Part shown: one piece after another, positions 1-64,000 of the stretch
How positions within the stretch are numbered: position 1 is the first letter of the stretch
Layout: each line of letters opens with the position of its first letter
Notes under the pieces: generated by a model
Database searches by the model: none
The model's input: only the letters and a program-made list of their open reading frames with translations
Told to the model about the DNA's origin: nothing
Program-made: the position numbers and the translations under genes
Assembly (NCBI GenBank): GCA_963817235.1
Contig: CAWFNS010000001.1
Span: 8,595 to 72,594 of the forward strand
Direction of reading: 5' to 3'
Length of the DNA stretch: 64,000 nt
Origin: an uncultured Actinomycetes bacterium
GTDB lineage: Bacteria > Actinomycetota > UBA4738 > HRBIN12

Positions 1-344
1 GCGAGCGATCGCGGCGTGAACAGGGCCCACAGCGCCAGGCCGCTCGGGATGATCTGCAGGATGAAGGTGGCGATGACGGGATCGGCTCGGCGGGATACCA
101 CCTCGAAGATCCCGATCGCGAGGTTGCCGATCGCCTCGAGCAGGGCCAGCGGCCATCCCAGCCGGCGCCCGAGCAGCAGCAGGAGACCGCCGACCACGAA
201 CACGATCGCGAGCGCCCACCACCACCCGGTCGCGGTGTCGCTGTTCCGCAGGAGCTGGACGCCGAGCAACCCCCACAGCAGCATCGCGCCGCCGAGGACG
301 CGCAGGTAGACCGGGATCCCGGGCCGGTCTCCCGTCGCGCTCAT
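1..344 (-). CDS. hypothetical multi-pass membrane protein (3' end runs off window)
   Basis: ATG at 344 on the minus strand; translation [28 protein letters not shown]...[24 protein letters not shown] has several hydrophobic segments; no stop before base 1. Confidence 0.6.
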
Positions 345-351
345 CGTCGCC

Positions 352-594
352 TCAGTTCACGTAGCCCTCGACCGTGCTCGCGTCGCGCACCTCGGCGTCG
401 TCGGGATCGAGGCCCGCGCTCCGGCGCGCCCGCCGCTGGTGCAGCAGGTCCCAGCACTGATCCAGCGTGACCTGGAGCTGCTCGATCCGCTCCCGCTCGG
501 CGTCATCCACTTCGCCGCGCGACTCCTTCTGGAACAGCTCGTGCTCCTCGGCGGCCAGCTCGTTGATCCGCTCGATCACGTCCTTGTCGTCCAC
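352..594 (-). CDS. DUF2630-family small protein
   Basis: [22 protein letters not shown]....VEGY motif typical of actinobacterial DUF2630; GAGGGAGG RBS upstream. Confidence 0.8.
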
Positions 595-732
595 GGTCCC
601 TCCCTCGGGTTCCGGCCTTCCACCATCTGGCCACTATCCGACCTCTCGCGGCGAGCCGCCACCCCGAACCGGCCCAGGTCGGTGGCGATACACTGGGCTT
701 TTCCCGGCAGATCCTTCGAGGAGGAGATACCC

Positions 733-1614
733 GTGCAGCGCGAAACCGGCACCTTCACCGTGAAGTCCGGGTTGGCCGAGATGCTCAAGGGCGGCGTGAT
801 CATGGACGTCACGAACGCCGAGCAGGCCAAGATCGCCGAAGACGCCGGCGCCTGCGCCGTGATGGCGCTCGAGCGCGTGCCCGCCGACATCCGCAAGGAG
901 GGCGGCGTCGCCCGGATGGCCGACCCGACGAAGATCGAGGAGATCAAGGCCGTCGTGTCGATCCCGGTGATGGCGAAGGCCCGGATCGGGCACTTCGTGG
1001 AGGCGCAGATCCTCCAGTCGCTCGGTGTCGACTACATCGACGAGTCCGAGGTCCTCACGCCCGCCGACGAGGAGTTCCACATCGACAAGTGGGCGTTCAC
1101 GGTGCCGTTCGTGTGCGGCTGCCGGAACCTGGGCGAGGCGCTCCGGAGGATCGCCGAGGGCGCCGCGATGATCCGCACGAAGGGCGAGGCCGGGACCGGC
1201 AACGTCGTCGAGGCGGTCCGGCACGAGCGGACGCTCCTGGGCGAGATCGCCGCGTGCACGCAGCTGCGGCCCGAGCAGTTCGTCTCGAAGGCGAAGGAGC
1301 TGGGCGCGCCGGTCGAGCTGGTGCGGATGGTTGCGGAGCAAGGGAAGCTGCCGGTCGTGAACTTCTCCGCGGGCGGCCTGTCCACCCCCGCGGACGCCGC
1401 GCTGATGATGCAGCTCGGCGTCGACGGCGTGTTCGTCGGCTCCGGCATCTTCAAGTCCGAGGATCCCGCCACGATGGCGCGCGCGATCGTCGAGGCCACC
1501 ACGCACTATCAGGACGCCGACGTGCTCGCGAAGGTCTCGCGCGGCCTCGGTGAGCCGATGGCCGGCCTCGAGATCGGCACGCTGGAGACGCGGCTCCAGG
1601 ACCGCGGCTGGTAA
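733..1614 (+). CDS. pdxS: pyridoxal 5'-phosphate synthase lyase subunit
   Basis: [29 protein letters not shown] motifs; GAGGAG RBS before GTG 733; TACACT -10 at 689-694. Confidence 0.97.
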
Positions 1615-1651
1615 CCCGATCCGTCGGGGTTCGTCAGGGAGGTTGACCATC

Positions 1652-2210
1652 GTGAAGGCAGGGGTCCTCGCGCTCCAGGGAGACTTCCGCGAGCACGCAC
1701 GCGCGTTCGCCGACGCCGGCGCGACGCCGGTCGAGGTCCGTGTGCCCGCCGACCTGGACGGCGTCGACTGCCTCGCGATCCCCGGCGGCGAGTCCACGAC
1801 GATCGCGAAGCTGGCTCGCGCGTACGACCTGGTCGAGCCGATCCGCGAGCGCGCGGCCGAACGGCATGCCGATCCTCGGGACGTGCGCGGGGATGATCGT
1901 GCTGGCGCGCGAGGTGCACGGCGGCGAGCCGCTGTTCGAGCTGATGGATATCGCCGTGCGCCGCAACGCGTACGGCCGGCAGGTCGATTCGTTCGAGGCG
2001 GACCTCGACGTGCGCGGCATCGCGCACCCGGTGCGCGGGGTGTTCATCCGCGCGCCGTGGATCGAGCAGGTCGGCGACGACGTCGAGGTGCTCGCGACGT
2101 TCGAGGACCGGCCGGTCGTCCTGCAGCAGGGCGCGCTGCTCGCGGCCTCGTTCCATCCCGAGCTGATCGGCGAGACGGGCCTGCACCGCTACCTCCTGGG
2201 GAAGGTGTAG
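1652..2210 (+). CDS. pdxT: PLP synthase glutaminase subunit (one frameshift near 1858)
   Basis: GVLALQGDF, PGGESTT, GTCAGMI, RNAYGRQ, FIRAP, FHPE motifs split over two frames. Confidence 0.93.
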
Positions 2211-2213
2211 GCG

Positions 2214-2965
2214 ATGTCCGGACACTCGAAGTGGGCGACGATCCGCCGCAAGAAGGAGGCCACCGACTCGAAGCGCTCGAACATGTACGCGAAGCTGCTG
2301 CGGGCGGTCGAGGTCGCGGCGCGCGAGGGCGGCGGCAACGTCGAGGGGAACATGACCCTCGCGTCGGCGGTCGAGAAGGCGAAGAGCTTCTCGGTGCCGA
2401 ACGACAACATCGAGCGTGCGATCAAGCGGGGGACCGGCGAGCTCGCCGACGGCGCGCGCTACGAGGAGATCGTCTACGAGGGCTACGCGGCCGGCGGCAT
2501 CGCGCTGCTGATCGAGGCGCTGACCGACAACCGGAACCGCACCGCCCAGGAGGTCCGGCACGCGTTCACCCGCAACAACGGCAACCTGGGGGAGACCGGC
2601 AGCGTCGCGTGGCAGTTCACGCGCAAGGGCGTGATCGAGGTGGAGAAGGAGCAGACGCGCCCGACGAGGAGCGGATCCTGGAGATCGCGCTCGACGGCGG
2701 CGCCGAGGACGTCCGCGACGCCGAGAGCTCCTGGGAGATCGTGACGGCGCCGGCCGACTTCCACGTCGTCCAGCGGGCGCTGGAGCAGGCCGCGGTGCCG
2801 ATCGCGTCGGCCGATCTCTCGATGCTGCCCCAGACCACGATCCCGGTGACGGGCGGCGAAGCGACGCAGGTGCTGCGCTTGATCGAGGCCCTCGAGGACC
2901 TCGACGACGTCCAGGCCGTCTACGCGAACTTCGACATCCCCGAAGAGGTCATGGCCGCGCTGTAG
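2214..2965 (+). CDS. yebC: YebC/PmpR-family protein (frameshift near 2660)
   Basis: [11 protein letters not shown]-terminus, YEGY, TDNRNRT; C-terminus [14 protein letters not shown] in a second frame. Confidence 0.95.
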
Positions 2966-3020
2966 CGGCCGCGACCTGCGCCGACGCCTCCGCTCGATGG
3001 TGTAGCGTCGAGAGGGAACC

Positions 3021-4159
3021 ATGCGACGGTTCGCGATCCTCACCATCACCGCGCTCTGCGCCGCGACCGCATGCACGTCGACGTCCTCATCGAGCACGCC
3101 GGCCCCGACGTCGAGCAGCCCGGAGCCGGTCGCGACGCTCGCGAACGGCCAGCCACTGCCGGCCGGATGCACCGGCACGCGCGCGAACCGCCCAGACGGT
3201 GGCCTTCGTGGCCGAGGGCCGTGCGTGGGCGATGAACCCGTCGACCCACCGCCTGACGTGCCTGTTCACGACGAGCGACCCGGGTCCGTTCGCGTGGGGG
3301 CCCCAGGGCGACCGCGTGCTGCTCGGCGACTTCGAGATCCAGGGCCTCGACCCGGCGGCGCCGACGCTGGGCGCGCTGAGCCCGCCGCCGGTGACGTTCG
3401 GCTGGGGGCACCCGATCGGCCTCGCGGTCGTGCTACACGAGCACGACGTCGGGTGAGCCCGAGAAACGGTTCACCGACGACGGCCACGTCGAGGCGCTCC
3501 CCGGGCTCCCGGCCGGCCGGTACGTCCAGATCGCGTACCACCCGAGCGGGCTGGCGCTCGGCTTCATCCTGGAGCGCAACGACAGGGGATCGATCTGGAT
3601 CTCGACGAACGAGGGGCAGCACCCGCAGCGGCTCGTCTTCGCCCAGCCGGGAACCACGTTCACCTCGATCGCGTTCAGCCCCGACGGCAAGCAGCTGTGG
3701 TGGACCGCGGAACACAGCGGGGTCCCCGTGCTGCACCGGATGGACCTCGGGAACCGGACCACGTTCACGGACGTGTGGCAGGGGTCGAAGGGGACGTCGG
3801 CGCAGGACCTCCAGATCGCGCCCGACGGGATCTTGAAGTCGGTGAACGAGGGGACGACCTGTGCGGACCGGCACGCGCTCGTGATCAGCGGGGGATCGGC
3901 CACCCGCGCGATGCCGTTCGAGGCGAGGCCGACGTGGGCGCTCGGGTGGCTGGACGACTCGACGCTCCTCGTCGGTGCGGGGGACTGCGATCAGCCGACC
4001 GAGCTGTTCGCGGTGAACGCGCACGTCGGCGGCACCGCCGTCGCCCTCGTCACGGGCGTCGAGCAGGCCTCGCCGCGGACCGTCGTGGAGAACGCGCCGA
4101 CCTCCGTGCCCGCACCGGGCTCCGCCGATATCCAGGCGCCGCCCGGCGGCGTGGGGTGA
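3021..4159 (+). CDS. putative lipoprotein, possibly TolB/WD40-like beta-propeller (frameshifts near 3190 and 3450)
   Basis: signal peptide MRRFAILTITALCAATAC then an S/T/P linker; repeats such as AWGPQGD, AYHPSG, AFSPDGKQL, IAPDG, LGWLDD resemble propeller blades. Confidence 0.6.
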
Positions 4160-4186
4160 TAAGCCCACGCGGGCGGCCGGTCGGCC

Positions 4187-4222
4187 GCCACGAGGTGCGC
4201 CACGAGGTGCGCCACGAGGTGC
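4187..4222. repeat. perfect tandem repeat (GCCACGAGGTGC)x3
   Basis: read directly from the sequence, in the intergenic region upstream of the ruvC promoter. Confidence 0.95.
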
Positions 4223-4257
4223 GAGGGAGCGTCGTTGCCCGGGGGACCCCTCCCGCC

Positions 4258-4280
4258 TAGACTGCGCGAACAGATGTTCG
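4258..4280 (+). promoter_or_regulatory. -10 element TAGACT (4258-4263) and LexA/SOS box CGAAC-AGAT-GTTCG (4267-4280)
   Basis: perfect CGAAC-N4-GTTCG palindrome matching the Gram-positive/actinobacterial LexA consensus, directly at ruvCAB. Confidence 0.8.
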
Positions 4281-4783
4281 ATGCGTGTGTCCTGGGCGTG
4301 GACCCCGGTGTGGCGAAGGTCGGGCTCGCGGTGGTTCGCGGCCACGACCGCACGGCCGAGCTCGTCTGGGCGGGAACGGTCCGCACGGCGGCCGATGTGC
4401 CGGAGGCCGGCCGGCTCCGGGTGGTCGCCGAGGCGGTGCGCGCCGCGATCGCCGAGCACCGTCCGGCCGCGGTGTCGATCGAGCGGGTCGCCTGGAACCG
4501 GAACCAGGTGAGCGCGCTCCAGGTCGCGAGGGCGACCGGCGCCGTGATGGTCGTGGCGGCGGAGGCCGGCCTGCCGGTCGAGGAGTACGGTCCGAACGAG
4601 GTGAAGATCGCGGTCACGGGCGCCGGCAACGCGGGCAAGCGGGAGGTGCAGTCGGCGCTCGTTCGCCTCCACGGGCTCCGCGGCGTGCCGTCCCAGCCCG
4701 ACGCGGCCGACGCGGTCGCGGTCGCGCTCACCCACCTGGTGGGGGCCCGCATGCGGGCGCTGTCGCGCGTGGGCGCGCGATGA
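4274..4783 (+). CDS. ruvC: Holliday junction resolvase
   Basis: [36 protein letters not shown]; start could instead be ATG 4281 if a GT dinucleotide is a sequencing insertion. Confidence 0.93.
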
Positions 4784-5346
4784 TCGCGTTCCTCGAAGGC
4801 GAGGTCGTCGACAAGGGCGCCGCCCGCGTCGTCATCGCGGTCGACGGGGTGGGTTACGAGCTGGCGGTGCCGAGCTCGGTGCTGACGGCGCTGCCGGCGG
4901 CGGGGGAGACCGCGCGCGTGCACACGCGGATGGTCGTGCGGGAGGACGCGATCACGCTGTTCGGGTTCGCGACGACCGACGAACGCGAGCTCTTCGACCG
5001 CCTGATCGGCGTCACCGGCGTCGGCCCGAAGGTCGCGCTCGCGTTCCTGTCCGCCCTGAAGCCCGACGCGATCCGGCGCGCGGTCGTCTCGGGCGATGCG
5101 GCCGCGTTGACCGTGGTGCCCGGGGTCGGCAAGAAGGTGGCGCAGCGCGTGGTGCTCGACCTCCGCGACGCGCTGGGCGGCGAGGCGGAGCTCACCGTGG
5201 AAGGGCCGCTGGCCGACGTGCGCGACGCGCTCGTGGCGCTCGGGCTGACCCCGGTCGAGGCATCCGAGGCGATGCGCGAGCTGGACGCGGACGGCAAGCC
5301 GGCCGACGAGCTGCTGCGCGAGGCGCTGCAGCGGGTGGGCCGATGA
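4780..5346 (+). CDS. ruvA: Holliday junction branch migration protein
   Basis: [34 protein letters not shown]; ATGA overlap with ruvC. Confidence 0.95.
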
Positions 5347-6366
5347 GCGACGAGCTCGAGCGGTTGACCGAGGGCGAGGCGATCTCGCCGGAGGATCGCG
5401 AGCTGGACGTCGCCCTGCGGCCGCGCTCGCTCGAGGAGTTCGTCGGGCAGGACAGGGTGAAGGAACAGCTCGCGGTCCTGCTGGAAGGGGCGCGCAACCG
5501 CGGCGAGCCGGTGGATCACCTGCTGTTCAGCGGGCCGCCGGGCCTCGGCAAGACGACGCTCGCGCAGATCGTCGCGCACGAGATGCGGGCCGGGTTCCAG
5601 CCGACGTCGGGGCCGGCGCTCGAGCGCCCGAGCGATCTCGCCGCGATCCTCACGAACCTCGGCGAGGGCGACGTGCTGTTCGTCGACGAGATCCACCGCA
5701 TGCCGAAGTCGGTCGAGGAGGTGCTGTATCCGGCGCTCGAGGACTTCACGCTCGACATCGTGCTCGGCAAGGGTGCGACCGCGCGGTCGATCCGGCTCGA
5801 CCTGCCGCGGTTCACGTTCGTCGGCGCCACCACCAGGCCCGGGCGGATCACGCGGCCGCTCCGCGAGCGCTTCGGGTTCTCCCCGCGCCTGGACTACTAC
5901 GTCGTCGAGGACCTGACCTCGATCGTGCGCCGCTCGGCCAGGCATCCTCGGCGTGGAGACCGACGCCGACGGCGCCCACGAGATCGCGCGCCGCTCGCGC
6001 GGCACGCCGCGCATCGCGAACCGCCTCCTGCGCCGGGTGCGCGACGTGGCGGAGGTCCGGCACGACGGGCGCGTGACCGGCGACGTCGCGCGCGCCGGGC
6101 TCGAGGTGTTCGAGGTCGACGAGGAGGGTCTGGACCGGTTGGACCACGCCGTGCTGCACGTGATCATCGAGAAGTTCGCCGGCGGACCGGTGGGCCTGTC
6201 GACGCTCAGCGCCGCGGTGGGGGAGGAGCCGGACACGATCGAGGACGTCGTCGAGCCGTACCTGCTGCAGCTGGGGTTCCTGCAGCGGACGCCGCGGGGC
6301 CGCGTTGCCACGGAACGCGCCTATCGGCACCTCGGCGCGACGGTGCCCGGCCGGCTCCCGCTGTAG
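5343..6366 (+). CDS. ruvB: Holliday junction branch migration helicase (frameshift near 5940)
   Basis: [49 protein letters not shown]. Confidence 0.96.
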
Positions 6367-6459
6367 AGCGGCGCCCGGGGCCCGCGGCGCGTTGCCGCAG
6401 GTAGACTCGGGTGCCGTTCCCACGAACCCGGAAGAACCGAGAAGGAAGGACGCACGCCC

Positions 6460-6861
6460 GTGATCGCCCAGCTCCTCGCCGCCTCGTCCGGCTCGGCGGC
6501 AGCCTCATCACCCTGCTGGTGTTCATGCTGCCCCTCGGCCTGCTGTTCGTGTTCATGCGGAACCAGCAGAAGCGCGTGAAGCAGCAGCAATCGAACCAGC
6601 AGGCCGCCCAGGTCGGCGAGGACATCCTCACGACCTCGGGCATCTTCGGCACGATCGTCGACGAGGACGAGGAGGAGGGCATCGTCACCGTCGAGATCGC
6701 CCCCGGCACCCAGATCAGGATGGTGCGTGCCGGCATCGCCCGCCGGATCACCGAGGATGCCTACGACGACGACGACGGGCTACGCCGCCGACGACGAGGA
6801 CGACACCGACGTCTCCGACGACGAGCCCGACGAGAACGCCCAGGGCCCCATCCGGTCGTGA
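6460..6861 (+). CDS. yajC: preprotein translocase subunit YajC (frameshifts near 6495 and 6780)
   Basis: TM helix, then QQKRVKQQQ and VGEDILTTSGIFGTI; acidic tail; TAGACT -10 at 6402-6407; position before secDF. Confidence 0.85.
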
Positions 6862-7601
6862 GCGAGGAAGGCGCGATCGGCACGCCCGAGGGCGCGCCCG
6901 TCCCCGAGGTACCGATCGTCGAGCCCCCCGCGGCTGAGGCCGCCAGCATCGCGCTCCTCGACGTCCAGGAGGATCCCGAGCTCTCGCTGTACATCGCCTC
7001 GGCGGACCGGGTGATGGACGCGATGGGCTACACCGAGCACGGCTTCCGGCACGCGAACCTCGTCGCGAAGATCGCGTACCAGGTGCTGCACCGGCTCGGC
7101 TACTCCGAGCGCGAGGCCGAGCTGGCGTGCGTGGCCGGCTACCTGCACGACGTCGGGAACGCGCTGGCCCGCGACGCGCACGGCCAGACCGGCGCCGTGA
7201 TGGTCTACCAGGCCCTGAAGGACCGCGCGAGCGGCCCCGACCTGATGCCGATCGTCGCCGCGATCGCGAACCACGAGGAGGCGGAGGGCACCGCGGTCTC
7301 GCCGATCTCGGCCGCCGTGATCCTCGCGGACAAATCCGACGTGCACCGCAGCCGCGTACGCAAAGCGGTGACCCTCGATCGCGACATCCACGACCGCGTG
7401 AACTACGCCGTTGAGCAGAGTTTCCTCCGGGTAGACTCCGACGCTCGAACGGTCAGCCTCGAGCTGACGATCGACACGACCATCAGCAAGGTCATGGAGT
7501 ACTTCGAGATCTTCCTGGGCAGGATGCAGCTGTGCCGCTTCGCGGCCGAAGCCGTGGACGCGCGCTTCCGCCTGGTGATCAACGGGCAGGAGCTGGCATG
7601 A
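6858..7601 (+). CDS. HD-domain metal-dependent phosphohydrolase
   Basis: GYTEHGFRH, LHDVGN, ANHEE, ADKSDVHRSRV, HDRVNYAV motifs. Confidence 0.88.
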   Translation: MSEEGAIGTPEGAPVPEVPIVEPPAAEAASIALLDVQEDPELSLYIASADRVMDAMGYTEHGFRHANLVAKIAYQVLHRLGYSEREAELACVAGYLHDVGNALARDAHGQTGAVMVYQALKDRASGPDLMPIVAAIANHEEAEGTAVSPISAAVILADKSDVHRSRVRKAVTLDRDIHDRVNYAVEQSFLRVDSDARTVSLELTIDTTISKVMEYFEIFLGRMQLCRFAAEAVDARFRLVINGQELA

Positions 7602-9776
7602 AGAAGACGCGCGGCCTGTGGATCTCGGTGATCCTGGTCGCCGTCCTCGTGGTGGTCTCCGTCGTCGGGTTCGCGGTCGGCAGCCTGAAGCCGGTCCTCG
7701 GCCTCGACCTGGAGGGCGGCGTCTCCGTGATCCTGTCCGCGCCGGAGGGCACGCCGCGCGACGTGATGAACCAGGCGCTGGAGAACATCCGCAACCGCGT
7801 CGACGCGTTCGGCGTGGGCGAGCCCGACATCGTGCTGGCCGGCAACACGATCGAGATCCAGATCCCGGGTCTGTCCAACAGCACCGTGCAGCAGCGGAGC
7901 TCCGACGTCTACTGCATCACGGATCCGTCGGGGACCAGCTACGGCTGCTCGGCCGATCAGGCGCCGCCGAAGGAGGCGCTCGGCGGGTTCCAGGTGACCT
8001 CGGAGCCCACGAAGGTCTGCCTCGTCACCACGGATGCCGATCCACTGAAGTGCTACTCCACGGCGGCCGAGGCCGCGGCCGCGAAGGGCGGGATCACCGT
8101 GCAGCCCAAGCAGAGCGCCACGCCGACCCCGTCGGTCTCGGCCTCGGCCGTCCCGAGCGCCTCGCCGACGGCGGGTCCGCCGCCGCAGGCGTCGTCGTAC
8201 TGCCTCACCGACTTCGCCGAGAACGAACTGCACTGCTACCCGACGCAGGCGCAGGCGGAGGCCGCCCGCAAGGCGATCACCACGACGACCACCCAGACCA
8301 CCTGGTGCATCGAGCCGGCGACGCCGCCGAGCGCGACCGCGAGCGCCACGCCGACGCCGAGCGCCTCGGCCTCGTTGTCGCCGTCGGCGTCGGCCTCGCC
8401 CACGCCCGACGCGGCCGCGGCGTTCGATCAGCTGGACCGCGGTTCTGCGCAGCCCCTGCCGTGCGACTTCGCGACGAAGCAGACCGCCCAGGCCGCGCTG
8501 GACGGGTTCGCGGTGAACCACGTGACGACGCAGTACTGCGTCGTGAGCTCGCAGAACGAGGAGCTCGGCTGCTTCACGACGCAGGCCGCCGCCGCCGAGA
8601 AGCAGCGAGAGACCGGCCAGCAGCACCTGCTGGACATCATCGGGAAGACCGCGCGTCTGGAGGAACGGGCGACGATCCAGATCGTCACGCCGGCCGATCC
8701 GCAGTACGACTCGATCCAGCTGACGTGTCAGACCGCGGCCGAGCAGGCCACGAGGTCGTGCCTCGCCGCCGCGCAGGACAAGAACCCCGTCTGGTACCCG
8801 GACCAACAGAAGGACAAGGTCAACCTGGGGCCGGTCATCATCACCGGCAGCGACATCACGAAGGCCTCCGCGCAGCTGAGCAGCGACCCGAACACCGGGG
8901 TCACGCAATGGGTGGTGGCGTTCCAGCTGAACGGCACGGGCTCCGCGAAGTTCGAGCAGGCGACGCGGGCGGCCCTGAACGCGCCGCCGCCGCAGAACCA
9001 GATCGCGATCGCCGTGGACCGCACGATCATCTCGAACCCGGTCGTGAACGGCGTGATCACCGGCAACGGCGAGATCAGCGGCAACTTCACCGAGCAGGAG
9101 GCGAAGGACCTCGCCACGGTGTTGAACGCCGGCGCCCTGCCGGTGGAGCTGACGCGGCAGTCGGTGCAGACCGTGAGCCCGACCCTCGGTGCGCAGTCGC
9201 TGCGCCAGGGCATCATCGCCGGGATCGCGGGTCTGATCCTGCTGTTCGTCTACCTGCTCCTGTACTACCGCCTGCTCGGCATCGTCGCGTGGGTCGGCAT
9301 GACGATCTGGGCGATCCTCGCGCTCGCGCTCGTGTCCGTTCGCCGGCAAGAGCTTCGGCTACGCGCTGTCGCTGGCCGGCGTGGCGGGTCTGGTGATCTC
9401 CCTCGGGGTCACGGCCGACTCCTACATCGTGTTCTTCGAACGATTGAAGGACGAGGTCCGGTCGGGGCGGTCGCCGCGGACGGCGACCCAACCGGCGTTC
9501 AAGCGGGCGTTCCGCACGATCGTGGCGGCCGACACCGTCACCGGCATCGCCGCCGCGGTCCTGTACCTGACGGCCGTCAGCTCCGTCCGCGGGTTCGCGC
9601 TCACGCTGGGCGTGGCCACCCTGCTCGACCTGTTCGTCGTCTACTTCTTCAAGCGGCCGACGGTGTACCTCATCTCGCGGAACCCGAGGCTGGTCGAGAT
9701 GCCCGGCTTCGGGCTGGGCTCGGCGGCCGCGGCCGACCACGAGGCGCTCGACACCTCGGGGGAGCCGGCGTCGTGA
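7598..9776 (+). CDS. secD: protein translocase subunit SecD with a large Cys-repeat insertion (frameshift near 9340)
   Basis: LGLDLEGG, RNRVDAFGVGEP, VLNAGALP, VSPTLG, DSYIVFFERLKDE, VRGFALTL. Confidence 0.93.
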
Positions 9777-10966
9777 ACACCCGCGAGTTCTTCGACGTCT
9801 ACCGCGGGTACCGCATCCCGCACTTCAAGCTGATCGAGCACCGGAACTGGTGGTTCGCGTTCTCGTCGGTGCTCATCGTGCTCTCGCTGCTGGGGATCTT
9901 CGTGCGGGGCTTCAACTTCTCGATCGACTTCGAGGGCGGGGCGCGGATCAGCTATCCCGTGCGGACGCAGATCACGGTGCAGGACGTCGAGGCGACGATG
10001 GCGCGGTTCGGCTACACGGACGCCGAGGTGCAGATCGTCGGCGGCGACACGGTGCAGATCCGGTCGACGTCGCTGTCGGGCAGCGGCGCATCGTCGTCGC
10101 CGACGGCGTCCACGACCGCCTCCCCGGGCGCGTCCGCGTCGGCGAGCCCGAGCGCGACGGAGGGCTCGGGGACCTCCGACGCGACGACCGGGCTGCTGAC
10201 CTCGCTCGCGAAGCAGGCCGGCGTCGCCTACACGGATGTGAACGTCGAGACCATCGGGCCGACGTGGGGGCAGGAGATCTCGAAGAAGGCGCTCCGGGGA
10301 CTGATCGTGGTCCTCGTGGCGATCACGCTGTACATCGCGTTCCGGTTCGAGTGGACGATGGCCGCCGGCGCGATGATCGCCCTCGTCCACGACGTCACGA
10401 TCACGGCCGGCGTGTACGCCCTCACCGGCAGGGAGGTCACCCCCGAGACGGTGATCGCGATCCTCACGATCCTCGGGTTCTCCCTGTACGACACCGTGGT
10501 GATCTACGACAAGATCAAGGAGAACACCGAGTCGCCGGCGCTGCTGGCGCGCATGGGCTACACGAAGGTCGTCGACCTCTCGCTGAACCAGACCGTGATG
10601 CGCTCGGTGAACACGTCGCTCGTCGTGCTGCTGCCGATCCTGTCGCTCCTGCTCTTCGGCGGCGAGACGCTGAAGAACTTCGCGTTCGCGATGTTCATCG
10701 GGGTCGCGATCGGCGCCTACTCGTCGATCTTCATCGCCGCGCCGATGCTCACCGTGATGAAGGAGCGGCAGCAGGGCCGCCAGCCTGTGCAGCGCGCGCG
10801 CGGCGGGGTCCAGCGGCCGAGGGCGGCGGCGGTGCCGGCCTCGGGCACCGAGATGGCGGCGACGTCGGACGCCGCGGCGAAGAACGCCACGGCGAAGCAG
10901 GGGCCCGGCGCGCGCTCGCGCCCGGCGAAGAAGCGGCGCCCGCCGGCGAAGCGCAAACGGAGGTAA
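9773..10966 (+). CDS. secF: protein translocase subunit SecF
   Basis: SIDFEGG, IGPTWG, ALVHDV, LTILGFSLYDTVVIYDKIKEN, RSVNTS; GTGA overlap with the secD stop. Confidence 0.95.
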   Translation: MNTREFFDVYRGYRIPHFKLIEHRNWWFAFSSVLIVLSLLGIFVRGFNFSIDFEGGARISYPVRTQITVQDVEATMARFGYTDAEVQIVGGDTVQIRSTSLSGSGASSSPTASTTASPGASASASPSATEGSGTSDATTGLLTSLAKQAGVAYTDVNVETIGPTWGQEISKKALRGLIVVLVAITLYIAFRFEWTMAAGAMIALVHDVTITAGVYALTGREVTPETVIAILTILGFSLYDTVVIYDKIKENTESPALLARMGYTKVVDLSLNQTVMRSVNTSLVVLLPILSLLLFGGETLKNFAFAMFIGVAIGAYSSIFIAAPMLTVMKERQQGRQPVQRARGGVQRPRAAAVPASGTEMAATSDAAAKNATAKQGPGARSRPAKKRRPPAKRKRR

Positions 10967-10968
10967 GC

Positions 10969-11492
10969 GTGCGGATCGAGCAGATCAAGGACCTGATCAG
11001 GGACGTGCCGGACTTCCCCGAGCCGGGGATCGTCTTCAAGGACATCACGCCGGTCCTCGCCGACCCGATGGCGTTCTCCACGATCGTCGACCTGATCGTC
11101 GTGCACTTCGGCCGCGGGAACGTCGACAAGGTCGTCGGCATCGAGGCGCGCGGGTTCATCCTGGGCGCGACCGGTCGCGTACCACTTCGGCGCCGGGCTC
11201 GTGCCCGTCCGCAAGGCCGGGAAGCTCCCCGCCGAGACCCTCGATGAGGAGTACGCGCTCGAGTACGGCACGGCCTCCCTCGAGATCCACAAGGACGCGG
11301 TCAAGCCCGGCGAGCGGGCGCTGATCGTGGACGACGTGCTTGCCACCGGGGGGACGGCGCACGCCGCGACCTCGCTGGTCGAACGGATCGGCGGCGACCG
11401 TGTGCGGCATCGCCTGCCTGATCGAGCTCGACTTCCTGAACGGCCGCTCGAAGCTGGAGGGGCACGACCTCTTCACGCTGATCCACTACTGA
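10969..11492 (+). CDS. apt: adenine phosphoribosyltransferase (frameshifts near 11170 and 11400)
   Basis: [51 protein letters not shown]. Confidence 0.95.
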
Positions 11493-11544
11493 GCCGCCGT
11501 TCGTGACGGCCGGCGCGAGGGCCGGACGTACACTGGCTCTACCG

Positions 11545-13802
11545 ATGGACAGCAAGGAAGAGCTGCAGGTCGAACCGCCCCCGCCGCCCCGACGCGGTGG
11601 CCGGCTCCCGCTGCCGCGCCGGCGCCGGCCGGATCCCCAGGGGCTGGCGCTCGCGCCGCTCCTCAAGAAGGTCCGGAGCTACAACCCGAAGGGCGACATG
11701 CGCCTGCTGGAGCGGGCCTATCGGTTCTCCGAGGAGGCCCACGACGGCCAGTCGCGCCTGTCGGGAGCTCCGTTCATCGAGCACCCGCTCGCGGTCGCCG
11801 AGATCCTCGCCGACCTGCGGCTCGACACCACGACCCTGACCGCCGCGCTCCTGCACGACACGGTCGAGGACACCGACGTCACGCTCGAGGTGATCACCGA
11901 AGCGGTTCGGCGACGACGTCACGCGGATCGTCGACGGCCTCACGAAGCTCGACCGGCTCCAGTTCCGCACCCGCGAGCTGGCGCAGGCCGAGAACGTCCG
12001 CAAGATGATCGTGGCGATGGCCGGCGACATCCGCGTGCTGTTGATCAAGCTGGCCGACCGGCTCCACAACATGCGGACGGTCTCGGCGCTCGCGCCGGCG
12101 AAGCAGACGCGCATGGCCACCGAGACGCTCGAGATCTACGCGCCCCTGGCGAACCGGCTCGGCGTCCAGGAGGTGAAGTGGGAGCTCGAGGACCTGTCGT
12201 TCAAGACGCTCCATCCGGGCCCCTACAAGGAGATCGCGCAGCTGGTCGAGACCCGCCGCGGTGAGCGCCAGAAGCTGATCGAGGAGCTCACGTCGTCGCT
12301 GCGCCAGAAGCTGAAGGAGCTCGGCGTGAAGGCCGAGGTCGAGGGCCGCCCGAAGCACCTGTATTCGATCTACGAGAAGATGGTGATCGGCGGCAAGGAG
12401 TTCGACGAGATCCACGACCTCGTCGGCATCCGCATCCTCGTCGAGTCGACGCGGGACTGTTACGCGGCGCTCGGCGCCGTGCACGCGCTGTGGAAGCCGG
12501 TGCCCGGCCGCTTCAAGGATTACGTGGCGATGCCCAAGTCGAACATGTACCAGTCGCTGCACACCACCGCGGTCGGGCCGCAGGGCAAGCCGCTCGAGAT
12601 CCAGATCCGCACGCGCGACATGCATCGCACGGCCCAGTTCGGCATCGCGGCGCACTGGCGCTACAAGGAAGGCAAGCAGTCGAAGGACGCCGCCGACCTC
12701 GCGTGGCTGGGCCAGATGATGGATTGGCTCAAGGACATGGCCGATCCGCGGGAGTTCATGGAGGGCCTGCGGATCGACCTGTCGGGCGGCCGCGTGTTCG
12801 TGTTCACGCCGAAGGGCGACGTCACGAACCTGCCGCAGGGCGCGACACCCGTCGACTTCGCGTACACGATCCACACGGAGGTCGGGCACCGCACGATCGG
12901 CGCGAAGGTGAACGGCAAGCTCGTCCCGCTCGACTACGAGCTCCGCACCGGTGACTCGGTCGAGGTGCTGACCTCGAAGGCGCAGGGCGAGGGTCCCAGC
13001 CAGGACTGGCTGCAGTTCGTCGCCACGCCGCGCGCGCGCAACAAGATCCGGCAGTGGTTCGCCAGGGGACGGCGCGAGGATGCGCTCGATCAGGGCAAGG
13101 ACCTGCTGCAGCGGCAGATGCGCAAGCAGAACCTGCCGATCAAGCGCTTGGCGACCGAGGAGGCGCTGGAGCAGGTCGCGCAGGACCTGAAGATCCCCGA
13201 CCTCGACGCGCTCTACGTGGCGGTGGGGGAGGGGCACGTGTCGCCGCAGTCCGTGGTCGCCCGCCTCTCGCGGAACGTCTCGGGGACGGAGGGCGGGGAC
13301 GTGACCGACGTGCCGCTCGCGCGGCCGGTCCGGATCCAGCAGACCGACGTCTCGAAGGGCGTCATGGTCAAGGGATCGCCCGATGTCTGGGTCCGGCTCG
13401 GACGCTGCTGCACGCCGGTGCCGGGCGACGCGATCGTCGGGTTCGTGACCCGAGGGCCTCGGCGTCTCGGTCCACCGCGCCGACTGCCCGAACGTGAAGA
13501 CCCTCCGGCGCGAGCCCGAGCGGATGATCGACGTCTCCTGGTCCGAGGGCAAGCCGACGTCGTTCGTGGTGGCGATGCAGGTCGAGGCGCTCGACCGGAC
13601 CCGGCTGCTCTCGGACATCGCGACGGCGCTGTCGGATCAGCACGTGAACATCCTGGCGGCGAACTCCACGACCGGGCGGGACCGCCTCACGCGGCTCCGC
13701 TTCACGTTCGAGCTGGCCGACATCACGCACCTGTCGTCGATCCTGGCGGCGGTCAAGCGCGTCGAGAGCGTGTTCGACGCGTACCGCGTCGTGCCCAGCT
13801 AG
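11545..13802 (+). CDS. relA: bifunctional (p)ppGpp synthetase/hydrolase, long RSH (frameshifts near 11905 and 13455)
   Basis: HD hydrolase motifs (HPLAV, LLHDTVEDT, KLADRLHNMRT), synthetase (GRPKH, YQSLHT, EIQIRT), TGS, CC and ACT domains. Confidence 0.95.
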
Positions 13803-14249
13803 GTGCGGGTCCTCCTGCAGCGCGTCTCGCGCGCGCGGGTGAGCGTGCAGGAGCAGGTCGTCGCCGAGATCGGGCAGGGCTACCTGCTCCTGGTCGGGGT
13901 CGGCCGCGGGGATCCGGATGCGCACGTCGCGAAGCTCGCGGACAAGGTCGCCGGCCTCCGGGTCTTCCCCGACGACGAGGGGAAGGTGAACCGCTCGCTC
14001 GCGGACGTCGGCGGCGAGGCGCTCGTGGTGTCGCAGTTCACGCTGTACGGCGACGTCCGGAAGGGTCGGCGCCCGTCGTGGATCGGCGCCGAGGATCCCG
14101 AGCGCGCCGACGCGATGGTCGAGGCGTTCGCGGTCGCGCTCGAGGGTCACGGGTTCCGGGTCGGCCGGGGCCGCTTCGGCGCACACATGGAGGTGGAGCT
14201 CGTGAACGACGGCCCGTTGACGATGCTGCTCGACGCCGAGGCGATCTGA
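13803..14249 (+). CDS. dtd: D-aminoacyl-tRNA deacylase
   Basis: MRVLLQRV, LRVF, VSQFTL, KGRRPS, NDGP. Confidence 0.96.
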   Translation: MRVLLQRVSRARVSVQEQVVAEIGQGYLLLVGVGRGDPDAHVAKLADKVAGLRVFPDDEGKVNRSLADVGGEALVVSQFTLYGDVRKGRRPSWIGAEDPERADAMVEAFAVALEGHGFRVGRGRFGAHMEVELVNDGPLTMLLDAEAI

Positions 14250-14251
14250 AG

Positions 14252-14632
14252 ATGCGGCGGCGCAGGATCGCCTCGGGCTCGCCGTTCGAGCCGACGATCG
14301 GCTTCAGCCGGGCGCTCCGGGTCGGCGAGCGGGTCCTCGTCTCCGGCACGGCGCCGATCAGCGAGGACGGGTCGGTGGACCCCGACGCCGGCGCGCAGAT
14401 GCGGCGCTGCCTGCAGATCGCCCTCGCGGCGCTGGCCGAGGCCGGCGGTGGCCCCGGAGACGTCGTGCGGACCCGGACCTACCTGGTGGACCGCGCGGAC
14501 GCCGAGGCGGTCGGCGCCGTCCACGGCGAGGTCTTCGGCGCGATCCGCCCGGCCTCGACGATGATCGTCGTCGCGGGACTGCTGGACCCGCGGTGGAAGG
14601 TCGAGATCGAGCTGGAGGCCGAGCTGGGCTGA
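14252..14632 (+). CDS. RidA/YjgF-family protein
   Basis: GFSRALRVG, VSGTAP, DVVRTR, RPAST, VEIELEA. Confidence 0.85.
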   Translation: MRRRRIASGSPFEPTIGFSRALRVGERVLVSGTAPISEDGSVDPDAGAQMRRCLQIALAALAEAGGGPGDVVRTRTYLVDRADAEAVGAVHGEVFGAIRPASTMIVVAGLLDPRWKVEIELEAELG

Positions 14633-14684
14633 GGCGAACGGCCCGGGAAAGCCGCCGGAAGGCGTCCGGTAGCATGGCGCTCCC

Positions 14685-15308
14685 ATGTACCTCGACGTCT
14701 TCGACGCGAACCCCTACGGCACGAACTGCTGGCTGCTGGCCGCCGAGGACGCCGAGGAGGCGGTGGTCGTCGATCCCGGGTTCGCGCCCGCCGCCGTGCA
14801 CGCGCTCCTGGACGCCGCCGGCAAGATCCCCGTCGCCGTCCTGCTGACCCACGCGCACGTCGACCACGCCGGCACGGCGGGCACGTTCGCGGGCGACCTG
14901 CCGATCTACGTCCACCCCGACGACGCCGTGGCGTTCGACGATCCGGTCGCGTGGGGCGGACCGTCCGCCTCGTCCCTCGAGCCGGCGAAGGACGTGCGGC
15001 CGATCGCGGACGGCGAGATCCTCCGGGTCGCGGGCTTCGGCGTCGAGGTCCTGCACACCCCCGGCCACACGCCCGGCCACTGCTGTTTCCGCATCGACGA
15101 CGACGTGCTCGTGTTCTCCGGCGACCTCGTCTTCGCCGGGACGATCGGGCGTTCGGACTTCGCGAACTCCGATCCCCGGGCGATGCGCGAGAGCCTCCTG
15201 CGGTTCCTGCGGCTCCCGGACGAGCTGCGGACCCTGCCGGGGCACGGCCCGGAGACCACGGTGGGCATCGAGCGGCGATCGAACCCGTTCCTCGTGGAGC
15301 TCGGCTGA
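14685..15308 (+). CDS. metallo-beta-lactamase-fold hydrolase (glyoxalase II-like)
   Basis: THAHVDH, HTPGHTPGH, FSGD, PGHG; usual neighbour of hisS. Confidence 0.92.
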   Translation: MYLDVFDANPYGTNCWLLAAEDAEEAVVVDPGFAPAAVHALLDAAGKIPVAVLLTHAHVDHAGTAGTFAGDLPIYVHPDDAVAFDDPVAWGGPSASSLEPAKDVRPIADGEILRVAGFGVEVLHTPGHTPGHCCFRIDDDVLVFSGDLVFAGTIGRSDFANSDPRAMRESLLRFLRLPDELRTLPGHGPETTVGIERRSNPFLVELG

Positions 15309-16585
15309 TGGACCTCGCGCCGCCGCGCGGCACGCATGACCTCCTCCCGCCGGCCGGGGGGCAGATGCGCGCGCTCTACGACCGTGCGGCGGCGATCGCC
15401 CGCCTGTACGGCTACCGCTACGTCGAGACGCCCGGCTTCGAGTCCTCGGAGCTCTTCGAGCGGACCTCCGGGGCGACGAGCGACGTGGTCTCGAAGGAGA
15501 TGTACTCGTTCCGCGATCGCGGGCGATCGGCCGTTGACGCTGCGTCCGGAGGGGACGGCGCCCCTCATGCGCGCGTACCTGCACCGGATCCACGACCTCG
15601 GCTCCCCGCTCAAGGCCTACTACCTGGGCCGGATGTACCGGTACGCGCGACCGCAGGCCGGCCGCTTGCGGGAGCACCGGCAGTTCGGCGTCGAGGTCTT
15701 CGGCGAGGCCGAACCGGCCGCCGACGTCGAGGTGATCGTGCTCGGCGACCGCTTCCTCCGCGATCTGGGGCTGCGGCGCTACGAGATCCAGATCAACTCG
15801 ATCGGGGACGACACGTGCCGGCCGGCCTACCGCGAGGAGCTGGTGGCCTTCCTCGAGGCGAACCGCGACCGGCTCCGCGACGAGCACAAGGACCGGTTCC
15901 GCGAGAACCCCCTGCGGGTCCTCGACTGCAAGGACGAGGCGTGCCGGGCGGTCGCGGCCGAGGCGCCGCGCATCATCGACCGGCTCTGCGAACCGTGCCG
16001 CGAGCACTTCGCGCAGGTGCTCGCGGGGCTGGAGGAGGCGGGGCTGAAGCCGGTCGTGACGCCGACCCTCGTGCGCGGCCTCGACTACTACACGCGCACC
16101 GCCTTCGAGTTCGTGAGCGACGCGCTCGCGGAGGGCGCCTCCGCGCAGCAGTCGACGCTGTTCGGCGGCGGCCGCTACGACGGGCTGGCCGAGGCGCTCG
16201 GCGGACCGCGCGTGCCGGGCATCGGGTTCGGCATGGGCCTGGAGCGCGTCGCGCTCGCGATCCGCGACGAGGGGCTCTCGGCGCCGGAGGAGCCCGGCCT
16301 GCGGGCGTTCGTCGTGACGATCGGTGAGCCCGCGCGCGAGCTCGGCCGCCGGCTCGTCGGCGACCTGCGTGCCGCCGGGGTGTCGGCGCGGAGATGCCGT
16401 TCGCCGAGCGGCCGTTGAAGGCGCAGCTGAAGATGGCCGACCGCGCCGGGGCGGCGTACGCGGCGATCATCGGCGAGCGCGAGGCCGCGGACGGCACCGT
16501 GACGCTGAAGCGGCTCGACGACGGAGAACAGGACACGGTGCCGATCGGCGAGGCGGGCGCACGCTTGCGGGAGGGCGCGGCATGA
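15308..16585 (+). CDS. hisS: histidine--tRNA ligase (frameshifts near 15530 and 16390)
   Basis: PRGTHD, KEMY, LRPEGTA, RPQAGR.REHRQFG, VRGLDYYTRT, GGGRYDGL. Confidence 0.95.
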
Positions 16586-18376
16586 CCGCGGGCTCACCGA
16601 TGCGCACCGCGATGCGCTCGCACACGTGCGGCGAGCTCCGCGCGTCCGACGTCGGCGAGCGCGGTCGCGCTCTGCGGCTGGATCGCGCACCGCCGCGACC
16701 ACGGCGGGGTGACGTTCATCGACCTCCGCGACCGGGAGGGGGTGACCCAGGTCGTGTTCCACCCGGAGGACGCCCCGACGGCACACGCTGCGGCGCAAGA
16801 ACTCCGGGGTGAATGGGTCGTGCGGATCCAGGGGGCCGTCCGCGCGAGGCCCGACGGGATGGCGAACCCGGCGCTGGCCACCGGCGAGATCGAGGTGGCC
16901 GCCGCCGCGCTCGAGGTGCTGAACCGCGCCGAGACGCCACCGTTCGTGATCGAGGATCGGATCGAGGCCGACGAGCAGCTGCGCTTGCAGTACCGCTACC
17001 TCGACCTGCGCCGTCCCGAGATGACGCGGATCCTGCGGCTGCGCGCCGACGTGAACCGGATCATGCGCGAGCACATGGACGCGCCTCGGCTTCCTCGAGG
17101 TGGAGACGCCGATCCTCACGCGCTCGACGCCGGAGGGGGCGCGCGACTTCCTCGTGCCCTCACGGATGTTCCCCGGCACCTTCTACGCGCTGCCGCAGTC
17201 GCCGCAGCAGCTGAAACAGCTGCTTGATGGTCGGCGGCCAGGACCGCTACTACCAGATCGTGCGGTGCCTGCGCGACGAGACGGACGACCGCCGACCGGG
17301 GCCTCGAGTTCACGCAGCTCGACGTCGAGATGTCCTTCGCCGACGAGGACGATCTCTTCGCCGTGATCGAGCCCCTGTACGCGCGGATCATCGCGGAGAC
17401 CCAGGGCGTCGAGGTGCCCACGCCCTTCCGGCGCATGACGTTCGACGAGATGCTCGACCGCTTCGGCTCGGACAAGCCCGACCTCCGCTACGGCATGGAG
17501 CTCGTCACGCTGACCGACCTGTTCGTCGGATCCGGCTTCAACGCGTTCGCGGCGGTCGCGGACGGCGACGGCGCGATCAAGGCGCTCTCGGCGCCCGGCG
17601 GCGCGGGGCTGTCCCGCAAGGAGCTCGACAAGCTCGTCGAGGACGCGAAGGGGCGCGGCGCGGCTGGGCTCGTGTGGATCGCGGTGGAGGAGGACGGCCT
17701 GCTTCGCTCACCGGTCGAGAAGTTCCTCGGCGACGAGGAGAAGGCCGGCATCCTCGCGCGGACCGGGGCAGGGCCCGGCGATCTGATCTGCATCGTGGCC
17801 GACCGCGTCGACCGCGTGCACGTCGCGCTCGACGGGCTGCGGCGCGAGCTCGCGGTCCGGCTCGACCAGATCCCCGAGGGCCGGTGGGAGTACTGCTGGT
17901 ACGTCGAGCCGCCGCTGTTCGAGTGGAGCGACGACGAGGGGAAGTGGGTCTCGAACCACCATCCGTTCACCGAGCCGCTCACCGACGACCTCGATCCGGC
18001 GACCGCGAAGGCCCGGGCCTTCGACCTGGTCCTCAATGGGTTCGAGGTGGGCGGCGGCTCGATGAGGATCCATCGCCCCGACGTGCAGGAGCGCGTCTTC
18101 GAGGTGCTGGGCCTGACGCACGAGGAGATCGAGGAGAAGTTCGGGCACCTGCTCCGGGCGTTCCGGTACGGGGCGCCGCCCCACGGCGGCATCGCGATGG
18201 GCGTGGACCGGCTGGTCATGCTGCTCGCAGGGAAGGACGCGATCCGCGACGTGACGGCGTTCCCGAAGGCGCAGTCGGGGGCGGATCCGTTGACGGGCGG
18301 GCCGGCGCCGGTCGATGCGCGGCAGCTCGCCGAGCTGGGGATCCGTGTGGTCACGCCACCGAAGGAGGACGCATGA
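16582..18376 (+). CDS. aspS: aspartate--tRNA ligase, probably non-discriminating Asp/Asn type (about 4 frameshifts)
   Basis: [15 protein letters not shown] (His typical of non-discriminating AspRS), [45 protein letters not shown]. Confidence 0.93.
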
Positions 18377-18771
18377 GCGACGGGCTGAGCGCAGAGGACA
18401 TCGCGCTGCTGCGAGGCGAGAACTACGGCTACCTCGTGACGCTGAACGCGGACGGCACGCCCCAGGTGACCGTCACGTGGGTCGACGCGTCCGACGACGG
18501 CCACGTCCTGATCAACTCGGCCGCGGGCAGGCGCAAGGACCGGAACATGCGACGCGACCCGCGCGTGGCGGTCTCGGTGCCGCGCGGGGGGGACCCCTAC
18601 GACTGGACCTCGATCAACGGCACGGTCGAGGAGCTGATCGAGGGGGACGAGGCGCTCGCGCACATCGATACGCTCAGCCGCCGCTACGACCACGAGCCGT
18701 GGACCCCCACCGAGGGCCAGGTGCGCGTGATCTACCGGATCCGGCCCGACCGCGTCCACCGGTACCGATGA
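18373..18771 (+). CDS. PPOX-class F420-dependent (split-barrel) oxidoreductase
   Basis: LVTLNADGTPQ..TW, K.RNMRRDPRVAVS motifs. Confidence 0.85.
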   Translation: MSDGLSAEDIALLRGENYGYLVTLNADGTPQVTVTWVDASDDGHVLINSAAGRRKDRNMRRDPRVAVSVPRGGDPYDWTSINGTVEELIEGDEALAHIDTLSRRYDHEPWTPTEGQVRVIYRIRPDRVHRYR

Positions 18772-18775
18772 GCGG

Positions 18776-20053
18776 ATGAGCGAGCAGCCGCTCGCCGCGC
18801 GGATGCGCCCGCGCGAGCCCGCGGAGTTCGTCGGGCAGACGCACCTCGTCGGTCCCGGCCGCGCACTCACGAAGCTGATCGAACGAGGCGCCCTGCCGTC
18901 GCTGATCCTCTGGGGGCCGGCCGGCACGGGGAAGACCACCCTCGCGCACCTGCTGGCCGATGCGGTCGGCGCGCAGTTCACGCAGCTGTCCGCGGTCAAC
19001 AGCGGCGTCGCCGACGCCCGCAAGGTGATGGACGGCGCGCGCGGCGGCCTGTTCAAGACGATCCTGTTCGTCGACGAGGTGCATCGCTGGTCGAAAGCGC
19101 AGCAGGACGTGCTGCTGCCGGCGGTCGAGGACGGCACCGTCACGCTGATCGGCGCCACCACCGAGAACCCGTACTTCTCGTTGAACACGCCGCTGCTGTC
19201 CCGGTGCATCCTGATGCGCCTCGAGCCGCTCGCGCCCGAGGACCTGGCCGCGCTGATCCACCGGGCGCTCGCCGACGAGGACCGCGGGCTGGGCGCGCTG
19301 CATCTGGAGATCGACGCCGACGCGCTGCGAGCACCTCGTGACGGTCGCCGGCGGCGACGCCCGGATCGCGTTGACCGGCCTCGAGGCCTCGGCCCTGGCG
19401 GCGGAGGCCGCGGGCGAGACGACGATCACGCTCGCATCGGTGTCCGACGCCGTGCAGCGGACGGCCGTCGTCTACGACCGGCAGGGCGACGCGCACTACG
19501 ACGTGATCAGCGCGTTCATCAAGTCGATCCGGGGCTCCGACGCCGACGCGGCGTTGTTCTGGTTGGCGAGGATGGTGGAGGCGGGCGAGGATCCGCGCTT
19601 CATCGCCCGGCGGCTGATCGTCCACGCGTCCGAGGACGTCGGGATGGCGGACAGCCGCGCGCTGCTCGTCGCGGTCGCGGCCGCGCAGGCCGTCGAGCAC
19701 GTCGGGCTCCCCGAAGCGAGGATCAACCTCGCACACGCCACGATCTACCTGGCGCGCGCGCCGAAGTCGAACAGCGTGATCGCGGCGATCGGCGCCGCGC
19801 AGGCAGGACGCGGTCTCGGCCGATCCGGTGCCGACGCACCTGCGCGACGCCTCCTACCCGGGGGCGAAGCGCCTGGGGCACGGGAAGGGCTACGTCTACC
19901 CGCACGACCGGCCCGGGCACTGGGCCGAGCAGGAGTACCGGCCTGCCCGCTACGAGGGCACGCGCTACTACACAGCCGAGCGGCATGGGCGAGGACACCG
20001 AGGCATGGGCCCCCGGGGCGGGCCCTTCCCGGCCGGAGGCCGGGACCCGGTAG
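18776..20053 (+). CDS. rarA: replication-associated recombination protein A (about 3 frameshifts)
   Basis: [59 protein letters not shown]. Confidence 0.93.
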
Positions 20054-20113
20054 GCTAGCGACGCCGGCTGTTCCGGACCTCGACACCGTTCGACCCTGGG
20101 AGGGGCTTCGATC

Positions 20114-20536
20114 ATGACCGTTCTCGCGACCACCGGCGGCGACTGGGCGCTGATCGTCCTCGCCGCCTTCTGGGGTCTGCTCGTGTGCTTCCTCTGCATC
20201 GTGCTGTTCCGGACCTCGAGCGTCCTGGAGAGCACGAAGATGACGATCGACGAGCTCCGCGCCGAGACCGTGCCGCTGCTGCGGGAGGTCAAGTCCTCCG
20301 TCGAGCGCCTGAACCGCGAGATCGACCGCGTGGACGTGGTGCTCGAGTCCACCGGGACGATCGTGGGTCGCGTCGAGAAGCTCTCGGGCCTGATGGAGGA
20401 GGCCGCGGGGAGCCCGCTCGTGAAGCTCATCAGCTTCGGGGCGGGGCTGCGCCAGGGCGTCTCGAAGGCCGGCAAGGGCAGGGGCAAAGGCTCCGGCGGC
20501 GGGCGCTCCGGCAAGAGGTCCGGGAAGCGACGCTAG
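20114..20536 (+). CDS. DUF948 (YoxC-like) membrane-anchored coiled-coil protein
   Basis: N-terminal TM followed by a heptad-rich region; conserved position before alaS in actinobacteria. Confidence 0.7.
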
Positions 20537-20785
20537 GTGCGCCGGCTCTTCTGGCTCGCGGTCGGCGTCGGGTTCGGCGCGATGAGCGCGGTGCTGGCGT
20601 CCCGATGGACCCGCAAGCAGGTGCACCGAGCCTCGCCGCAGGCGATCGCCCGGGAGGCGCGCGGCGGCATCCTCGACCTCACGAAACTCGTCAGCGAGTC
20701 GGTCGACGAGGGCAAGCGCGCGATGGACGCGCGCGAACGCGAGCTGCGCTCGAAGCACGACGTGCCCGGCCCGGGCGCCGCCTGA
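20537..20785 (+). CDS. small membrane-anchored protein (DUF6167-like)
   Basis: MRRLFWLAVG..G N-terminus and REREL C-terminus, as in the small gene that follows DUF948. Confidence 0.65.
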   Translation: MRRLFWLAVGVGFGAMSAVLASRWTRKQVHRASPQAIAREARGGILDLTKLVSESVDEGKRAMDARERELRSKHDVPGPGAA

Positions 20786-20806
20786 CCCGCCGGTAGACTC
20801 CTCGCC

Positions 20807-23441
20807 GTGGAGGGCAGCCGGATCCGCGAAGCGTTCCTCGCGTTCTTCGAAGCGCGCGATCACGCACGCGTGCGGTCCTCGTCGTTGATCCCGCCGCCGG
20901 AGTCGGGCCTGCTCCTGACGAACGCCGGGATGAACCAGTTCATCCCGTACTTCCTCGGCCAGGCCGAGCCGCCGTACCGTCGCGCGGTCACGTCGCAGAA
21001 GGTGATGCGGACCAACGACATCGAGAACGTCGGGCGGGACGCCCGCCACCTCACGTTCTTCGAGATGCTCGGCAACTTCTCGTTCGCGGACTACTTCAAG
21101 GCCGACGCGATCGCCTGGGCGCACGAGCTCATCACCGAGGTCTACGGCATCGAGCACGACCGGCTGTGGGTGACCGTCTACGAGGACGACGACGAGGCCG
21201 CGGACGCCTGGGTCGACGGGGTCGGGGTCGCGCCCGGGCGGATCGTCCGGCGCGGCAAGCTCGACGCCCAGGGCGAGCCGGCGAACTACTGGCACACGCA
21301 CGCGGCCGGACCAGCGGGGCCGTGCAGCGAGATCTTCGTCGATCGCGGGGCCGCCCTCGGGCCCGAGGGCGGCCCGGACGTAGACGAAGAGCGGTTCATG
21401 GAGATCTGGAACCTCGTGTTCATCCAGGACCGGATCGACGGCGACCTGCGGTTCGTCGAACCGCTCCCGGCGAAGAACGTGGACACGGGGTCCTGCCTGG
21501 AGCGCGTCGCGATGCTGCTCCAGGGGGTCGACAACGTCTTCGAGACGGACCTGCTCCGGCCGGTCCTCGAGGTGGGCGAGCGCCGGTCGGGGCGGACGCA
21601 CGGCGCCGACCCGCGCGACGACGCCTCGCTGAAGATCATCGCCGAGCACGGCCGCGCAGCCACGTTCCTGATCGCCGACGGGGTGCAGCCGGCGAACGAG
21701 GGTCGTGGCTACATCCTGCGCCGCATGCTCCGGCGCGTGGTCTCGCACGCCCGACGGCTGGGGATCGAGGGCGGGATCCTCGACGACGTGATCACGACCG
21801 TCACCGATCTGTTCGGCGAGACGTACCCCGAACTCCGGGAGAACGAGGCCTTCATCCGCCAGGTCGCGGACTCGGAGGAGGCCCGGTTCTCGGCGACGCT
21901 CAAGCAGGGCCTCGTCCAGTTCGAGCGTGCGAGGGATCGCGCCGTCGATCGCCGGATCTCGGGTGAGGACGCGTTCAAGCTGCACGACACGCACGGGTTC
22001 CCGATCGAGCTGCTCGAGGAGATCGCGGCCGGCGAAGGGCTGACGGTCGACACCGACGGGTTCGCGGCGCTGCTCCAGGAGCAGCGGGAGCGCGCGCGCA
22101 AGGCCGCGAAGAAGATCGCGATCGGCCTCGACGCGGGCGCGGTCCCGCCGAGCGAGTTCGTTGGCTACACCGACCTCGAGGCCGGCTCGCCGGTCGCCCT
22201 GCTGCTCGGCGACGACGATGCGGTCCTCGACGCGGCGGAGGAGGGCGAGCCGGTCCGCGTCGTCCTGGACCGGACGCCGTTCTACGCCGAGGGCGGCGGA
22301 CAGGTCGGCGACCGGGGCACGATCCGCACCGACACCGGATCGATCCGGGTCCTCGACACGCAGCCGGCCGGCGAGCACGCGATCGTGCACGCCGGCGTGG
22401 TCGAGACCGGCGAGGTCCGGGCCGGGCAGGACGCGTTCGCGCAGGTCGACGGCGAACGTCGCGAGGCGACGGCGCGCGCGCACACCTCGACCCACGTCGT
22501 GCACTGGACGTTGAAGCACCTGCTCGGCGAGCACGCGCGGCAGGCGGGCTCGCTCGTGGAGCCGGGCCGGCTCCGCTTCGACTTCCCGAACCCGGGGCCG
22601 GTGCCGCCCGAGACGCTGGAGGCGGCGGAGCTCGAGGCGAACCGACACCTGGCCGACGACGACGCCGTGACCGCGTTCGAGACGACGCTGGACGAGGCGC
22701 GGTCGCTCGGGGCGGTGGCGCTGTTCGGCGAGAAGTACGGAACCATCGTGCGCGTCGTCGAGATCGGGGACTACTCGCGGGAGCTGTGCGGCGGGACGCA
22801 CGTGCACCGCACCGGCAGCGTCGCGGTCCTGCGGTTGCTGCACGAGGGCTCGATCGGCGCCGGCATGCGGCGCGTGGAGGCGGTCGTCGGGCCGGACGCG
22901 CTCCGCGAGATCAACGCCGAGCGCGCGCTGCTGCGCGACCTCGTGACGGCGCTCGAGTCGAAGGATCCCCGCGGCGCGCTCGACCGCGCGCGCCGGGTGG
23001 TCGAGGAGAACAAGCGGCTCCGAAGCCAGCTCGGGAAGCTCCGCGCCGGCGACCGCGACTCGCTGATCGCGTCGCTCGCCGAGGGAGCCCACGACGTCGA
23101 CGGGGTCGCGCTCGTCGTCTCGGAGGTGCCCGGCGAGGATCCGAGCGGGTTGCGGGAGCTCGCCCAGAAGGTCCGGGACAAGCTCGCGGCGCGGCCCGCC
23201 GCGGTCGTGGTCGGCAACGGTGACGGCGGCAAAGCGATGCTGGTCGCCGCGGCGACCCAGGGTGCCGTGGCGCTGGGCGTGACCGCGCCGGCGTTGCTGG
23301 AGCCCGCCGCGAAGGCGATCGGCGGCGGCGCAGGGGGCAAGGACATCCTGGCGAACGCCGGTGGGAAGGATCCCGCGGCCGTCGGCCGCGCGCTCGGGCT
23401 GGTGCCGGCGCGCCTGCGCGAGCTGCTCGGCGCGCGCATGA
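20807..23441 (+). CDS. alaS: alanine--tRNA ligase (3' end uncertain; as sequenced it reads in frame into ruvX)
   Basis: LLTNAGMNQF, HLTFFEMLGNFS, EIWNLVF, NVDTG, GRGYILRR, TPFYAEGGGQVGD, HTSTH, ELCGGTH, GGGAGG. Confidence 0.96.
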
Positions 23442-23860
23442 CCGAACGGGGCCGCGTGCTCGGCCTCGACCTCGGGGACGCGCGGATCGGCGTCGCGATC
23501 TCCGACGACGACCGGCGACTCGCCGTGCCGATCGGCACCGTGCACGTCGGCCAGCCGCCCGGCGAGCTCGTCGCGGTCGCCGAGCTCGTCCGGGAGCACG
23601 CCGCGACGCGGGTCGTGATCGGGCTGCCGCTGTCGATGCGGGGGGAGCGGGGCGATCGGGCCGGGCACGCCGAGGCGTTCGGCCACGCGCTCGGCGCGGT
23701 GCTGTCCGTGCCGATCGACTACCAGGACGAGCGCCTGAGCACGGTGGAGGCCGACCGGCGCCTCCGCGAGGCCGGCGCCGACGGCCGGCAGCGGCGGCGG
23801 GCGGTGGACGCCGCCGCGGCCCAGGTCCTGCTCCAGGCGTGGCTCGACGCCCGGCGGTGA
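23438..23860 (+). CDS. ruvX: RuvX/YqgF pre-16S rRNA nuclease
   Basis: VLGLDLGDARIGVAISD, VIGLP, DERLST, VDAAAA..LLQ.WL. Confidence 0.92.
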   Translation: MTERGRVLGLDLGDARIGVAISDDDRRLAVPIGTVHVGQPPGELVAVAELVREHAATRVVIGLPLSMRGERGDRAGHAEAFGHALGAVLSVPIDYQDERLSTVEADRRLREAGADGRQRRRAVDAAAAQVLLQAWLDARR

Positions 23861-23886
23861 GCGCGCCCGGGTATCCTCCACGGCCG

Positions 23887-24969
23887 ATGGACCGACCCAC
23901 GCCGAGCACCCGATCCGAACGCCGACGGCGGGGGGTCGGCCTGGTCGCCATCTTGGTGGTCTTCTCCCTCGTGATCGGCGGCGTCGTCACGGCGGTCGGG
24001 CGCTACCGCGGGTGCAAGCAGCCGCCCGCCTCGGGGGGCTCGGTCACGCTCGAGGTGCCCTCCGGCGCAACCGGCCGCGACGTCGCCGCGGCGTTGAAGG
24101 AGCAGGGCCTGGTTCGCTGTGGCGGCTTCCTCGGCAACCTGCTGCTGCGCGGCACCGGCAAGGCGAACGCGATCTTGGCCGGGACGTACACGCTGACGGT
24201 CGGGATGCCGCTGGAGCAGATCGTCACGGTCATCACGACGCCGCCCGCGGCGGTGCCGACCGTCCGGCTCACCGTCCCCGAGGGGCTGCGGATCACCACG
24301 ACGTTCAAGGGCGAACGGAGCATCTCGAGCGAGGTCCAGGAACAGACCGGCGTCCCGGCGGCCGTGTTCTCGAAGCTCGCCGAGAGCGGCCGATACACGC
24401 TGCCGCCGTACCTGCCGAAGGGAGCCTCGACCGAGGGGTTCCTGTTCCCCGACACGTACCAGCTCGTGAAGAAGGGCCTCACGGCCGACGTCGTGATCCG
24501 CCGGATGCTCCAGCAGTTCGACACGGAGGCCGCCGCGATCGATCTGTCGGCCGGCGCGAAGCGCCTCGGCCTCACGCCGTACGAGGTGGTGATCGTCGCC
24601 TCGATGATCGAGCGCGAAGCCCAGGTGGACGAGGAACGGCCCCTCGTCGCCAGCGTGATCTACAACCGGATCGCGCAGCACATGACGCTGGGCATCGACG
24701 CGACGCTCCTGTACGACGATCCGACGCCGGACGGCAAGCTGTCGACCGCCGATCTGAAGACGGACACGCCGTACAACACGCGGATCAATGCCGGGTTGCC
24801 GCCGACGCCGATCGCGAGCCCGGGGCGCGCGTCGCTCGAGGCCGCCCTGCACCCGGCGGACACCCGATACCTCTATTACGTGCTGTGCCCGAAGGACGGC
24901 GCCGGCGTGCAGCGGTTCGCCACCACCTATGCGCAGCACCTGCGCAACGTGCAGGAATGTCTTGGTTGA
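23887..24969 (+). CDS. mltG: endolytic transglycosylase
   Basis: N-terminal TM, TVPEG, EGFLFPDTY, ASMIERE, YNR, PYNTR...GLPPTPI.SPG. Confidence 0.93.
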   Translation: MDRPTPSTRSERRRRGVGLVAILVVFSLVIGGVVTAVGRYRGCKQPPASGGSVTLEVPSGATGRDVAAALKEQGLVRCGGFLGNLLLRGTGKANAILAGTYTLTVGMPLEQIVTVITTPPAAVPTVRLTVPEGLRITTTFKGERSISSEVQEQTGVPAAVFSKLAESGRYTLPPYLPKGASTEGFLFPDTYQLVKKGLTADVVIRRMLQQFDTEAAAIDLSAGAKRLGLTPYEVVIVASMIEREAQVDEERPLVASVIYNRIAQHMTLGIDATLLYDDPTPDGKLSTADLKTDTPYNTRINAGLPPTPIASPGRASLEAALHPADTRYLYYVLCPKDGAGVQRFATTYAQHLRNVQECLG

Positions 24970-25815
24970 CGCGATCGGCCCGGCGCCGGTCTCGGGCGGC
25001 ACGCGCACGGTCGGGCATCATCGGGTGGCCGGTCGAGCACAGCCTGTCCCCGGCGATCCACAACGCGGCGTTCTCGGCCCTGGCGCTCGATTGGATCTAC
25101 GTGCCGCTGCCGGTCCCGCCGGGATCGGCGTCGGCCGCGCTCGCGGGTCTCCGCGCGCTCGGCTTCGCCGGGGCGAACGTCACGATGCCGCACAAGGATG
25201 CCGCCGCCGAGGCGATGGACCAGCTCTCCGATGACGCGCGGCGCCTGCGCGCCGTCAACACCGTGGTGCTCGGCGCCGACGGGATGACCGGACACAACAC
25301 CGACGCGCCCGGGTTCGATCGGTTCCTGCGAGCGCGACGCGGGGTTCGAACCGGCGGGCAGGACCGCGCTGCTCTTCGGCGCGGGCGGCGCGGCGCGGGC
25401 GTGCGCGCTGGCGCTCGCGCGGGCCGAGCTCGCGCGCCTGACCGTGGCGGTGCGCGAGCCGGCGCGAGCGGACGCGCTCCGCGCGGCGCTCGACGGTCTC
25501 GCGACGGCCGTCGACGTCGTGCCGATCGAGGAGGCGCCCGGCCGTCCGGCCGACCTGATCGTGAACGCCACGCCCGTCGAGGTCGTCGCGAGCCTGCCGC
25601 CGGTCGGCGAGGACACCCTCGTGATCGACGTGCGCTACGACCCGCCGGAAACCGCGTTGCACACGGCGGCGCGCGCGGCCGGCGCGACGGCGTTCGGCGG
25701 CCTCGGCATGCTGTTGCACCAGGCGGCCCTCTCGTTCGAGCTCTGGACCGGCAGGCCGGCTCCGCTGGAAGTCATGTCGGCCGCCGCGCTGGCGGCCTCC
25801 GCCGGGCGCGGCTGA
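24962..25815 (+). CDS. aroE: shikimate dehydrogenase (frameshifts near 25015 and 25330; start approximate)
   Basis: IGWPVEHSLSP.IHN, NVTMPHK, AVNTV, NTD, GAGGAARA, VNATP, GMLLHQA. Confidence 0.92.
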
Positions 25816-25836
25816 ACGCACGGCAGCGCGCGTTCC

Positions 25837-25862
25837 CTCAAGCACGTGCGGCCTCCGCCGAT
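25837..25862 (+). promoter_or_regulatory. WhiG/FliA-type promoter CTCAAG-N14-GCCGAT
   Basis: matches the sigma28-family TAAA/CTCA...GCCGA pattern, 15 nt before ATG 25878; similar motifs at 31297 and 33919. Confidence 0.7.
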
Positions 25863-25877
25863 GCCTCGGGAAGAGGA

Positions 25878-26973
25878 ATGGACGAATATGCCGCGCTCGC
25901 TCAGCGCGTCGTCCTCACCATGGACGACGTGCGAGGTTGTTTGGTGCTGTCGAGGGACGGCATGGTCCTGGGCGCCTATCCGGAGGAGGACGAGCAGGCG
26001 TTCAAGCCGGCCTGGCTGAAGTTCGTCAACGTCGGCGAGGCTCGCCGAGGCTTCGTCGAGTTCTCCGATCAGATGTGGGCCTACGTCCATCGCGGGCCGT
26101 ACGCCGCGTTCGTCGTGTCGGGCACGGCGGTGCGTCCGGGCGTCCTGCTCGATCAGCTCGAGCAGGCGGTCCTCGCCGCCGAGGAGAGCCGCGCGAAGAA
26201 GGGTGACACCCTGAAGGTCCCCGACGCGCCCGGCGCACCGTCCGGGCGGCCGCGCACCTCACTGCATCCGCCGGCGGACCGGCCACAGGTCGCGCCGGCG
26301 ACCGCCGGGACGGCGCCGCCGCCGCAGGAACGCGCATGGGCCGGGGACCAGGCGGACATCGCCGGCGCACCGCCCCAGCGTCCGCTCGCGGACGTGGGCG
26401 CGGGTGGCGGCTCCGATCGTGCCGAGCCGCCGGAGCAACTGTCGGGGTGGCGCAGGCAGGCGCTGGCCGCCGAGCAAGGGCAGCGCGCCCCCGATCCCGT
26501 CCTGCCCCCGCCCGAGCAGCGGCCCCATCCGGACGAGATCCCGCCCCCGGACGTGACGCCCGCCGAGGCCGCCCGGATGGCCGCCCGCGAGACCGAGGAC
26601 GCAACGGCCGGCGGCCGTCCGACCGCGTTCGGGTCGGAGTCCTCGCCGTTCGCTCGCCTGGAAGCCGAATCCGCCGCCGCGGCGCTCGGGAGCGCCGGTC
26701 CGGCGGCCGTCGCCCCGCCCCCCGTCGCGCCCGCGCCGATCCGCGAGGCGCCGCCGGTCGAGATCGTGGCTCCGGCATATGCGGAGGAGCCCGCCGTCGA
26801 GGTCGAGATCCGGCGCGAGCCGCATCGAGCTCGTGTCCCCCGATCGGACGATGGACGAAGGACCCGGGGGCGACGACGAGGACGAGCTCGGCGAGGTCGA
26901 CCGCGTGATGCTGGCCAAAGAGTTCTCGGGATTGCTACAGGCAGATGGGGACGGTGACGAAGAAATCACCTGA
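25878..26973 (+). CDS. Roadblock/LC7 (MglB-like) domain protein with Pro/Ala-rich linker and acidic C-terminal motif (frameshift near 26820)
   Basis: N-terminal VRGCLVLSRDGMVLG resembles the Roadblock core; AAGAGG RBS; C-terminus DELGEVDRVMLAKEFSGLL in the shifted frame. Confidence 0.6.
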
Positions 26974-27018
26974 AGACCCCAGCCAACGGCCTAGCCCGAA
27001 CGGAACCTCGAGGGCGAG

Positions 27019-28710
27019 ATGACGACGGTCAAGCGGAAGTCGAAACAGCTCGGCCAGATCCTCATCGAGCTCGGGTACATCACGCCCGAGCAACTCGAGT
27101 CTGCGCTCGAAGAACACCGCAAGACGCCGAAGTCGCTCGGCCGCGTGCTGATCGACCTGGGGATGATCAAGGAGTCGGATCTGGTCCGCGCGCTCGCGGA
27201 GCAGGTCGGGCTCGAGTTCGTCGATCTGAGCGAGTTCCCGGTCGACGCGACCGCGACCGTGCTCCTGCCGGAATCGCTCGCCCGCCGGTACCGCGCGCTG
27301 CCGATCGGCGAACGCGACGGCCGTCTCCTGGTGGCGATGTCGGATCCCGCGAACGTCTACGCGCTGGACGACATCCGCACGATCACCGGCCGCGACGTCC
27401 AGCCGGTGGTGGCGACCGCGAACGACGTCGAACACGCGATCCAGAAGTTCGCCGGCCTCGACTCGCAGGTCGAGGCGATGGCCGACATCCTCGCCGAAGT
27501 CGGGCGACACCGAGAGCACGGAGGATCTCGAGGCGGCGCTCGAGGACGCGCCGATCGTGAAGCTCGTGAACGCGATCATGACGCAGGCGGTCGGCGACCG
27601 CGCCTCGGACGTGCACCTCGAGCCGGCGGAGCGGAACGTGCGTATCCGGTTCCGCGTCGACGGCGTCCTGCACGAGCCGATGCCGCCGGCGCCGAAGAAC
27701 ATCCAGGGCGGCCTCATCAGCCGCTTGAAGGTCATGGCCGACATGAACATCGCCGAGAAGCGCGTGCCCCAGGACGGCCGGATCTCGATGAAGGTCGGCG
27801 GAACCGCGCTGGACCTGCGTGTCGCGACGCTGCCGACCGTCTACGGCGAGAAGGTCGTGATCCGCGTGTTGGACAAGTCGAACGCGCTGCTGCGGCTGGA
27901 GGACCTCGGCTTCCTCGAAGACTCGTACAAGCGGTTCTCGGTGTCCTTCAAGAAGCCGTACGGGGCGATCCTCGTCACCGGGCCGACCGGGTCGGGGAAG
28001 TCGACCACGATGTATTCGACGCTCAACATCCTGAACGAGGAGTCGAAGAACATCATCACCGTCGAGGACCCGGTCGAGTACCGGCTGGCCGGCGTCAACC
28101 AGGTCCAGGTCAACCCGAAGGCCGGGCTCACGTTCGCCTCGGCGCTCCGCTCGATCCTGCGCGCCGACCCCGACATCGTGCTGATCGGTGAGATCCGGGA
28201 CAAGGAGACGGCCACGATCGCGATCGAGGCCGCCCTCACCGGCCACCTCGTGCTGTCCTCGCTGCACACGAACGACGCCGCCTCGGCCATCACGCGCCTG
28301 GTCGAGATGGACGTCGAGACGTTCCTGGTGGCCTCCGCGATCGACGCGGTGGTCGCGCAACGGCTCGCGCGCATGCTGTGTGAGCGCTGCAAGCAAGGCT
28401 ACGCAGCCGGAGCAGGCCGAGCTCCAGGCGGCCGGCTACCCCGAATGGCTGTGGAACGAGGTGCCCGCAGCTGTGGAAGTCGCAGGGGTGCCCGGCCTGC
28501 TCGAACACCGGCTACCGGGGCCGGATCGGCCTCTACGAGGTGATGCAGATGAGCGAAGAGATCGAACGGCTCACGGTGGAGCGTTCCTCTGCCGATGCAG
28601 TCAGAGAGGTCGCCATCCAGCAGGGCATGATGACGCTCCGCGAGGACGGCCTCGAGAAGGCACGGATGGGGATCACATCATTGGACGAGGTCGCAAGGGT
28701 GGTGAAGTGA
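27019..28710 (+). CDS. pilB: type IV pilus assembly ATPase with MshEN-like N-terminus (about 3 frameshifts)
   Basis: ASDVHLEP, RVPQDGR, GPTGSGKSTT, EDPVEY, LRADPD..LIGEIRD, CxxC...CxxC Zn motif, GYRGRIG. Confidence 0.94.
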
Positions 28711-28712
28711 GG

Positions 28713-29942
<1,230 letters not shown>

Positions 29943-29956
29943 GGGGGTGAACGGGG

Positions 29957-31163
29957 ATGGCTGAAACCTACGCCTACAAGGTCCGCGACAAGGGCGGCCA
30001 CGTCGTCACGGGCACGCTCGTGGCGGACAACGAGGCCCTCGTCCTGCAGCGCCTCCGCGAGCAGGGCTACACGCCGCTCGAGGTCGGCCGGCAGAAGCGC
30101 GGGATGAACATCGAGCTGACCAAGAAGAAGGTCAAGCTCAAGGAGATCGCCGTCTTCTCGCGGCAGTTCGCGACGATGGTCAACTCCGGCCTGCCGATCC
30201 TGCGGGCCCTCGCGATCCTGTCCGAGCAGACCGAGAACAAGGAGCTCGCCCGGGTCCTCACGGTCGTTCGGGCCAGCGTCGAGCAGGGGTCGTCGCTGTC
30301 CGCCGCCCTCGCGAAGCACCCGAAGATCTTCAACGACCTCTACGTCTCGATGGTGAAGTCCGGTGAGACCGGCGGCTCGCTCGACAGCGTCCTGCTCCGG
30401 CTCGCCGACATGATCGAGACCGAGGTCAAGCTGCGCGGCAAGATCAAGGCGGCCATGACGTATCCGGTCGCGGTCGTCGCGCTGGTCAGCTTGATCCTGA
30501 CCGCGATGCTCCTGTTCGTGGTGCCGCAGTTCAAGAACATCTACGCCGGGCTCGGCGGCAGCCTGCCGCTGCCGACGCGGATGCTGATCGGCGTGTCCGA
30601 CATCTTCAAGAACTTCTGGTACATCGTGCTGATCGGGCTGATCGTCGGCCGGTTCATGTTCCGGCGCTGGCGCAAGACGCCCGCCGGCCGCGAGGCGGTC
30701 GACGGCATGAAGCTGCGCGTGCCGATCTTCGGACAGCTGTTCCACAAGAGCGCGCTCGCCCGGTTCGCCTCGACCCTGTCGATGCTGCTGCGCTCGGGCG
30801 TGCCGATCCTCCAGTCGCTCGACATCGTGAGCGACACCGTGAACAACAAGGTCATCTCGAAGGCGATCACGGACGTGCAGGCGAGCGTCCGCGACGGTGA
30901 GTCGATGGCGAAGCCGCTCGCGCGCTACCGGGTCTTCCCGCCGATGGTCGTGCAGATGCTCGCGGTCGGGTGAGGAGACCGGCCAGGTCGACGTGATGCT
31001 CGAGAAGGTGGCCACGTTCTACAACGACGAGGTCGAGGCCTCCGTGGACTCCCTGACCTCCTTGATCGAACCGCTCTTGATCGCGGTCATCGGTGGCGCC
31101 GTGGGCGCCGCGGTGGTCGCCCTCTACATGCCGATGTTCAACATCATCAAGCTGATCCAGTAG
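29957..31163 (+). CDS. pilC: type IV pilus platform protein, GspF family (frameshift near 30970)
   Basis: FSRQFATMVNSGLP, GETGGSLD, VGEETG, EPLLI, LYMPMF. Confidence 0.94.
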
Positions 31164-31187
31164 GGCTACGGTCAGGTGGGGTCTTCG

Positions 31188-31216
31188 GGGCCCGGGGCGT
31201 CACGCGCCCCGGGCCC
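31188..31216 (+). terminator. GC-rich hairpin after pilC (12-bp stem, 5-nt loop)
   Basis: GGGCCCGGGGCG / CGCCCCGGGCCC perfect inverted repeat; no long U tract. Confidence 0.6.
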
Positions 31217-31296
31217 TTCCCACGTCCGCCCTGCGGCGGAACGCGTCCGCCCTCATCGCCACCTTCCGCCTTCTCCCCTCTTCTTCCTCGGGGGAG

Positions 31297-31323
31297 CTAC
31301 AGGTGGGGGCACCTTCGACCGAA
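31297..31323 (+). promoter_or_regulatory. WhiG/FliA-type promoter CTACAG-N15-ACCGAA
   Basis: same geometry as the 25837 and 33919 motifs with mismatches, upstream of the major pilin. Confidence 0.5.
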
Positions 31324-31383
31324 ACCTCCTTGGAACGCGCACCACGGGGGTGCGCCAAGCTCCAGGAAAGGAGGCGAAGGCAG

Positions 31384-31875
31384 ATGCTCAAGGGACTCAT
31401 GAAGCGCGTCCATGAGGACGAAGGCTTCACCCTCATCGAGCTGATGGTGGTCGTTCTGATCATCGGCATCCTGATCGCCATCGCTCTGCCGACGTTCCTC
31501 GGCGCCCGGACGCGTGCGCAGAACCGTGCCGCGCAGTCGGATCTTCGCAACACGCTCGTTGCTGCGAAGACCATCTACACGGACGCCAGTTCGTACACCT
31601 GTGCCACGGGCGCGGCCGCGGTCGCTCCGTGCACGCAGAACCTGCAGAGCGTCGAGCCGTCGCTGAACTACGTGGCCGGCGCCGCAGGCAGCGTCACCAC
31701 GCAGGTGGGCGTCTCGGTGGTCTCCGCCACGCAGTGGGCGGCGGGTCGCTGGTCCGCATCGAACAACTGCTTCTACATCTCCGATGACTCGGCGGTGGGC
31801 ACGAAGTACGGCCAGGCCGCAGGCGCCTGCGTCGCGCCGACCATGGCGCTCGCAGCCGCGGCGAGCTGGAGCTAG
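31384..31875 (+). CDS. pilA: major type IV pilin 1
   Basis: class III signal EDEG|FTLIELMVVVLIIGIL with Glu5; strong AAGGAGG RBS; 4 Cys. Confidence 0.9.
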   Translation: MLKGLMKRVHEDEGFTLIELMVVVLIIGILIAIALPTFLGARTRAQNRAAQSDLRNTLVAAKTIYTDASSYTCATGAAAVAPCTQNLQSVEPSLNYVAGAAGSVTTQVGVSVVSATQWAAGRWSASNNCFYISDDSAVGTKYGQAAGACVAPTMALAAAASWS

Positions 31876-31887
31876 ACGGCGAACGCC

Positions 31888-31948
31888 CGGCTCCTTCGGG
31901 GGCCGTGGTTCACCGAGAACGAGGGGGCGGCCTTCGGGCCGCCCCTTC
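31888..31948 (+). terminator. two tandem cUUCGg hairpins between the pilin genes
   Basis: CGGCTCC-TTCG-GGGGCCG (31888-31905) and GAGGGGGCGGCC-TTCG-GGCCGCCCCTTC (31921-31948). Confidence 0.7.
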
Positions 31949-32000
31949 GCTCATCAGGCTCCGATCACCGAGCGAGGCGATGGAAGGAGGCGATGGCAGC

Positions 32001-32486
32001 ATGCTCACGGCGTTCCGGAAGCGCGTCCGGCAGGACGACGGCTTCACCCTGATCGAGCTGATGGTCGTCGTCCTGATCATCGGCATCCTCATGGCGATCG
32101 CGCTGCCGACGTTCCTCGGCGCCCGGACCCGGGCGCAGGACCGGGCGGCGCAGTCGGACCTGCGGCACGCCCTCGTCGCCGCGAAGATCCTCTTCGCGGA
32201 CGGCAGCTCCTACGCGTGCGCGACGGCTCCTCCGGCCACGGCTCCGTGCGTCCAGAACCTGAAGGACGTCGAGTCGTCCCTGACGTACCAGGCGGCCGCG
32301 GTCGGGAGCACGCCGAACCGCGTCGGCGTGGCGGTCCTGTCGACGACGCAGTGGGCCGCCGCCCGCTGGTCGACGTCGAACACCTGCTTCTACATCTCCG
32401 ACGACTCGGCGGCCGGCACCCGCTACGGGCAGGCCGCCGGCGCCTGTGCCGTTCCCGCCGCCCAGGTGGCTTCCAGCTGGTCGTAG
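32001..32486 (+). CDS. pilA: type IV pilin 2, paralog of the upstream pilin
   Basis: QDDG|FTLIELMVVVLIIG; aligns end to end with pilin 1, including all 4 Cys; AAGGAGG RBS. Confidence 0.88.
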   Translation: MLTAFRKRVRQDDGFTLIELMVVVLIIGILMAIALPTFLGARTRAQDRAAQSDLRHALVAAKILFADGSSYACATAPPATAPCVQNLKDVESSLTYQAAAVGSTPNRVGVAVLSTTQWAAARWSTSNTCFYISDDSAAGTRYGQAAGACAVPAAQVASSWS

Positions 32487-32502
32487 CGCCCGGCCGCCAT
32501 CC

Positions 32503-33825
32503 CTAGAGCGGCCACCGAGGGAGCAGCCGGAGCCCGTCCGCCCACGTGCGCGGGATCCACACCCCGGTCCACACCGGCGCGTACGCCAGCCCGACGACGA
32601 TGGTCGCGGCCGCGAACGCCATCCCCACGCCGCGGCTCCATCCTCCCGGCAGCCGACGGAGCGTGGCCGCCAGGCACAGGCACATGAACGGGACGGCGGG
32701 CAGCATGTAGAAGATGAACTGACTCCGGGAGACGAGGAGCCAGGGCAGGAACATCGCCGCGTACCCGCCGAACGCCACCGCCTCCTGCCAGCGAGGGCGC
32801 CGGAGCGCCGTGAACGCCGCGACCGGCAGCGACAGCAGGAACCCCCACCAGAGCACCGGGTTGCCGAGCGCGACGATCTTGCTGACCGACGTGCCCCGGG
32901 TCTCGGCGAAGTACTGGATCGGATGCAGCAGCAGCGGCCAGGTCCACGGGCGCGAGTTCTCCGGCTGCACCTTCAGGTGGTGCTCCTGGTACTGGAGCAT
33001 CCGGATCTGCAACGTCACGAAGTCGTGCACGGCGAACCCGTGCTGGGAGAAGAAGGCGCCGTAGCTGACGAGGTAGACCAGCAGCGGCACGACCGCCAGC
33101 GACAGCACGATCGTCGCGACCTCTCGCGCGCGCGACCGATCCCGGGGTCCGTCGCGCCGGAGGCTCCACACGGCGCACAGCAGCACCGCCAGCGCCAGCG
33201 CGTAGAAGCCCGACCACTTCGTCGCGATCGCCGCCCCGAAGGCGACGCCCGCCCACAGGCGCCACGGTGAGCCGAAGGCCCGCGTGGTCCGGGGCCACCG
33301 CGTCGCGGCGGCCCGACCGAGCCGCTCGCGGTCCAGGACGAGGAACAGGAACCCGGCGATGATGAAGGTCGACAGGAAGATGTCGAGCATCGCCAGCCGG
33401 CTCTGGACGATGTGCAGGCCGTCGAACGCGAGCAGGACCGCCGCGAAGGCCGCCCACCCAGGGGATCCCCACAGGCGCAGGGCCAGCAGGTAGAGCAGGG
33501 CGACGCCCGCGATCCCGAACAGCGCCGAGGGGAGCCGCCAGCCGAACGCGTGCAGGCCGAGCGGCCCCACCCCCAACAGCGCGATGATCCATTTCCCCAT
33601 CGGCGGGTGGATCCACGTCCCCTCGTCGTCGATCTTGACCGGCGGCGGGTTGCCGACCGGCTGGCCGAACCCGCCATGCAGGTAGACCTCCGCGTCGAAC
33701 ACGTAGTACTGCTCGTCCCAGTACAGGCTCGGCGGGGACGGCAGCGACCACAGCCGCAGGACGGCCGCCGCCAGCAGGATCAGGCACGGGAGGGCGAGCC
33801 GCCGCCAGCCTCGGTCCTCGCCCAT
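32503..33825 (-). CDS. pmt: PMT-type (GT39, GT-C fold) lipid-linked-sugar protein O-glycosyltransferase
   Basis: YWDEQYY, HPPMGKW, GWR, DGLHIVQSRLAMLDIF, ATKWSG, S.PW.WP, GNP.LWW, QFIFY.LP; many TM helices. Confidence 0.85.
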   Translation of the reverse strand: MGEDRGWRRLALPCLILLAAAVLRLWSLPSPPSLYWDEQYYVFDAEVYLHGGFGQPVGNPPPVKIDDEGTWIHPPMGKWIIALLGVGPLGLHAFGWRLPSALFGIAGVALLYLLALRLWGSPGWAAFAAVLLAFDGLHIVQSRLAMLDIFLSTFIIAGFLFLVLDRERLGRAAATRWPRTTRAFGSPWRLWAGVAFGAAIATKWSGFYALALAVLLCAVWSLRRDGPRDRSRAREVATIVLSLAVVPLLVYLVSYGAFFSQHGFAVHDFVTLQIRMLQYQEHHLKVQPENSRPWTWPLLLHPIQYFAETRGTSVSKIVALGNPVLWWGFLLSLPVAAFTALRRPRWQEAVAFGGYAAMFLPWLLVSRSQFIFYMLPAVPFMCLCLAATLRRLPGGWSRGVGMAFAAATIVVGLAYAPVWTGVWIPRTWADGLRLLPRWPL

Positions 33826-33918
33826 GGCGACATCCTGGCATGGGCGCCCGCGCCGCCTCGGAGGTCTCGCGTCCCTCGGACGCGGTCCGGCGGCCCGTCG
33901 CAGGACCTCGGTCGACCC

Positions 33919-33945
33919 CTCAAGGGGACCCCCCGGCCTGCCGAC
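33919..33945 (+). promoter_or_regulatory. WhiG/FliA-type promoter CTCAAG-N15-GCCGAC
   Basis: near-identical to the 25837 motif, ahead of the minor pilin operon. Confidence 0.7.
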
Positions 33946-33978
33946 CACTAAGTGACGGACAGTGACAGGCGGGCCCAG

Positions 33979-35337
33979 ATGACGCGCGTACTCCAACAGC
34001 TGCGTTCCGCCTCGCGCCGCTCGGGCGACGAGGCGGGCTTCACGATGGTCGAGATGATGATGGCCATCTTCATCTTCGGCCTCGTCATCACGGGCCTCGC
34101 GGTCGGCATGGCGAGCTCGCTGAACCTGACCCGCCAGAACCGGAACCGGTCGATCGCCGCGAACCTGGCGTCCCAGCAGATGGACACGGTCCGGAGCATG
34201 GACTTCGACGACCTCAACAACGTCACGCAGCAGGCGCAGCCGACCACCTCGAGCACGAGCGTCGACGGCGTCCCCTACACGCTTCTCGCAGTACACGCGG
34301 TGGGTCTACAAGAGCGAGACCGGCGCGACCCCGGGGCCGTGCCAGGCGCCGCCCAGCACCGCGAACCCGCTCGCGTACATCTCCGTCGTGACCTCGGTCA
34401 GCTGGAACGACATGCGCGGCGTGCCGCCGGTGACGTCGAGCACGGTCGTGACGCCGCCGGTCGGGATCTACGACCAGACCGACGGACACATCGCGGCGAC
34501 GGTCCTGACCCGCGACGGTGCGCCGGCCCCCGGCGTCACGGTGTCGATCGCGTCGACCGGGGTCTCCGACGCCGCCATCACCTCGAGCGACGGCTGCGCG
34601 TTCTTCGCGTTCGAGCCGATCGGGACCTACGTGGTCACCCTGTCCGGGCGCGGGCATGGTCGACGGGCAGGGGCAACGCGGCGCCGCCCCAGACGGTCAC
34701 CGTGAAGGCCGGCTCGACGAGCACCGTCCAGTTCCAGTACGACTCCGCCTCCTCGCTCGTCCTCACGCTGCAGGGGAACGGGGGCTTCTCCGTGCCGAAC
34801 GCGGTGCCGATCTCGCTCGGCAACACGCACCTGCTGCCGCTCGGCGTGATGCCGGCCACCGGCTCCGGGAACCCGCGGACGATCACCGGCCTGTTCCCGT
34901 ACGCGGACGGCTACCAGACCTGGGCGGGCGCCTGTTCCGACGCCGATCCGCAGGGCGTGAGCCCTCTGGGCAGCGCCTACTACCCGGGCGCGACCCGCTC
35001 CGCCGCGATCGTCATGACGCCGGGCCAGAGCAGCACCGGCACCGTGCAGCTGCCGGCCCTCCAGGTCACGGTCAAGAAGAGCGGCGTCTTGAAGTCGGGC
35101 TACGCGGTGACGGCGACGCACGTCGTGCCTTCGGGCGCGACGAGCGACCCGGGGTGTCCGACCGCGGAGGCGTACACGCTCGGCACGAGCAACGGGAGCG
35201 GCCTGGTCTCGATGGCGCTGCCCTACGGCACGTGGAAGATCACGGCGACGAGCGGCGCGAGCACCGGCAACGCGAACGTGACCCTCAGCCCGCTGAACGC
35301 GAACAACCCGGCCGCACTCACGGTGAACGTCTCGTGA
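33979..35337 (+). CDS. minor pilin (PilV-like) with C-terminal Ig/carboxypeptidase-regulatory-like beta domains (frameshifts near 34280 and 34645-34675)
   Basis: DEAG|FTMVEMMMAIFIFG class III signal; downstream G.P.PGVTV and T...GCAFF...GTY.V beta-sandwich-like motifs; start could be GTG 33952. Confidence 0.75.
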   Translation: MTRVLQQLRSASRRSGDEAGFTMVEMMMAIFIFGLVITGLAVGMASSLNLTRQNRNRSIAANLASQQMDTVRSMDFDDLNNVTQQAQPTTSSTSVDGVPYTLLAVHAVGLQERDRRDPGAVPGAAQHREPARVHLRRDLGQLERHARRAAGDVEHGRDAAGRDLRPDRRTHRGDGPDPRRCAGPRRHGVDRVDRGLRRRHHLERRLRVLRVRADRDLRGHPVRARAWSTGRGNAAPPQTVTVKAGSTSTVQFQYDSASSLVLTLQGNGGFSVPNAVPISLGNTHLLPLGVMPATGSGNPRTITGLFPYADGYQTWAGACSDADPQGVSPLGSAYYPGATRSAAIVMTPGQSSTGTVQLPALQVTVKKSGVLKSGYAVTATHVVPSGATSDPGCPTAEAYTLGTSNGSGLVSMALPYGTWKITATSGASTGNANVTLSPLNANNPAALTVNVS

Positions 35338-36170
35338 AGCGCCTCGCGCAGCTCTTGCATCGGGCCGACGCCCAGGACGGCGTCACGCTCGTCGAGCTCG
35401 TGGTCGTCATCTCGATCATGTCGGTGGTGCTCACGTTCGTCACCAAGACGTTCATCGTCATGGAGAACGCCTCGGCCGGCGAGAACCTCCGCCTGCAGAA
35501 CCTCGACGAGGCGCGGACGCTGATGGACGACGTGTCGAAGGACGTCCGCACGGCGGCCCGGATGACGCCGACGACCTCGCCCTTCGACGTGACGGCCTGC
35601 ACGGCGACGTCGCCGGCACAGACGCAGCCGTGCGCGCCCACCGGATGGGTCAACGGGAACGCGGCGCCGTACACCGCGAACCAGGAGATGTGGTTCTACG
35701 CGAACCTCACGCTGACCGAGAACGCCACGGCGACCGCGTGCCCCGACATCATCCACCTGTTCGTCGACACGTCCCAGACCCCGCCGATCCTTCGCGAGCA
35801 GGTGATCTCCGACGCGAACCCCGCGACCGACGCGCCACCGAACTGCGTGTACGGCACGCTCTCCGGCGGGGTCTACAGCGGCACGTACGCGACCCGGATC
35901 GTCGGCAAGTACATCGCGAACGCGACCACGAACTGCCCGTCGAGCAGCCAGGTCTTCACGTACTGGTACGACGACGCGAACGGGGTCCCGACCGCGTTCC
36001 TGGCCACGGACACGCCGCTGGATGCCGGTGAGCGGATCCAGGTGAACGCGGTCGGCATCGCGTTCTCGGTGCGCCAGCAGACGAACTACACGGTGCCCTG
36101 CACGACGCTCGTCAACCGCGTCCGGCTGGCGAACGTCGAATACAACCCGATCCCGAGCCCGAGCCCATGA
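35334..36170 (+). CDS. minor pilin (PilW-like)
   Basis: AQDG|VTLVELVVVISIM with Glu5; DVSKDVRTA helix; GTGA overlap with the previous gene. Confidence 0.8.
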   Translation: MKRLAQLLHRADAQDGVTLVELVVVISIMSVVLTFVTKTFIVMENASAGENLRLQNLDEARTLMDDVSKDVRTAARMTPTTSPFDVTACTATSPAQTQPCAPTGWVNGNAAPYTANQEMWFYANLTLTENATATACPDIIHLFVDTSQTPPILREQVISDANPATDAPPNCVYGTLSGGVYSGTYATRIVGKYIANATTNCPSSSQVFTYWYDDANGVPTAFLATDTPLDAGERIQVNAVGIAFSVRQQTNYTVPCTTLVNRVRLANVEYNPIPSPSP

Positions 36171-37953
36171 CCGCGCCATCCCTGCACCGGCTGCACCGGC
36201 GACTTCGCGCCGACGGCGAGGAGGGCGTCGCCCTCATCACGGTGCTGCTCGTCACGTTCGTGCTGCTGATCCTCGTGGCCAGCACGATGGCCTACGCGAT
36301 CGGCTCGATGCCGATCTCGCGCCGCGACCAGGACTGGAACGCGGCGCTCACGGCGGCCGAAGCCGGCCTGGACGACTACCTGTACCGCCTGAACCAGAAC
36401 GACCAGTACTACCTCTACGGACAGCACCCGCCGCCCGCCACGGGCACCTGCGGCGCCTACCCGACGCTGGCGGCGCCGCCCGGACGGCAACCCCGCCTTC
36501 ATCGAGCTGGGTGCCGGTCCCCGGCTCCTCGACGGGCGCCACGTTCCGCTACAGCGTGGACACGTCCTGCCTGGTGACCCAGGGCGCGATCGTCGTGTGG
36601 GCGACCGGGAAGTCCGGGACCTCGACGCGGACCGTCCAGGCCACGTTCCGCCGGCGCTCGTTCATCGACTACCTGTACTTCACCGACTACGAGACGACCG
36701 ATCCCGCGGCCTATCCGGTGGGGTCCTTCAACTCGAACAACTCGGCCTGGGCCCAGGCCAACTGCGCGCAGCACTGGTACGAGGGCCGGCCCGGCGGGCC
36801 CCCCTACGACAACAGCCACTGCGTCGACATCAACTTCTCCTCGGGCGACGTGATCAACGGCCCGTTGCACTCGAACGACGCGATCCTCGTCTGCGGGAAC
36901 CCCACGTTCAACGGCAACGTGACCACGAGCTGGCAGGGAGCCGGGACGCCCGTGAAGCGGTACCGCACGAACTCCGGCTGCTCGAACAACAACCCGACGT
37001 TCGCCCGGGCGGGGGACCCGAAGTACGCCGACCCGCTCACGATGCCGCCGAGCAACCTGTCGATGAAGTCGAGCGCGGACGCGACCCTGGCCGGCGCCGG
37101 CTGCCTGTTCACCGGGCCGACCTCGATCACGCTGAACTCGACCGGCACGATGACGGTCGTGAGCCCGTTCACGAAGTGGCCGGCGGCCCCGAACAACTGC
37201 CAGCCGGGCACGAACATCCCGCTCCCGTCCAACGGCGTGATCTACGTCCAGAACGTCCCGGCCTCCTCGAGCGATCCGAACTACACCGCGAGCTGCATCA
37301 CCTCCACGCAGCTCGGCGGGACCGCGACGGTCCAGCACCCGCTCGGGTACCCGCAGAAGTACGACATCTCGCAGTACGGGTGCATGAACGGCGACGTCTT
37401 CCTGAAGGGCACGCTGAAGGGACGGCTGTCGATCGCGGCCGACAACAACATCGACATCATCGGCAACGTGACGTACCAGGGCGGCACGGGCGGCAGCGAC
37501 CTGCTCGGCCTGGTGGCGAACAACTACGTCGAGATCTACCACCCGGTCGGCGACTGTGGCTCCGGGAGCGCACCGTGCGACAACGGGAGCAAGAACAACG
37601 GGTACTACAACCTCGACGACGTCGCCGGCGGCCTGACGACCTCCTTCAACAACCCCACGATCCAGGCGGCGATGCTGTCGGTGAGCCACTCGTTCCGGGT
37701 GCAGAACTACCAGTACGGAGACGACACGCCGCTCGGGACGATCACCGCCTACGGCGCGATCGCGCAGAAGTACCGCGGCACGGTCGGCACGAGCGGGTCG
37801 TCCGGGTACACGAAGAGCTACTCCTACGACCAGCGCATGAAGTACCAGTCGCCGCCGTACTTCCTGAACCCCGTCGCGGCGGCGTGGCAGATCGTCACGT
37901 GGATCGAGTGCAAGGGATCGAGCTCCGGCAGCGTCCCCACGACGTGCCAGTGA
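36167..37953 (+). CDS. large PilX/GspK-like minor pilin (frameshift near 36480-36505)
   Basis: EEG|VALITVLLV lacking Glu5, A..AAEAGL motif of the PilX N-terminus; ~590 aa with a Cys/Gly/Asn/Thr-rich C-terminal region. Confidence 0.8.
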
Positions 37954-38001
37954 TGCCGGGCTCCCGGAACCCCGCCTGAGCGCGCGTACGATCGGCCGGC
38001 C

Positions 38002-38778
38002 GTGGAGACCGCCTTCCGAGCGTTCGTCGCCGCCCTGTTCGGCTTCGCGTTCGGCAGCTTCCTGACCGTCGTCGTCGACCGCGTCCCGAACAAGGAGTCG
38101 ATCGTCCGGCCCCGGTCCCGGTGCCCGGGCTGCGGCACGCCGATCGCGCCGCGCGACAACATCCCGGTCCTGTCGTACCTGCTCCTGCGGGGCCGGTGCC
38201 GGACGTGCGGGATGCGGATCCCGGTGCGATACCCGTTGCTGGAGCTCGCCACCGCGGCCGCGTTCGCCGGCACCGCCGCGGTCTGGACCTCGCCCTACCT
38301 CATCGTGCTCCTGTGCGCGTTCTGCGCGGTGATGCTGGCCGTGGCCGCGATCGACCTCGAGCGACGGATCATCCCGAACCGGATCACGTACCCGTCGTTC
38401 GTCGCGTTCGCCGCCCTGATCGCGCTCGGCTGGGCGCTCGGCCAGGAGCTGAACCCGGCAGGCGCGGCGATCGGCGCGCTCGCCTACGGCGGCTTCTTCC
38501 TCGTGATCGCGCTGATCGCTCCCGGCGGCATGGGCATGGGGGACGTGAAGCTGACCGGCCTGATCGGGCTCGTGCTCGGCGCGCTCGGCCTTCGGTACGT
38601 GGCGGTCGCCGCCGGCATCGCGATCCTCCTCGGCGGGATCGCGGGCCTCGGCGCGCTGGCCGCCGGACGCGGCCGCAAGGGTGCGATCCCGTTCGGCCCG
38701 TCCCTCGCGGCCGGCGCGATCGCGGCGGTGCTGGTGGGGGAGCGGCTCGCCTCGTGGTACCTGGGCTCCGTCACCTGA
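38002..38778 (+). CDS. pilD: prepilin peptidase/N-methyltransferase (A24)
   Basis: FGSFL.VV..R, RSRCPGC, DNIPVLSYLLLRGRCRTC, IDL..RIIPN, GMGDVKL, IPFGP. Confidence 0.95.
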   Translation: METAFRAFVAALFGFAFGSFLTVVVDRVPNKESIVRPRSRCPGCGTPIAPRDNIPVLSYLLLRGRCRTCGMRIPVRYPLLELATAAAFAGTAAVWTSPYLIVLLCAFCAVMLAVAAIDLERRIIPNRITYPSFVAFAALIALGWALGQELNPAGAAIGALAYGGFFLVIALIAPGGMGMGDVKLTGLIGLVLGALGLRYVAVAAGIAILLGGIAGLGALAAGRGRKGAIPFGPSLAAGAIAAVLVGERLASWYLGSVT

Positions 38779-38844
38779 GCGCCCTGCTCCGCGTTCTCCG
38801 GCCGCCCCCTCGGAAGCCCCGAAACTCGTTGCCCCAGATGTTTG

Positions 38845-38863
38845 ACTAGGTCTGCCCCCTAGT
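38845..38863. promoter_or_regulatory. dyad ACTAGG-N7-CCTAGT, putative operator
   Basis: perfect 6-bp inverted repeat containing CTAG, in a relatively AT-rich intergenic stretch. Confidence 0.4.
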
Positions 38864-38890
38864 GTTTCGTAGGCACGCTCGCTGAGCTCT

Positions 38891-38952
38891 ATGTGGCTCA
38901 TGAGTACGGATGTGGCACATGTGGCACATGAGGAACATGTGCCATGTGGAGC
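38891..38952 (+). repeat. array of seven ~9-bp direct repeats, consensus ATG(T/A)GGCAC
   Basis: ATG-initiated units at 38891, 38900, 38910, 38919, 38928, 38937, 38944. Confidence 0.75.
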
Positions 38953-38974
38953 ACGGCAGCAGGACGGTGAGAGG

Positions 38975-39184
38975 GTGAGCGAACCGCAGGCGTTCGTGAC
39001 CGGTGGCGGCCTCCTGACGGTGGCCGAGGTCGCGGCGGCGATGCGCGTGTCGAACATGACGGTGTACCGGCTGATCAAGAACGGCGAGCTCCCCGCGGTA
39101 CGGGTCGGGAAGAACTACCGGCTGCGTGACGCGGACCTCCATCGCTTCCTCGAGGAGCGCTCGGTCCACGTGGAGGATCGGTAG
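38975..39184 (+). CDS. small excisionase/MerR-like HTH DNA-binding protein (BdtA/Rv0500A-like)
   Basis: LLTVAEVAAAMRVSNMTVYRLIKNGELPAVRVGKNYR; GAGAGG RBS before GTG 38975; stop abuts pilM. Confidence 0.85.
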   Translation: MSEPQAFVTGGGLLTVAEVAAAMRVSNMTVYRLIKNGELPAVRVGKNYRLRDADLHRFLEERSVHVEDR

Positions 39185-40231
39185 ATGGCGAAAGGCCGCA
39201 TCGGGCTCGACATCGGGTCCACCGCCGTGCGCGCCGCCGAGCTGTCGGTCAGCCGGCAGCCCTCCGTCGTGCGCGCCGGTCAGGTCCCCCTCCCGCCCGA
39301 CGCCGTCGAGAACGGCGAGGTCCGCGATCCCCTGGCCGTCACCGACGCGATCCGCCAGCTCTGGAGCGACGTCGGCTTCAAGAACCGGCAGGTCTGGCTC
39401 GGGGTGGGCAACCAGCGGGTCGTCGTCCGCGAGATCGCGCTGCCGTTCCTGCCCGAGAAGGAGCTGCGCGCCTCGCTCGGCCTGCAGGTGCAGGAGTTCA
39501 TCCCGATGTCCGTCGACGAAGCGGTCCTGGACTACGACCCCATCGGCGAGTTCGAACAGGACGACCGCAAGATGCTCCGGATGCTGCTCGTCGCGGCGCA
39601 ACGCGTCATGGTCGATCAGGTCGTGCAGGTCGTGACGGACGCGAAGCTGGAGCCGCTCGGCCTGGACCTGATCCCGTTCGCGCTCGTGCGCGCGATCGGC
39701 ACCCCGGACGTCTCGATGGACCTCGAGGACACGGGCGAGGAAGCCATCATCGACGTCGGCGCCCACGTGACGAACATCGTGGTGCACAGCCGGGGAGCCA
39801 CGCGGTTCGTCCGGATCCTCCCGAGCGGCGGCCGCGACGTGACCGTCGCGATCGCTCGCTCGATCGGCGTCGACGACGACGTGGCGGAGCGACTCAAGCG
39901 CGGCGAACCGGTCGAGGGCGCGCCCGCGCCGCAGCAGGTTCGCCAGGTCGCCCTGCAGCGCGCCGCGGCGTTCGTCGATGAGATCCGGTCGTCGCTCGAG
40001 TTCTACACGGCGCAGGCGCGCGAGGCCCGGATCTCGAAGGTGCTCGTCACCGGCGGCGGCTCGCGTCTCGAGGGCCTCCTCGAGCTGATGCGGCAACGCA
40101 TCCCGGTGCCGGTCGAGCCCGGCCGTGTCTTCCAGCAGCTCCCCTCCGAGTTGCCGGAGGACGCCGCGGCGGACGCCGAGCCGGTGCTCGCCGTCGCCGT
40201 GGGTCTGGCGATCCCGGGGGTCGACCGGTGA
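39185..40231 (+). CDS. pilM: type IV pilus alignment protein, actin-like
   Basis: IGLDIGSTAVR, QVQEFIP, IIDVGA..TN, VTGGGSRL.GL. Confidence 0.93.
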   Translation: MAKGRIGLDIGSTAVRAAELSVSRQPSVVRAGQVPLPPDAVENGEVRDPLAVTDAIRQLWSDVGFKNRQVWLGVGNQRVVVREIALPFLPEKELRASLGLQVQEFIPMSVDEAVLDYDPIGEFEQDDRKMLRMLLVAAQRVMVDQVVQVVTDAKLEPLGLDLIPFALVRAIGTPDVSMDLEDTGEEAIIDVGAHVTNIVVHSRGATRFVRILPSGGRDVTVAIARSIGVDDDVAERLKRGEPVEGAPAPQQVRQVALQRAAAFVDEIRSSLEFYTAQAREARISKVLVTGGGSRLEGLLELMRQRIPVPVEPGRVFQQLPSELPEDAAADAEPVLAVAVGLAIPGVDR

Positions 40232-40864
40232 GCCAGGTCAACCTCCTTCCCCCCGATATCCTGCAGGGGCAGCGCTACCGCCGGGTGACCGGCCTCGTGG
40301 TGCTGGCCGGGCTGGCGATCATCGGGCTGATCATCCTGTTCTACCTGCTCCAGGTGGGACGGCTCGCCTCGGTGAACAGCGATATCGACGCGCAGCAGGC
40401 GACGAACGCCCAGTTGAACACCGAGATCTCCGACCTGTCGAAGTACGAGAACCTGCAGGCGGAGGCCCAGCAGCAGCAGCAGCTCTTGAACGACGCGTAC
40501 GCGGGCGAGGTGTCGTACTCGGGACTCATGATGGACATGTCGCGCGTGATCCCGAGCGACTCCTTCCTGTCCGCCCTCTCGGTCACGACGCCCGGCGCCA
40601 CCGCGTCCACGACGACGACGCCGACGACGACCACCACGCAGTTCATCGGCTCGATGACCTCGAGCGGCGAGGCGATCGGCTTCGACACCCTGAGCCAGTA
40701 CCTGACGAACCTCGCCGGCGTCACCGGGATGGGAGAACCCGTGGATGCCGACGATCACCGCCGACACCGACATCAAGAACGCCTACCAGTACACGACCAG
40801 CGTCGATCTGAGCACGGCGGCCGAGACCGCCCGCGGACGGGGTGGGGTGACGACCGGTGGGTAG
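40228..40864 (+). CDS. pilN: PilN-family protein (frameshift near 40730)
   Basis: VNLLPP N-terminal motif, TM helix, coiled coil, IP...L..L core. Confidence 0.85.
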
Positions 40865-41492
40865 CCGCCGCGCCCCGATCATCGCCGCGGTCGGCGTGGT
40901 GATCGTCGCGATCCTGTTCTTCCTGATCCTCGTCCTGCCGAAGATGCACTCGGTCTCGGACGCGCAGGACCAGCTCGACCAGGCGCACCAGCAGCAGACG
41001 ACGCTGGAGGTCCGCAAGGCCGCCCTCGAGCAGGCGAAGCTCGACGCCCCGAAGAACCAGCACGTGATCAACAACGTCCACAAGCGGATCCCGCCGATCG
41101 CGGACGAGCCCGGCTTGATCCAGCTGCTGAACGGCGCGGCGGTGAGCGCCGGCATCGAGCTCGTGTCGCTGACGCCGAGCAACCCCGTGTTCGACGCGAC
41201 CACCGGCCTGTCGACGATCACGGTCGCCGTGAGTGCGACCGGGTCGTACTTCGACATCACGCAGTTCATGTTCAACATCGAGACGCTGCCGCGGGCCGCC
41301 GTGGTCACCACGCTGACGCTCGCGCCGGTGGATCAGACGTCCGCCGAGCCGGTCCTGACGATGTCCGCGACCGTCAACACGTTCACCAGCGACTCGAGCG
41401 CGGGCCCCGGGTCGGAGCCGGGACCGACCCAGAGCACGGGCGGTACCTCGACGGGCTCCACGACCACCGGGACCACCGGGGTGGCGACCTAG
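40857..41492 (+). CDS. pilO: PilO-family protein
   Basis: TM helix, coiled coil, IP..ADEP.LI..L, GSYFDI.QF...IE.LPR. Confidence 0.85.
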   Translation: MGSRRAPIIAAVGVVIVAILFFLILVLPKMHSVSDAQDQLDQAHQQQTTLEVRKAALEQAKLDAPKNQHVINNVHKRIPPIADEPGLIQLLNGAAVSAGIELVSLTPSNPVFDATTGLSTITVAVSATGSYFDITQFMFNIETLPRAAVVTTLTLAPVDQTSAEPVLTMSATVNTFTSDSSAGPGSEPGPTQSTGGTSTGSTTTGTTGVAT

Positions 41493-42086
41493 ATGCCGTT
41501 GGCCGACCGCGATCGACGCACCCTGATCATCGGAGGCGTGATCGTCGGCGTGCTCCTGGTCGGGCTGCTGCTGTTCACGCTCTTGAGCGGGGGAGGCGGC
41601 AACGAGGCGCTCCCGTCGTTCCCGCCGCCCGGCTCGCCGCCGCCGAGCGCCGCGCCGAGCACGACCCCGACGACCGTGCCGCACCCGGTCGCGCCGTTCT
41701 CCGGCAGGGATCCCTTCTCGAAGCCGGGCGCGTTCCTCACGGCTTCCTCGAGCAGCGGGTCGCCGACCGGCTCACCCACGAGCGGCTCGGGGAGCGGCTC
41801 CGGGACCGGCACCCCGTCGTCGTCCAGCTCGAGCCCACCACCCACGCAGCCGGGCAACGGGTCCTCCGAGTCGGTCGGCGGGCATCAGGTCGTCCTGCTC
41901 GACACGTTCCGGGTGAACGGACAGACGCGCGCACAGGTCGAGATCGACGGGACGGTCTACAACGTTTCGGTCGGGGAGAGCTTCGGGCCGGGCAACCGGT
42001 ACGAGCTCCGATCGGTCTCGGGCGACTGCGCCACGTTCTTGTTCGGGGACGAGTCCTTCACGCTCTGCACCACGCCCCAGAAGTAG
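41493..42086 (+). CDS. PilP-like membrane-anchored protein
   Basis: position after pilO; TM anchor, Pro/Ser linker with GRDPF motif, short C-terminal beta domain (AQVEIDG..Y.V..GE.F). Confidence 0.55.
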
Positions 42087-42144
42087 GAGACGTTCGCGGA
42101 GCGGAGCTCCGGCGGCCCGCCCACGGGGGGAGCGGTCGCCGGCC

Positions 42145-42176
42145 GCGAGGGCGGTCCCGACAGGGGCCGCCCTCGC
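42145..42176 (+). terminator. 14-bp hairpin closing the pil operon
   Basis: GCGAGGGCGGTCCC-GACA-GGGGCCGCCCTCGC (one G-U pair). Confidence 0.65.
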
Positions 42177-42252
42177 ATCGTCCGCGCTTGCCCGTGCTCG
42201 CCGGCGCTCGCCGGCCCCGGGGCGGCGGGTGCCGGTGCCTAGAATGGGCCGC

Positions 42253-43401
42253 ATGCTGCGCCTGCTGACCGCCGGGGAATCGCACGGCAGGGGATTGGCG
42301 GCGGTGCTGGAGGGACTCCCCGCGGACGTTCCGATCACGGCGGACGCGATCGCGCACGAGCTCGCCCGCCGGCGGCAGGGGTACGGCCGCGGCGGCCGGC
42401 AGAAGATCGAGGCGGACAGCTTCGAGATCCTGGCGGGGGTGCGCCACGGGCGCACGCTGGGCTCGCCGGTCGCCGTGACGATCGGCAACGTCGAGTTCGA
42501 GCAGAAGTACCGGACGCTGATGAGCGCCGAGGGTGAGGTCGACCCCGCGGCCCGGCTGACCCGCCCGCGTCCCGGCCACGCGGACCTGGTCGGTGCGCAG
42601 AAGTACGGCTTCGACGACGTGCGCAACGTCCTGGAGCGGGCGAGCGCCCGGGAGACCGCCGCCCGCGTCGCCGCCGGCGCGTTCTGCAAGGCGTTCCTCG
42701 GGGGGCTCGGGATCGAGGTCCTGTCCCACGTGGTGCGGATCGGGAAGGTCAGAGCGCCGGCGCGGATCCCGACGCCGGCCGACCGCCCGGCCGTCGACCG
42801 CTCGCCCGTACGATGCGCGGACGACGAGGCGTCCCGCGCGATGGTCGCCGAGATCGACCGGGTCCGGAAGGCGAAGGACACCCTCGGCGGCGTGTTCGAG
42901 GTCCTGGCCTACGGCCTGCCGCCGGGGCTCGGCTCCTACGTGCACTGGGACCGCAAGCTGGACGCGCGTCTCGCCGCGGCGTTGATGTCGATCCAGTCGG
43001 TCAAAGGCGTGGAGGTGGGGGACGGGTTCGCGTCGGCCGCGCGCGTGGGGTCGAAGGCCCACGACGAGATCGTGCTGCGCGGCGGGCGGCTGGCTCGCTC
43101 GTCGGCGCGGGCGGGCGGGATCGAGGGCGGGATGTCGACGGGGCAGCCGATCCGGCTGCGCGCGGCGATGAAGCCGTTCTCGACCGTGCCGAAGCCGCTG
43201 CGGACCGTCGACCTGCGCACGCGGGAGCCGGCGGTGGCCATCAAGCAGCGGACGGACGTCTGCGCCGTCCCCGCGGGCGGCGTCGTCGGGGAGGCGGTCG
43301 TCGCGTTCGTGCTGGCCGACGCCGTGCTCGAGAAGTTCGGCGGCGATTCGCTGCCCGAGACGCGGGGCAACCTGGATCGCTACCTCGAGGGGCTCGGGTG
43401 A
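42253..43401 (+). CDS. aroC: chorismate synthase
   Basis: [44 protein letters not shown]. Confidence 0.97.
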
Positions 43402-43895
43402 TCGTCTACCTGGTCGGCATGCCCGGATCGGGCAAGACCACCGTCGGTCGCGAGGTCGCCGGGCGGCTCGGCGTGCCGTTCGTCGATCTGGACGCGGAGG
43501 TCGAACGCACCGCGGGGCGATCGGTGCCGCAACTGTTCGAGGAACGCGGCGAGGATGCGTTCCGGGCGCTCGAGGCGCGAGCGCTCCTGGACGTCTCGCG
43601 GCACGATCCCTCGGTCGTCGCGTGCGGCGGCGGCGTGGTGCTGGAGCCGGCCAATCGGGTCACCCTTCGGAACACGGGCGTCTGCGTGTTCGTCGATGTG
43701 CCGCTCGAGCAGCTCCGCGAGCGCGTCCGCCCTGCCGCCGACCGGCCGCTGATCCGCGCCGACGGGGATCTGGAGCGGCTCCTCGCGGCCCGCGAGCCGC
43801 TGTACCGGGAGTTCGCGGCACACGTGGTGGACGGGAGCGGCTCGCCGAAGGGGGTCGCCGACGCGATCCTCGAGGAGCTGCGGTGGAGCGCGTGA
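43398..43895 (+). CDS. aroK: shikimate kinase
   Basis: [31 protein letters not shown]. Confidence 0.94.
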
Positions 43896-44971
43896 CGGTC
43901 GAGGTGCCGGGGAGGGCCTACGACGTCGTGATCGGGGCGGGGATGCTGGATCGAGCGGACGAGCTCGTGCCGGCGTTCCCCTCGGCCACGCACGCGTTCG
44001 TCCTGTCCGACCGGGTCGTGGGGGAGCGGTGGTTCCCCGTGCTCGCCGAGGCGCTTCAGCGCTGCGGGTTGCACTGCGTGCCGTTGACCGTGCCGGCGGG
44101 CGAGGCCGCGAAGTCCCTCGACGTCTACGGAACGCTGCTGCACCAGCTCGCCACGCAGGAGGCCCACCGGGCCGATCCCGTGATCGCGCTCGGTGGCGGA
44201 TCCACCGGGGACGTGGCCGGCTTCGTCGCGTCGACCTACATGCGGGGCATGCCGTTCGTGCAGGTGCCGACGACGCTGACCGCCCAGGTGGACGCGGCGA
44301 TCGGCGGCAAGACCGCGGTGAACCTGCCCGAGGGCAAGAACCTCGTCGGGACGTTCCACCAGCCGGTGGCGGTGCTGTGCGACGTCGACGTGCTCGCGAC
44401 GCTCGCGGACCGTGACCTCCGCAGCGGCCTCGCAGAGGTGGCGAAGGTCGCGCTCACCCTCGATCCGGAGCTCCTCGAGATGCTCGAGCGCGATCCGGGG
44501 CCGCTGCTCGCGCGGGTGCCGGAGGCGCTCGAGCCGGTCGTGACGCGATGCGTGCGCGCGAAGGCGCGCGCGGTGGGCAGCGACGAGCGCGACACCGGCG
44601 ACCGGCTGATCCTCAACTACGGGCACACGCTCGGGCACGCGCTGGAGCGCCTCGATGCGTTCGCCGGGAGGAGCCATGGCGAGGCGATCGCGGTGGGCAT
44701 GGTGTTCGCCGCGCGCCTCGCGGAGGTCCGAGGGCTCTGTGCGGAGGGACTGGCGGCGCGGACGACGCGGCTGCTGCGCTCGCTCGGTCTGGAGACCACG
44801 GGTCCGCTGCCGCCGGCCGCCGACGTGCTCGCCGCATTCCGGATGGACAAGAAGTTCGCCGGCGGCGTTCGGTTCGTGTTGTTGGAGGACGTGGGACGGC
44901 CGGTCGTGGTGCAGGACGTGCCGGCTGAGGAGCTGCGGCGCGTGCTCGAGGAGATGGGGGCGGTCGGATGA
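43883..44971 (+). CDS. aroB: 3-dehydroquinate synthase
   Basis: GEAAKS, GGGSTGD, PTTL.AQVDAAIGGKT, GKNLVG.F, LNYGHT.GHA, HGEA. Confidence 0.96.
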   Translation: MERVTVEVPGRAYDVVIGAGMLDRADELVPAFPSATHAFVLSDRVVGERWFPVLAEALQRCGLHCVPLTVPAGEAAKSLDVYGTLLHQLATQEAHRADPVIALGGGSTGDVAGFVASTYMRGMPFVQVPTTLTAQVDAAIGGKTAVNLPEGKNLVGTFHQPVAVLCDVDVLATLADRDLRSGLAEVAKVALTLDPELLEMLERDPGPLLARVPEALEPVVTRCVRAKARAVGSDERDTGDRLILNYGHTLGHALERLDAFAGRSHGEAIAVGMVFAARLAEVRGLCAEGLAARTTRLLRSLGLETTGPLPPAADVLAAFRMDKKFAGGVRFVLLEDVGRPVVVQDVPAEELRRVLEEMGAVG

Positions 44972-45402
44972 ACGTCGTGTTCCTGTTCGGTCCGAACCTC
45001 GGCGCGCTCGGGCGGCGCGACCCCGAGCTGTACGGGTCGCAGACGCTGCAGGAGATCATGGAGGAGGTCGGCGCCCGGGCGACCGAGCTCGGCCATACGG
45101 TGCGGTGGGAGCGCTCGGATCACGAGGGCGATCTGATCGGGTGGCTGCTGTCGGCCGCCGAGGATGGCGCCGAGGCCGTGGTGATGAACCCGGGGGCGCT
45201 GTCGCACTACTCCTACGCGTTGCGCGACGCGGTCGAGGCCTGCGGACTGCCCGTGATCGAGGTGCACATGTCGAACATCTACGCACGCGAGGGGTTCCGT
45301 CGGACCTCCGTCATCTCGCCGGTGTGCCGGGCCTCGATCTGTGGCCTCGGAGCCGGTGGCTATCATCTCGCGCTGGAGGCGATGCCGTGGATCACCACCT
45401 GA
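44968..45402 (+). CDS. aroQ: type II 3-dehydroquinate dehydratase
   Basis: GPNL..LG.R.P..YG, NPGA..HYS..LRDA, EVHMSN. Confidence 0.95.
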   Translation: MNVVFLFGPNLGALGRRDPELYGSQTLQEIMEEVGARATELGHTVRWERSDHEGDLIGWLLSAAEDGAEAVVMNPGALSHYSYALRDAVEACGLPVIEVHMSNIYAREGFRRTSVISPVCRASICGLGAGGYHLALEAMPWITT

Positions 45403-46463
45403 GGAGGCGGGCGCTCGCCGCTCGCCTCGATGCGCTCGACGTGGACGCGATGCTGGTGACGCGTCTGCCGAACACCCGCTACCTGACCGGCTTCACCGGC
45501 TCGAACGGGGCCGTCTTGGTCGCGCGAGACGCGGCCGTGTTCCTCACCGACGGGCGGTACACGGAGCAGTCGCGCCGTGAGGTGCCCGACGTCGAGCGGG
45601 TCACGTTCACGCGCTCCTACCGACCTGATGTCGCTGAACGCTGTGCGGCGCTGGGCATCTCGAGGCTCGGGGTGGAGGCCCAGGATCTGACCATGACGGA
45701 GCACCGGCAGCTCGTCGAGGCGATCGGCGAGGACGTGACCCCGATCCCGCTCGAGGACGTCGTCGAGGAGGCGCGCGTCATCAAGGATGCGGACGAACGC
45801 GACCTGGTCCGCGCCGCCCAGGCGAGCACCGACGCCGCGTTCGACGCCGTGCTCGAGCTCTTCGTGGTCGGGATCACCGAGGAGCGGGTCGCCCAGGAAC
45901 TCGGGCGCCTGCTGCGGGAGGCGGGCGCCGACGACCTCGCGTTCGCGCCGATCGTCGCGTTCGGCGAGAACGCCGCGGAGCCGCACCACGAGCCGGGGCA
46001 CCGGGTCCTCGAGGAGGGCGACGTGATCAAGCTCGACTTCGGCGGGCGCGTGGGCGGCTACCACGCCGACATGACGCGGACGATCGCGTTCGGCGCACCC
46101 GCCGCGGAGCTCTCGAAGATCCACGACGTGGTGCGGGAGGCCCAGCAGGCGGGTATCGACGCCGTGCGGGCGGGCGTGAGCGGTTCGGCGGTCGACACCG
46201 CGGCGCGTGCGCCGATCGAGGATGCGGGCTACGGCGAGCGGTTCGTGCACGGGCTGGGGCACGGCGTGGGGTTGGAGATCCACGAGCGGCCGTGGCTCGG
46301 CGTCGACCACGACGCCGAGTTGCCCGCCGGCGCGATCGTAACCGTGGAGCCGGGGATCTACGTCCCGGGCCTCGGCGGTGTGCGGATCGAGGACATGGTC
46401 GAGGTGACCGAGGACGGCGGCGTGGTCGTCGGCACCTCCGCGCGCGATCTCATCGAGTTGTAG
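45387..46463 (+). CDS. pepQ: Xaa-Pro aminopeptidase (M24)
   Basis: YLTGFTGS, TDGRY..Q, PHH, DFG, DMTRT, HGLGHGVGLEIHE, TVEPG.Y, GGVRIED. Confidence 0.92.
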   Translation: MDHHLRRRALAARLDALDVDAMLVTRLPNTRYLTGFTGSNGAVLVARDAAVFLTDGRYTEQSRREVPDVERVTFTRSYRPDVAERCAALGISRLGVEAQDLTMTEHRQLVEAIGEDVTPIPLEDVVEEARVIKDADERDLVRAAQASTDAAFDAVLELFVVGITEERVAQELGRLLREAGADDLAFAPIVAFGENAAEPHHEPGHRVLEEGDVIKLDFGGRVGGYHADMTRTIAFGAPAAELSKIHDVVREAQQAGIDAVRAGVSGSAVDTAARAPIEDAGYGERFVHGLGHGVGLEIHERPWLGVDHDAELPAGAIVTVEPGIYVPGLGGVRIEDMVEVTEDGGVVVGTSARDLIEL

Positions 46464-46472
46464 GGAGCCCGG

Positions 46473-47039
46473 GTGAGCGTTTCCACGAACGACCTGAAGA
46501 ACGGCATGACCCTGGATCTGGACGGCACGCTGTTCCAGGTGGTCGAGTTCCAGCACGTGAAGCCCGGCAAGGGCGGGGCGTTCGTCCGAACGAAGCTGCG
46601 CAACGTGAAGTCGGGGGCGGTGCTGGAGAAGACGTTCAACGCCGGCGTGAAGGTCGGGCTCGCGATCGTCGAACGCAAGCAGATGCAGTACCTCTACGGG
46701 GACGGCGAGGACGCCGTCTTCATGGATCTGGACAGCTACGAACAGGTGCACGTCCCCACGTCGTTGCTCGGGGACGCGGGCCGTTTCCTGGGGGAGAGCG
46801 CGGAGGCGCAGGTCGCCATGCACGAGGGCGTGCCGATCGCCGTGGATCTGCCGGCCTCGGTCGTCCTGACGATCACGAAGACCGATCCCGGTGCGAAGGG
46901 CGACACGCGCACCGGCGCGATGAAGCCGGCGACGCTCGACACCGGCGCCATCGTGAACGTCCCGCTGTTCGTCGAGGAGGGCGAGCGGATCAAGGTCGAC
47001 ACGCGCTCCGGGGAGTACGTCGAACGCGTGAAGGGCTGA
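46473..47039 (+). CDS. efp: elongation factor P
   Basis: [34 protein letters not shown]. Confidence 0.97.
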
Positions 47040-47041
47040 GC

Positions 47042-47440
47042 GTGACGAGCCGCCGAGAGGCTCGCCGCATCGCGATCGACGTCCTGTACCAGGCGGATCT
47101 CACCGACCGGCGGACATCCGACGTCGTCGCCGATTGGCTCGACGCGGGGCGCGAGGTGCCGGCGTTCTCGGTCGGGTTGATCGACGGGGTCACCGAGCAT
47201 CTGCCCTCGATCGACCTGCTGCTCGAGCAGCAGGCGGAGGGCTGGAGCGTGGCGCGGATGACGGCGCTGGACCGCACGATCCTGCGGGTCGGTATCGAGG
47301 AGCTGCTCTACCGCGAGGACGTGCCACCATCGGTCGCGATCAGCGAGGCGGTGGAGGCCGCGGCCGAGCTGTCGGCCGACGAGTCGAAGCGCTTCGTGAA
47401 CGGGATCCTCGGCCGGATCGCCGAGGACGCGCCGCGCTGA
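47042..47440 (+). CDS. nusB: transcription antitermination factor
   Basis: RREARR.A..VLYQ, W...RM..LDR.ILR, VAISEAVE, FVNGILG. Confidence 0.93.
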   Translation: MTSRREARRIAIDVLYQADLTDRRTSDVVADWLDAGREVPAFSVGLIDGVTEHLPSIDLLLEQQAEGWSVARMTALDRTILRVGIEELLYREDVPPSVAISEAVEAAAELSADESKRFVNGILGRIAEDAPR

Positions 47441-47444
47441 GGGA

Positions 47445-47630
47445 TCAGGTGGTGGGCGGCTTCTCCGCCGGCTTGGGGCTCTCCGCCGCCGCGTCGCCCT
47501 CCGAGCCTTCCTTGAGGCCCTGCTTGAACTCGTTCTGCGCCTTCCCGAGGTTCCGAGCGATCTGCGGGAGCTTGTTCACGCCGAAGATCACGACCACGGC
47601 GACGATCGCCACGATGACCCACTCGTTCAC
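47445..47630 (-). CDS. tatA: twin-arginine translocase TatA/E subunit
   Basis: short TM, IFG..KLPQIARNLGK...EFK.GL amphipathic helix. Confidence 0.9.
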   Translation of the reverse strand: MNEWVIVAIVAVVVIFGVNKLPQIARNLGKAQNEFKQGLKEGSEGDAAAESPKPAEKPPTT

Positions 47631-47695
47631 GGGCGCTCACCTTCCTGTGTCCGGCTCCATCCGGAGCCTGGTCTGGAGATCCGCATCAAGGATAG

Positions 47696-49394
<1,699 letters not shown>

Positions 49395-49398
<4 letters not shown>

Positions 49399-50690
49399 GC
49401 GCCCGCCTGGTCTTCGCGGGGGTCAGGGTCGTCGATCCGGCGGCCGGCACCGACGAGGTCCGGGACGTCGTGATCGCCGACGGCGTCGTCGCCGGGCCCG
49501 AGGCCGCCGAGGGCGCCGAACGCATCGACGCGCGCGGCCTGGTGCTCGCGCCGGGCCTGGTCGATCTGCACGCGCACCTGCGCGAGCCGGGCGAGGAGCA
49601 CAAGGAGACCGTCGAGACGGGGACGCGGGCCGCGGCGGCCGGCGGCTACACGGCGATCGCGGCGATGGCGAACACCCATCCGGTGACCGACCACGCCGCG
49701 ATCGTGCACGAGGTGCGCGACCTGGCGAGGGCGTGCGGCCTGTGCGACGTCTTCCCGGTCGGCGCGATCACGAAGGGCCTCGAGGGGGAGTCCCTCGCCG
49801 AGATGGGCGAGATGGTCGAGGCCGGCGTCCGGATGTTCTCCGACGACGGCCACTGCGTCCCCTCCGCGCGGCTCCTGCGCAACGCGCTCCTGTACGCGAA
49901 GGCGTTCCCACAGGAGATCGTCCTGGCCGAGCACGCGGAGGACCCGACCCTCGTGGAGGGAGGGCAGATGCACGAGGGACTGCACGCGTCCACGCTCGGC
50001 CTCGCCGGGCGGCCGGCGGAGGCCGAGGAGATCATCGTGGCTCGCGATCTGGCCCTGGCGGCCGCGACCGGCGGCCGGCTGCACCTGTGCCACATCTCCG
50101 CGGCCCGGTCCGTCGGGTTGATCCGGCGCGCGAAGGCCGAGGGCGTCCGCGTGAGCGCGGAGGTGACGCCGCATCACCTCACGTTCACCGACGCCGATCT
50201 GGCCACGTACGACACGAACCGCAAGATGCATCCGCCGCTGCGGAGCGAGGAGGATCGCGAGGCGCTGCGGGAGGGCCTGGCCGACGGCACGCTCGATGCC
50301 GTCGCCACCGACCACGCGCCGCACGCCGTCGAGGAGAAGGAGGCCGAGTTCGATCAGGCGCCGCCGGGCACGATCGGACTGGAGACGGCGCTCGCGGTGG
50401 TCCTGACCGAGGTGGTCGCCACCGGCCGCGTGCCGCTGGCGCGCGCGCTCGACGCGATGTCGACCGCGCCCGCGCGGATCCTCGGCGCGGCCGACCACGG
50501 CGGACCGATCGAGATCGGCCGGCCGGCCAACCTCGTGGTGTTCGACCCGGATGAGGACTGGACGGTCGAGCCGCCGTTCGCGTCGAAGGCCAGGAACAGC
50601 GCCTTCCTCGGCCGGCGCCTGACCGGGCGCGTCCGGTACACGGTGCTCGCCGGCTCGCTGACCGTCGCCGAGGGGAAGCCGACGCGGTGA
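49395..50690 (+). CDS. pyrC: dihydroorotase
   Basis: [43 protein letters not shown]. Confidence 0.95.
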
Positions 50691-51832
50691 CGTCCCACCC
50701 GCCCGCGCTGCTCGCGCTGGAGGACGGCACCGTGTTCGCGGGCACGTCCTTCGGCGCGGAGGGCGAGGCGTTCGGCGAGGCCGTCTTCAACACGGGCATG
50801 GCCGGCTACCAGGAGGTGCTCACCGATCCCTCGTACGCCCGGCAGATCGTGGCGATGACGTCGCCGCACCAGGGCAACTACGGGGTCAACGGGGAGGATC
50901 CGGAGAGCTGGCGCCTGCAGGTCGCGGGGTTCGCGGTCCGGGAGGCCTCCCGGCGCGCGAGCTCGTGGCGCGCCGAGGGATCGCTGGGCGAGCTCCTGGC
51001 GGCCGACGGCGTGCCGGGCATCGAGGGGATCGACACGCGGAAGCTGACCCGTCGCCTGCGGGAGCACGGCGCGATGCGCGCCGCGATCTCCACGGTGGAC
51101 CTCGATCCGGCGTCGCTCGTCGAGCGGGTCCGCGGCATCGCCGGCATGGCCGGGGCGGATCTGGCGCGGTCGGTCAGCACGGCAGAGCCCTACGACGCCT
51201 CGGCGCTCGTGGGGGCCCCCTCCGCCGAGAACGGGCCGGTGTTCCGGGTCGCGGCGTACGACTTCGGCTTGAAGCGGAACATCCTGCGGCTGCTGCGGGA
51301 CCACGGGATCGGCTGCACGGTCGTGCCCGCGGACACCCCTGCGGCCGAGGTGGCGCGCGGCGGCTACGACGGCGTCTTCCTGTCCAACGGCCCCGGCGAT
51401 CCGGCCGCGACGGCGTACGGCATCACCGCGACGCGGGAGCTGCTCGGGAAGGTGCCGATCTTCGGGATCTGCCTCGGCCACCAGTTGCTCGGGCTCGCCC
51501 TCGGCGGGCGGACGTACAAGATGACGTTCGGTCATCGGGGCGTGAACCAACCCGTGCAGAACCTCCGCAGCGGCGCCGTGGAGATCACGAGCCACAACCA
51601 CGGTTTCGCGGTCGATCCCGACGCGTGGCGCTTCGACGGCGACGGCGTCGCGCAGACCGACGTCGGCGGTGTGGTCGCGAGCCACCGGAACCTGAACGAC
51701 GGCACCCTCGAGGGCCTGCGATGCCTCGACGTGCCGGCGTTCGGGGTCCAGTACCACCCGGAGGCCGCTCCCGGGCCGCACGACTCCCGGTACCTGTTCG
51801 AGGAGTTCCGCGAACTGATGGCGAGCAGCTGA
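50687..51832 (+). CDS. carA: carbamoyl-phosphate synthase small subunit
   Basis: [46 protein letters not shown]. Confidence 0.97.
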
Positions 51833-54800
51833 TGCCCAAGCGCACCGATCTGCACCGCATCATGGTGATCGGCTCGGGCCCGATCGTGATCGGCCAGGCG
51901 TGCGAGTTCGACTACTCCGGCACGCAGGCCTGCAAGGTCCTGCGCGCGGAGGGCTTCGAGGTCTCGCTGGTCAACTCGAACCCGGCGACGATCATGACCG
52001 ACCCGGCGTTCGCGGACCGGACCTACATCGAACCCCTCACGCCCGCGTCCGTCCTGCAGATCCTCGAGCGCGAGAAGCCGGACGCCCTGCTGCCCACCCT
52101 CGGGGGCCAGACCGGACTGAACGTCAGCGTCGCCCTCGCGGAATCCGGCGACCTGGAGCGGCTCGGGATCTCGCTGCTGGGCGCGTCGCTCGAGGCGATC
52201 CACACCGCCGAGGATCGCAGCGGGTTCGCACGCGCGATGCGCGAGGCCGGCCTGGACGTGCCGCGCGCCGGCACCGCACGGACGCTGGAGGACGCGCTCG
52301 CGGTGGGGGAGCGGCTCGGCTTCCCGGTGATCGTCCGGCCGTCGTTCACGCTCGGCGGCGGCGGGAGCGGGTTCGCACGCAGCGCCGAGGAGCTCGCGAC
52401 CGTCGCCGGGCGGGCGCTCGCGGTCTCGCCGGTGCACGAGGCGCTGATCGAGGAGTCGGTCGCCGGGTGGAAGGAGTTCGAGCTCGAGGTGATGCGCGAC
52501 GGCGCCGACAACGCGGTGATCGTCTGCTCGATCGAGAACGTCGATCCGATGGGCGTGCACACGGGCGACTCGATCACGGTGGCGCCGCAGCAGACGCTGA
52601 CCGACCGTGAGTACCAGCGGATGCGCGACGCCGCGATCCAGGTCCTGCGGGTCGTGGGCGTCGAGACCGGCGGCTCGAACGTCCAGTTCGCCGTGGACCC
52701 CCGGACCGGTCGGCAGGTGCTGATCGAGATGAACCCGCGCGTCTCCCGCTCGAGCGCGCTCGCCTCGAAGGCGACCGGCTTCCCCATCGCGAAGATCGCG
52801 GCGCTGCTCGCGGTGGGCTACCGGCTGGACGAGATCCGCAACGACATCACCGGGGAGACGCCCGCGGCGTTCGAGCCGACGCTGGACTACGTCGTCGTGA
52901 AGATCCCGCGGTTCGCGTTCGAGAAGTTCCCCGAGGCGGACCCGGTCCTGACGTCCACGATGAAGTCGGTCGGCGAGGTGATGGCGATCGGCAGGACGTT
53001 CAAGGAAGCGCTCGGCAAGGCGTGGCGCGGCCTCGAGAAGTCGATGGACGCCGGCTGGCCGTTGGGAGAAGGAGGAGCCCGCTCGAGGCGCTCGGCACGC
53101 CGACCGAGGGCCGGCTGCACCAGGTCGCCGGCGCCCTCGCGCGCGGCGAGGGCGTGGACGCGGTCGCGGCCGCCTCCTCGATCGACCCCTGGTTCGTCGA
53201 TCAGATCGCCGAGGTCGTCGAGGAGGGGTTCGCGCTGCGCGGGCGGCCCCTGCACGCCCTCGGCGCCCGCGAGCTGCGCTCGGCCAAGCGCCTGGGCCTG
53301 TCGGATGCCTCCGTCGCGTCCCTCACCGGGCGCGACGGAGGCCGCGGTCCGCCGGCATCGCGACGCGCTCGGGGTCGAGCCCGTCTTCAAGACGGTGGAC
53401 ACCTGCGGCGGCGAGTTCCCGGCGCGCACGCCGTACCACTACTCCACCTACGAGGACGAGTCCGAGGTCGAGCCCGCGGCGCGCCCGCGCGTCGTGATCC
53501 TCGGCGCCGGTCCGAACCGGATCGGCCAGGGCATCGAGTTCGACTACGCCTGCGTCCACGCCGCGTTCGCGTTGGAGGAGGCCGGCTTCGAATCGGTCAT
53601 GATCAACTCGAACCCCGAAACGGTCTCGACGGACTACGACACCTCGAGCCGGTTGTACTTCGAGCCGCTGACCCCCGAGGACGTGCTGGCCGTCTGCCGC
53701 GCGGAGCGGCCGGTCGGCGTGATCGCGCAGTTCGGCGGGCAGACGCCGCTGCGCCTCGCGCGGATCCTCCAGGAGGAGGGCTTCGCGATCATGGGCACCA
53801 GCCCGGACGCGATCGACCTGGCCGAGGACCGTGGGAAGTTCGCCGCGATCCTCGAGGAGCTCGAGATCTCGGCGCCGCCGCACGGCCAGGCGCGCACGAT
53901 GACCGAGGCGCGCGACGTGGCCACGCGGATCGGCTATCCCGTCGTCGTCCGCCCGAGCTACGTGCTGGGCGGCCGGGCGATGGAGATCGTCTACGACGAC
54001 GCGGAGCTCGAGGGGTTCGTGCGGACCGCGGCCGCCGCCTCGCCGGATCATCCGGTGCTGATCGACCGGTTCCTCGAAGGCGCCATCGAGGTCGACGTCG
54101 ACGCGGTCTGCGACGCGACCGGGGATCTGTTCGTCGGCGCGGTGATGGAGCACATCGAGGAGGCCGGCGTGCACTCCGGCGATTCGTCGTGCCAGATCCC
54201 GCCGGCGACGCTCGGCGACGACGAGCTCGACGCGATCGAGGACATCACGCGCCGGCTCGCGCGGCGCCTCGGCGTGGTCGGACTGCTGAACCTCCAGCTC
54301 GCCGTGAAGGACGAGCGGCTGTGGGTCCTCGAAGCGAACCCGCGCGCCTCCCGCACCGTGCCGTTCGTGAGCAAGGTGACCGGGGTGTCGCTCGCGCGGA
54401 TCGCCACGCTGGTCCTCGCCGGCGGCCGCCTCGCGGATCTTCGCGCCGCGGGCTCGCTGCCGGGCGACGCGCGGCACTACCGGCACCTGCCCTCCACGAG
54501 CGTGAAGGCGGCCGTGCTGCCGTTCGGTCGGTTCCCGGGGGTCGACACCGTGCTCGGACCGGAGATGCGTTCGACCGGGGAGGTCATGGGGATCGACACC
54601 GATCCCGGCATGGCGCTCGCGAAGGCGATGGTCGCGGCGGGGCACGCGCTGCCGAGCGCCGGGCACGGTCTTCGTGTCCGTCGCGAACCGCGACAAGCGC
54701 GCGATCGCGTTCCCGGCGAAGCGCCTGGTCGACATGGGGTTCCGGCTCGTCGCGACGCGCGGGACGGCCGGCGTGCTCGAGCGGGCCGGCATCGCCGTCG

Positions 54801-55126
54801 ACACCGTGGCGAAGGTCTCGGAGGGTCCCGACAACGTCGCCGAGCTGATCCGGTCGGGTGGGATCGACCTGGTCATCAACACGCCCTTCGGACGCGCCCC
54901 CCGCTCGGACGGGTCGCTGATCCGCACCGCCGCCGCCTCGGTCGGGGTGCCGTGCTTCACGACGCTCCCCGGCGCCCTGGCGGCGGTCCGGGGGATCGAG
55001 GCGCTCCGCAGCGACCCGACCGAACCGCGCTCGCTCCAGGAGCATCACGACGCGGCGAGGGCGGCGCCGGTGCAGGCGCGCCTCACGTTCGATGAGGCGG
55101 CGAGGAACGCGGAGGCGAGCGCGTGA
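51832..55126 (+). CDS. carB: carbamoyl-phosphate synthase large subunit (frameshifts near 53080, 53325 and 54665)
   Basis: [15 protein letters not shown], two ATP-grasp halves ([10 protein letters not shown]; EANPRASRT), C-terminal MGS-like domain. Confidence 0.96.
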
Positions 55127-55996
55127 AACGGGCGCGGTCCGAGATCCTGTCGACGCGGAAACTCGGTGCGTACCAGTCCATCACGCTCGTCGCGCCGGAG
55201 ATCGCCGACCGGGCGAGGCCCGGGCAGTTCCTTGCCGTCGCGATGCCCGAAGGGCGGGATTTCGTCCTGCGGCGGCACTTCTCGATCCATCAGGCCTCCC
55301 GGCGGGGGCGGATGGGCCGGAACGCTGGAGTTCGTCGTGGATCCGGCGTCGGGGCCCGGGACCGGCTGGCTCTCGCGCGTCGCGGCGCATCAGTTCCTCG
55401 ACGTGATCGGCCCGCTCGGCAAGTCGTTCTCGTATCCGAAGCGACTCACCAGTTGCATGCTGGTCGCGGAGGGGCGCGGCGCGGCCGGCCTGTACTTCCT
55501 GGCGCAGGAGCTGGTCGCCCGCCACAAGCGGGTCGACATGGTGATCGGCGCGCCGACGCTCGATGCCGTCTTCAAGCCGATCGAAGCCAAGCGCCTGTCG
55601 CAGACGGTGTCGATCGTGACGGCGGACGGCTCGCTCGGGGAGAAGGGCGGCGTGCTCGACGTGCTGCCGGAGGCCGTCGCGCGCGCGAGCACCGAGGTGC
55701 TCTACGCGGCCGCGGATCCGCGGACGCTCCGCGACGTCGCGGAGTTCTGCGCGGTGCAGCGGATCCCCGCGCAGGTCGCCGTCGAGGAACGGATGGGATG
55801 CGGCTTCGGCCTGTGCGGCACGTGCGTCGTGCCGGTCGCGCGGAAGGATGGGAGCGGCTCGGACAACCTGCGCGCGTGCATCGACGGTCCCGTCTTCAAC
55901 CCCGCGCGCGTCGTGTGGGACCGGTGGATCGCCGATCCCTCGTCGTTCGAGGAGATGCGGCGCTCGACCGGTACGGGGAGCCGTGATGCCCGCTAG
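55123..55996 (+). CDS. pyrK: dihydroorotate dehydrogenase electron-transfer subunit-like protein (frameshift near 55310)
   Basis: PGQF, LRR.FSI, GPLG, EERMGCGFGLCGTC...C.DGPVF [2Fe-2S] motif. Confidence 0.85.
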
Positions 55997-56945
55997 GGAA
56001 CGCACACTCGCGGTCGACCTGGGCGGCGTGGTCCTGCCGACGCCCGCGATGATCGCCGCCGGGTGCGCGGGGACCGGGCGCGAGCTCAGCGGACTCGTCG
56101 ACCTGCGCCGCGTCGGCGGGCTCGTGTCGAGGACGATCACCGTGCGGCCGCGCGCGGGGTCGACGACCCCGCGCATCACCGAGTCGCCGGCCGGCGTCGT
56201 GTGGGACACGGGACTGCAGAACGCCGGGGTGGACGCGTTCACGGCCGAGGAGCTGCCGCGGTTGGCGCGCGGCGGGGCGCCGACGTTCGTCTCGATCGGC
56301 GGCGGCACGCTCGAGGAGTACGTCCGCCTGACGAGCGCGCTGCAGGCGCGCCCGGAGGTGGCGGCGATCGAGGTCTACCTGTCCGGCCGCGACGAGACGA
56401 TGGATCACGACGTCCTGGGCGCGCACGTCGAGCGGCTCGTGGAGATCGTCGGCGCCGTCGCCCGGACCTCGCTCGTGCCGGTCTTCGCCAAGCTCCCGGG
56501 CGGCTCCGTCGATCCGGTGACGCTCGCGCGGGCGGCGGTGCGGGCGGGCGCCACCGGCCTGACCCTGTCCGGCTCCCCGCCTGCGCTCAGCGTCGAGGCC
56601 GCGCAGCTCCGGCCGGCGCTCGGCGGCGTCACCGGATGGCTCTCGGGTCCGGCCCTGAAGCCCTTGACGCTCCGGACGGTCTTCGAGGTGTCGGCCGCGC
56701 TGCCCGACGTGCCGCTGATCGCGAGCGGCGGCGTCCGCACCGGCCTCGACGCGGTGGAGTGCCTGCTCGCCGGCGCGTGGGCCGTCCAGATCGGCACCGG
56801 GACCCTGATCGATCCGGCGGCGCCGGTCGAGGTCGCCCGCGAGATCGCCCGGTACCTCAAGGCCCTTCGGCTCCGGTCGCCCGCCGAGCTCCGCGGACGT
56901 CTGCGGCTCCCGGTCGCGCCCTCCACCGAGGTCGCGGGCGCGTGA
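55986..56945 (+). CDS. pyrD: dihydroorotate dehydrogenase family 1B homolog with a degenerate active site
   Basis: PR..E...G...GLQN.G, KL, G.LSGPA.KP, GGV, A.AVQIGT; position between pyrK and pyrF; catalytic SCPN motif absent. Confidence 0.8.
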   Translation: MPARERTLAVDLGGVVLPTPAMIAAGCAGTGRELSGLVDLRRVGGLVSRTITVRPRAGSTTPRITESPAGVVWDTGLQNAGVDAFTAEELPRLARGGAPTFVSIGGGTLEEYVRLTSALQARPEVAAIEVYLSGRDETMDHDVLGAHVERLVEIVGAVARTSLVPVFAKLPGGSVDPVTLARAAVRAGATGLTLSGSPPALSVEAAQLRPALGGVTGWLSGPALKPLTLRTVFEVSAALPDVPLIASGGVRTGLDAVECLLAGAWAVQIGTGTLIDPAAPVEVAREIARYLKALRLRSPAELRGRLRLPVAPSTEVAGA

Positions 56946-57634
56946 TCCCGCCGCCGGCGAACCCGCTCATCGCGGCGCTCGACGTGTCCGATCCGGAGGA
57001 GGTCGAGCGCCTCGGCGCCCTCCTCGGGCCGCACGTCGGGATGCTGAAGGTCGGCCTCGAGCTGGCGTGGGCGATGGGCCCCGACGCCGTGCGGCGTGTC
57101 GGGGCCTACGGGCCGGTGTTCGTCGACGCGAAGCTCCACGACATCCCGAACACGGTCGAACGGGCGAGCGCGAACATCGCGCGCCTCGGCGTGGCGATGC
57201 TCAACGTGCACGCGTTGGGGGGTGACGCGATGATGCGGGCGGCTCGCGAGGGCGCGGCGCGCGGCGCCGAGGCCGCGGGCGTGCCGATGCCACTCGTGAT
57301 CGCCGTGACGGTGCTGTCGTCGCAGAGCGGCGAAGGGCTCGCGTCGCCGGCGTCGCTCGCCTGGGAGGCGAAGGAGGCCGGCCTCGACGGCGTCGTCGTG
57401 TCGGGTGAGGACGTCCGCGACGTCCGCGACGCGTGCGGTGACGCGTTCTGTCTCGCGGTGCCCGGCATCCGCCCGCCGGGTTCGAACGGCGACGATCAGG
57501 TGCGCGTGCTCACGCCGCGCGCGGCGATCGAGCGCGGCGCCGACTACCTCATCGTCGGACGACCGGTCACGGCGTCGGCCGATCCCGTGGGTGTGGTGCG
57601 CGGCATGCTGCATGACGTCGGCCGCTCCGGCTGA
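56942..57634 (+). CDS. pyrF: orotidine-5'-phosphate decarboxylase
   Basis: ALD, LKVG, D.KLHDIPNTV, VHALGG, AVTVLSS, PGIR, DQ.R..TP, VGRP. Confidence 0.95.
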   Translation: MIPPPANPLIAALDVSDPEEVERLGALLGPHVGMLKVGLELAWAMGPDAVRRVGAYGPVFVDAKLHDIPNTVERASANIARLGVAMLNVHALGGDAMMRAAREGAARGAEAAGVPMPLVIAVTVLSSQSGEGLASPASLAWEAKEAGLDGVVVSGEDVRDVRDACGDAFCLAVPGIRPPGSNGDDQVRVLTPRAAIERGADYLIVGRPVTASADPVGVVRGMLHDVGRSG

Positions 57635-57672
57635 GCCGTCGCGAAATCCGCAGGCCAGGACCTACGACGCGT

Positions 57673-57701
57673 TTGTCCCCCCAAGGAGCCGTGCGTATAC
57701 T
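57673..57701 (+). promoter_or_regulatory. housekeeping sigma70/HrdB promoter TTGTCC-N17-TATACT
   Basis: near-consensus -35 and -10 with 17-nt spacer upstream of mIHF. Confidence 0.8.
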
Positions 57702-57743
57702 CGCCGGGTTCCTGCACCTTCCGTCTACCGAAGGAGTACGTCG

Positions 57744-58061
57744 ATGGCTCTGCCTACGCTCACCCCGGAGCAGCGCACACAAGCGCTCGCGAAAGCCGCC
57801 GAGGCTCGCAAGAAGCGTGCCGAAGTCAAAGGCGAGCTGAAATCGGGGAAGCGCACGCTCGCCGATGTGTTGAAGCGGGCGAGCGGCGACGACACGCTCG
57901 GCAAGATGAAGGTCTCGACCGTCCTCGAGTCCCTCCCCGGTGTCGGCAAGGTCCGCGCGCAGAAGATCATGGAGGAGCTCGACATCTCCGCCAGTCGTCG
58001 CGTGCGCGGGCTCGGGTCGAAGCAGCGCGCGCTGCTGCTCGAGCGGTTCGGCAAGAAGTAG
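57744..58061 (+). CDS. mihF: actinobacterial integration host factor (mIHF/sIHF)
   Basis: MALP.LTPEQR..AL.KAA.ARK.RAE, KMKVS.VLESLPGVGKVRA..IM, RRVRGLG; AAGGAG RBS. Confidence 0.96.
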   Translation: MALPTLTPEQRTQALAKAAEARKKRAEVKGELKSGKRTLADVLKRASGDDTLGKMKVSTVLESLPGVGKVRAQKIMEELDISASRRVRGLGSKQRALLLERFGKK

Positions 58062-58074
58062 GCGCCGCCGCCTC

Positions 58075-58642
58075 GTGCACCGGGGCAGGCTGATCGTGAT
58101 CGCCGGTCCCTCGGGGGTCGGCAAGGGCACCATCGTTCGGCGGCTCCTCGCACGCGACCCACGCCGACTCGCCCTGTCCGTGTCGGCGACCACCCGTGCG
58201 CCGCGGCCGGCCGAGGTCGACGGCATCGACTACCGGTTCGTCTCCGAGGAGGACTTCGACCGGATGATCGCGGACGGCGAGCTCCTGGAGTGGGCCGAGA
58301 TCGTCGGGCACCGTTCCGGGACCCCCCGTGCCTTCGTCGACGAACAGCTCGGCGCCGGTCGGGACGTGGTGCTGGAGATCGACCCGAACGGCGCGGCCCA
58401 GATCCGCGACCGGGTCCCGGACCCGCTTGCTGATCTTCCTCATGCCCCCGTCGATGGACGAGCTCGAACGGCGCCTCCGCGGCCGGGGCACGGAGGACGA
58501 GGAGGCGATCCGCGGCCGCCTCGCGGCCGCCGAGCGCGAGCTCGAGGAGGCCTCCTGGTTCGATCGGGTCGTCGTGAACGACGATGCCGGACGGGCGGCC
58601 GACGAGGTCGCTGCTATCATCGAGGCGTCCCGCACCACCTGA
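58075..58642 (+). CDS. gmk: guanylate kinase (frameshift near 58425)
   Basis: GPSGVGKGT, SATTR.PR..E.DG..Y.F, LLEWA, LEID, PPS..EL..RL.GRG. Confidence 0.95.
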
Positions 58643-58663
58643 CCTGCAGGGAGTGCTGTCCGC

Positions 58664-58912
58664 ATGATCGAACCCAAGATCGATGACCTGCTCGCGACCG
58701 TCGACTCCAAGTACACACTGGTGATCTTGGCGGCGAAGCGCGCGCGGGAGATCAACTCGTACTACAACCAGCTCGGGGAAGGCCGCGGCGAGTTCGTTCC
58801 GCCGCTCGTCGAGACCGGCCTGCGCAACAAGCCGCTCTCGATCGCCCTCGAGGAGATCGCCGAGGGGAAGATCGACTACGAGCGCCCCGAGGAGCCCATC
58901 GTCATCGGATAG
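58664..58912 (+). CDS. rpoZ: RNA polymerase omega subunit
   Basis: P.IDDLL...[26 protein letters not shown]. Confidence 0.95.
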
Positions 58913-58916
58913 CCCC

Positions 58917-60122
58917 GTGGCCGGGCGGCGCGTGCTGCTCGGGATCACCGGGGGCATCGCCGCCTACAAGGCCGCGATCCTCGCGCGCGCGCTCGTCGTC
59001 GCTGAGGCCGAGGTCACCTGTGTCCTGACCGAGTCGGCGACCCGGTTCGTCGGCGCCGCGACGTTCGCCGCGTTGACCGGGCGGGAGGCGTTCACCTCCC
59101 TGTGGGAGCGCCCGGGCGAGGTCCTGCACGTCCGGCTCGCGCACGACGCCGACCTCGTCGTCATCGCGCCGTGCACGGCGAACGTCCTGGCGAAGCTCGC
59201 GCACGGCGCGGCCGACGACCTGCTGAGCGCGACCCTCCTCGAGTACGACGGCCCCGTCCTGCTCGCGCCCGCGATGCACACCGGCATGTGGAAGGCCGAT
59301 GGCGACGCGGGCCAACGTCGCGACGCTCGAGGCGCGCGGCGTCCGCTTCGTCGGACCGACGGAAGGTCCCCTCGCGCACGGCGACGAAGGCATCGGCCGC
59401 ATGAGCGAGCCGGACGACATCGTGCGGGCCGTGCTCGGCTCGCTCCGTCCTCGCGACCTCGACGGCCGCCGCATCCTGATCACGGCGGGCCCGACGCACG
59501 AGCCGATCGATCCGGTTCGGTTCGTCGGCAATCGGTCGAGCGGCCGGATGGGCGTTGCGCTCGCCGCCGAAGCGGCGGCACGGGGCGCGGCGGTGACCCT
59601 CGTCCTCGGCCCTGGCACGGTCGCGCCGCCGCCCGACGTCGACGTCGTGCGGATCGAGACGGCGGAGCAGCTGCGCGACGCCGTCCTCGAGCGCGCGAGG
59701 AGACGGCCGACGCCGTGGTGATGGCCGCCGCCGTCGCGGACTTCCGGCCGAAGATCGTCGCGCACACGAAGCTGAAGAAGGACCAGGGAGTGCCGGACAT
59801 CGTCCTGGAGCCGACGCCCGATGTGCTCGCGGAGCTGGGTGAACGGCGTCGCCCCGGTCAGATCCTGGTGGGGTTCGCGGCCGAGACCGGCGACGTGCTC
59901 GAGGCCGGGCGCGCGAAGCTCCGCCGCAAGCATCTCGATCTCCTGGTCGCGAACCTCGTCGGCCGGGAGGGGACCGGCTTCGGCAGCGACACGAACGAGG
60001 CCGCGATCCTCGACGCGGGGGGCGACGACGAGCCGATGCGCACGTGGACGAAGGCGCACCTGGCCGCGGCGATCTGCGATCGCCTCGCGCACGCGTTCGC
60101 CGACGCGCCCGGGCCCGGATGA
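58917..60122 (+). CDS. coaBC: bifunctional phosphopantothenoylcysteine decarboxylase/ligase (frameshifts near 59295 and 59700)
   Basis: GITGGIAAYKA, APCTAN, APAMH..MW, TAGPT.E.IDPVRF..N.SSG.MG, AAVADF, GFAAET. Confidence 0.95.
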   Translation: MAGRRVLLGITGGIAAYKAAILARALVVAEAEVTCVLTESATRFVGAATFAALTGREAFTSLWERPGEVLHVRLAHDADLVVIAPCTANVLAKLAHGAADDLLSATLLEYDGPVLLAPAMHTGMWKADGDAGQRRDARGARRPLRRTDGRSPRARRRRHRPHERAGRHRAGRARLAPSSRPRRPPHPDHGGPDARADRSGSVRRQSVERPDGRCARRRSGGTGRGGDPRPRPWHGRAAARRRRRADRDGGAAARRRPRAREETADAVVMAAAVADFRPKIVAHTKLKKDQGVPDIVLEPTPDVLAELGERRRPGQILVGFAAETGDVLEAGRAKLRRKHLDLLVANLVGREGTGFGSDTNEAAILDAGGDDEPMRTWTKAHLAAAICDRLAHAFADAPGPG

Positions 60123-60760
60123 GCGATCCGCGGGCGGCGAAGGACCTCGTCCGCGCTGGCTACGACGCGATCTCCGAGACCTATCGGGCCGACGCGTTCA
60201 CCCTCGAAGGCTCCGGCTACGAACGCGCGGTGCTCGCCGTGGAGCGCCGGACGCCGACCGGGGGTCGCGTGCTCGATCTGGGCTGCGGGTGCGGCGTCCC
60301 GGTCGCGCTGCGTCTCGCCCCGAGCTACGACGTCACCGGCGTGGACTTCAGTGCGCGGCAGATCGAGCGTGCGCGGGCGCTCGTGCCGGCGGCGACGTTC
60401 GTCCACGCCGACCTCACCGAGGTGGAGCTGCCGGCGGCGTCGTTCGACGCGGTGGTCTCGTTCTACGCGATCATCCACGTTCCCTTGGAGGAGCAACCGG
60501 CGGTCTTCGATCGGATCGCCCGCTGGCTGAAGCCGGGCGGGATCGTCTGCGCGAGCCTCGGGCACCGGGCATGGACCGGAACCGAGGACGACTGGCACGG
60601 AGCGCCGATGCGCTGGAGCCACGCCGACCGGGCGACGTACGCCTCGTGGCTCCTCGAGCGCGGCTTCCGGATCGACGACGAGTGGTTCATCCCGGAGGAC
60701 GACGGGGGCCATGCGGCGTTCCTCGCCACCCTCCTGACGGGCGTCGGCGAGCGCCGGTAG
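60119..60760 (+). CDS. class I SAM-dependent methyltransferase
   Basis: VLDLGCG.G, GVDFS..QI..A, ASFDAV.SFYAI.H, L.PGG. Confidence 0.88.
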   Translation: MSDPRAAKDLVRAGYDAISETYRADAFTLEGSGYERAVLAVERRTPTGGRVLDLGCGCGVPVALRLAPSYDVTGVDFSARQIERARALVPAATFVHADLTEVELPAASFDAVVSFYAIIHVPLEEQPAVFDRIARWLKPGGIVCASLGHRAWTGTEDDWHGAPMRWSHADRATYASWLLERGFRIDDEWFIPEDDGGHAAFLATLLTGVGERR

Positions 60761-60772
60761 ACTCGGCGGATC

Positions 60773-61972
60773 ATGAGCGAAGGCCACCTGTTCTCGTCCG
60801 AATCCGTCACCGAGGGCCACCCCGACAAGCTGGCCGACCAGATCAGCGACGCCGTCCTGGACGCGATGCTCGCGAAGGACCCGAACAGCCGCGTCGCGTG
60901 CGAGACCCTCGTCACCACGGGGGTCGTCGTCGTTTCCGGGGAGATCACCACGGACGGCTACGTCGACATCCCGTCGGTCGTGCGCCGGACCGTGACCGAC
61001 GTCGGCTACACGGACGCGAAGTTCGGGCTCGACGGGGAGACGTGCGGCGTCATCACCGCGATCCAGGAACAGTCGGCCGACATCGCGCTCGGCGTCGACC
61101 ACGCGCTCGAGTCGCGCGGCGCAGGCGCCGGCAGCGGGGATGAGCTCGATGTGCTCGGCGCCGGCGACCAGGGCATGATGTTCGGCTACGCGTGCCGCGA
61201 GACCGACGAGCTGATGCCGGTGCCGATCGCGGTGGCGCACCGCCTGTCGCATCGCCTGTCCGACGTTCGGAAGGCCGGCGTGATCCCGTACCTGCGGCCC
61301 GACGGCAAGAGCCAGGTCTCGGTGCGGTACGTGGACGGCAAGCCGACGCGCATCGACACCGTCCTGATCAGCGCCCAGCATCGCGAGGAGGTGGACGTCG
61401 AGACGCTGCTGCGACCCGACGTCGAGGCCGAGGTGATCGACCCCGTGCTCCGGGAGTTCCCCGATCTCGCGAGCGACGGGGTCAAGGTCCTCGTGAACCC
61501 CACCGGCCGGTTCGAGATCGGAGGCCCGAAGGCGGACACCGGACTGACCGGGCGCAAGATCATCGTCGACACCTACGGTGGGATGGCGCCGCACGGCGGC
61601 GGCGCGTTCAGCGGCAAGGACCCGACGAAGGTCGACCGCTCGGGCGCCTACATGACGCGGTACGTCGCGAAGAACGTCGTCGCCGCGGGCCTCGCCGACC
61701 GGTGCCTGCTCCAGGTCGCCTATGCGATCGGCACGGCGCACCCCATGTCGCTGATGGTCGACACCTACGGCACCGAACAGGTCGATCCCGCGAAGCTCGA
61801 AGCGGCGATCTGGGAGATCTTCGACTTCCGGCCGGCCGCGATCATCCGCGATCTCGACCTGCGCCGGCCGATCTACCTCGAGACCGCGGCGTACGGGCAT
61901 TTCGGTCGCAAGGAGTTCCCGTGGGAAGCGACCGACCGTGTCGACGCGCTCCGGAGCGCCTGCGGCGCCTGA
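60773..61972 (+). CDS. metK: S-adenosylmethionine synthetase
   Basis: [57 protein letters not shown]. Confidence 0.98.
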
Positions 61973-63748
61973 GGTCCTCGCCGGTCCGGTCGCGATCTGC
62001 GTCGATCGGCCGATCCTCGCGCTCGACCGGCCGTTCACGTACGAGCTGCCGCGCGAGCTCGACGCGGGCGTCGGGTCCCTCGTCCGGTTCCGCTTCCACG
62101 GGAAGCTGACGAAGGGCTGGGTCCTCGGCGCCACCACCGACGTGCCGGCCCGGATGCTGCCGGTGCTCGGCGCGGTCTCGAACGTCCGCTCCTTCGACGA
62201 GGACGGGTTGTCGCTGGCGCGTTGGGTGAGCGAGCGGTACGTCGCGCCGCTCGCCACCGTCCTCGGCGCGATGGCGCCGCCGAGGGTCGCCGGCGAGGAG
62301 GACGCCCCGGTCCCGGTCCCGGCCCCGTTCGGAACGGTCGCGTCCGCACCGGACGCGGCTCTCGTCGTACGACCGGGGGCCCGAGCTGCTCGATGCGATC
62401 GATCGAGGCTCGGGCGCGTTCCTGGTGCGACCGGCGCCGGAGGATGAGCAGGCCGTCGCGGTGGAGGCCGTCGGCGCGTGCCTCGCGTCGGGACGCGGCG
62501 CCATCGTCGTGCTCCCGGAAGCCGCGCCGCTGCCCGCGACCGCGGTCGCGCTGCGGGAGGCGTTCGGTGAGCGGGTGTGCGTGTTCGCCGGGGGCGACCG
62601 GCGGCGACGCTACCGGAACTGGCTGGACCTGCACGCGGGGCGTCTTCGACGTGGTGGTCGGCACACGACCGGCCGTCTTCGCGCCGGTCGCCGACCTCGG
62701 GCTGCTGTTCATCTCCCGCGAATCGCATCCGGCGCACCACGAGGATCGGGCGCCGTACTACCACGTCCGCGACGTCGCGCTCCGCCGCGCACAGCTGCGC
62801 GGCGCGGCGGTCGTGCTGGAGGCGTTCTGTCCCTCCTCGGAGGCCGCGGGGCTCGGGCTCCCGATCGCCGCACCGCGCGAGCGCCGCTGGCCGAAGGTCG
62901 AGGTCGTCCGTCCCGGCACGGAAGGGCGCGCGCCGCGGCTGGTCGCGGCATTGAAGGAGGCTCGGCGCGCGTTCGTGTACGCGCCCGTGCCGGGCGCCGG
63001 CGTCGCCCAGGTCTGCCGATCGTGCGGCGCCCCCGCGGCCTGCGCGTCGTGCGGCGGCCTGCTGCGGCTCGAGGAGGGCGTGATCAGGTGCGTCGTCTGC
63101 GAGGCGCCGGGCCGCTGCGCCGTCTGCGGCGGGACGGACCTGGGGATCCGCCGTGGCGGCGCCGAGCGCGTCGAGGCGTGGGTCGGGCGCGTGGCGTCGG
63201 TGCCGGTGGCGCGGCCGAGGCAGCCCCGGCTCCCCAAGCGGACGGGCGAGATCGTGATCGGGGGCGCCGAGGACGTCCGGGACCTCGGGGTGGGCGACCT
63301 CGACCTGGTCGCCGTCCTCGATGCCGACGCGGCCGAGCGTCGCCCCGGGCTCGCCGGGCCCGAGCGCGCGCTCTCGATCTGGATGGAGGCGGTGGCGTGG
63401 GCGCGCCCGTCGGGACACGCGATCGTGCAGAGCTCGAACGCGTCGGATCCCGCCGTGCAGGCGCTCGTCCGCGGGAACCCCGATCGCTTCTGGCTGCGCG
63501 AACGCGAACGCCGCGCCGCCGCCGGGTTCCCGGTGGGAGCGTGCGTCTTCCGCGTGGTCGGCGCGCCCGCGCTCGAGGACGCCCTCGCCGAGCATGCACC
63601 GCTCACCGCGTTGATCACGACCCTCGGGGACCGGACGGTATGCTTGCTCGCGCTCGAGCCCGGCCGTGTCCCCGCGTTCGGTCGCGCGATGCGCGATCTC
63701 GCCGGCAAGGGTGTCGTGGAGCGCGTCGAAGCCGAACCGCATCTGTGA
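61938..63748 (+). CDS. priA: primosomal protein N' (PriA) with degenerate helicase motifs (frameshifts near 62370 and 62640; start approximate)
   Basis: LDRPFTY, V.VRF.G, VVGTR.AVFAP, YHVRDVA..RA, four CxxC Zn ligands, GAERV. Confidence 0.85.
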
Positions 63749-63757
63749 GGGAACGCC

Positions 63758-64000
63758 GTGATCCTGCCCATCCGAACGCTCGGAGATCCCGTCCTGCGCG
63801 AGCCGACGAAACCGGTCGAGCACGTCGATCGTCGCCTCCGGCAACTCGTGAAGGACATGGGCGAGACGATGTACGCGGCGCCGGGCGTCGGCCTCGCCGG
63901 TCCGCAGGTCGGGATGTCGATCCGGCTGTTCGTGTTCGACGATGGGCAGACCGGCCCGCTCTGCGTCGTGAACCCCGAGCTCGACGACGGCGAGGGCGAG
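63758..64000 (+). CDS. def: peptide deformylase (partial, runs off window)
   Basis: I...GDPVLR, DM.ETMYAAPGVGLA.PQVG, NPE. Confidence 0.92.
   Translation, partial: MILPIRTLGDPVLREPTKPVEHVDRRLRQLVKDMGETMYAAPGVGLAGPQVGMSIRLFVFDDGQTGPLCVVNPELDDGEGE

What the first reader, a model, noticed from the sequence alone, without database searches (positions are those of the whole stretch)
7910..8610. SecD carries five tandem Cys-pair repeat modules in its extracytoplasmic P1 region
A ~230-aa insertion repeats [YVW]C-x(~9-10)-C-[YF]xT..A.A..A: YCITDPSGTSYGC, VCLVTTDADPLKCYST, YCLTDFAENELHCYPT, WC-(long S/T/P loop)-PCDFAT and YCVVSSQNEELGCFTT. Ser/Thr/Pro-rich spacers separate them. This looks like a disulfide-stapled hairpin+helix repeat, which I do not recognise from standard SecD. 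It may extend the substrate-capturing head, act as an attached chaperone or redox module, or reach across a thick wall. The S/T/P spacers are typical O-mannosylation targets, and a PMT is encoded in this window.
Basis: partly seen in the sequence, partly recalled or inferred. Interest (0 to 1): 0.7.

Follow-up and report, generated by a model that had tools for sequence, protein, structure and literature searches.

The report
Five cysteine-clasped mini-domains inside SecD
The protein-export helper SecD of this uncultured soil actinobacterium carries a conserved outward-facing insert of five small hairpin-plus-helix units, each probably locked by a disulfide bond. The unit also occurs in phage head-assembly proteins, the insert appears undescribed, and its role is not known.

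Summary
SecD (window 7598-9776, with a 1-nt frameshift near 9335) has a ~250-residue insertion (residues 96-345, window 7883-8632) that no Pfam, NCBIfam or PDB entry covers. It consists of five homologous ~35-residue modules. Profile-profile scores are 19.5-54, against a shuffled null of about 8. Each module has a Cys pair that is invariant or nearly so in 121 cluster representatives. AlphaFold2 predicts each module confidently as beta-hairpin, helix and connecting strand (pLDDT 85.8, pTM 0.70).

The insert lies in the N-terminal (base) part of P1, not in the Pfam-defined head. A sixth Cys pair (C377/C388) is a separate element.

Within the same GTDB order, SecD has 0, 1 or 5 modules. The single module matches module 5 best. 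The window's family adds Ser/Thr/Pro-rich linkers and a long loop in module 4.

The module also occurs in phage head-maturation protease, scaffold and portal proteins and in 60-70-aa phage proteins.

My reading is a non-catalytic, disulfide-rigidified appendage built by amplifying a phage-like mini-domain. A holdase or guide role is inferred, not shown. It is a new variant of a known machine. Earlier agents in this scan reached the same reading on other genomes.

The parts
7598..9776 (+). secD coding region, broken by a 1-nt insertion near 9335. Residues 1-~580 are in the frame of 7598 and the C-terminal ~145 residues are in the +1 frame.
   Evidence: Pfam SecD_1st, SecDF_P1_head and SecD_SecF_C; TIGR01129. 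DNA alignment with L001 and L002 shows one extra C. Relatives such as L001 and P0002 (96-98% identical) are intact.
7610..7678 (+). TM1 (residues 5-27), which places P1 outside the cell
   Evidence: AF2 helix 5-27. Topology follows the SecD family (established knowledge).
7766..7882 (+). N-terminal P1 (base) segment up to strand IEIQIPG, matching PF21760 positions 1-40
   Evidence: AF2 strands 77-81 and 84-89
7883..8632 (+). The insertion (residues 96-345): five Cys-pair modules plus two Ser/Thr/Pro-rich disordered stretches
   Evidence: No Pfam or NCBIfam hit. 202 homologous clusters, nearly all 720-750-aa SecD. AF2 pLDDT 85.8, pTM 0.70.
7895..8005 (+). Module 1 (residues 100-136; C106, C117)
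8000..8110 (+). Module 2 (residues 135-171; C141, C152)
8111..8182 (+). Ser/Thr/Pro-rich linker (residues 172-195), predicted disordered. It is absent from the compact five-module SecDs of sister family f3.
   Evidence: pLDDT below 50 at 175-194; comparison with L081 and L082
8183..8293 (+). Module 3 (residues 196-232; C202, C213)
8288..8524 (+). Module 4 (residues 231-309; C237, C289). Its hairpin tip is expanded by a 44-residue loop (8315-8446). The first half of the loop is Ser/Thr/Pro-rich and disordered. The second half is conserved (AYxxLDxxGxxxLPC).
   Evidence: With the loop removed it matches M1-M3 at 91-96% hhalign probability. The Cys-Cys distance across the loop varies from 52 to 73 residues between species. 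Short helix at 272-278.
8519..8629 (+). Module 5 (residues 308-344; C314, C325). Its helix runs straight into the canonical SecD helix LLDIIGKTARLE. It is the counterpart of the single module in sister families.
   Evidence: AF2 helix 329-349. Single-module SecDs score best on the M5 profile, 22-48 bits.
8726..8761 (+). Sixth Cys pair (C377-x10-C388), not part of the repeat. It is also present in a module-less SecD of the same order (L090).
8807..9145 (+). P1 head subdomain (residues 404-516)
   Evidence: PF22599, E 4e-26
9333..9337 (+). Frameshift site: one extra C relative to L001 and L002
9770..10966 (+). secF
   Evidence: PF02355 E 2e-61 and the Sec_GG motif

Best explanation
Residues 96-345 of SecD form a lineage-specific appendage on the outside of the cell. 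It is spliced into the N-terminal (base) part of the P1 domain, between strand IEIQIPG and helix LLDIIGKTARLE.

Anatomy (shown):
- It consists of five homologous ~35-residue mini-domains.
- Each is a beta-hairpin, a short helix and a strand that continues into the next module.
- Each has one conserved Cys on each hairpin strand.
- Module 5's helix is continuous with the canonical base helix.

Inferred:
- The Cys pairs form five structural disulfides made by the VKOR-dependent oxidative folding pathway.
- The array arose by amplifying one module to five. That single module still sits at the same site in SecD of sister families, and it is homologous to a mini-domain of phage head-maturation protease, scaffold and portal proteins.
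- Because the number is fixed at five and each position is conserved separately, the five modules act as one rigid body fixed to the base.
- The array is non-catalytic. It most likely acts as a static platform beside the mobile P1 head that contacts the emerging unfolded chain, or a partner, through exposed beta edges (a holdase or guide).
- The two Ser/Thr/Pro-rich stretches are disordered and are possibly O-glycosylated additions specific to this family.
For: - Repeat homology: hhalign 89-98% probability, scores 19.5-54 against a shuffled null of ~8.
- Cys conservation: six of the 10 insert Cys are invariant and C152 and C289 are in 120 of 121 cluster representatives. There is no Cys outside P1 in most proteins.
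- Structure: AF2 gives hairpin, helix and strand per module, with pLDDT 85-97 in modules and pTM 0.70 for the insert alone.
- Position: the insert splits PF21760 at position 40 of 60, and the head model starts at residue 404.
- VKOR is present in the genome at 105 bits.
- Distribution: all 80 related loci have five modules in SecD and none elsewhere. The own genome has the module only in SecD.
- Order-wide census: family f1 gives 4-5 hits, f3 gives 5-6, most f2, f4, f6 and f7 genomes give 1, and f5 and f8 give 0. A further large group has compact five-module arrays.
- Age: orthologous modules are 49-65% identical and paralogous ones 18-31%. There is no DNA-level repeat.
- Phage link: the module profile finds phage proteins at library-wide E 1e-5 to 5.5e-18. 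hhalign between SecD and phage modules gives 99%. A phage-only HMM finds SecD as the sole significant hit in the genome, E 2.6e-14. BFVD gives local matches to small phage proteins, for example rmsd 0.7 A over 42 residues.
Against: - No experiment exists and there is no cultured member.
- Disulfide geometry could not be measured because model coordinates are not exposed.
- The DsbA-like family Thioredoxin_4 was not found, although the genome is only 76% complete.
- The holdase or platform role rests only on anatomy and analogy. No conserved binding surface was identified.
- The phage homologues are cytoplasmic proteins, so whatever the mini-domain does there does not need a disulfide.
- Curated PHROG profiles match SecD modules only weakly (E 0.028 at best). 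The phage alignment was selected with the SecD profile, so overstates independence.
- Some genera of the family give fewer HMM hits: g17 gives 1 and g22 gives 2-4.
Confidence: 0.55

Rival explanations
1. Cell-wall reading. The array binds peptidoglycan or another wall polymer, or serves as a stiff spacer. This would position SecDF relative to the wall, with glycosylated Ser/Thr/Pro linkers acting as flexible tethers.
For: - It is extracytoplasmic, rigid and disulfide-stapled.
- It has Ser/Thr/Pro-rich linkers of the type typical of actinobacterial wall-zone proteins.
- Foldseek on BFVD gives a local match to a 44-aa phage protein labelled SPOR domain-containing (rmsd 0.6 A over 29 residues, prob 0.85, E 1.3).
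- From memory, SPOR domains are built from two ~35-residue repeats.
Against: - No Pfam SPOR, LysM, PASTA or other wall-binding hit, even at E up to 1.
- No SPOR or ferredoxin-like hit in the PDB fold search of the insert.
- Copy number is fixed at five, whereas spacers usually vary.
- The compact five-module arrays of sister lineages have no linkers at all.
- The phage homologues act inside the cell.
Confidence: 0.15
2. Redox reading. The Cys pairs are redox-active and form a thiol-disulfide relay at the Sec exit that oxidises or isomerises cysteines of emerging substrates.
For: Ten conserved Cys sit next to the translocon exit. The organism uses extracytoplasmic disulfide chemistry, since VKOR is present.
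Against: - The motif is C-x10-C with one Cys on each strand of a hairpin, not CXXC at a helix N-terminus.
- There is no thioredoxin fold and no Pfam hit to redox families.
- Residues next to the Cys are aromatic or Gly, as expected for packing.
- The homologous phage mini-domain works in the reducing cytoplasm.
Confidence: 0.05
3. Passenger reading. The insertion is a tolerated, selectively near-neutral passenger: a captured and amplified mini-domain with no specific role in secretion.
For: - It sits in a surface loop.
- Sister families function with 0 or 1 module.
- The family tolerates large disordered additions.
Against: - Cys are conserved in at least 120 of 121 representatives.
- Orthologous modules are 49-65% identical across hundreds of species, against 18-31% between paralogues.
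- The count is fixed at five.
- There are conserved non-Cys positions, for example G116, A220, L279/D280 and G324.
Confidence: 0.1

Closest known systems
Canonical SecD/SecDF (Thermus thermophilus 3AQP/3AQO; Deinococcus radiodurans 5XAN/5XAP; E. coli SecD in 5MG3)
   Same: - Same family and overall architecture: TM1, P1 with base and head, and a C-terminal membrane domain.
- GG motif present and secF downstream.
- Sequence and fold matches.
   Different: About 250 extra residues lie between the ...IPG strand and the following helix of the P1 N-terminal part. In D. radiodurans SecDF only about 45 residues span from that motif to the start of the aligned head segment. No solved SecDF has this insert.
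Single-module and compact five-module SecDs of sister families in the same GTDB order (for example L084, L086; L081, L082; P0251)
   Same: Same insertion site and same module. The single module matches M5 best (most at 40-48 bits). Modules b, c and e of family f3 match M2, M3 and M5.
   Different: The window's family adds a 24-28-aa Ser/Thr/Pro linker between M2 and M3, and a Cys-to-Cys distance of 52-73 residues across the hairpin of M4.
Phage mini-domain in head-maturation protease, scaffold and portal proteins (Mu-like_Pro PF10123, Peptidase_S78 PF04586, XkdF-type), and in 60-70-aa phage proteins (phrog_3684, phrog_2859; function unknown)
   Same: Same ~35-residue pattern: [KE]xGxx[FWY]C[VIL]-x8-11-C[HYF]x[TS]xxEAxA. 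Library-wide E values are 1e-5 to 5.5e-18, hhalign gives 99%, and the reciprocal search returns SecD.
   Different: - The phage copies are cytoplasmic and number 1-3 per protein.
- They often have His after the second Cys.
- They are fused to capsid-assembly enzymes.
- Curated PHROG profiles reach the SecD modules only weakly.
DUF2188 (PF09954), a small uncharacterised domain that Lau et al. 2022 (bioRxiv 10.1101/2022.04.27.489752), citing Burroughs and Aravind 2020, describe as previously linked to bacterial defence
   Same: Weak sub-threshold matches: P0206 residues 300-337 (E 1.6e-4), 6 of 43 phage modules (best E 0.035) and 1 of 85 SecD modules (E 0.07).
   Different: No match reaches significance on a SecD module. 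This is a lead only.
SecD with parvulin insertions in CPR/Patescibacteria
   Same: Another case of an extracytoplasmic domain built into SecD P1.
   Different: That insert is a recognisable foldase. The insert here has no recognisable enzymatic fold.

Membership tests
SecD (TIGR01129; PF21760 + PF22599 + PF02355) | N-terminal TM helix, large P1 domain with GG motif and head subdomain, C-terminal SecD_SecF_C membrane domain | tested here: met
   PF21760 E 3.5e-10, PF22599 E 4e-26, PF02355 at 517-590 and TIGR01129 E 8e-55. Foldseek matches 5XAN and 3AQP at E 1e-10 to 1e-13.
SecD (TIGR01129; PF21760 + PF22599 + PF02355) | secF immediately downstream, as in the usual secD-secF arrangement | tested here: met
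   Window 9770-10966 matches PF02355 at E 2e-61 and has the Sec_GG motif. YajC lies upstream.
SecD (TIGR01129; PF21760 + PF22599 + PF02355) | Uninterrupted reading frame | tested here: not met
   One extra C near 9335 shifts the frame. Near-identical relatives are intact.
Thioredoxin-fold thiol-disulfide oxidoreductases (DsbA/DsbC/ResA type) | CXXC active site in a thioredoxin fold | tested here: not met
   Spacing is C-x10-C (C-x51-C in M4). No Pfam hit. AF2 gives hairpin plus helix.
SPOR domain (PF05036) | Match to the SPOR profile, or a beta-alpha-beta-beta-alpha-beta RNP-like fold | tested here: not met
   No Pfam hit at E up to 1. No SPOR or RNP hit in the PDB fold search of the insert. 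The only hint is one non-significant BFVD local match.
DUF2188 (PF09954) | Profile match at or above the gathering score | tested here: not met
   1 of 85 SecD modules matches, at E 0.07. Some phage modules match weakly.
Phage Cys-pair mini-domain (phrog_3684 positions ~135-193; phrog_2859) | Significant profile match to the phage family | tested here: inconclusive
   The curated PHROG profile gives only E 0.028 (L081) and 0.25 (L084), and nothing for the window's own insert. My own profiles are significant in both directions.
Actinobacterial O-mannosylated exported proteins (PMT/GT39 substrates) | Exported, disordered Ser/Thr/Pro-rich segment, plus a PMT enzyme in the genome | tested here: met
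   The linkers are Ser/Thr/Pro-rich with low pLDDT. The PMT family gives 4 hits, including window 33067-33780(-).
Actinobacterial O-mannosylated exported proteins (PMT/GT39 substrates) | Actual glycan on the protein | not testable with these tools
   This needs glycoproteomics.

The most novel reading that the evidence does not exclude
An ancestor of this actinobacterial order captured a phage capsid-assembly mini-domain into a surface loop of the SecD P1 base. The lineage leading to this family then multiplied it into a fixed five-unit, disulfide-locked array. On this reading the array works as a built-in extracytoplasmic holdase or guide for unfolded chains leaving SecY. That role would mirror a so far unrecognised polypeptide-handling role of the same mini-domain in phage procapsid assembly.
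Probability: 0.15. Interest if true: 0.7.

Novelty: new variant of a known kind. Interest (0 to 1): 0.45.

Why it matters
SecDF is the proton-driven motor that completes protein export, and its outward-facing P1 domain is where the emerging chain is handled. Here a fixed five-module, disulfide-stapled domain is added to that region. It is conserved across several hundred uncultured soil actinobacterial species. The 0, 1 and 5 module states are also visible in living lineages.

This would show that Gram-positive lineages remodel the Sec exit site with dedicated extracytoplasmic modules. It would also give a function-free phage mini-domain (phrog_3684, phrog_2859) a second, testable context. The module is small, confidently predicted and has no PDB analogue, so it is an easy target for structure work and binding assays. 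No function is shown, and the same feature has already been noted by earlier agents of this scan on other genomes, so the interest is moderate.

Tried and rejected
- Pfam and NCBIfam on the insert gave nothing at E 0.1 or below. Pfam on 85 single modules at E up to 1 gave only scattered noise.
- PDB by sequence, using the module profile and a stand-alone phage protein, gave nothing meaningful.
- Foldseek of the insert model against PDB gave a best E of 1.9. Against BFVD nothing was significant, only short local matches.
- Ferredoxin-like or SPOR-like pairing of adjacent modules: considered because the full-length search gave ~50-residue ferredoxin-fold matches. These vanished when the insert alone was searched, so they belong to the SecD core.
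- tblastn of a single SecD module against 50,697 phage genomes gave no match. The capsid maturation proteases of cultured actinophages match only the core of P0148, not its module-bearing N-terminus.
- DNA-level repeats in 7850-8700: only short low-complexity matches, so there was no recent duplication.
- A search for the module elsewhere in the own genome and in 80 related loci found none outside SecD.
- The 10 hits in genome G107 are two loci with five modules each, not a ten-module protein.
- Literature searches for a description of the insert, or of the P1 head and base boundaries, found nothing usable.
- Cys-Cys distances could not be computed because the structure tool returns no coordinates.
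Full report
**What is at the locus**

The plus-strand ORF starting at 7598 (ATG, overlapping the stop of the upstream gene by 4 bp) is SecD. Pfam finds SecD_1st (PF21760) at residues 57-95, the P1 head (PF22599) at 404-516, and the start of SecD_SecF_C at 517-590. NCBIfam TIGR01129 matches from residue 341 onward. SecF follows at 9770-10966, and YajC lies upstream.

The secD frame breaks near 9335. Alignment with two relatives shows one extra C in the window. A 98%-identical relative (L001) and a 96-97%-identical one (P0002) are intact. RuvB upstream also appears split across two reading frames. I therefore read the frameshift as a probable assembly indel.

**Checking the observation**

Relative to canonical SecD, the extra material is residues ~96-345 (window 7883-8632). 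It splits the PF21760 model at position 40 of 60, and neither Pfam nor NCBIfam covers it.

I cut five ~37-column module alignments out of 121 homologues and compared them profile against profile:
- M1, M2, M3 and M5 match each other in register at 89-98% probability.
- M4, with its long loop removed, matches M1-M3 at 91-96% and M5 at 48%.
- Observed scores of 19.5-54.4 compare with a column-shuffled null of mean ~8, sd 1.5-2.9 and maximum 18.2.

The repeat is therefore real. A sixth C-x10-C pair (C377/C388) lies downstream. It is unrelated to the module and also occurs in a module-less SecD of the same order (L090).

**Conservation**

A search with the insert alone returned 202 protein clusters. 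Nearly all are 720-750-aa SecDs from uncultured Actinomycetota. In 121 representatives, six of the 10 insert Cys are invariant. C152, C289, C377 and C388 are each present in 120 of 121. Of the 121 proteins, 105 have exactly 12 Cys, all in P1. The spacing is 10-11 residues for four of the repeat pairs. For M4 it is 52-73 residues and varies between species.

All 80 loci recovered from species-representative genomes carry five modules in SecD and no module in neighbouring genes. The window's own 2.99-Mb genome has the module only in SecD. Orthologous modules are 49-65% identical across species, while paralogous modules within one protein are 18-31% identical. There is no DNA-level repeat. The amplification is therefore old, and each position has been conserved separately.

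**Structure**

AlphaFold2 on the near-identical intact homologue P0002 with 116 sequences gives a standard SecD core plus confident modules (block pLDDT mostly 82-94). Two stretches are disordered, at 175-194 and 247-267.

Each module reads as a strand, a turn, a strand, a short helix, and then a long strand whose second half is the first hairpin strand of the next module. The two Cys sit on the two hairpin strands. The helix of M5 (329-349) is continuous with the canonical helix LLDIIGKTARLE.

The window's own insert, modelled alone with 79 sequences, gives mean pLDDT 85.8 and pTM 0.70. That suggests a defined arrangement of the whole array rather than beads on a string. Coordinates are not exposed, so I could not measure Cys-Cys distances or describe how the modules pack. 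This is the main gap in the disulfide argument.

The genome encodes VKOR, the actinobacterial counterpart of DsbB, at 105 bits. This makes extracytoplasmic disulfide formation plausible. The DsbA-like family Thioredoxin_4 was not found in this 76%-complete genome.

**Position in SecD**

The insert lies between the strand ending ...IEIQIPG and the following helix and strand of the N-terminal P1 element (PF21760). That is about 60 residues before the Pfam head model begins. In D. radiodurans SecDF the corresponding ...EIPG motif is followed within about 45 residues by the aligned head segment. It is an appendage of the base part of P1.

**Evolutionary series**

I searched 201 genomes of the same GTDB order with the module profile. 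The results by family were:
- The window's family f1 (about 30 genera): almost always 4-5 hits. M4 is sometimes missed.
- Family f3: 5-6 hits.
- Families f2, f4, f6 and f7: one hit in most genomes and none in some (for example g11, g45, g49, g56).
- Families f5 and f8: none.

Reading the sequences confirms this:
- f8 and f5 have the canonical short loop.
- f2, f4, f6 and f7 have one module at the same site, for example ...ERGGKFCVISSDGKELGCVASRDEAEAALQATGQERL...
- f3 has five modules packed head to tail with no linkers.

The single modules score best on the M5 profile (22-48 bits, except the divergent L083). Modules b, c and e of f3 match M2, M3 and M5. A second large set of 650-685-aa SecDs also has compact five-module arrays with 10 Cys.

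I saw no clear 2-, 3- or 4-module forms among the SecDs I read. One genus (g22) gives only 2-4 HMM hits and another (g17) gives one. I did not resolve those. The 10 hits in genome G107 are two loci of five modules each. The Ser/Thr/Pro-rich linker between M2 and M3 and the long loop in M4 are additions of the window's family.

**Link to phages**

The module profile was scored against 1.84 billion representative proteins and found 129 proteins at E of 1e-3 or below. By motif, 51 are SecDs or SecD fragments, and many of the remaining 76 look like anchor-less SecD fragments. The others include phage proteins with 1-3 copies of [KE]xGxx[FWY]C[VIL]...GC[HYF]x[TS]xxEAxA. Pfam and PHROGs identify these as follows:
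- Mu-like prophage protein I
- Caudovirus prohead protease S78
- XkdF-type protease
- a capsid fusion protein
- portal or head-maturation protease families
- 61-70-aa stand-alone proteins of phrog_3684 and phrog_2859, function unknown

Library-wide E values reach 5.5e-18 (P0147), 1.2e-16 (P0148) and 5.7e-13 (P0156). Further support:
- hhalign between SecD and phage module alignments gives 99% probability. The phage alignment was selected with the SecD profile, so this is not independent.
- In the reverse direction, an HMM built from phage modules only finds SecD as the sole significant hit among 32,922 six-frame ORFs of the own genome (E 2.6e-14). It scores the single-module SecDs highest per domain, at 36-42 bits.
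- Foldseek against BFVD gives non-significant but very tight local matches to small phage proteins. One example is a 63-aa Arthrobacter phage protein (rmsd 0.7 A over 42 residues, prob 0.96).

Curated PHROG profiles reach SecD modules only weakly (E 0.028 at best). Pfam DUF2188 and T4_Y13H appear only below threshold. I put the odds that the SecD module and the phage mini-domain are homologous at about 0.8. The direction of transfer is not established.

**What it most likely does**

Shown:
- The insert is extracytoplasmic by SecD topology.
- It is repetitive and confidently predicted.
- The Cys pairs are conserved.
- The copy number is fixed.
- It is attached to the P1 base through a continuous helix.
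- It has no recognisable catalytic fold and no CXXC motif.

Inferred: the Cys pairs are structural disulfides that make a rigid, protease-resistant body. The non-Cys conserved positions are a Gly before the second Cys, aromatic residues next to both Cys, a Ser/Thr helix cap and helix Ala residues. These look structural rather than catalytic.

My best reading is a static platform next to the moving P1 head that contacts the emerging unfolded chain, or a partner, through exposed beta edges. I hold the functional part at low confidence.

The rivals are:
- a wall-binding or spacer role (0.15)
- a neutral passenger (0.10)
- a redox relay (0.05)

The Ser/Thr/Pro stretches are plausible O-mannosylation sites, and PMT-family genes exist, including one in the window at 33067-33780(-).

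**Comparison and novelty**

The protein is a SecD by every tested family feature except the broken frame. The insert is not in Pfam, NCBIfam, PDB or the literature I could search. It is a new variant of a known machine.

After I had reached these conclusions, I found that two earlier follow-up agents of this scan had described the same five-module insert and the phage link in other genomes. These are AI notes and not independent evidence, but they agree.

This window adds several points:
- the family-specific Ser/Thr/Pro linkers and the M4 hairpin loop
- the explicit 0, 1 and 5 census across one order
- the assignment to the base part of P1
- the presence of VKOR
- the reciprocal phage-to-SecD search

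Noticed in passing
window 9333-9337: secD carries one extra C relative to close relatives, which shifts the frame. The downstream frame stays open and conserved, so this is probably an assembly indel rather than a pseudogene.
   Followed up: partly
window 5343-6404: RuvB also appears split over two frames. The N-terminal part is in the frame of 5343 and the C-terminal part is in ORF 5953-6366. This suggests recurrent indel errors in the assembly.
   Followed up: no
window 6411-7601: One open frame holds YajC (residues 33-110) and an HD domain (212-310), joined by an Arg-rich stretch that looks out of frame. The HD gene overlaps the secD start by 4 bp (ATGA). This is either a YajC-HD fusion or two genes merged by indels. 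An HD-domain gene between yajC and secD is unusual.
   Followed up: partly
window 8726-8761 (SecD C377, C388): A sixth conserved C-x10-C pair lies between the base strand and the P1 head. It is unrelated to the module and is also present in a module-less SecD of the same order (L090).
   Followed up: partly
G107:C260:6097-6645 and G107:C157:643-1191: One genome of the same family has two separate loci, each with five modules. This could be two secD copies or a mixed bin.
   Followed up: partly
genera g22 and g17 of the same family (for example G165:C142, G049:C58; loci L098, L103): These SecDs give only 1-4 module hits. They could be divergent modules or secondary losses, and they would be informative for the claim that the count is fixed at five.
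   Followed up: no
G000:C10:182784-183158: A stand-alone VKOR homologue (~145 aa, with a CLWC motif) is present in the window's genome. No Thioredoxin_4/DsbA-like hit was found in this 76%-complete genome.
   Followed up: partly
phage records H20, H11, H14 (T4-like Klebsiella, Enterobacter and Citrobacter phages): The stand-alone phage form of the mini-domain maps under genes annotated RNA ligase or anti-CBASS protein in T4-like phages, and under portal protein in Vibrio phage CP-T1. The domain is promiscuous in phage proteins.
   Followed up: no

Follow-up and report, generated by a model that had tools for sequence, protein, structure and literature searches.

Secretin-less type IVa pili (T4aP) have already been published for actinobacteria, as has their control by WhiG and c-di-GMP via three promoters within the pil cluster (PMC6668835; PMC8325347; bioRxiv 10.64898/2026.01.14.699351). 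The closest described setting is that of Rubrobacter radiotolerans, likewise a non-flagellated actinobacterium with a WhiG-type sigma factor, in which an (RsiG)2-(c-di-GMP)2-WhiG switch operates and three flagellar-type promoters divide the pil cluster into three transcription units, as appears to be the case in the locus reported here (Schumacher et al. 2021, PMC8325347). An experimentally characterised actinomycete T4P is provided by the zoospore pili of Actinoplanes missouriensis, which, as summarised in the same source, are transcribed under the direction of FliA/WhiG-like sigma factors and serve in adhesion, although that bacterium, unlike ours, is flagellated and forms sporangia (Kimura et al. 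2019, J Bacteriol; via PMC8325347). Among other monoderms, Streptococcus sanguinis and Clostridium share with our locus the PilB/T/C/D/MNO set, several pilins and minor pilins, their grouping in one cluster and the lack of a secretin; according to a review of such systems, monoderms do not have PilP (Pelicic 2019, PMC6916266).

A pilus locus between aroE and aroC

The locus lies in the window (the whole stretch of 64,000 nucleotides that was analysed) and belongs to an uncultured soil actinobacterium. Pfam and NCBIfam calls place in the aroE-to-aroC interval a Roadblock-like gene, pilBTC, two pilins, a GT39/PMT glycosyltransferase, three minor pilins, pilD, a helix-turn-helix (HTH) gene, pilMNO and a PilP-like gene (Table 1), in agreement with the position given by a first-pass annotation made from the sequence. 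That annotation had also read the locus as a secretin-less T4aP with PilT, and the domain calls bear this out: no match to the secretin domain PF00263 turned up here or in 23 of the 24 relatives, a secretin being missing because the outer membrane is missing. The cluster is genuine and codes for a type IV pilus that can be retracted and that lacks a pore in the outer membrane. The core reading was hence correct, but the novelty attached to it was not, since such a machine and WhiG-type control of it are already known from the phylum and the aroE-pil-aroC layout is common to several classes. We found yceG-aroE-pil-aroC synteny in about 90 loci, and PilM/PilM_2 in 212 of the 301 species sampled from Actinomycetota. 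All relatives compared are uncultured.

Table 1. Features of the pil locus, in window coordinates
Feature	Position	Strand	Evidence and remarks
aroE	25011-25815		Pfam/NCBIfam
P1, sigma-28/WhiG-type promoter	25837..25863	+	CTCAAG-N14-GCCGATG; 5' of Roadblock-like gene
Roadblock/LC7-fold protein (predicted)	25878..26973	+	structure prediction; 1-nt insertion 26827
pilB, extension ATPase	27019..28710	+	tandem MshEN motif; PF05157 (MshEN), PF00437 (T2SSE); 1-nt insertions 27500, 28403, 28467
pilT, retraction ATPase	28713..29942	+	PF00437; GIRNLIRE motif; Ser/Gly-rich C-terminal tail
pilC, platform protein	29957..31163	+	T2SSF x2, one per ORF piece; 1-nt insertion 30971
P2, sigma-28-type promoter	31297..31325	+	CTACAG-N15-ACCGAAAC; 5' of pilA1
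Conserved stem-loop, pilA1 5' UTR	31337..31355	+	RNAalifold, 17 relatives: 7 pairs, 3 with compensatory changes
PilA1, major pilin	31384..31875	+	N_methyl motif; C-terminus ...ASWS
PilA2, second pilin	32001..32486	+	paralogue of PilA1; leader MLTAFRKRVRQDDG/FTLIELMVV; C-terminus ...SSWS
GT39/PMT membrane glycosyltransferase, 440 aa	32503..33825	-	PF02366, PF16192; WDEQYY acidic motif
P3, sigma-28-type promoter	33919..33947	+	CTCAAG-N15-GCCGACCA; 5' of minor-pilin operon
Minor pilin 1	33979..35337	+	N_methyl; PilV-like N-terminus, CarboxypepD_reg-type beta domain; 1-nt insertions 34281, 34644, 34674
Minor pilin 2, 278 aa	35334..36170	+	N_methyl motif
Large PilX_N-headed minor pilin, candidate tip protein	36167..37953	+	PilX_N, weak DUF4900; 1-nt insertions 36482, 36502
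pilD, prepilin peptidase (A24)	38002..38778	+	PF06750, PF01478
TTGACT box (conserved), then about seven 9-bp direct repeats	38843..38953	+	repeats ATGTGGCAC-like, 38892-38953
Excisionase/BldC-like winged HTH, 69 aa	38975..39184	+	HTH_17
pilM	39185..40231	+	PF11104, E=6e-46
pilN	40228..40865 (3' end approximate)	+	PF05137; N-terminal NLLP motif; 1-nt insertion 40724
pilO	40857..41492	+	PF04350
PilP-like protein, 197 aa (predicted)	41493..42086	+	structure prediction
aroC	42253-43401		Pfam/NCBIfam

Several gene products were assessed on orthologues, above all those of genome G004, which is collinear with the window, 94% identical to it and intact in every gene. The 99%-identical PilT of G004 scores 488 bits against TIGR01420 (pilT_fam; cut-off 319), and three further PilT paralogues are encoded in the genome under study; the G004 PilB reaches 659 bits against TIGR02538, below the cut-off of 676. 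Intact orthologues measure 401 aa for PilC, 451 aa for minor pilin 1 and 594 aa for the PilX_N-headed minor pilin (a single open frame in G004), and that of PilN matches PF05137 at 22.9 bits, barely above the cut-off of 22.8. The two pilin genes, about 76% identical in nucleotide sequence, share the leader pattern ...DEG/FTLIELMVV. We propose that PilB would extend and PilT retract a PilA1/PilA2 filament, built on a base formed by PilC and the PilM-PilN-PilO alignment complex, with the three minor pilins priming it and PilD processing the prepilins.

The system had been called complete, which fits its gene content but not its read-through, and which holds only once the near-certain assembly errors are corrected. 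Compared with both close relatives, the locus of about 16 kb carries 11 single-base (+1) insertions that break reading frames (one in the Roadblock-like gene, three in pilB, one in pilC, three in minor pilin 1, two in the PilX-like gene and one in pilN). The breaks in pilB, pilC, pilN and the minor pilins might be genuine frameshifts, leaving a decaying array of pseudogenes and a pilus that is no longer made; 11 breaks within 16 kb would fit such decay, as would a completeness score of only 76% in a genome of just 13 contigs. We nevertheless consider decay very unlikely, given that every break is a +1 insertion found in neither close relative, that the essential neighbours are hit about as densely (two insertions in aroE, one in alaS), that between breaks the proteins match their intact counterparts in G004 at 88-100% identity and are free of stops and deletions, and that few contigs with low completeness are what an indel-rich long-read assembly is expected to yield. 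From these comparisons, above all those with the equally affected aroE and alaS and with the intact relative, the breaks are almost certainly assembly errors. Taken as a whole, the locus very probably represents a working monoderm T4aP with WhiG-type promoters and the putative additions described below, its frame breaks having arisen in assembly.

Promoters, c-di-GMP and the role of the pilus

The P1 motif recurs in about 30 related loci at an unchanged distance from the start codon and fits the WhiG consensus T(A/C)AA-N16-GCCGATAA (bioRxiv 10.64898/2026.01.14.699351). P2 takes the form CT[TCA][CA]AG-N15-[GA]CCGA[ATC] in relatives, and P3 is also kept, with distant relatives carrying GCCGATAA. 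The genome encodes a FliA/WhiG sigma factor (267 bits; cut-off 190), and a search of it for the flagellar export gene FlhA found none; genome-wide, a simple regular-expression count of the promoter pattern gave 18 matches against 8-25 in scrambled controls, that is, no enrichment. The WhiG-type promoters of the first-pass annotation are thus upheld as three conserved units in a genome with whiG, though not as a novelty, having been published in Rubrobacter. Most likely, this sigma factor drives a Roadblock-pilBTC unit, a pilA unit and a unit running from the minor pilins through pilD.

RsiG had no match in the genome, so a link from c-di-GMP to WhiG is unsupported here. The tandem MshEN motif of PilB, in the G004 orthologue, passes the NCBIfam c-di-GMP-motif model NF053729 (71 bits against a cut-off of 38), albeit without the canonical first Arg; a c-di-GMP input to the pilus is thus putative. 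The MshEN-like PilB had also been listed among the novel aspects; the motif stands, but it is a generic feature of actinobacterial PilB.

As to function, adhesion, twitching or DNA uptake would all suit such a pilus. T4aP with PilT power DNA uptake in Thermus and Neisseria, and the genome carries comEC, dprA and whiG, with dprA next to whiG; comEC and dprA are present in relatives too. That the pilus serves mainly in competence, and not as an organelle of adhesion or twitching, is a possibility we take seriously while holding it to be the less probable reading: comEC and dprA are near-universal, extending to non-competent control genomes, neither comEA nor a competence-specific minor pilin was identified, and large adhesin-like minor pilins and three extra PilT paralogues fit surface behaviour no worse. 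Uptake and surface roles are, in any case, not exclusive.

Accessory genes of the locus

The accessory genes were expected to be co-conserved with the pil genes, and this holds for the Roadblock-like, HTH and PilP-like genes but not for the PMT, which is missing from most same-genus relatives. The Roadblock-like gene occupies the same position in 35 loci. Its product has an N-terminal domain of about 105 aa and a Pro/Ala-rich linker, and its C-terminus bears a conserved EVDRVMLAKEFSGLLQ motif; Pfam Robl_LC7 gives only a sub-threshold match (E=0.13), but the AlphaFold2 model (pLDDT 83.5) has as its top Foldseek matches exclusively Roadblock/LC7, MglB or MglC proteins, so that structure prediction supports the fold first assigned to it. 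The gene is probably co-transcribed with those of the motors, and the protein may modulate them.

Structure prediction likewise supports a PilP/GspC-type HR domain in the last gene, as had been suggested. The protein combines a transmembrane anchor, a GRDPF motif and a Ser/Thr/Pro linker with an HR-type beta domain at the C-terminus, in which two Cys are conserved; residues 122-193 are modelled with pLDDT >90, and Foldseek relates the domain to PilP (2lc4, 2ivw) and to the GspC HR domain (3oss_C) with probabilities of 0.97-0.99 but weak E values of 0.2-0.3. The gene follows pilO in 34 loci, Acidimicrobiia and Frankiaceae included. This membrane-anchored protein might complete a PilNO complex that has no secretin as its partner.

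The stop codon of the HTH gene abuts the pilM ATG. Its best family match is TIGR01764, an excisionase-family domain (67 bits, above cut-off), while it scores 25 bits against NF033787 (BldC), below the cut-off of 77; among the structures in the PDB it is related only to BldC bound to DNA (6ama, 6amk). Tandem Repeats Finder reports a period of 9 with 4.7 copies at 38910-38949, and autocorrelation is highest at a lag of 9 in 22 of 33 loci, compared with 7 of 102 shuffles. In Streptomyces, BldC binds direct repeats with 9 bp per protomer (PMC5859096). The excisionase match might suggest the remnant of a mobile element, with att-like repeats; we find this extremely improbable, as gene calls show no integrase in the locus, the HTH gene adjoins pilM in loci of several classes, and the array drifts in sequence among relatives yet keeps its 9-bp period. 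The HTH matches and conserved period support an Xis/BldC-type protein, a putative regulator, with a repeat array. HTH-pilMNOP would form a unit with its own promoter, probably autoregulated by head-to-tail binding of this protein to the array.

The two domain matches of the glycosyltransferase agree with its earlier assignment to the PMT family, although it scores 118 bits against NF058602 (Pmt equivalog), far under the cut-off of 800. Actinobacterial GT39 enzymes have broad specificity, and this one could be a general O-mannosyltransferase for many secreted proteins with no special link to pilins; most same-genus relatives have a pilus but no PMT, which accords with this, as does the orientation of the gene, which points towards pilA2 and away from the minor-pilin operon and, being on the opposite strand, belongs to no pil operon. 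We judge a general role unlikely nonetheless. A second PMT, 32% identical, is encoded elsewhere in the genome. In loci L109-L112, homologues with 57-68% identity share this pil setting, and every examined member of the clade (57-98% identity) lies between pilins and minor pilins, whereas a homologue from the next clade, at 51%, lies elsewhere. The presence of PMT, moreover, tracks a Ser/Thr that the adjacent pilins carry past their usual terminal Trp: pilins end in W-[ST] in 11 of 14 cases in PMT loci, against 1 of 67 in PMT-less loci, an association that may stem from one ancestral event; a pilin of the PMT-less locus L105 also ends in WS. Judged by its sequence relatives, the enzyme is a dedicated paralogue, confined to pil loci within its own clade, and it may O-glycosylate that terminal Ser/Thr.

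Comparison with known systems

In Pseudomonas aeruginosa, group I pilin is glycosylated by TfpO/PilO on its C-terminal Ser148, and group IV pilins by the GT-C enzyme TfpW. There, as here, the glycosyltransferase gene adjoins the pilin gene; the acceptor of TfpO is the extreme C-terminal hydroxy-amino acid of the pilin, like our candidate acceptor, and TfpW is a GT-C membrane protein that depends on a polyprenol-phosphate-sugar, as our PMT would from its sequence. The enzyme families differ, being GT39/PMT in our locus and Wzy_C-type or Emb-like in P. aeruginosa.

In Myxococcus and Thermus, the polarity of pili is tied to MglB. The first gene shares with MglB/MglC and CvnB (PDB 1j3w, 6h5b, 7ct3, 3kye, 3leq) the predicted alpha-beta-beta-alpha-beta-beta-beta-alpha Roadblock/LC7 fold, at a sequence similarity under the Pfam threshold; in contrast to those systems, our locus has no MglA-type GTPase, and its protein is distinguished by a long, disordered linker and by its own C-terminal helix, which is conserved.

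Streptomyces BldC is, like our HTH protein, a small winged HTH (68-72 aa) without an effector domain, and forms head-to-tail multimers on direct repeats of the same 9-bp period (Schumacher et al. 2018, PMC5859096; 6ama, 6amk). The repeat unit is ATGTGGCAC-like here and AATTNNNNC for BldC, and our gene, well short of the BldC family cut-off (25 against 77 bits), heads pilMNOP and is not, as BldC is, a developmental regulator.

Unlike the monoderms reviewed by Pelicic (PMC6916266), this and several other actinobacterial lineages have a PilP/GspC-HR-like protein 3' of pilO. R. radiotolerans differs in its -35 box, which is CTCAAG/CTACAG here, and in having RsiG in its switch, which was not found in our genome; the parts of that paper drawn on here describe no pil-linked PMT, Roadblock, BldC-like or PilP-like gene (PMC8325347). 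To a machine and a mode of control already familiar in the phylum, this locus adds four undescribed and testable extras: a mannosyltransferase linked to the pilins, a BldC-like regulator with its 9-bp repeat array, and one protein each of the Roadblock and PilP-like kinds.

Core machine, frame breaks and spread

We conclude that the type IVa pilus (T4aP) locus between aroE and aroC is real and probably functional, and that it is of a kind common in the phylum. The source genome (G000, in which the window is C1:8595-72594), metagenome-assembled in 13 contigs at about 70% G+C, was annotated through Pfam and NCBIfam scans of frames with a G+C third-position signal, and these scans confirm the core content that the first-pass annotation had listed (PilB, PilT, PilC, pilins, PilD and PilMNO). 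Gene order, on the plus strand unless marked, is yceG, aroE, a 362-aa unknown, pilB, pilT, pilC, pilA1, pilA2, PMT (-), three minor pilins, pilD, a 69-aa HTH_17 gene, pilM, pilN, pilO, a 197-aa unknown, aroC, aroK, aroB and aroQ. PilB carries PF00437 and PF05157 and scores 659 bits in the PilB equivalog TIGR02538, slightly below the cut-off of 676, while PilT reaches 488 bits against a cut-off of 319 in the PilT/PilU model TIGR01420. PilC has two T2SSF domains, PilD has A24_N_bact and Peptidase_A24, and the pilins have N_methyl motifs and a class III signal peptide. PilM (PilM_2, E=6e-46) and PilO (E=4e-13) are matched as well, and PilN, scored on an intact orthologue, barely passes (22.9 bits vs 22.8). 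As also claimed, the secretin PilQ (PF00263) was not found in the source genome, nor in 23 of 24 relatives, which is expected for a monoderm. One order-level relative, G032, has a secretin-domain gene, maybe contamination or a lineage-specific extra. The locus PilT ends in a Ser/Gly-rich tail, which is unusual among PilT proteins, and further PilT/PilU-like ATPase genes lie outside the locus (Table).

Table. Coordinates of features in the window (plain numbers) and elsewhere (genome and contig given)
Feature	Coordinates	Remarks
alaS and ruvX as one ORF	20807-23860	1017 aa, owing to one extra nt at 23435 compared with G004
Insertion in alaS	23435	single base
Insertions in aroE	25012, 25331	single base
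Promoter upstream of first gene	25837-25863	CTCAAG-N14-GCCGATG; same motif and same start-codon distance in ~30 related loci
Roadblock-like gene	25878-26973	
Insertions within the locus	26827, 27500, 28403, 28467, 30971, 34281, 34644, 34674, 36482, 36502, 40724	eleven, single base
PilT C-terminal tail	29800-29939	Ser/Gly-rich, ~45 residues; length differs among relatives
Similar motif ahead of pilA	31297-31325	
Stem-loop in pilA1 5' UTR	31337-31355	7-bp stem, GCGCACC-ACGGG-GGTGCGC
PMT gene	32503-33825 (-)	440 aa
Similar motif ahead of minor-pilin operon	33919-33947	
HTH gene	38975-39184	69 aa
pilMNO(P), then directly aroC-aroK-aroB-aroQ	39185-45402	
PilP-like gene	41493-42086	
PilT/PilU-like ATPase genes	G000:C6:454474-455517, C6:37757-38788, C2:252477-253373	44-47% identical to locus PilT
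dprA, ~1.5 kb upstream of whiG	G000:C2:515879-516490 and C2:518021-518695	pairing also in G001, G004, G025, G028
Fragmented FlhA gene	G001:C3:395-2032	one same-genus relative
Secretin-domain gene	G032:C21:14188-14676	one order-level relative

Locus genes with frame breaks are read in two or three frames. The nearest relatives are G004 (94% identical; DATIWE010000024.1), which is fully collinear with the window, and G012 (84% identical). In alignments of 20 kb with these two, all eleven single-base insertions within the locus proved to be missing from both. A pseudogene reading would make the breaks a sign of decay, and we reject it: insertions of the same type occur in aroE and alaS, they number about 0.7 per kb within the locus as well as beyond it, and every gene is intact in G004, to whose counterparts the window products between breaks are 88-100% identical. 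Because of this comparison with two relatives and with flanking housekeeping genes, we conclude that the frame breaks are very probably assembly errors.

Secretin-less T4aP in Actinobacteria have been covered in published surveys (PMC6668835; PMC6916266), and Actinoplanes zoospore pili have been characterised (work cited in PMC8325347). We mapped the proteins of G004 by tblastn onto 96 related loci. The order yceG-aroE-[pil]-aroC occurs in the locus's own order-level clade and also outside it, examples being Acidimicrobiia, Frankiaceae, Kineosporia babensis and a Mycobacteriales MAG. This wide synteny fits the earlier idea that the locus might represent an ancestral intact state. The pilMNO(P) genes are followed directly by aro genes, and Proteobacteria have a pilMNOPQ-aroK-aroB linkage; by analogy, the echo suggests a very old neighbourhood. 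In a phylum-wide sample of 301 species, 212 have PilM_2. Type IVa pili are thus very common in genomes of the Actinomycetota (about 70% of sampled species), and they are almost unstudied there.

Promoters, regulators and candidate c-di-GMP input

WhiG-type promoters had been proposed, and three sites do fit the pattern T(A/C)AA-N16-GCCGATAA with a central CGA, kept across relatives; around the first of them the sequence has diverged in the ~30 loci that share the motif, and distant relatives have a textbook GCCGATAA ahead of the minor-pilin operon. The sigma factor is present too: a search for whiG found a FliA/WhiG protein in the source genome (TIGR02479, 267 bits vs a cut-off of 190), and 23 of 25 genomes searched pass that cut-off. 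FlhA was not found in the source genome; a FlhA gene occurs in fragmented form in one same-genus relative, maybe as contamination or a lineage-specific extra. A genome-wide search with CTCAA[GT]-N14-16-CGA[TC][GA] gave 18 matches, against 8-25 in permuted or mis-spaced controls, and thus no enrichment, so the case for the promoters rests on conservation and not on counts. Simple sigma-70 and terminator scans returned nothing beyond shuffled expectation. The companion search for rsiG was less productive, the motif E(X)3S(X)2R(X)3Q(X)3D and a relaxed form having no credible match in six frames of an incomplete, indel-rich genome; two matches were dismissed, as one lies inside aroK and the second is in a reading frame of low confidence.

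WhiG-type control, which the first-pass annotation had counted among the novel features, is thus supported but not new: the locus promoters agree with a published WhiG consensus (bioRxiv 10.64898/2026.01.14.699351) and with the pil cluster of Rubrobacter radiotolerans, which also has three promoters and in which WhiG is held by RsiG with c-di-GMP (PMC8325347). Downstream of the sigma-28-type promoter of pilA1 and ahead of the ribosome-binding site lies a stem-loop that is kept in 17 relatives, with compensatory changes at 3 pairs; Rfam has no match anywhere in 25000-43000, and the element may be an mRNA-stabilising 5' hairpin. The pairing of dprA with whiG (Table) is a separate observation.

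The N-terminus of PilB, earlier described as MshEN-like, has two tandem 24-residue MshEN-type motifs (PF05157; residues 10-33 and 39-62, with a 5-residue spacer) and passes NF053729, an MshE-related c-di-GMP-motif model (71 bits vs 38), but the canonical first-position Arg is missing, with Gln and Ser instead, each after Lys. The same replacement occurs across actinobacterial PilB proteins. From these motifs, c-di-GMP binding by PilB is plausible.

The description of the 69-aa HTH protein as an Xis/BldC-type regulator with a repeat array holds in its broader part. It is a stand-alone wHTH of about 70 aa, it passes the excisionase-family model TIGR01764 (67 bits vs 29), and its sole PDB matches are the BldC-DNA complexes 6ama and 6amk (E=1.5e-3). 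It stays below the BldC cut-off, however (NF033787, 25 bits vs 77), as does a paralogue on contig C9, and therefore neither copy can be called a BldC orthologue. Could the gene be a mobile-element remnant? We reject this, there being no integrase in the locus, and the HTH gene, whose stop codon abuts the pilM ATG here, abutting pilM in loci of several classes; the pairing reaches Acidimicrobiia. About seven 9-bp direct repeats lie between a conserved TTGACT box and the HTH ribosome-binding site. When the 200 nt upstream of HTH were scored for their best autocorrelation lag in 33 distinct loci, it was 9 in 22 and 18 in 3, against 9 in 7 of 102 shuffles. BldC binds direct repeats with one protomer per 9 bp (PMC5859096), and by this likeness the array is a candidate operator. 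In the acidimicrobiial locus L051, about 100 nt upstream of the HTH gene of an HTH-pilM pair, the place of the 9-bp array is taken by a 12-bp unit (GAAGTCGGCTCG-like) present six times. No link of BldC with pili appeared in the literature searched.

The Roadblock-like and PilP-like proteins

For the first gene the proposed Roadblock identity stands on fold and falls short on profile. Pfam Robl_LC7 (PF03259) is below threshold (E=0.13, 12 bits vs 23), and a profile search against PDB sequences gave Roadblock matches at E 0.2-1.3 only, but a model from a 19-sequence alignment (pLDDT 83.5, order a-b-b-a-b-b-b-a) drew 30 Foldseek matches in the PDB at E<=1e-3, mostly of Roadblock/LC7 type (Roadblock/LC7, MglB/MglC, LAMTOR, dynein light chains). 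Three parts are conserved, namely an N-domain, the motif APSGKPRTSLHP and, at the C-terminus, the helix EVDRVxLAKEFSGLLQ; a variable Pro/Ala-rich linker joins them. By HMM the gene is present in 35 loci, all of them in its own order-level clade, and in each it stands between aroE and pilB; its 680 database homologues are all without a name. No MglA-like small GTPase was seen within the locus.

The protein claimed as PilP-like is encoded directly after pilO, a position at which a domain HMM finds it in 34 loci of several classes. Against the claim, the PilP family profile has no match (none in Pfam at E<=1, none in NCBIfam), a family profile search against PDB sequences returned noise only, and the N-terminus has a TM helix in place of a lipobox, with no secretin partner in the genome. 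PF27998 is listed for two homologues. The model consists of the TM helix, a disordered linker with an invariant DPF (of a GRDPF motif) and a beta domain at pLDDT >90, for which Foldseek returned PilP (2lc4, 2ivw, 3jc8_Pa) and the GspC HR domain 3oss_C at probability 0.93-0.99 and target TM-score up to 0.74 (3oss_C), with weak E values of 0.2-0.3. A PilP-like protein without a secretin would be contrary to the view that monoderms have no use for PilP, whose absence from them a review by Pelicic finds 'logical' (PMC6916266).

A PMT-type enzyme and the pilin C-terminus

The PMT glycosyltransferase was correctly recognised: the protein has PF02366 (E=3e-24) and PF16192 (PMT_4TMC, E=8e-19), and an acidic loop-1 motif, WDEQYY, at residues 36-41. 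By cut-off it is not an orthologue of the housekeeping actinobacterial Pmt (NF058602, 118 bits vs 800), and a second PMT elsewhere in the source genome is 32% identical to it. Among the fetched GTDB relatives only G004 and G012 share the gene, and the protein database holds many homologues at 57-68% identity; all four of those whose contigs were examined occupy the same spot, between pilins and minor pilins on the opposite strand. A 51% homologue adjoins secDF-relA, not pil genes.

The main new observation of this analysis is an association between this gene and the last residue of the pilins. In PMT-less loci 48 of 67 pilins end at a conserved Trp and 1 of 67 in W-S, whereas 11 of 14 pilins in PMT loci end in W-S or W-T. 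The sole exception to the association is L105 (MAG Ww353), where a pilin near 11510 ends in ...GGWS and the 14.6 kb fetched show no PMT. The association may reflect a single ancestral event; the alternation of Ser and Thr suggests selection for a hydroxyl group. We tentatively propose, at a little under an even chance, that this GT39/PMT paralogue clade is a dedicated type IV pilin O-glycosyltransferase acting on a Ser or Thr added after an otherwise terminal Trp.

A search of the source genome for comEC and dprA found both, but the two are near-universal, and the sequence does not allow a choice between adhesion, twitching and DNA uptake. The novelty of the locus is the set of co-conserved, undescribed accessories, the core machine and WhiG-type control being already known. 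It yields four testable hypotheses on how a monoderm T4aP is built and controlled, all of which leave the basic picture of the machine as it is. They concern an enzyme of PMT type that would match a pilin tail of one residue, a BldC-like protein that would be produced along with PilM and may form a filament on the 9-bp array, a Roadblock protein that would be produced with the motor ATPases, and the PilP-like protein. If the first is true, a one-residue signature (W-stop to W-S/T-stop) would predict glycosylated pili from sequence alone, and TfpO/PglL and TfpW would be joined by another enzyme family, independent of them, that glycosylates pilins. In P. aeruginosa the acceptor of TfpO is the C-terminal Ser of the pilin, to which the terminal Ser or Thr of pilins in PMT loci would, by analogy, correspond.

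Follow-up and report, generated by a model that had tools for sequence, protein, structure and literature searches.

In Rubrobacter radiotolerans and R. xylanophilus, a type IV pilus cluster is governed by the WhiG-RsiG-(c-di-GMP) system (Schumacher et al. 2021, PMC8325347). The uncultured soil Actinomycetota lineage described here resembles Rubrobacter in having predicted sigma-28-type promoters at about three transcription units inside the pil cluster and additional sites before GGDEF/EAL genes, and in being apparently non-flagellated while carrying both WhiG and RsiG. However, the Rubrobacter promoters consist of TAAA and GCCGATAA boxes with mapped transcription starts, whereas the present sites have CTCAAG or CTWCAG as -35 box and are predicted from sequence. 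In Rubrobacter, RsiG forms a homodimer of single-motif subunits and keeps the canonical motif; here, in contrast, it has a twin-helix architecture in which both motifs deviate, and Ser occupies the Gly61 position of WhiG. A further difference is that a Roadblock-domain gene heads the cluster in the present lineage.

In Actinoplanes missouriensis, FliA-family sigma factors control the type IV pili and flagella of zoospores through the consensus CTCA-N16-17-GCCGAACT, as cited in a recent preprint (Denis et al. 2026, doi 10.64898/2026.01.14.699351). The locus studied here shares with it a -35 CTCA and a -10 GCCGA at equal spacing before pil genes. The WhiG1-type sigmas of Actinoplanes are tied to a flagellar cluster and come without RsiG, whereas the sigma found here groups with Streptomyces WhiG, an RsiG homologue is present and no flagellin gene was found. 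The preprint also predicts WhiG regulons phylum-wide, in 673 reference and representative genomes, and its target classes (type IV pili, c-di-GMP enzymes, chemotaxis and regulators) agree with those predicted here. It gives pilus targets only in Cellulomonadaceae, Cryptosporangiaceae, Sanguibacteraceae, Rubrobacteraceae, Jonesiaceae and Actinoplanes, and mentions neither the present lineage nor a Roadblock target. The WhiG-RsiG sporulation switch of Streptomyces venezuelae (PDB 6PFJ) is similar in its orthologous sigma (about 65% identity) and its twin-helix RsiG, but here the predicted targets are pilus and signalling genes instead of whiH/whiI, and the c-di-GMP contacts deviate.

WhiG control of type IV pili is, therefore, a known arrangement, already published for Rubrobacter and Actinoplanes; what is new is the lineage. 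Our results would extend this control, and with it that of c-di-GMP enzymes, to an uncultured soil actinobacterium. They also provide a lineage-specific promoter matrix and a list of a predicted regulon of about 30 units, usable for annotating related metagenome-assembled genomes (MAGs), and they leave the established view of the switch mechanism unchanged.

Two-part motifs upstream of the pil genes

A sequence-only reading of the window (the whole analysed stretch of 64,000 nucleotides) had placed three motifs at 25837, 31297 and 33919, and all of them are present (P1, P3 and P4 in Table 1). Each is intergenic, points at the gene and lies 12-58 nt from a start codon, inside the 200-bp upstream range expected of sigma-28-type promoters. 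As read from the sequence, the GCCGAT of P1 is 15 nt upstream of the ATG at 25878, and the full extent of the site stops 12 nt short of this codon, which implies a very short leader. P3 lies about 60 nt upstream of the pilA ATG (31384), and P4 about 33 nt upstream of the minor-pilin ATG (33979).

Table 1. Predicted promoters, genes and leader structure of the pil cluster (window coordinates)
Feature	Position	Strand	Composition or basis	-10 box	Matrix score
Predicted promoter P1, before the Roadblock-domain gene	25836..25865	+	CTCAAG 25837-25842, N14, GCCGAT 25857-25862	GCCGATGC (25857-64)	20.4 (rank 6 genome-wide)
Roadblock-domain gene, about 360 aa	25878..26960	+	translation		
Candidate promoter P2, before pilB	26934..26964	+	GCTACAG-N15-GACGAAGAA		13.0
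pilB (MshEN + T2SSE), pilT, pilC (T2SSF)	27019..31163	+	Pfam		
Predicted promoter P3, before pilA	31296..31326	+	CTACAG 31297-31302, N15, ACCGAA 31318-31323	ACCGAAAC (31318-25)	15.6
Stem-loop, predicted pilA 5' leader	31337..31355	+	GCGCACC-ACGGG-GGTGCGC, 11 nt past the -10 box		
pilA, major type IV pilin	31384..31875	+	Pfam N_methyl motif, E = 2.8e-7		
Predicted promoter P4, before the minor-pilin operon	33918..33948	+	CTCAAG 33919-33924, N15, GCCGAC 33940-33945	GCCGACCA (33940-47)	13.2
Minor pilin / PilX-like genes	33979..36577	+	Pfam N_methyl + PilX_N		

Across about 17 syntenic loci (PilC 58-99% identical) both boxes are conserved, with pairwise identities of 0.73-0.96 and about 0.75, whereas the spacer and flanks are at the background of about 0.3. 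For equivalents of P1 (16 relatives) box identity was 0.92 and 0.76 versus 0.30-0.36 for spacer and flanks; for those of P3 (17 relatives), 0.73 and 0.74 versus about 0.3; and for those of P4 (15 relatives, outside the training set of the matrix described below), 0.96 and 0.76, with scores of 15-22.5. In their own genome P4 and P2 are weak, P4 because of a C at position 7 of its -10 box. A near-identical MAG locus (L006), apparently from a short-read assembly, carries P1 unchanged, and the 14-15-nt spacers of all three sites are identical in it; the N14 spacer of P1 is thus not an indel error of our frameshift-prone assembly.

The -10 boxes of the four sites (GCCGATGC, GACGAAGA, ACCGAAAC and GCCGACCA) all contain CGA, as does every equivalent site in the relatives; published sigma-28/WhiG promoters are recognized by just such a core, GCCGA(TAA), in which CGA does not vary. 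Of the search patterns in the literature, CTCA-N16-17-GCCGA and T(A/C)AA-N16-GCCGA, P1 matches the first as CTCA-N16, and P4 matches both, as CTCA-N17 and TCAA-N16. The deviating element is the -35 CTACAG of P2 and P3, which does not match the exact -35 of the published queries or of the 2026 survey; in the relatives, the variants CTTCAG and GTCAAG stand in the same register. A scan for sigma-70-type promoters upstream of the pil units found none.

P2, 54 nt upstream of the pilB ATG (27019), may be a fourth promoter of the cluster. Its equivalents stand in the same place in 16 relatives outside the training set and score 14.5-18. The site overlaps the 3' end of the preceding ORF, within the stretch that encodes the conserved C-terminal motif of the Roadblock protein, and this makes its conservation ambiguous. 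Roadblock-pilBTC, pilA and the minor pilins had each been read as one unit behind a motif; a motif does precede all three, but with a possible promoter before pilB, Roadblock-pilBTC may not form a single unit.

Frequency of the motif in the genome

A position matrix trained only on the relatives' equivalent sites recovered P1 and P3 of the window and, in the relatives, the sites ahead of pilB and of the minor pilins, which had been kept out of the training. Genome-wide, 41 upstream regions scored at least 13, versus 5.5 with column-permuted matrices as controls; at least 15 was reached by 31 regions (2.1 expected), and at least 20 by 5 (0.1 expected). The motif is, thus, far above background in upstream regions, and the six best matches genome-wide are all intergenic. 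The gene caller used covers 77% of the genome because of assembly frameshifts (the assembly is 76% complete), so that the intergenic class is too large and the enrichment estimate conservative.

Chance in a GC-rich genome could account for such matches in principle. Indeed, the bare pattern CTCA-N16-17-GCCGA is not enriched over the whole genome (105 found, about 100 expected), and several matches scoring at least 14 fall inside genes. The raw count is uninformative, for which reason the test was limited to upstream regions with permuted-matrix controls. There the enrichment is about 15-fold, and, whereas with scrambled matrices a score of at least 13 turns up in about 0.0025 of upstream regions, three to four regions of one 8-kb cluster have it. 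Together with the conservation of the boxes beside diverged spacers, this leaves chance a negligible probability.

The two-part motif could instead be the binding site of a transcription factor (repressor or activator) and no promoter, since conservation alone does not distinguish a promoter from an operator. Against this, the two boxes are unlike each other, they fit a known sigma consensus, their spacing is fixed at 15 nt, they lie 4-60 nt upstream of start codons in constant orientation towards the gene, and no other promoter was detected there. Sense matches scoring at least 15 also outnumber antisense ones, 31 to 14. We consider an operator very improbable.

Elsewhere in the window, matches scoring at least 14 occur at 1449 and 28569 and, on the minus strand, at 7661, 42607, 56639 and 60503; those at 42607 and 60503 fall inside called genes in the genome-wide context table. 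None of them was seen directly before a housekeeping gene, as the sequence-only reading had noted of its motif. Recurrent matches within pilB (28569) and within the relatives' pilM were disregarded, being conserved coding sequence.

The sigma factor, its probable anti-sigma and the predicted regulon

The sigma-28-family gene called for by the motifs is present. A single protein exceeds the TIGR02479 (FliA/WhiG) cut-off (C2:517808-518710; 267 bits versus 189.6), and its scores are 308 bits with S. venezuelae WhiG (6PFJ_A) and 163 with E. coli FliA. In a tree built without an authentic WhiG1 reference sequence it groups with S. venezuelae WhiG and a Kineosporia sequence (support 82/94), with a divergent Kineosporia paralogue outside. 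Its gene, found in 38 of 41 relatives, lies in the order comM-dprA-xerC-whiG-M23 peptidase ... rpsB-tsf, which we take to be the neighbourhood of Streptomyces whiG as well. Flagellin_N gave no match in the genome, which is 76% complete. The grouping with Streptomyces WhiG, the co-occurring RsiG and the lack of a detected flagellin suggest a sigma of the WhiG2 clade type, from which the residue at Gly61 deviates.

The same motif precedes further genes, identified by Pfam as encoding a GAF-PAS-GGDEF-EAL enzyme, PilT paralogues, a Flp-type pilin, a CheA kinase, a receiver protein and several PAS/GAF histidine kinases. Among 25 genus orthologues of the GGDEF-EAL gene, 24 have it upstream (the best site scores 11.2-19.1, and more than 14 in 17 of them), and so do all 16 of the PilT paralogue. 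These predicted target classes match the published WhiG regulons. A dedicated sigma regulon including the Roadblock gene had been proposed; the Roadblock gene is among the predicted members, but the predicted regulon is not confined to pili and takes in c-di-GMP turnover, CheA and several sensor kinases. In Kineosporia and Nocardioides, two genera with a WhiG-type sigma, the motif likewise lies ahead of pilA. The occurrence of one promoter type before pilA in such distant actinobacterial loci supports the view of an old and widespread wiring.

Another alternative sigma factor, for instance an ECF sigma or either of the two SigB/SigF-like sigmas of group 3, might read these promoters, given that two more proteins have sub-threshold TIGR02479 matches (about 108 bits) and that the -35 box is unlike the classical TAAA. 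We regard this as improbable in view of the invariant CGA of the -10 box, the recurrence of the motif before pilA in the two WhiG-bearing genera and the agreement of target classes with those of WhiG. The sites had been proposed as sigma-28/WhiG promoters, and the upstream enrichment, the conservation before the same pil units in relatives and the presence of sigma and anti-sigma genes all support this proposal. Very probably, then, the type IV pilus genes lie behind WhiG-type promoters read by the genome's single WhiG.

RNA polymerase carrying this sigma would recognize a -35 box c-T-y-m-A-G (mostly CTCAAG or CTTCAG) and a -10 box r-C-C-G-A-t/a-g/a across a spacer of 15 nt (14 at one site). 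It would fire before the Roadblock-domain gene, pilA, the minor-pilin operon and possibly pilB, with predicted transcription starts just downstream of the -10 boxes, and the same promoter type would stand ahead of about 20-30 other units in the genome. Pilus production would in this way be switched jointly with c-di-GMP turnover and sensory genes, and WhiG would most likely be restrained by an anti-sigma homologous to RsiG.

Such a homologue is encoded at C9:83417-83917. It matches 6PFJ_T over residues 25-174 (E = 1.4e-11), has weak matches to Rubrobacter RsiG (7LQ2-4), and occurs in 38 of 41 searched genomes, the present one included. Strict and relaxed regular expressions for the RsiG motif had no match in coding frames, a false negative due to the deviating motifs; the query used was Kineosporia babensis RsiG, recovered via a back-translated motif pattern. 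Canonical RsiG has two copies of E(X)3S(X)2R(X)3Q(X)3D. Here motif 1 reads R-x3-S-x2-R-x3-Q-x3-E, with R for the first E and E for D (Glu occurs at neighbouring positions), and motif 2 reads E-x3-S-x2-R-x3-I-x3-D, with I for Q, a change of Gln to a hydrophobic residue found throughout the order. Both motifs retain the guanine-reading Arg, and motif 2 retains the Asp.

On the sigma side, the RsiG-contacting residues of sigma-4 (T235, L236, Y239, E240 and L242) are T, L, F, E and L, i.e. four identical and one conservative Tyr-to-Phe change. The c-di-GMP-contacting Lys57, Gly61 and Arg62 are K, S and R. Gly61 is reported as a position tolerating no side chain; Ser replaces it in the whole genus and most of the order, whereas S. 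venezuelae, Rubrobacter, Kineosporia and Nocardioides have Gly. A WhiG with a c-di-GMP-dependent RsiG, as in Rubrobacter, had been anticipated. Both genes are present, but the deviations in the RsiG motifs and at Gly61 make the c-di-GMP link less certain than in Rubrobacter, and we infer only with caution that c-di-GMP arms RsiG in this lineage. The Ser at the ribose-packing Gly61, the loss of the stacking Gln from motif 2 and the shifted Glu of motif 1 raise the tentative and rather doubtful idea that the WhiG-RsiG pair of this order has left the canonical c-di-GMP switch. RsiG might then sequester WhiG independently of c-di-GMP, at a changed affinity or through a different ligand, while WhiG would still drive the pili, the conserved Roadblock-domain protein and the GGDEF-EAL enzyme.

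The Roadblock-domain gene and the pilA leader

The protein encoded by the first gene of the cluster has a Roadblock/LC7 domain of about 105 aa at its N-terminus, then a long stretch rich in Pro and Ala, and a conserved motif at its C-terminus. Pfam, including its Robl_LC7 model, did not detect the Roadblock domain. The AlphaFold2 model (pLDDT 86.5), however, has the elements H-E-E-H-E-E-E-H, containing the alpha-beta-beta-alpha-beta-beta-beta order that defines the Roadblock/LC7 (MglB-like) fold. Its best Foldseek matches were Roadblock/LC7 proteins (3KYE, 7F8M), MglC (7CT3) and MglB, and the top 50 matches in the PDB were mostly Roadblock, MglB, MglC and LAMTOR (TM 0.6-0.69). The placing of a Roadblock gene at the head of the cluster is thereby borne out, and P1 is the strongest of the pil sites. 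As a testable side result, the Roadblock-domain protein appears to surpass the other predicted WhiG targets of the pil cluster in both strength and conservation. Downstream of it, pilB and pilC are frameshifted in the present assembly and form single intact ORFs of 562 and 401 aa in the near-identical MAG locus.

A search of Rfam over 25700-34200, which includes the stem-loop in the predicted pilA leader, gave no match. The stem-loop itself is conserved: over 16 loci, 96.4% of cells are paired, two pairs show compensatory changes in 6-7 sequences, and none of 500 shuffles attains the covariation score.

Motifs and genes of the pilus locus

The sequence-only reading had described three σ28/WhiG-like motifs, each preceding a pil transcription unit, and all three are present in the window sequence (P1, P3 and P4 in the table). 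By Pfam, the gene order here is alaS-ruvX, mltG, aroE, an unrecognised ORF, pilB (domains MshEN and T2SSE), pilT, pilC (T2SSF), pilA, minor pilins with PilX, pilD and pilM. The ORF without Pfam recognition (~360 residues) had been called a Roadblock gene, and structure prediction agrees: AlphaFold2 modelled its N-terminal 110 residues (pLDDT 86.5) in an alpha-beta-beta-alpha-beta-beta-beta pattern, and the best structural matches of the model in the PDB were Roadblock/LC7 proteins, MglC and MglB. The remainder of the predicted Roadblock protein is Pro/Ala-rich.

Features of the pilus locus (window positions) and of other contigs or positions of the same genome (C numbers)
Feature	Position	Strand	Remark
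aroE	window 24788-25815		frames split; single ORF in L006, 283 aa
P1, 5' of Roadblock gene, CTCAAG-N14-GCCGAT	window 25837-25862	+	ATG at 25878
P2, candidate 5' of pilB	window 26934-26964		
pilB	window 27019-29942		frames split; single ORF in L006, 562 aa
pilC	window 29957-31163		frames split; single ORF in L006, 401 aa
P3, 5' of pilA, CTACAG-N15-ACCGAA	window 31297-31323	+	pilA ATG at 31384
Stem-loop GCGCACC-ACGGG-GGTGCGC	window 31337-31355		starts 11 nt past pilA -10 box
440-aa gene	window 32503-33825	-	between pilA region and minor-pilin operon
P4, 5' of minor-pilin operon, CTCAAG-N15-GCCGAC	window 33919-33945	+	first minor-pilin ATG at 33979
whiG	C2:517808-518710	+	TIGR02479, 267 bits
RsiG homologue	C9:83417-83917	-	
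GAF-PAS-GGDEF-EAL protein	C4:39622-41889		Pfam
PilT-like ATPase	C6:454372		Pfam
Flp-type pilin	C1:367529		below Pfam cut-off
CheA	C8:6693		Pfam
Receiver domain	C5:105272		Pfam
Four GAF/PAS histidine kinases			Pfam
MoxR, DUF1800, DUF3072, cupredoxin			Pfam

The window corresponds to C1:8595-72594. The genome (2.99 Mb, 71% GC, 13 contigs) is estimated to be 76% complete, rough gene calls were used, and the closest public records to the window are soil MAGs of Actinomycetota. Since aroE, pilB and pilC are intact in L006, a near-identical MAG locus of suggested short-read assembly (95.7% identity to the window, with 13 gap openings across 5.7 kb), their frameshifts are probably assembly indels rather than marks of pseudogenes; such indels may lie behind the completeness estimate too. 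The promoters are unaffected by these errors, their boxes and spacer lengths being identical in L006 and the window.

Frequency and conservation of the motif

Across the whole genome, the bare pattern CTCA-N16-17-GCCGA occurred 105 times against ~100 expected from half-motif frequencies, a count uninformative in either direction. A position matrix was used instead (7 nt around the -35 and 9 nt around the -10, spacer 14-16 nt), derived from 35 training sites taken only from relatives' loci, 5' of Roadblock-gene and pilA orthologues. Its top six matches in this genome were all intergenic, as were 14 of the 22 scoring at least 18. When 2,235 upstream regions (343 kb) were scanned in the sense orientation, 41 scored at least 13 (mean for column-permuted matrices 5.5; per-region chance ~0.0025) and five at least 20 (permuted mean 0.1; none in reversed sequence). 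At a score of at least 15 there were 31 regions, versus a permuted mean of 2.1 (maximum 8) and one in reversed sequence, so the motif, proposed earlier to mark a dedicated sigma regulon, lies far above background in upstream regions. In the window's pil cluster the scores were 20.4, 15.6 and 13.2, with a fourth site at 13.0.

A PilC-based search returned 80 related loci, ~17 of which (PilC 58-99% identical) retain the order aroE, Roadblock gene, pilB, pilT, pilC, pilA. All of these carry yTCAAG-N15-nnCGATG 5' of the Roadblock gene and CTyMAG-N15-rCCGAnA 5' of pilA. Sites on which the matrix was not trained also recurred, preceding the minor-pilin genes in 15 loci (scores 15-22.5) and pilB in 16 (14.5-18, 29-61 nt upstream). 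In pairwise comparison the -35 boxes are 0.73-0.96 identical and the -10 boxes ~0.75, versus 0.30-0.39 for spacers and 0.28-0.37 for flanks, which is background at this composition. P2 departs from this pattern. The codons of a conserved C-terminal motif (..KEFxxLLQ..) in the Roadblock-domain protein contain its -35 box, and identity in its 5' flank is 0.72, so the conservation of P2 is ambiguous and may reflect the coding of the upstream protein. We thus treat P2 only as a candidate pilB promoter; its bases may serve doubly, as coding sequence and promoter.

In most relatives the minor-pilin promoter lies 600-1100 nt past the pilA start. A further match, GTTCCAG-N14-CCCGATGCC (score 13-17.5), recurs ~300 nt into pilM in many relatives (L008, L010-L014, L021 and L024), whereas no such match in the window reaches 12. 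It may be conserved for its coding content or act as an internal pilN/O promoter.

The sigma factor and its probable anti-sigma

A σ28-family gene had been expected, and a single protein exceeded the FliA/WhiG family cut-off. It matched Streptomyces venezuelae WhiG (PDB 6PFJ) with 308 bits and ~65% identity across 270 residues, compared with 163 bits for Escherichia coli FliA, and in a tree it clustered with S. venezuelae WhiG and one WhiG-like sigma from Kineosporia babensis; the other Kineosporia paralogue, a divergent one, fell outside this group. Its neighbourhood reads comM, dprA, xerC, whiG, M23 peptidase, then rpsB and tsf; whiG occurs in 38 of 41 relatives. This genome (76% complete) yielded no flagellin gene. 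The link from motif to WhiG is drawn from consensus, co-occurrence and analogy. The sites are very probably WhiG-type promoters.

The anti-sigma gene was also recovered. Strict and relaxed regular-expression searches of coding frames for the signature of RsiG, E(X)3S(X)2R(X)3Q(X)3D, gave no match; the twin-motif RsiG of K. babensis, itself recovered via a back-translated pattern and checked against PDB RsiG chains, detected a homologue that aligned over its full length with the RsiG of 6PFJ (E = 1.4e-11). Homologues were found in 38 of 41 genomes searched in total. In motif 1 (R-EYL-S-LL-R-RLL-Q-GRA-E) the first Glu is shifted to adjacent positions and Glu takes the place of Asp; in motif 2 (E-HGV-S-ED-R-RAV-I-DVL-D) Ile stands in for Gln, and the order as a whole has Ile, Leu, Met or Phe here. 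Alteration of both motifs is conserved throughout the genus and, for the most part, in the order.

The WhiG position of S. venezuelae Gly61, glycine also in Rubrobacter, Kineosporia and Nocardioides, is Ser across the genus and most of the order, a few families keeping Gly. A side chain of any kind there would clash with c-di-GMP (2026 preprint, doi 10.64898/2026.01.14.699351). The guanine-reading Arg is retained in both RsiG motifs and the Asp in motif 2, residues that confer guanine specificity according to the RsiG structural paper, and c-di-GMP binding by RsiG/WhiG is therefore still plausible, if not assured. On balance, we lean slightly towards RsiG of this lineage still being armed by c-di-GMP.

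Predicted targets beyond the pilus genes, and known WhiG regulons

Pfam assignments of the genes that follow the top non-pil sites are given in the table. Of 25 genus orthologues of the GGDEF-EAL gene, 24 carry its site in the equivalent position, and the proteins are as little as 52% identical (best-site scores 11.2-19.1, 17 of them above 14). In ~24 genomes (orthologues L175-L198) only 4-10 nt separate the -10 box of this site from the start codon, which suggests that the mRNA is leaderless. The site of the PilT paralogue recurs in 16/16 orthologues. These target classes (pili, c-di-GMP enzymes, chemotaxis and regulators) are those reported for Rubrobacter WhiG (PMC8325347) and predicted phylum-wide.

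In Rubrobacter, WhiG-type promoters (TAAA / GCCGATAA) were mapped at three transcription units of the pil cluster and also precede DGC/PDE genes (Schumacher et al. 2021, PMC8325347). Denis et al. 2026 (doi 10.64898/2026.01.14.699351) searched with T(A/C)AA-N16-GCCGA and CTCA-N16-17-GCCGA and predicted pilus targets in several families, with no mention of uncultured lineages or Roadblock proteins. P1 matches their CTCA-N16 pattern and P4 both patterns, whereas P2 and P3 (CTACAG) miss the exact -35, in a register shared with relatives' CTTCAG and GTCAAG. WhiG control of type IV pili is of a published kind, to which this lineage adds a probable member. Since sites 5' of pilA score 18-23 in distant loci, including K. 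babensis, Nocardioides litoris and several Acidimicrobiia MAGs, the predicted WhiG-type arrangement at pil genes is widespread.

The stem-loop upstream of pilA lies close to the predicted 5' end of the pilA mRNA. Over 16 loci, 96% of its cells are paired and two of its base pairs covary. It matched no Rfam family and may act as a stabiliser of the 5' terminus or as a regulatory hairpin.

Follow-up and report, generated by a model that had tools for sequence, protein, structure and literature searches.

What does a Roadblock-like protein do at the head of a type IV pilus operon, and does it need a small GTPase to do it? To our knowledge, bacterial Roadblock/MglB proteins are known in hardly any role but that of partner to a small GTPase (MglA in polarity and CvnD in conservons), and the type IV pili of monoderm actinobacteria have barely been studied. 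The question was raised by the first gene of a type IV pilus operon (25878-26973, plus strand) in a 64,000-nt stretch of DNA (hereafter, the window) from an uncultured soil Actinomycetota. A reading made from the letters of the window (the sequence-only reading) had assigned to its product a Roadblock/LC7-like domain, a disordered linker, and a compact C-terminal motif. It had proposed that the protein regulates pilus polarity or activity.

The gene is real and starts and ends where it had been placed, but it does not form one frame, and a frameshift at 26827 had been bridged silently. Its 1096 nt do not divide evenly into codons, so no single open frame runs through it. The frame that opens at 25878 reads ...REPHRARVPRSDDGRR... 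with its stop at 26957, and the C-terminal ...DELGEVDRVMLAKEFSGLLQADGDGDEEIT lies in the +1 frame, ending at 26973. The ATG at 25878 was confirmed by the N-terminus MDE(Y/F)AALA, which is invariant across homologues. More than 689 homologues were found at 90% clustering (308 clusters at 50% identity) and dN/dS in the N-terminal domain was 0.014-0.06 among close relatives, as expected under purifying selection; judged by these comparisons, the gene is more than a chance occurrence. The features of the locus are collected in the table.

Features of the pilus locus in the window, with the basis of each assignment.
Feature	Position	Strand	Basis
sigma28/WhiG-like promoter motif CTCAAG-N14-GCCGATG (putative)	25837..25863	+	conserved in related loci
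Shine-Dalgarno-like purine-rich GGGAAGAGGA	25868..25877	+	directly 5' of ATG, read from sequence
Roadblock/LC7-fold domain, aa 1-111 (predicted)	25878..26210	+	AF2 and Foldseek
Linear motif KVPDAPGAPSGRPRTSLHP after the domain, aa 113-131	26214..26270	+	alignments
Disordered Pro/Ala/Glu-rich linker, frame of 25878	26271..26826	+	composition, low pLDDT
Extra G, +1 frame shift	26827..26827	+	L003 alignment: GCATC[G]AGCTC vs GCACC-AGCTC
Linker end in +1 frame (...LVSPDRTMDEGPGGDDEDELG)	26828..26892	+	aligns with intact homologues
Conserved C-terminal peptide EVDRVMLAKEFSGLLQ	26893..26940	+	invariant in close homologues
Acidic tail ADGDGDEEIT and TGA stop	26941..26973	+	read from sequence
pilB, assembly ATPase, MshEN / c-di-GMP-motif N-terminus	27019..28710	+	Pfam MshEN, NCBIfam c-di-GMP_motif
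pilT, retraction ATPase	28713..29942	+	TIGR01420 4.7e-146; coordinates transferred from L003 10826-12055
pilC, platform protein, frameshift 30971	29957..31163	+	T2SSF and PilC models

The frameshift at 26827 is most probably an assembly error, because other 1-nt insertions break aroE (at 25012 and 25331), pilB (at 27500, 28403, and 28467), and pilC, all of which, like the focal gene, are unbroken in L003, a short-read relative (95% identical) that served as the reference for placing insertions. As a result of its insertions, pilB is spread over three frames in the assembly and its T2SSE match is split; the L003 orthologue is intact (562 aa). Approximately 15 other isolated 1-nt insertions were found in reading frames over 17 kb, and intergenic stretches showed clustered short indels in both directions. 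A programmed frameshift was ruled out, because in close relatives a single frame spans the whole protein (P0002, 362 aa; P0003, 366 aa; L003, positions 8001-9089). It is highly unlikely that the frameshift is real and the gene a pseudogene in a pil locus that is decaying as a whole. Such decay would fit a window sequence in which no single frame encodes the full protein and both pilB (three times) and pilC are broken, and one relative (G111) carries an internal deletion of the focal gene that looks genuine. Against it, aroE and genes further upstream are broken by similar 1-nt insertions, and in reading frames the extra base is always on the side of the window, at approximately one per 0.5-1 kb. 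The source MAG is 76% complete by score despite having only 13 contigs, and a second long-contig assembly (L001) has alaS, aroE, and pilB broken and the focal gene intact. Indel aside, the focal sequence is under strong purifying selection.

The sequence-only reading had named the gene as the first under a WhiG-type promoter, and this agrees with its position at the head of the pil operon and with the motif and sigma factor found here. The sigma28/WhiG-like motif lies after the aroE stop (25815) and ahead of the focal start codon, and CTCAAG-N14/15-(C/G)(C/G)ACGATG was present at an equal upstream distance in 26/26 related loci. A relaxed form of the pattern matched twice in the 64-kb window, at the focal site and on the minus strand at 47492, vs. 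0.4 matches expected by chance. The same genome codes for a FliA/WhiG sigma factor (G000:C2:518021-518695; TIGR02479, 267 bits, cut-off 189.6), as do 19 of 21 relatives. The motif probably acts as a promoter, and the focal gene appears to be cotranscribed with pilB-pilT-pilC from it. A role as replacement for PilM, PilN, or PilO was ruled out, because the genome has its own pilM, pilO, and pilD further downstream, and the space separating pilM from pilO is of the size of pilN.

In all 37 loci compared (25 near loci and 12 covering families f2-f8; L009 and L024, in which the sequence ends before pilB, were excluded), the focal gene shares a strand with pilB-pilT-pilC and immediately precedes pilB. 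The family is essentially confined to one uncultured Actinomycetota class: of 294 genomes from that class, 239 carried it, mostly as a single copy, as did 96 of the 109 of high quality; the ~370 genomes sampled elsewhere in the phylum yielded only six weak matches. The gene is lost together with PilB. Among 16 genomes without it, 12 had no PilB orthologue, three had pilB at a contig edge, and one kept a 300-nt remnant. By co-location and co-occurrence with pilB, pilT, and pilC, the focal protein is an accessory component of the type IV pilus operon. Every database name for its homologues was "hypothetical," and literature searches found no description of the family, which is thus undescribed and unannotated; the earlier statement that it is not a described pilus component was correct.

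Further upstream, the neighborhood alaS-ruvX-mltG-aroE is conserved, and these housekeeping genes allow a role beyond pili. We consider it unlikely that the protein is not pilus-specific but a cytoplasmic scaffold for the cell envelope, division, or polar growth, with a tail that would bind a housekeeping hub. Such a role could be argued from the housekeeping genes that always precede the focal gene and from the WhiG-type sigma factors of actinomycetes, which drive developmental genes as well; the design of domain, variable linker, and C-terminal peptide is also that of FtsZ and SSB. However, the upstream genes vary, and what the focal gene keeps is pilB, not mltG or aroE: the linkage holds in loci without aroE (L059, L061, and L064) and in loci with upstream insertions (L060 and L062). 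The absence of a PilB orthologue from 12 of the 16 genomes without the gene and the nearest relatives outside the class, which are pil-linked Roadblocks, also argue against it.

The N-terminal domain, which had been put at ~100 aa and likened to Roadblock/LC7, was ~110 aa long, and the predicted fold and its structural matches bore out the likeness. In an AF2 model of the domain (134-sequence alignment; pLDDT 85.9, pTM 0.74), the topology was alpha-beta-beta-alpha-beta-beta-beta-alpha (H2-14, E18-25, E30-34, H36-50, E57-61, E66-72, E75-81, and H87-111). A first run with a full-length homologue and a shallow 50-sequence alignment had given a pLDDT of 53 and an uninformative tail. When the model was compared with the PDB using Foldseek, the best 50 of 59 matches (E ≤ 1e-3) were almost all from the Roadblock superfamily (E down to 1e-5, probability 1.00, TM 0.55-0.67). 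The top matches were Streptomyces and Asgard Roadblocks, MglC, and MglB; the matches included 3kye, 7f8m, 7yh1, MglC 7ct3, MglB 1j3w/6h5b/6hjm, and LAMTOR. As modeled, the N-terminal domain has an MglB-like Roadblock/LC7 fold. Neither observation named in advance as fatal to the sequence-only reading, an N-terminal domain of another kind or a gene unlinked to pil clusters in relatives, was made.

At the sequence level, PF03259 misses the domain. The focal protein had no match in Pfam or NCBIfam (E ≤ 0.01), and the PF03259 gathering score (23 bits) was not reached, with sub-threshold scores of 12-16 bits (E 0.01-0.18) in three of 10 distant members. A PF03259 search of its own genome returned nothing at the focal locus and no second Roadblock anywhere. 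In a profile comparison (hhalign), the alignment of the focal family (A4) matched that of PF03259-positive pil-linked Roadblocks (A5) with E 1.7e-4 and a probability of 49.6%; the 85 aligned columns fell in the structurally correct register. The family profile found the Roadblock 7f8m among PDB sequences at E 0.39. The hhalign probability of just 50% and the sub-threshold PF03259 scores weigh against the explanation proposed below. A PDB sequence search matched 2o5h, a hypothetical protein of N. meningitidis, at E 7e-6; the family profile gave only E 0.12 for it, and it was absent from the top Foldseek matches. This match is unexplained and was not used as evidence.

The absence of MglA from the window had been noted correctly, but the mechanism suggested alongside it, that of MglB as GAP for MglA, did not hold up. 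Neither the source genome nor 121 genomes of the class yielded a small GTPase of the MglA or CvnD type. In the 121 genomes, the pil-linked GTPase of family f9 (described below), used as the query, yielded only a ~720-aa ORF at 20-35 bits, probably an IF2-type translation GTPase. An approximate M. xanthus MglA query, run with no positive control, returned nothing in the source genome and 14 high-quality relatives. PF03029 gave only a 20-bit P-loop match in the source genome and no CvnD-like GTPase. A genome scan with the Ras model PF00071 was uninformative, because E. coli and B. subtilis match it as well; its matches here were large ORFs only, probably translation GTPases. It is therefore very unlikely that the protein is a true MglB-type GAP that sets pilus polarity through a Ras-like small GTPase encoded at another site or too divergent for recognition, although the predicted fold matches MglB including the long C-terminal helix (1j3w, 6h5b, and 6hjm), the gene is linked to type IV pilus genes, much as MglAB has a functional link to these pili in Myxococcus and Thermus, and the syntenic f9 locus does pair a Roadblock with a small GTPase. 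The PATAN domain (PF14332) was found in none of the 121 class genomes; Synechococcus, Thermus, and Deinococcus controls were positive.

Beyond the domain, the protein consists of short conserved elements separated by a variable linker. The motif KVPDAPGAPSGRPRTSLHP was invariant in 50 close homologues and appeared as R.P.....P...PR..LH in the consensus of the wider family; AF2 predicted this region to be disordered (pLDDT ~50). The Pro/Ala-rich disordered linker, previously estimated at ~200 aa, was ~227 aa long (19% Ala, 19% Pro, and 10% Glu); in the class as a whole, its length spans 90-280 aa. Short family-level motifs within it (SGWRRQ, SSPFARLEAE, and RREPH) were recovered from the alignments. 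The compact C-terminal motif was also present: despite the threefold variation in linker length, the peptide was kept as [VI]D(R)[VI]xL[AS]xEF[SAG]x[LI]L in all eight families of the class, and most members across the class ended in an acidic C-terminus. The peptide was unique in its own genome (motif HMM, 1.9e-11 for the focal gene; no other ORF better than E 1.3). SSB and FtsZ likewise combine a folded domain, a variable disordered linker, and a conserved C-terminal peptide, and the tip of SSB is acidic-hydrophobic. The focal protein shares with them this three-part design and neither sequence nor fold kinship; the analogy is one of mechanism only.

A module related to the focal gene occupies the same chromosomal position (X in alaS-ruvX-mltG-aroE-X-pilB-pilT-pilC) in f9, a different actinobacterial family. 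All matches of the N-terminal domain profile outside the class fell in f9, and the three that were inspected were exactly the syntenic pil-linked Roadblocks. The order aroE-Robl_LC7-PatA_N-GTPase-pilB was found in the f9 loci (L076-L078) and in two metagenome contigs (L086 and L087). The module thus comprises three separate genes, for a Roadblock of the canonical type (PF03259, E 5e-20), a protein with a PATAN domain, and a GTPase, whereas the focal protein has neither a PATAN domain nor a GTPase partner. The tails of the PATAN proteins resemble that of the focal protein: in 5/5 of them, a long acidic/Pro-rich linker is followed by VDR(A/I)xVVRELAGLFS(D/E)E (in short, VDRxxxVRELAGLF). With the focal-motif HMM, three f9 PATAN tails ranked 2-4 of 33,545 ORF fragments as short weak matches (E 0.14-0.33), and the two further PATAN proteins matched weakly (E 0.13 and 0.55). 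These were the best non-self matches (11-13 bits, E 0.13-0.55), and their position in the proteins is striking. Because the five PATAN proteins are homologous to one another, they amount to approximately one independent observation. PATAN genes often adjoin MglA/MglB genes (PMC4316618). In Synechocystis, the N-terminal domains of PilB1 and PilC are bound by PATAN domains (bioRxiv 10.1101/2021.06.11.447907). The docking of a tail peptide on PilB has this against it, that cyanobacterial PilB binds the PATAN domain itself and not a tail peptide.

The resemblance to PATAN tails also bears on a different use of the peptide, as a membrane-targeting amphipathic helix that would tether the Roadblock platform near the pilus base. 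We regard this as quite unlikely. The spacing of the hydrophobic residues L347, F351, L354, and L355 would put them on the same side of a helix, and a short helix was predicted there with low confidence. Unlike the membrane-targeting helices of MinD and FtsA, which are amphipathic and basic, the focal peptide is strongly acidic, as is its tail (E, D, E, then DGDGDEE). Inner-membrane localization of PATAN regulators does not depend on PilB or PilC, which would suit a membrane anchor (bioRxiv 10.1101/2021.06.11.447907), but the better candidate for such an anchor is the basic amphipathic C-terminus that follows the shared motif in the f9 PATAN proteins (RKRVEDD..GLISRLIDGVKGL), a segment that the focal protein lacks.

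The best explanation, which we hold to be somewhat probable, is that the protein is a GTPase-independent, pilus-dedicated Roadblock adaptor with a tethered peptide. Roadblock domains are normally dimeric platforms (MglB, MglC, LAMTOR, and dynein LC7). The focal protein joins a predicted domain of this kind to a long disordered Pro/Ala/Glu-rich tether of variable length, and at its C-terminus the conserved peptide, acidic-hydrophobic in character, leads into an acidic tail. A Roadblock dimer would provide a scaffold or localization surface, and the peptide would attach to some cytoplasmic portion of the pilus motor, most likely PilB, with PilC or PilM as alternatives, and thereby gate or position pilus extension. 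The protein would work without any GTPase. Dimerization, the binding partner, the direction of regulation, and the fusion history are all what we infer, and a PilB/PilT switch or polar hub, as the sequence-only reading put it, would be the best functional guess.

As to ancestry, the protein may be a reduced descendant of a module of MglB-like Roadblock, PATAN protein, and MglA-like GTPase like the one at the same locus in f9. In that history, the PATAN protein would have contributed its linker and docking peptide to the Roadblock domain, while the PATAN domain and the GTPase disappeared. Only tentatively do we extend this to the fuller proposal that the protein is a GTPase-free relic of an MglB-PATAN-MglA polarity module, that a deletion joined the Roadblock dimer to the PATAN linker and tail peptide, that this tail is a portable, hitherto unrecognized pilus-motor docking motif (for PilB, PilC, or PilM) shared with PATAN regulators, and that the whole class controls extension by a constitutive, Roadblock-tethered peptide rather than a nucleotide switch.

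Among known proteins, MglB (Thermus thermophilus 1J3W; Myxococcus xanthus 6H5B/6HJM) is alike in predicted fold, in the C-terminal helix, and in its link to type IV pili. However, MglB lacks the disordered tail (90-280 aa) and the conserved C-terminal peptide, it has a cognate MglA whereas no MglA-type GTPase was found in the focal class, and the Pfam model misses the focal sequence. MglC (7CT3), one of the fold matches, is a Roadblock without a GAP role, as is proposed for the focal protein. It binds MglB and RomY within the GTPase polarity module (PMC4719450), whereas the focal genome has no second Roadblock by PF03259 search and no MglA was found in it. One actinobacterial MglB clade is exclusively orphan; its Roadblocks, like the focal protein, have no adjacent GTPase (PMC4316618). 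CvnB (the S. avermitilis Roadblock 3KYE) is the best structural match and comes from the same phylum, but it sits in a cvnA-cvnB-cvnC-cvnD operon, whereas the neighbors of the focal gene in the 37 loci are aroE (where present) and pilB, with no CvnA, CvnC, or CvnD.

Clustered at 50% identity, the family described here comprises at least 300 clusters; it is unannotated and merits a database model. A Roadblock-fold protein, as predicted, is present nearly throughout one class and locked to the pilus motor genes, and no GTPase was found for it. If the proposed explanation is true, the class would offer a natural experiment on a Roadblock platform acting alone, and the C-terminal peptide would be a candidate motor-docking peptide common to PATAN regulators, touching their output on PilB/PilC. 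It would also give a first regulatory handle on the type IV pili of monoderm actinobacteria.

The sequence-only reading placed the first gene of the pil operon at 25878-26973; its start codon and C-terminal motif were both present but not in one frame, the span, at 1096 nt, not being divisible by three. Read from 25878, the protein terminated as ...REPHRARVPRSDDGRRTRGRRRG... at 26957, and the quoted C-terminal motif (DELGEVDRVMLAKEFSGLL) and a stop at 26971-26973 were in the +1 frame; that reading had thus crossed a frameshift. Two intact homologues (P0002, 362 aa, 95% identical; P0003, 366 aa, 93%) aligned end to end and put the shift between ...REPH and (Q)LVSPD.... When positions 17864-34983 were aligned to a MEGAHIT short-read MAG contig (L003, 95.2% identical), a single extra G was found at 26827 in the focal gene, together with approximately 15 more isolated 1-base insertions within reading frames, the extra base always being in the window; intergenic stretches had clustered short indels in both directions. 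Each gene broken in the window was a single ORF in L003 (alaS, 877 aa; aroE, 283 aa; the focal gene; pilB, 562 aa; pilC, 401 aa), and a second long-contig assembly (L001) had alaS, aroE, and pilB broken and the focal gene intact. Judging from these alignments, the frameshift at 26827 is almost certainly an assembly error, and a real pseudogene in the source organism is very improbable.

From 19327 to 34968, an extra base was observed approximately every 0.5-1 kb relative to the 95%-identical short-read relative, and genes of the alaS region, aroE, pilB, pilC, and the minor pilins were broken. Because of such insertions, the T2SSE model matched pilB in two frames and PilC seemed truncated. ORF-based reading of the window (70-75% G+C) or of its MAG (13 contigs, 3.0 Mb) needs frameshift-tolerant methods, and the MAG completeness score of 76% may partly reflect the insertions.

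More than 689 homologues were retrieved by word-indexed search, each named "hypothetical protein" and each from an Actinomycetota metagenome bin; HMMER, run over all 1.84 billion representatives, gave 308 clusters at 50% identity. The N-terminal 130 residues were nearly invariant in close relatives (N-terminal dN/dS = 0.014-0.06 at dS 0.4-0.8), and these comparisons indicate a genuine gene under strong constraint. A 4-kb contig with the actinobacterial aroE-focal-pilB order (L025, JBLMXP010000145.1, 4015 nt), filed under a MAG labelled Planctomycetaceae, was probably mis-binned.

The class of the window comprises 294 species genomes in GTDB (one order, eight families), all uncultured by record titles. 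The focal gene was present in 239 of them, including 96 of the 109 high-quality genomes, usually as a single copy. Over 401 genomes spread across the phylum, the N-domain profile matched strongly in 29 of 32 in-class genomes, and outside the class gave only six weak matches (E ~1e-4), all in another actinobacterial family (f9). The linkage to the pil cluster held in all 25 near loci reading past the focal gene, which had the order (alaS-ruvX-mltG-)aroE-focal-pilB-pilT-pilC (L009 and L024, whose sequence ends before pilB, were left out of this count). The same order was found in 12/12 loci of families f2-f8, where the focal gene still immediately preceded pilB when aroE was missing or extra genes were inserted upstream. 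Among 16 genomes with no focal-gene match, 12 had no PilB orthologue, three had pilB at a contig edge, and one (G111) had a remnant; in G128, the C-terminal motif was visible at the contig edge where pilB also lay. The G111 remnant (L083, G111:C37, 2600-2910), approximately 300 nt between aroE and a retained pilB, kept pieces that look like the N-terminus (MADVRGC) and the C-terminal motif (LSLAREFGRLLQPAEDPTDG and a stop), and is an apparent internal deletion. From synteny and co-absence with PilB, presence of the focal gene thus tracks presence of the pilus system; that its product is a housekeeping scaffold is improbable.

The WhiG-type promoter proposed for the operon agreed, as a putative promoter, with both motif conservation and the encoded sigma factor. 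CTCAAG-N14/15-CGACGATG was found at the same place in 26/26 related loci, and a relaxed pattern matched the window twice (the focal site, and 47492 on the minus strand) vs. 0.4 matches expected by chance. Outside the window, the genome encodes a FliA/WhiG-family sigma factor (G000:C2:518021-518695; 267 bits vs. a curated cut-off of 189.6), and 19 of 21 relatives also have one. One of the two exceptions (G279) had neither the sigma factor, nor the focal gene, nor a PilB orthologue, which hints that sigma factor and pilus system are lost together.

Positions of features in the window and of the three-gene module in relatives
Feature	Position	Remark
Focal start codon, ATG	25878	preceded by GGGAAGAGGA; frame opens as MDEYAALAQRVVLTMDDVRGCLVLSRDG...
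Sigma motif CTCAAG-N14-GCCGATG	25837-25863	between aroE stop and focal start codon
Insertions, upstream genes	e.g. 19327, 19802, 23435	vs. L003
Insertions, aroE	25012, 25331	vs. L003
Insertions, pilB	27500, 28403, 28467	vs. L003
Insertion, pilC	30971	vs. L003
Insertions, minor pilins	34281, 34645, 34674	vs. L003
pilB, pilT, pilC	27019-31163	
Two pilins		after pilC
PMT-type glycosyltransferase		antisense strand
Minor pilins		after glycosyltransferase
pilD	37954-38775	
pilM	39185-40228	
pilO	40851-41489	
aroC, aroK, aroB		after pilO
f9 module, canonical Roadblock protein		170 aa; PF03259, E 5e-20
f9 module, PATAN/DUF4388 protein		596 aa; E 1e-32
f9 module, small GTPase		205 aa; PF03029, Ras, Arf
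Whole module	L076 8217-13504; L086 7001-12297; L087 7001-11893	also L077, L078

The window protein gave no match to Pfam or NCBIfam; PF03259 membership was not found for it by sequence, and Robl_LC7 matched three of 10 distant family members below threshold (E 0.01-0.18). With AF2, a full-length homologue reached pLDDT 53; with an alignment of 134 diverse family members, residues 1-135 reached pLDDT 85.9 and pTM 0.74, with the predicted topology alpha(2-14), beta(18-25), beta(30-34), alpha(36-50), beta(57-61), beta(66-72), beta(75-81), alpha(87-111). The top 50 Foldseek matches listed against PDB were almost all of the Roadblock superfamily, including S. avermitilis Roadblock 3KYE (E 1e-5), Asgard Roadblocks, MglC 7CT3, Thermus and Myxococcus MglB, LAMTOR/Ragulator, and dynein LC7. 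Profile-profile comparison with a PF03259-positive family gave E 1.7e-4 (probability 50%) in the correct register. The Roadblock/LC7-like N-terminal domain was thereby borne out as a confident structural prediction. With the single sequence as query, PDB 2o5h, a 136-aa hypothetical protein, matched positions 25932-26114 (aa 19-79) at E 7e-6; the family profile gave only E 0.12, and 2o5h was absent from the top 50 Foldseek matches.

The domain was followed by KVPDAxGAPSGRPRTSLHP, a motif both conserved and disordered. The linker after it was Pro/Ala/Glu-rich (227 aa in the window protein, with 19% Ala and 19% Pro) and ranged from approximately 90 to 280 aa over the class. One sub-clade (P0046, P0057, P0080, and others; alignment A1, columns 160-205) had a Gln/Met-rich insert, QQMQAMQEQMAAMQAQLQQ, possibly a short coiled coil, which the window protein does not have. 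The C-terminal peptide, [VI]-D-(R)-[VI]-x-L-[AS]-x-E-F-[SAG]-x-[LI]-L, was kept in all eight families, with an acidic tail after it in most members. In a six-frame HMM search of the window's own genome, its sole match was the focal gene (1.9e-11; next E 1.3).

An MglB-type mechanism, with the protein as GAP for MglA, fared less well. Nothing convincing was found in the genome with PF03259 and PF03029, and M. xanthus MglA (used without positive control) gave no match in this genome and 14 high-quality relatives. The Ras model matched only large ORFs, as it also does in E. coli. The pil-linked small GTPase of f9, a better query than either, matched only an ORF of approximately 720 aa at 20-35 bits in 121 genomes, probably IF2. 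PATAN (PF14332) was found in 0/121 genomes of the class, three control genomes being positive. As these searches detected no small GTPase in the genomes covered, an MglB-type GAP role is unlikely, and action as GAP for a cryptic GTPase is very improbable.

Three of the six weak out-of-class matches (L076-L078) were inspected. At the same chromosomal position as the focal gene, alaS-ruvX-mltG-aroE was followed by a Roadblock/PATAN/GTPase module and then by pilB-pilT-pilC. Two metagenome contigs with precomputed gene calls (L086, L087) had the same order (Robl_LC7, PatA_N, GTPase, pilB), the PATAN position in L086 being occupied by a PATAN-like ORF for which no Pfam entry is recorded. PATAN genes are frequent neighbours of mglA and mglB, and among actinobacterial MglB proteins a small clade has been reported whose members are all orphans (PMC4316618). 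A pil-linked MglB-PATAN-MglA-like system has apparently not been described in Actinomycetota. In 5/5 cases, which are not mutually independent, the PATAN protein had a long acidic/Pro-rich linker and then (S/E)VDR(A/I)xVVRELAGLFS(D/E)E, resembling the focal EVDRVMLAKEFSGLLQxD; some focal-family members were closer still, e.g., TVDRVALSREFAQLFSE. With the focal-motif HMM, three PATAN tails ranked second to fourth among 33,545 ORF fragments of the own genome and three f9 loci, each match being weak (E 0.14-0.33). That motif, preceding linker, and chromosomal position all coincide is nevertheless hard to ascribe to chance. Approximately 50 aa after this motif, the PATAN proteins (L076 ~10366-10566; L077, L078, L086, L087) ended in a basic amphipathic segment, RKRVEDDDQVT(K/R)G(L/I)ISRLIDGVKGL, that is conserved and could be a membrane-targeting helix. 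The focal family, in contrast, does not have this segment, and membrane targeting by its own C-terminal tail is unlikely.

The PilB N-terminus (27019-27200) matched the NCBIfam MshE-related cyclic-di-GMP-binding motif NF053729 (E 1.5e-20) and MshEN; the motor is probably c-di-GMP responsive. In some relatives (L055 5371-8754, L056 3180-6544, L087 10181-13585), the Roadblock gene or module was immediately followed by a tandem pair of pilB paralogues with 65-72% identity to the query PilB. A role as PilM or PilO replacement was ruled out, both genes being present in the locus.

No description of the focal family was found in the literature or database models. The Roadblock fold and the general theme of Roadblock proteins near pilus genes are already known; what is new is that the protein is an orphan across the class, that it carries a conserved peptide on a tether, and that this peptide resembles the tails of PATAN proteins. 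In Synechocystis, the binding partners of PATAN domains include the N-terminal domains of PilB1 and PilC (bioRxiv 10.1101/2021.06.11.447907). The best-supported reading, which we hold to be somewhat better than even, is that of a pilus-dedicated, GTPase-independent accessory protein. Its Roadblock platform, presumably a dimer like every solved relative, would be connected by a flexible linker to a peptide that would dock on a cytoplasmic component of the pilus motor; binding partner, sign of effect, and dimer state are what we infer. If it is such an accessory protein, the chances are about equal that it derives from the Roadblock-PATAN-GTPase module by fusion and loss.
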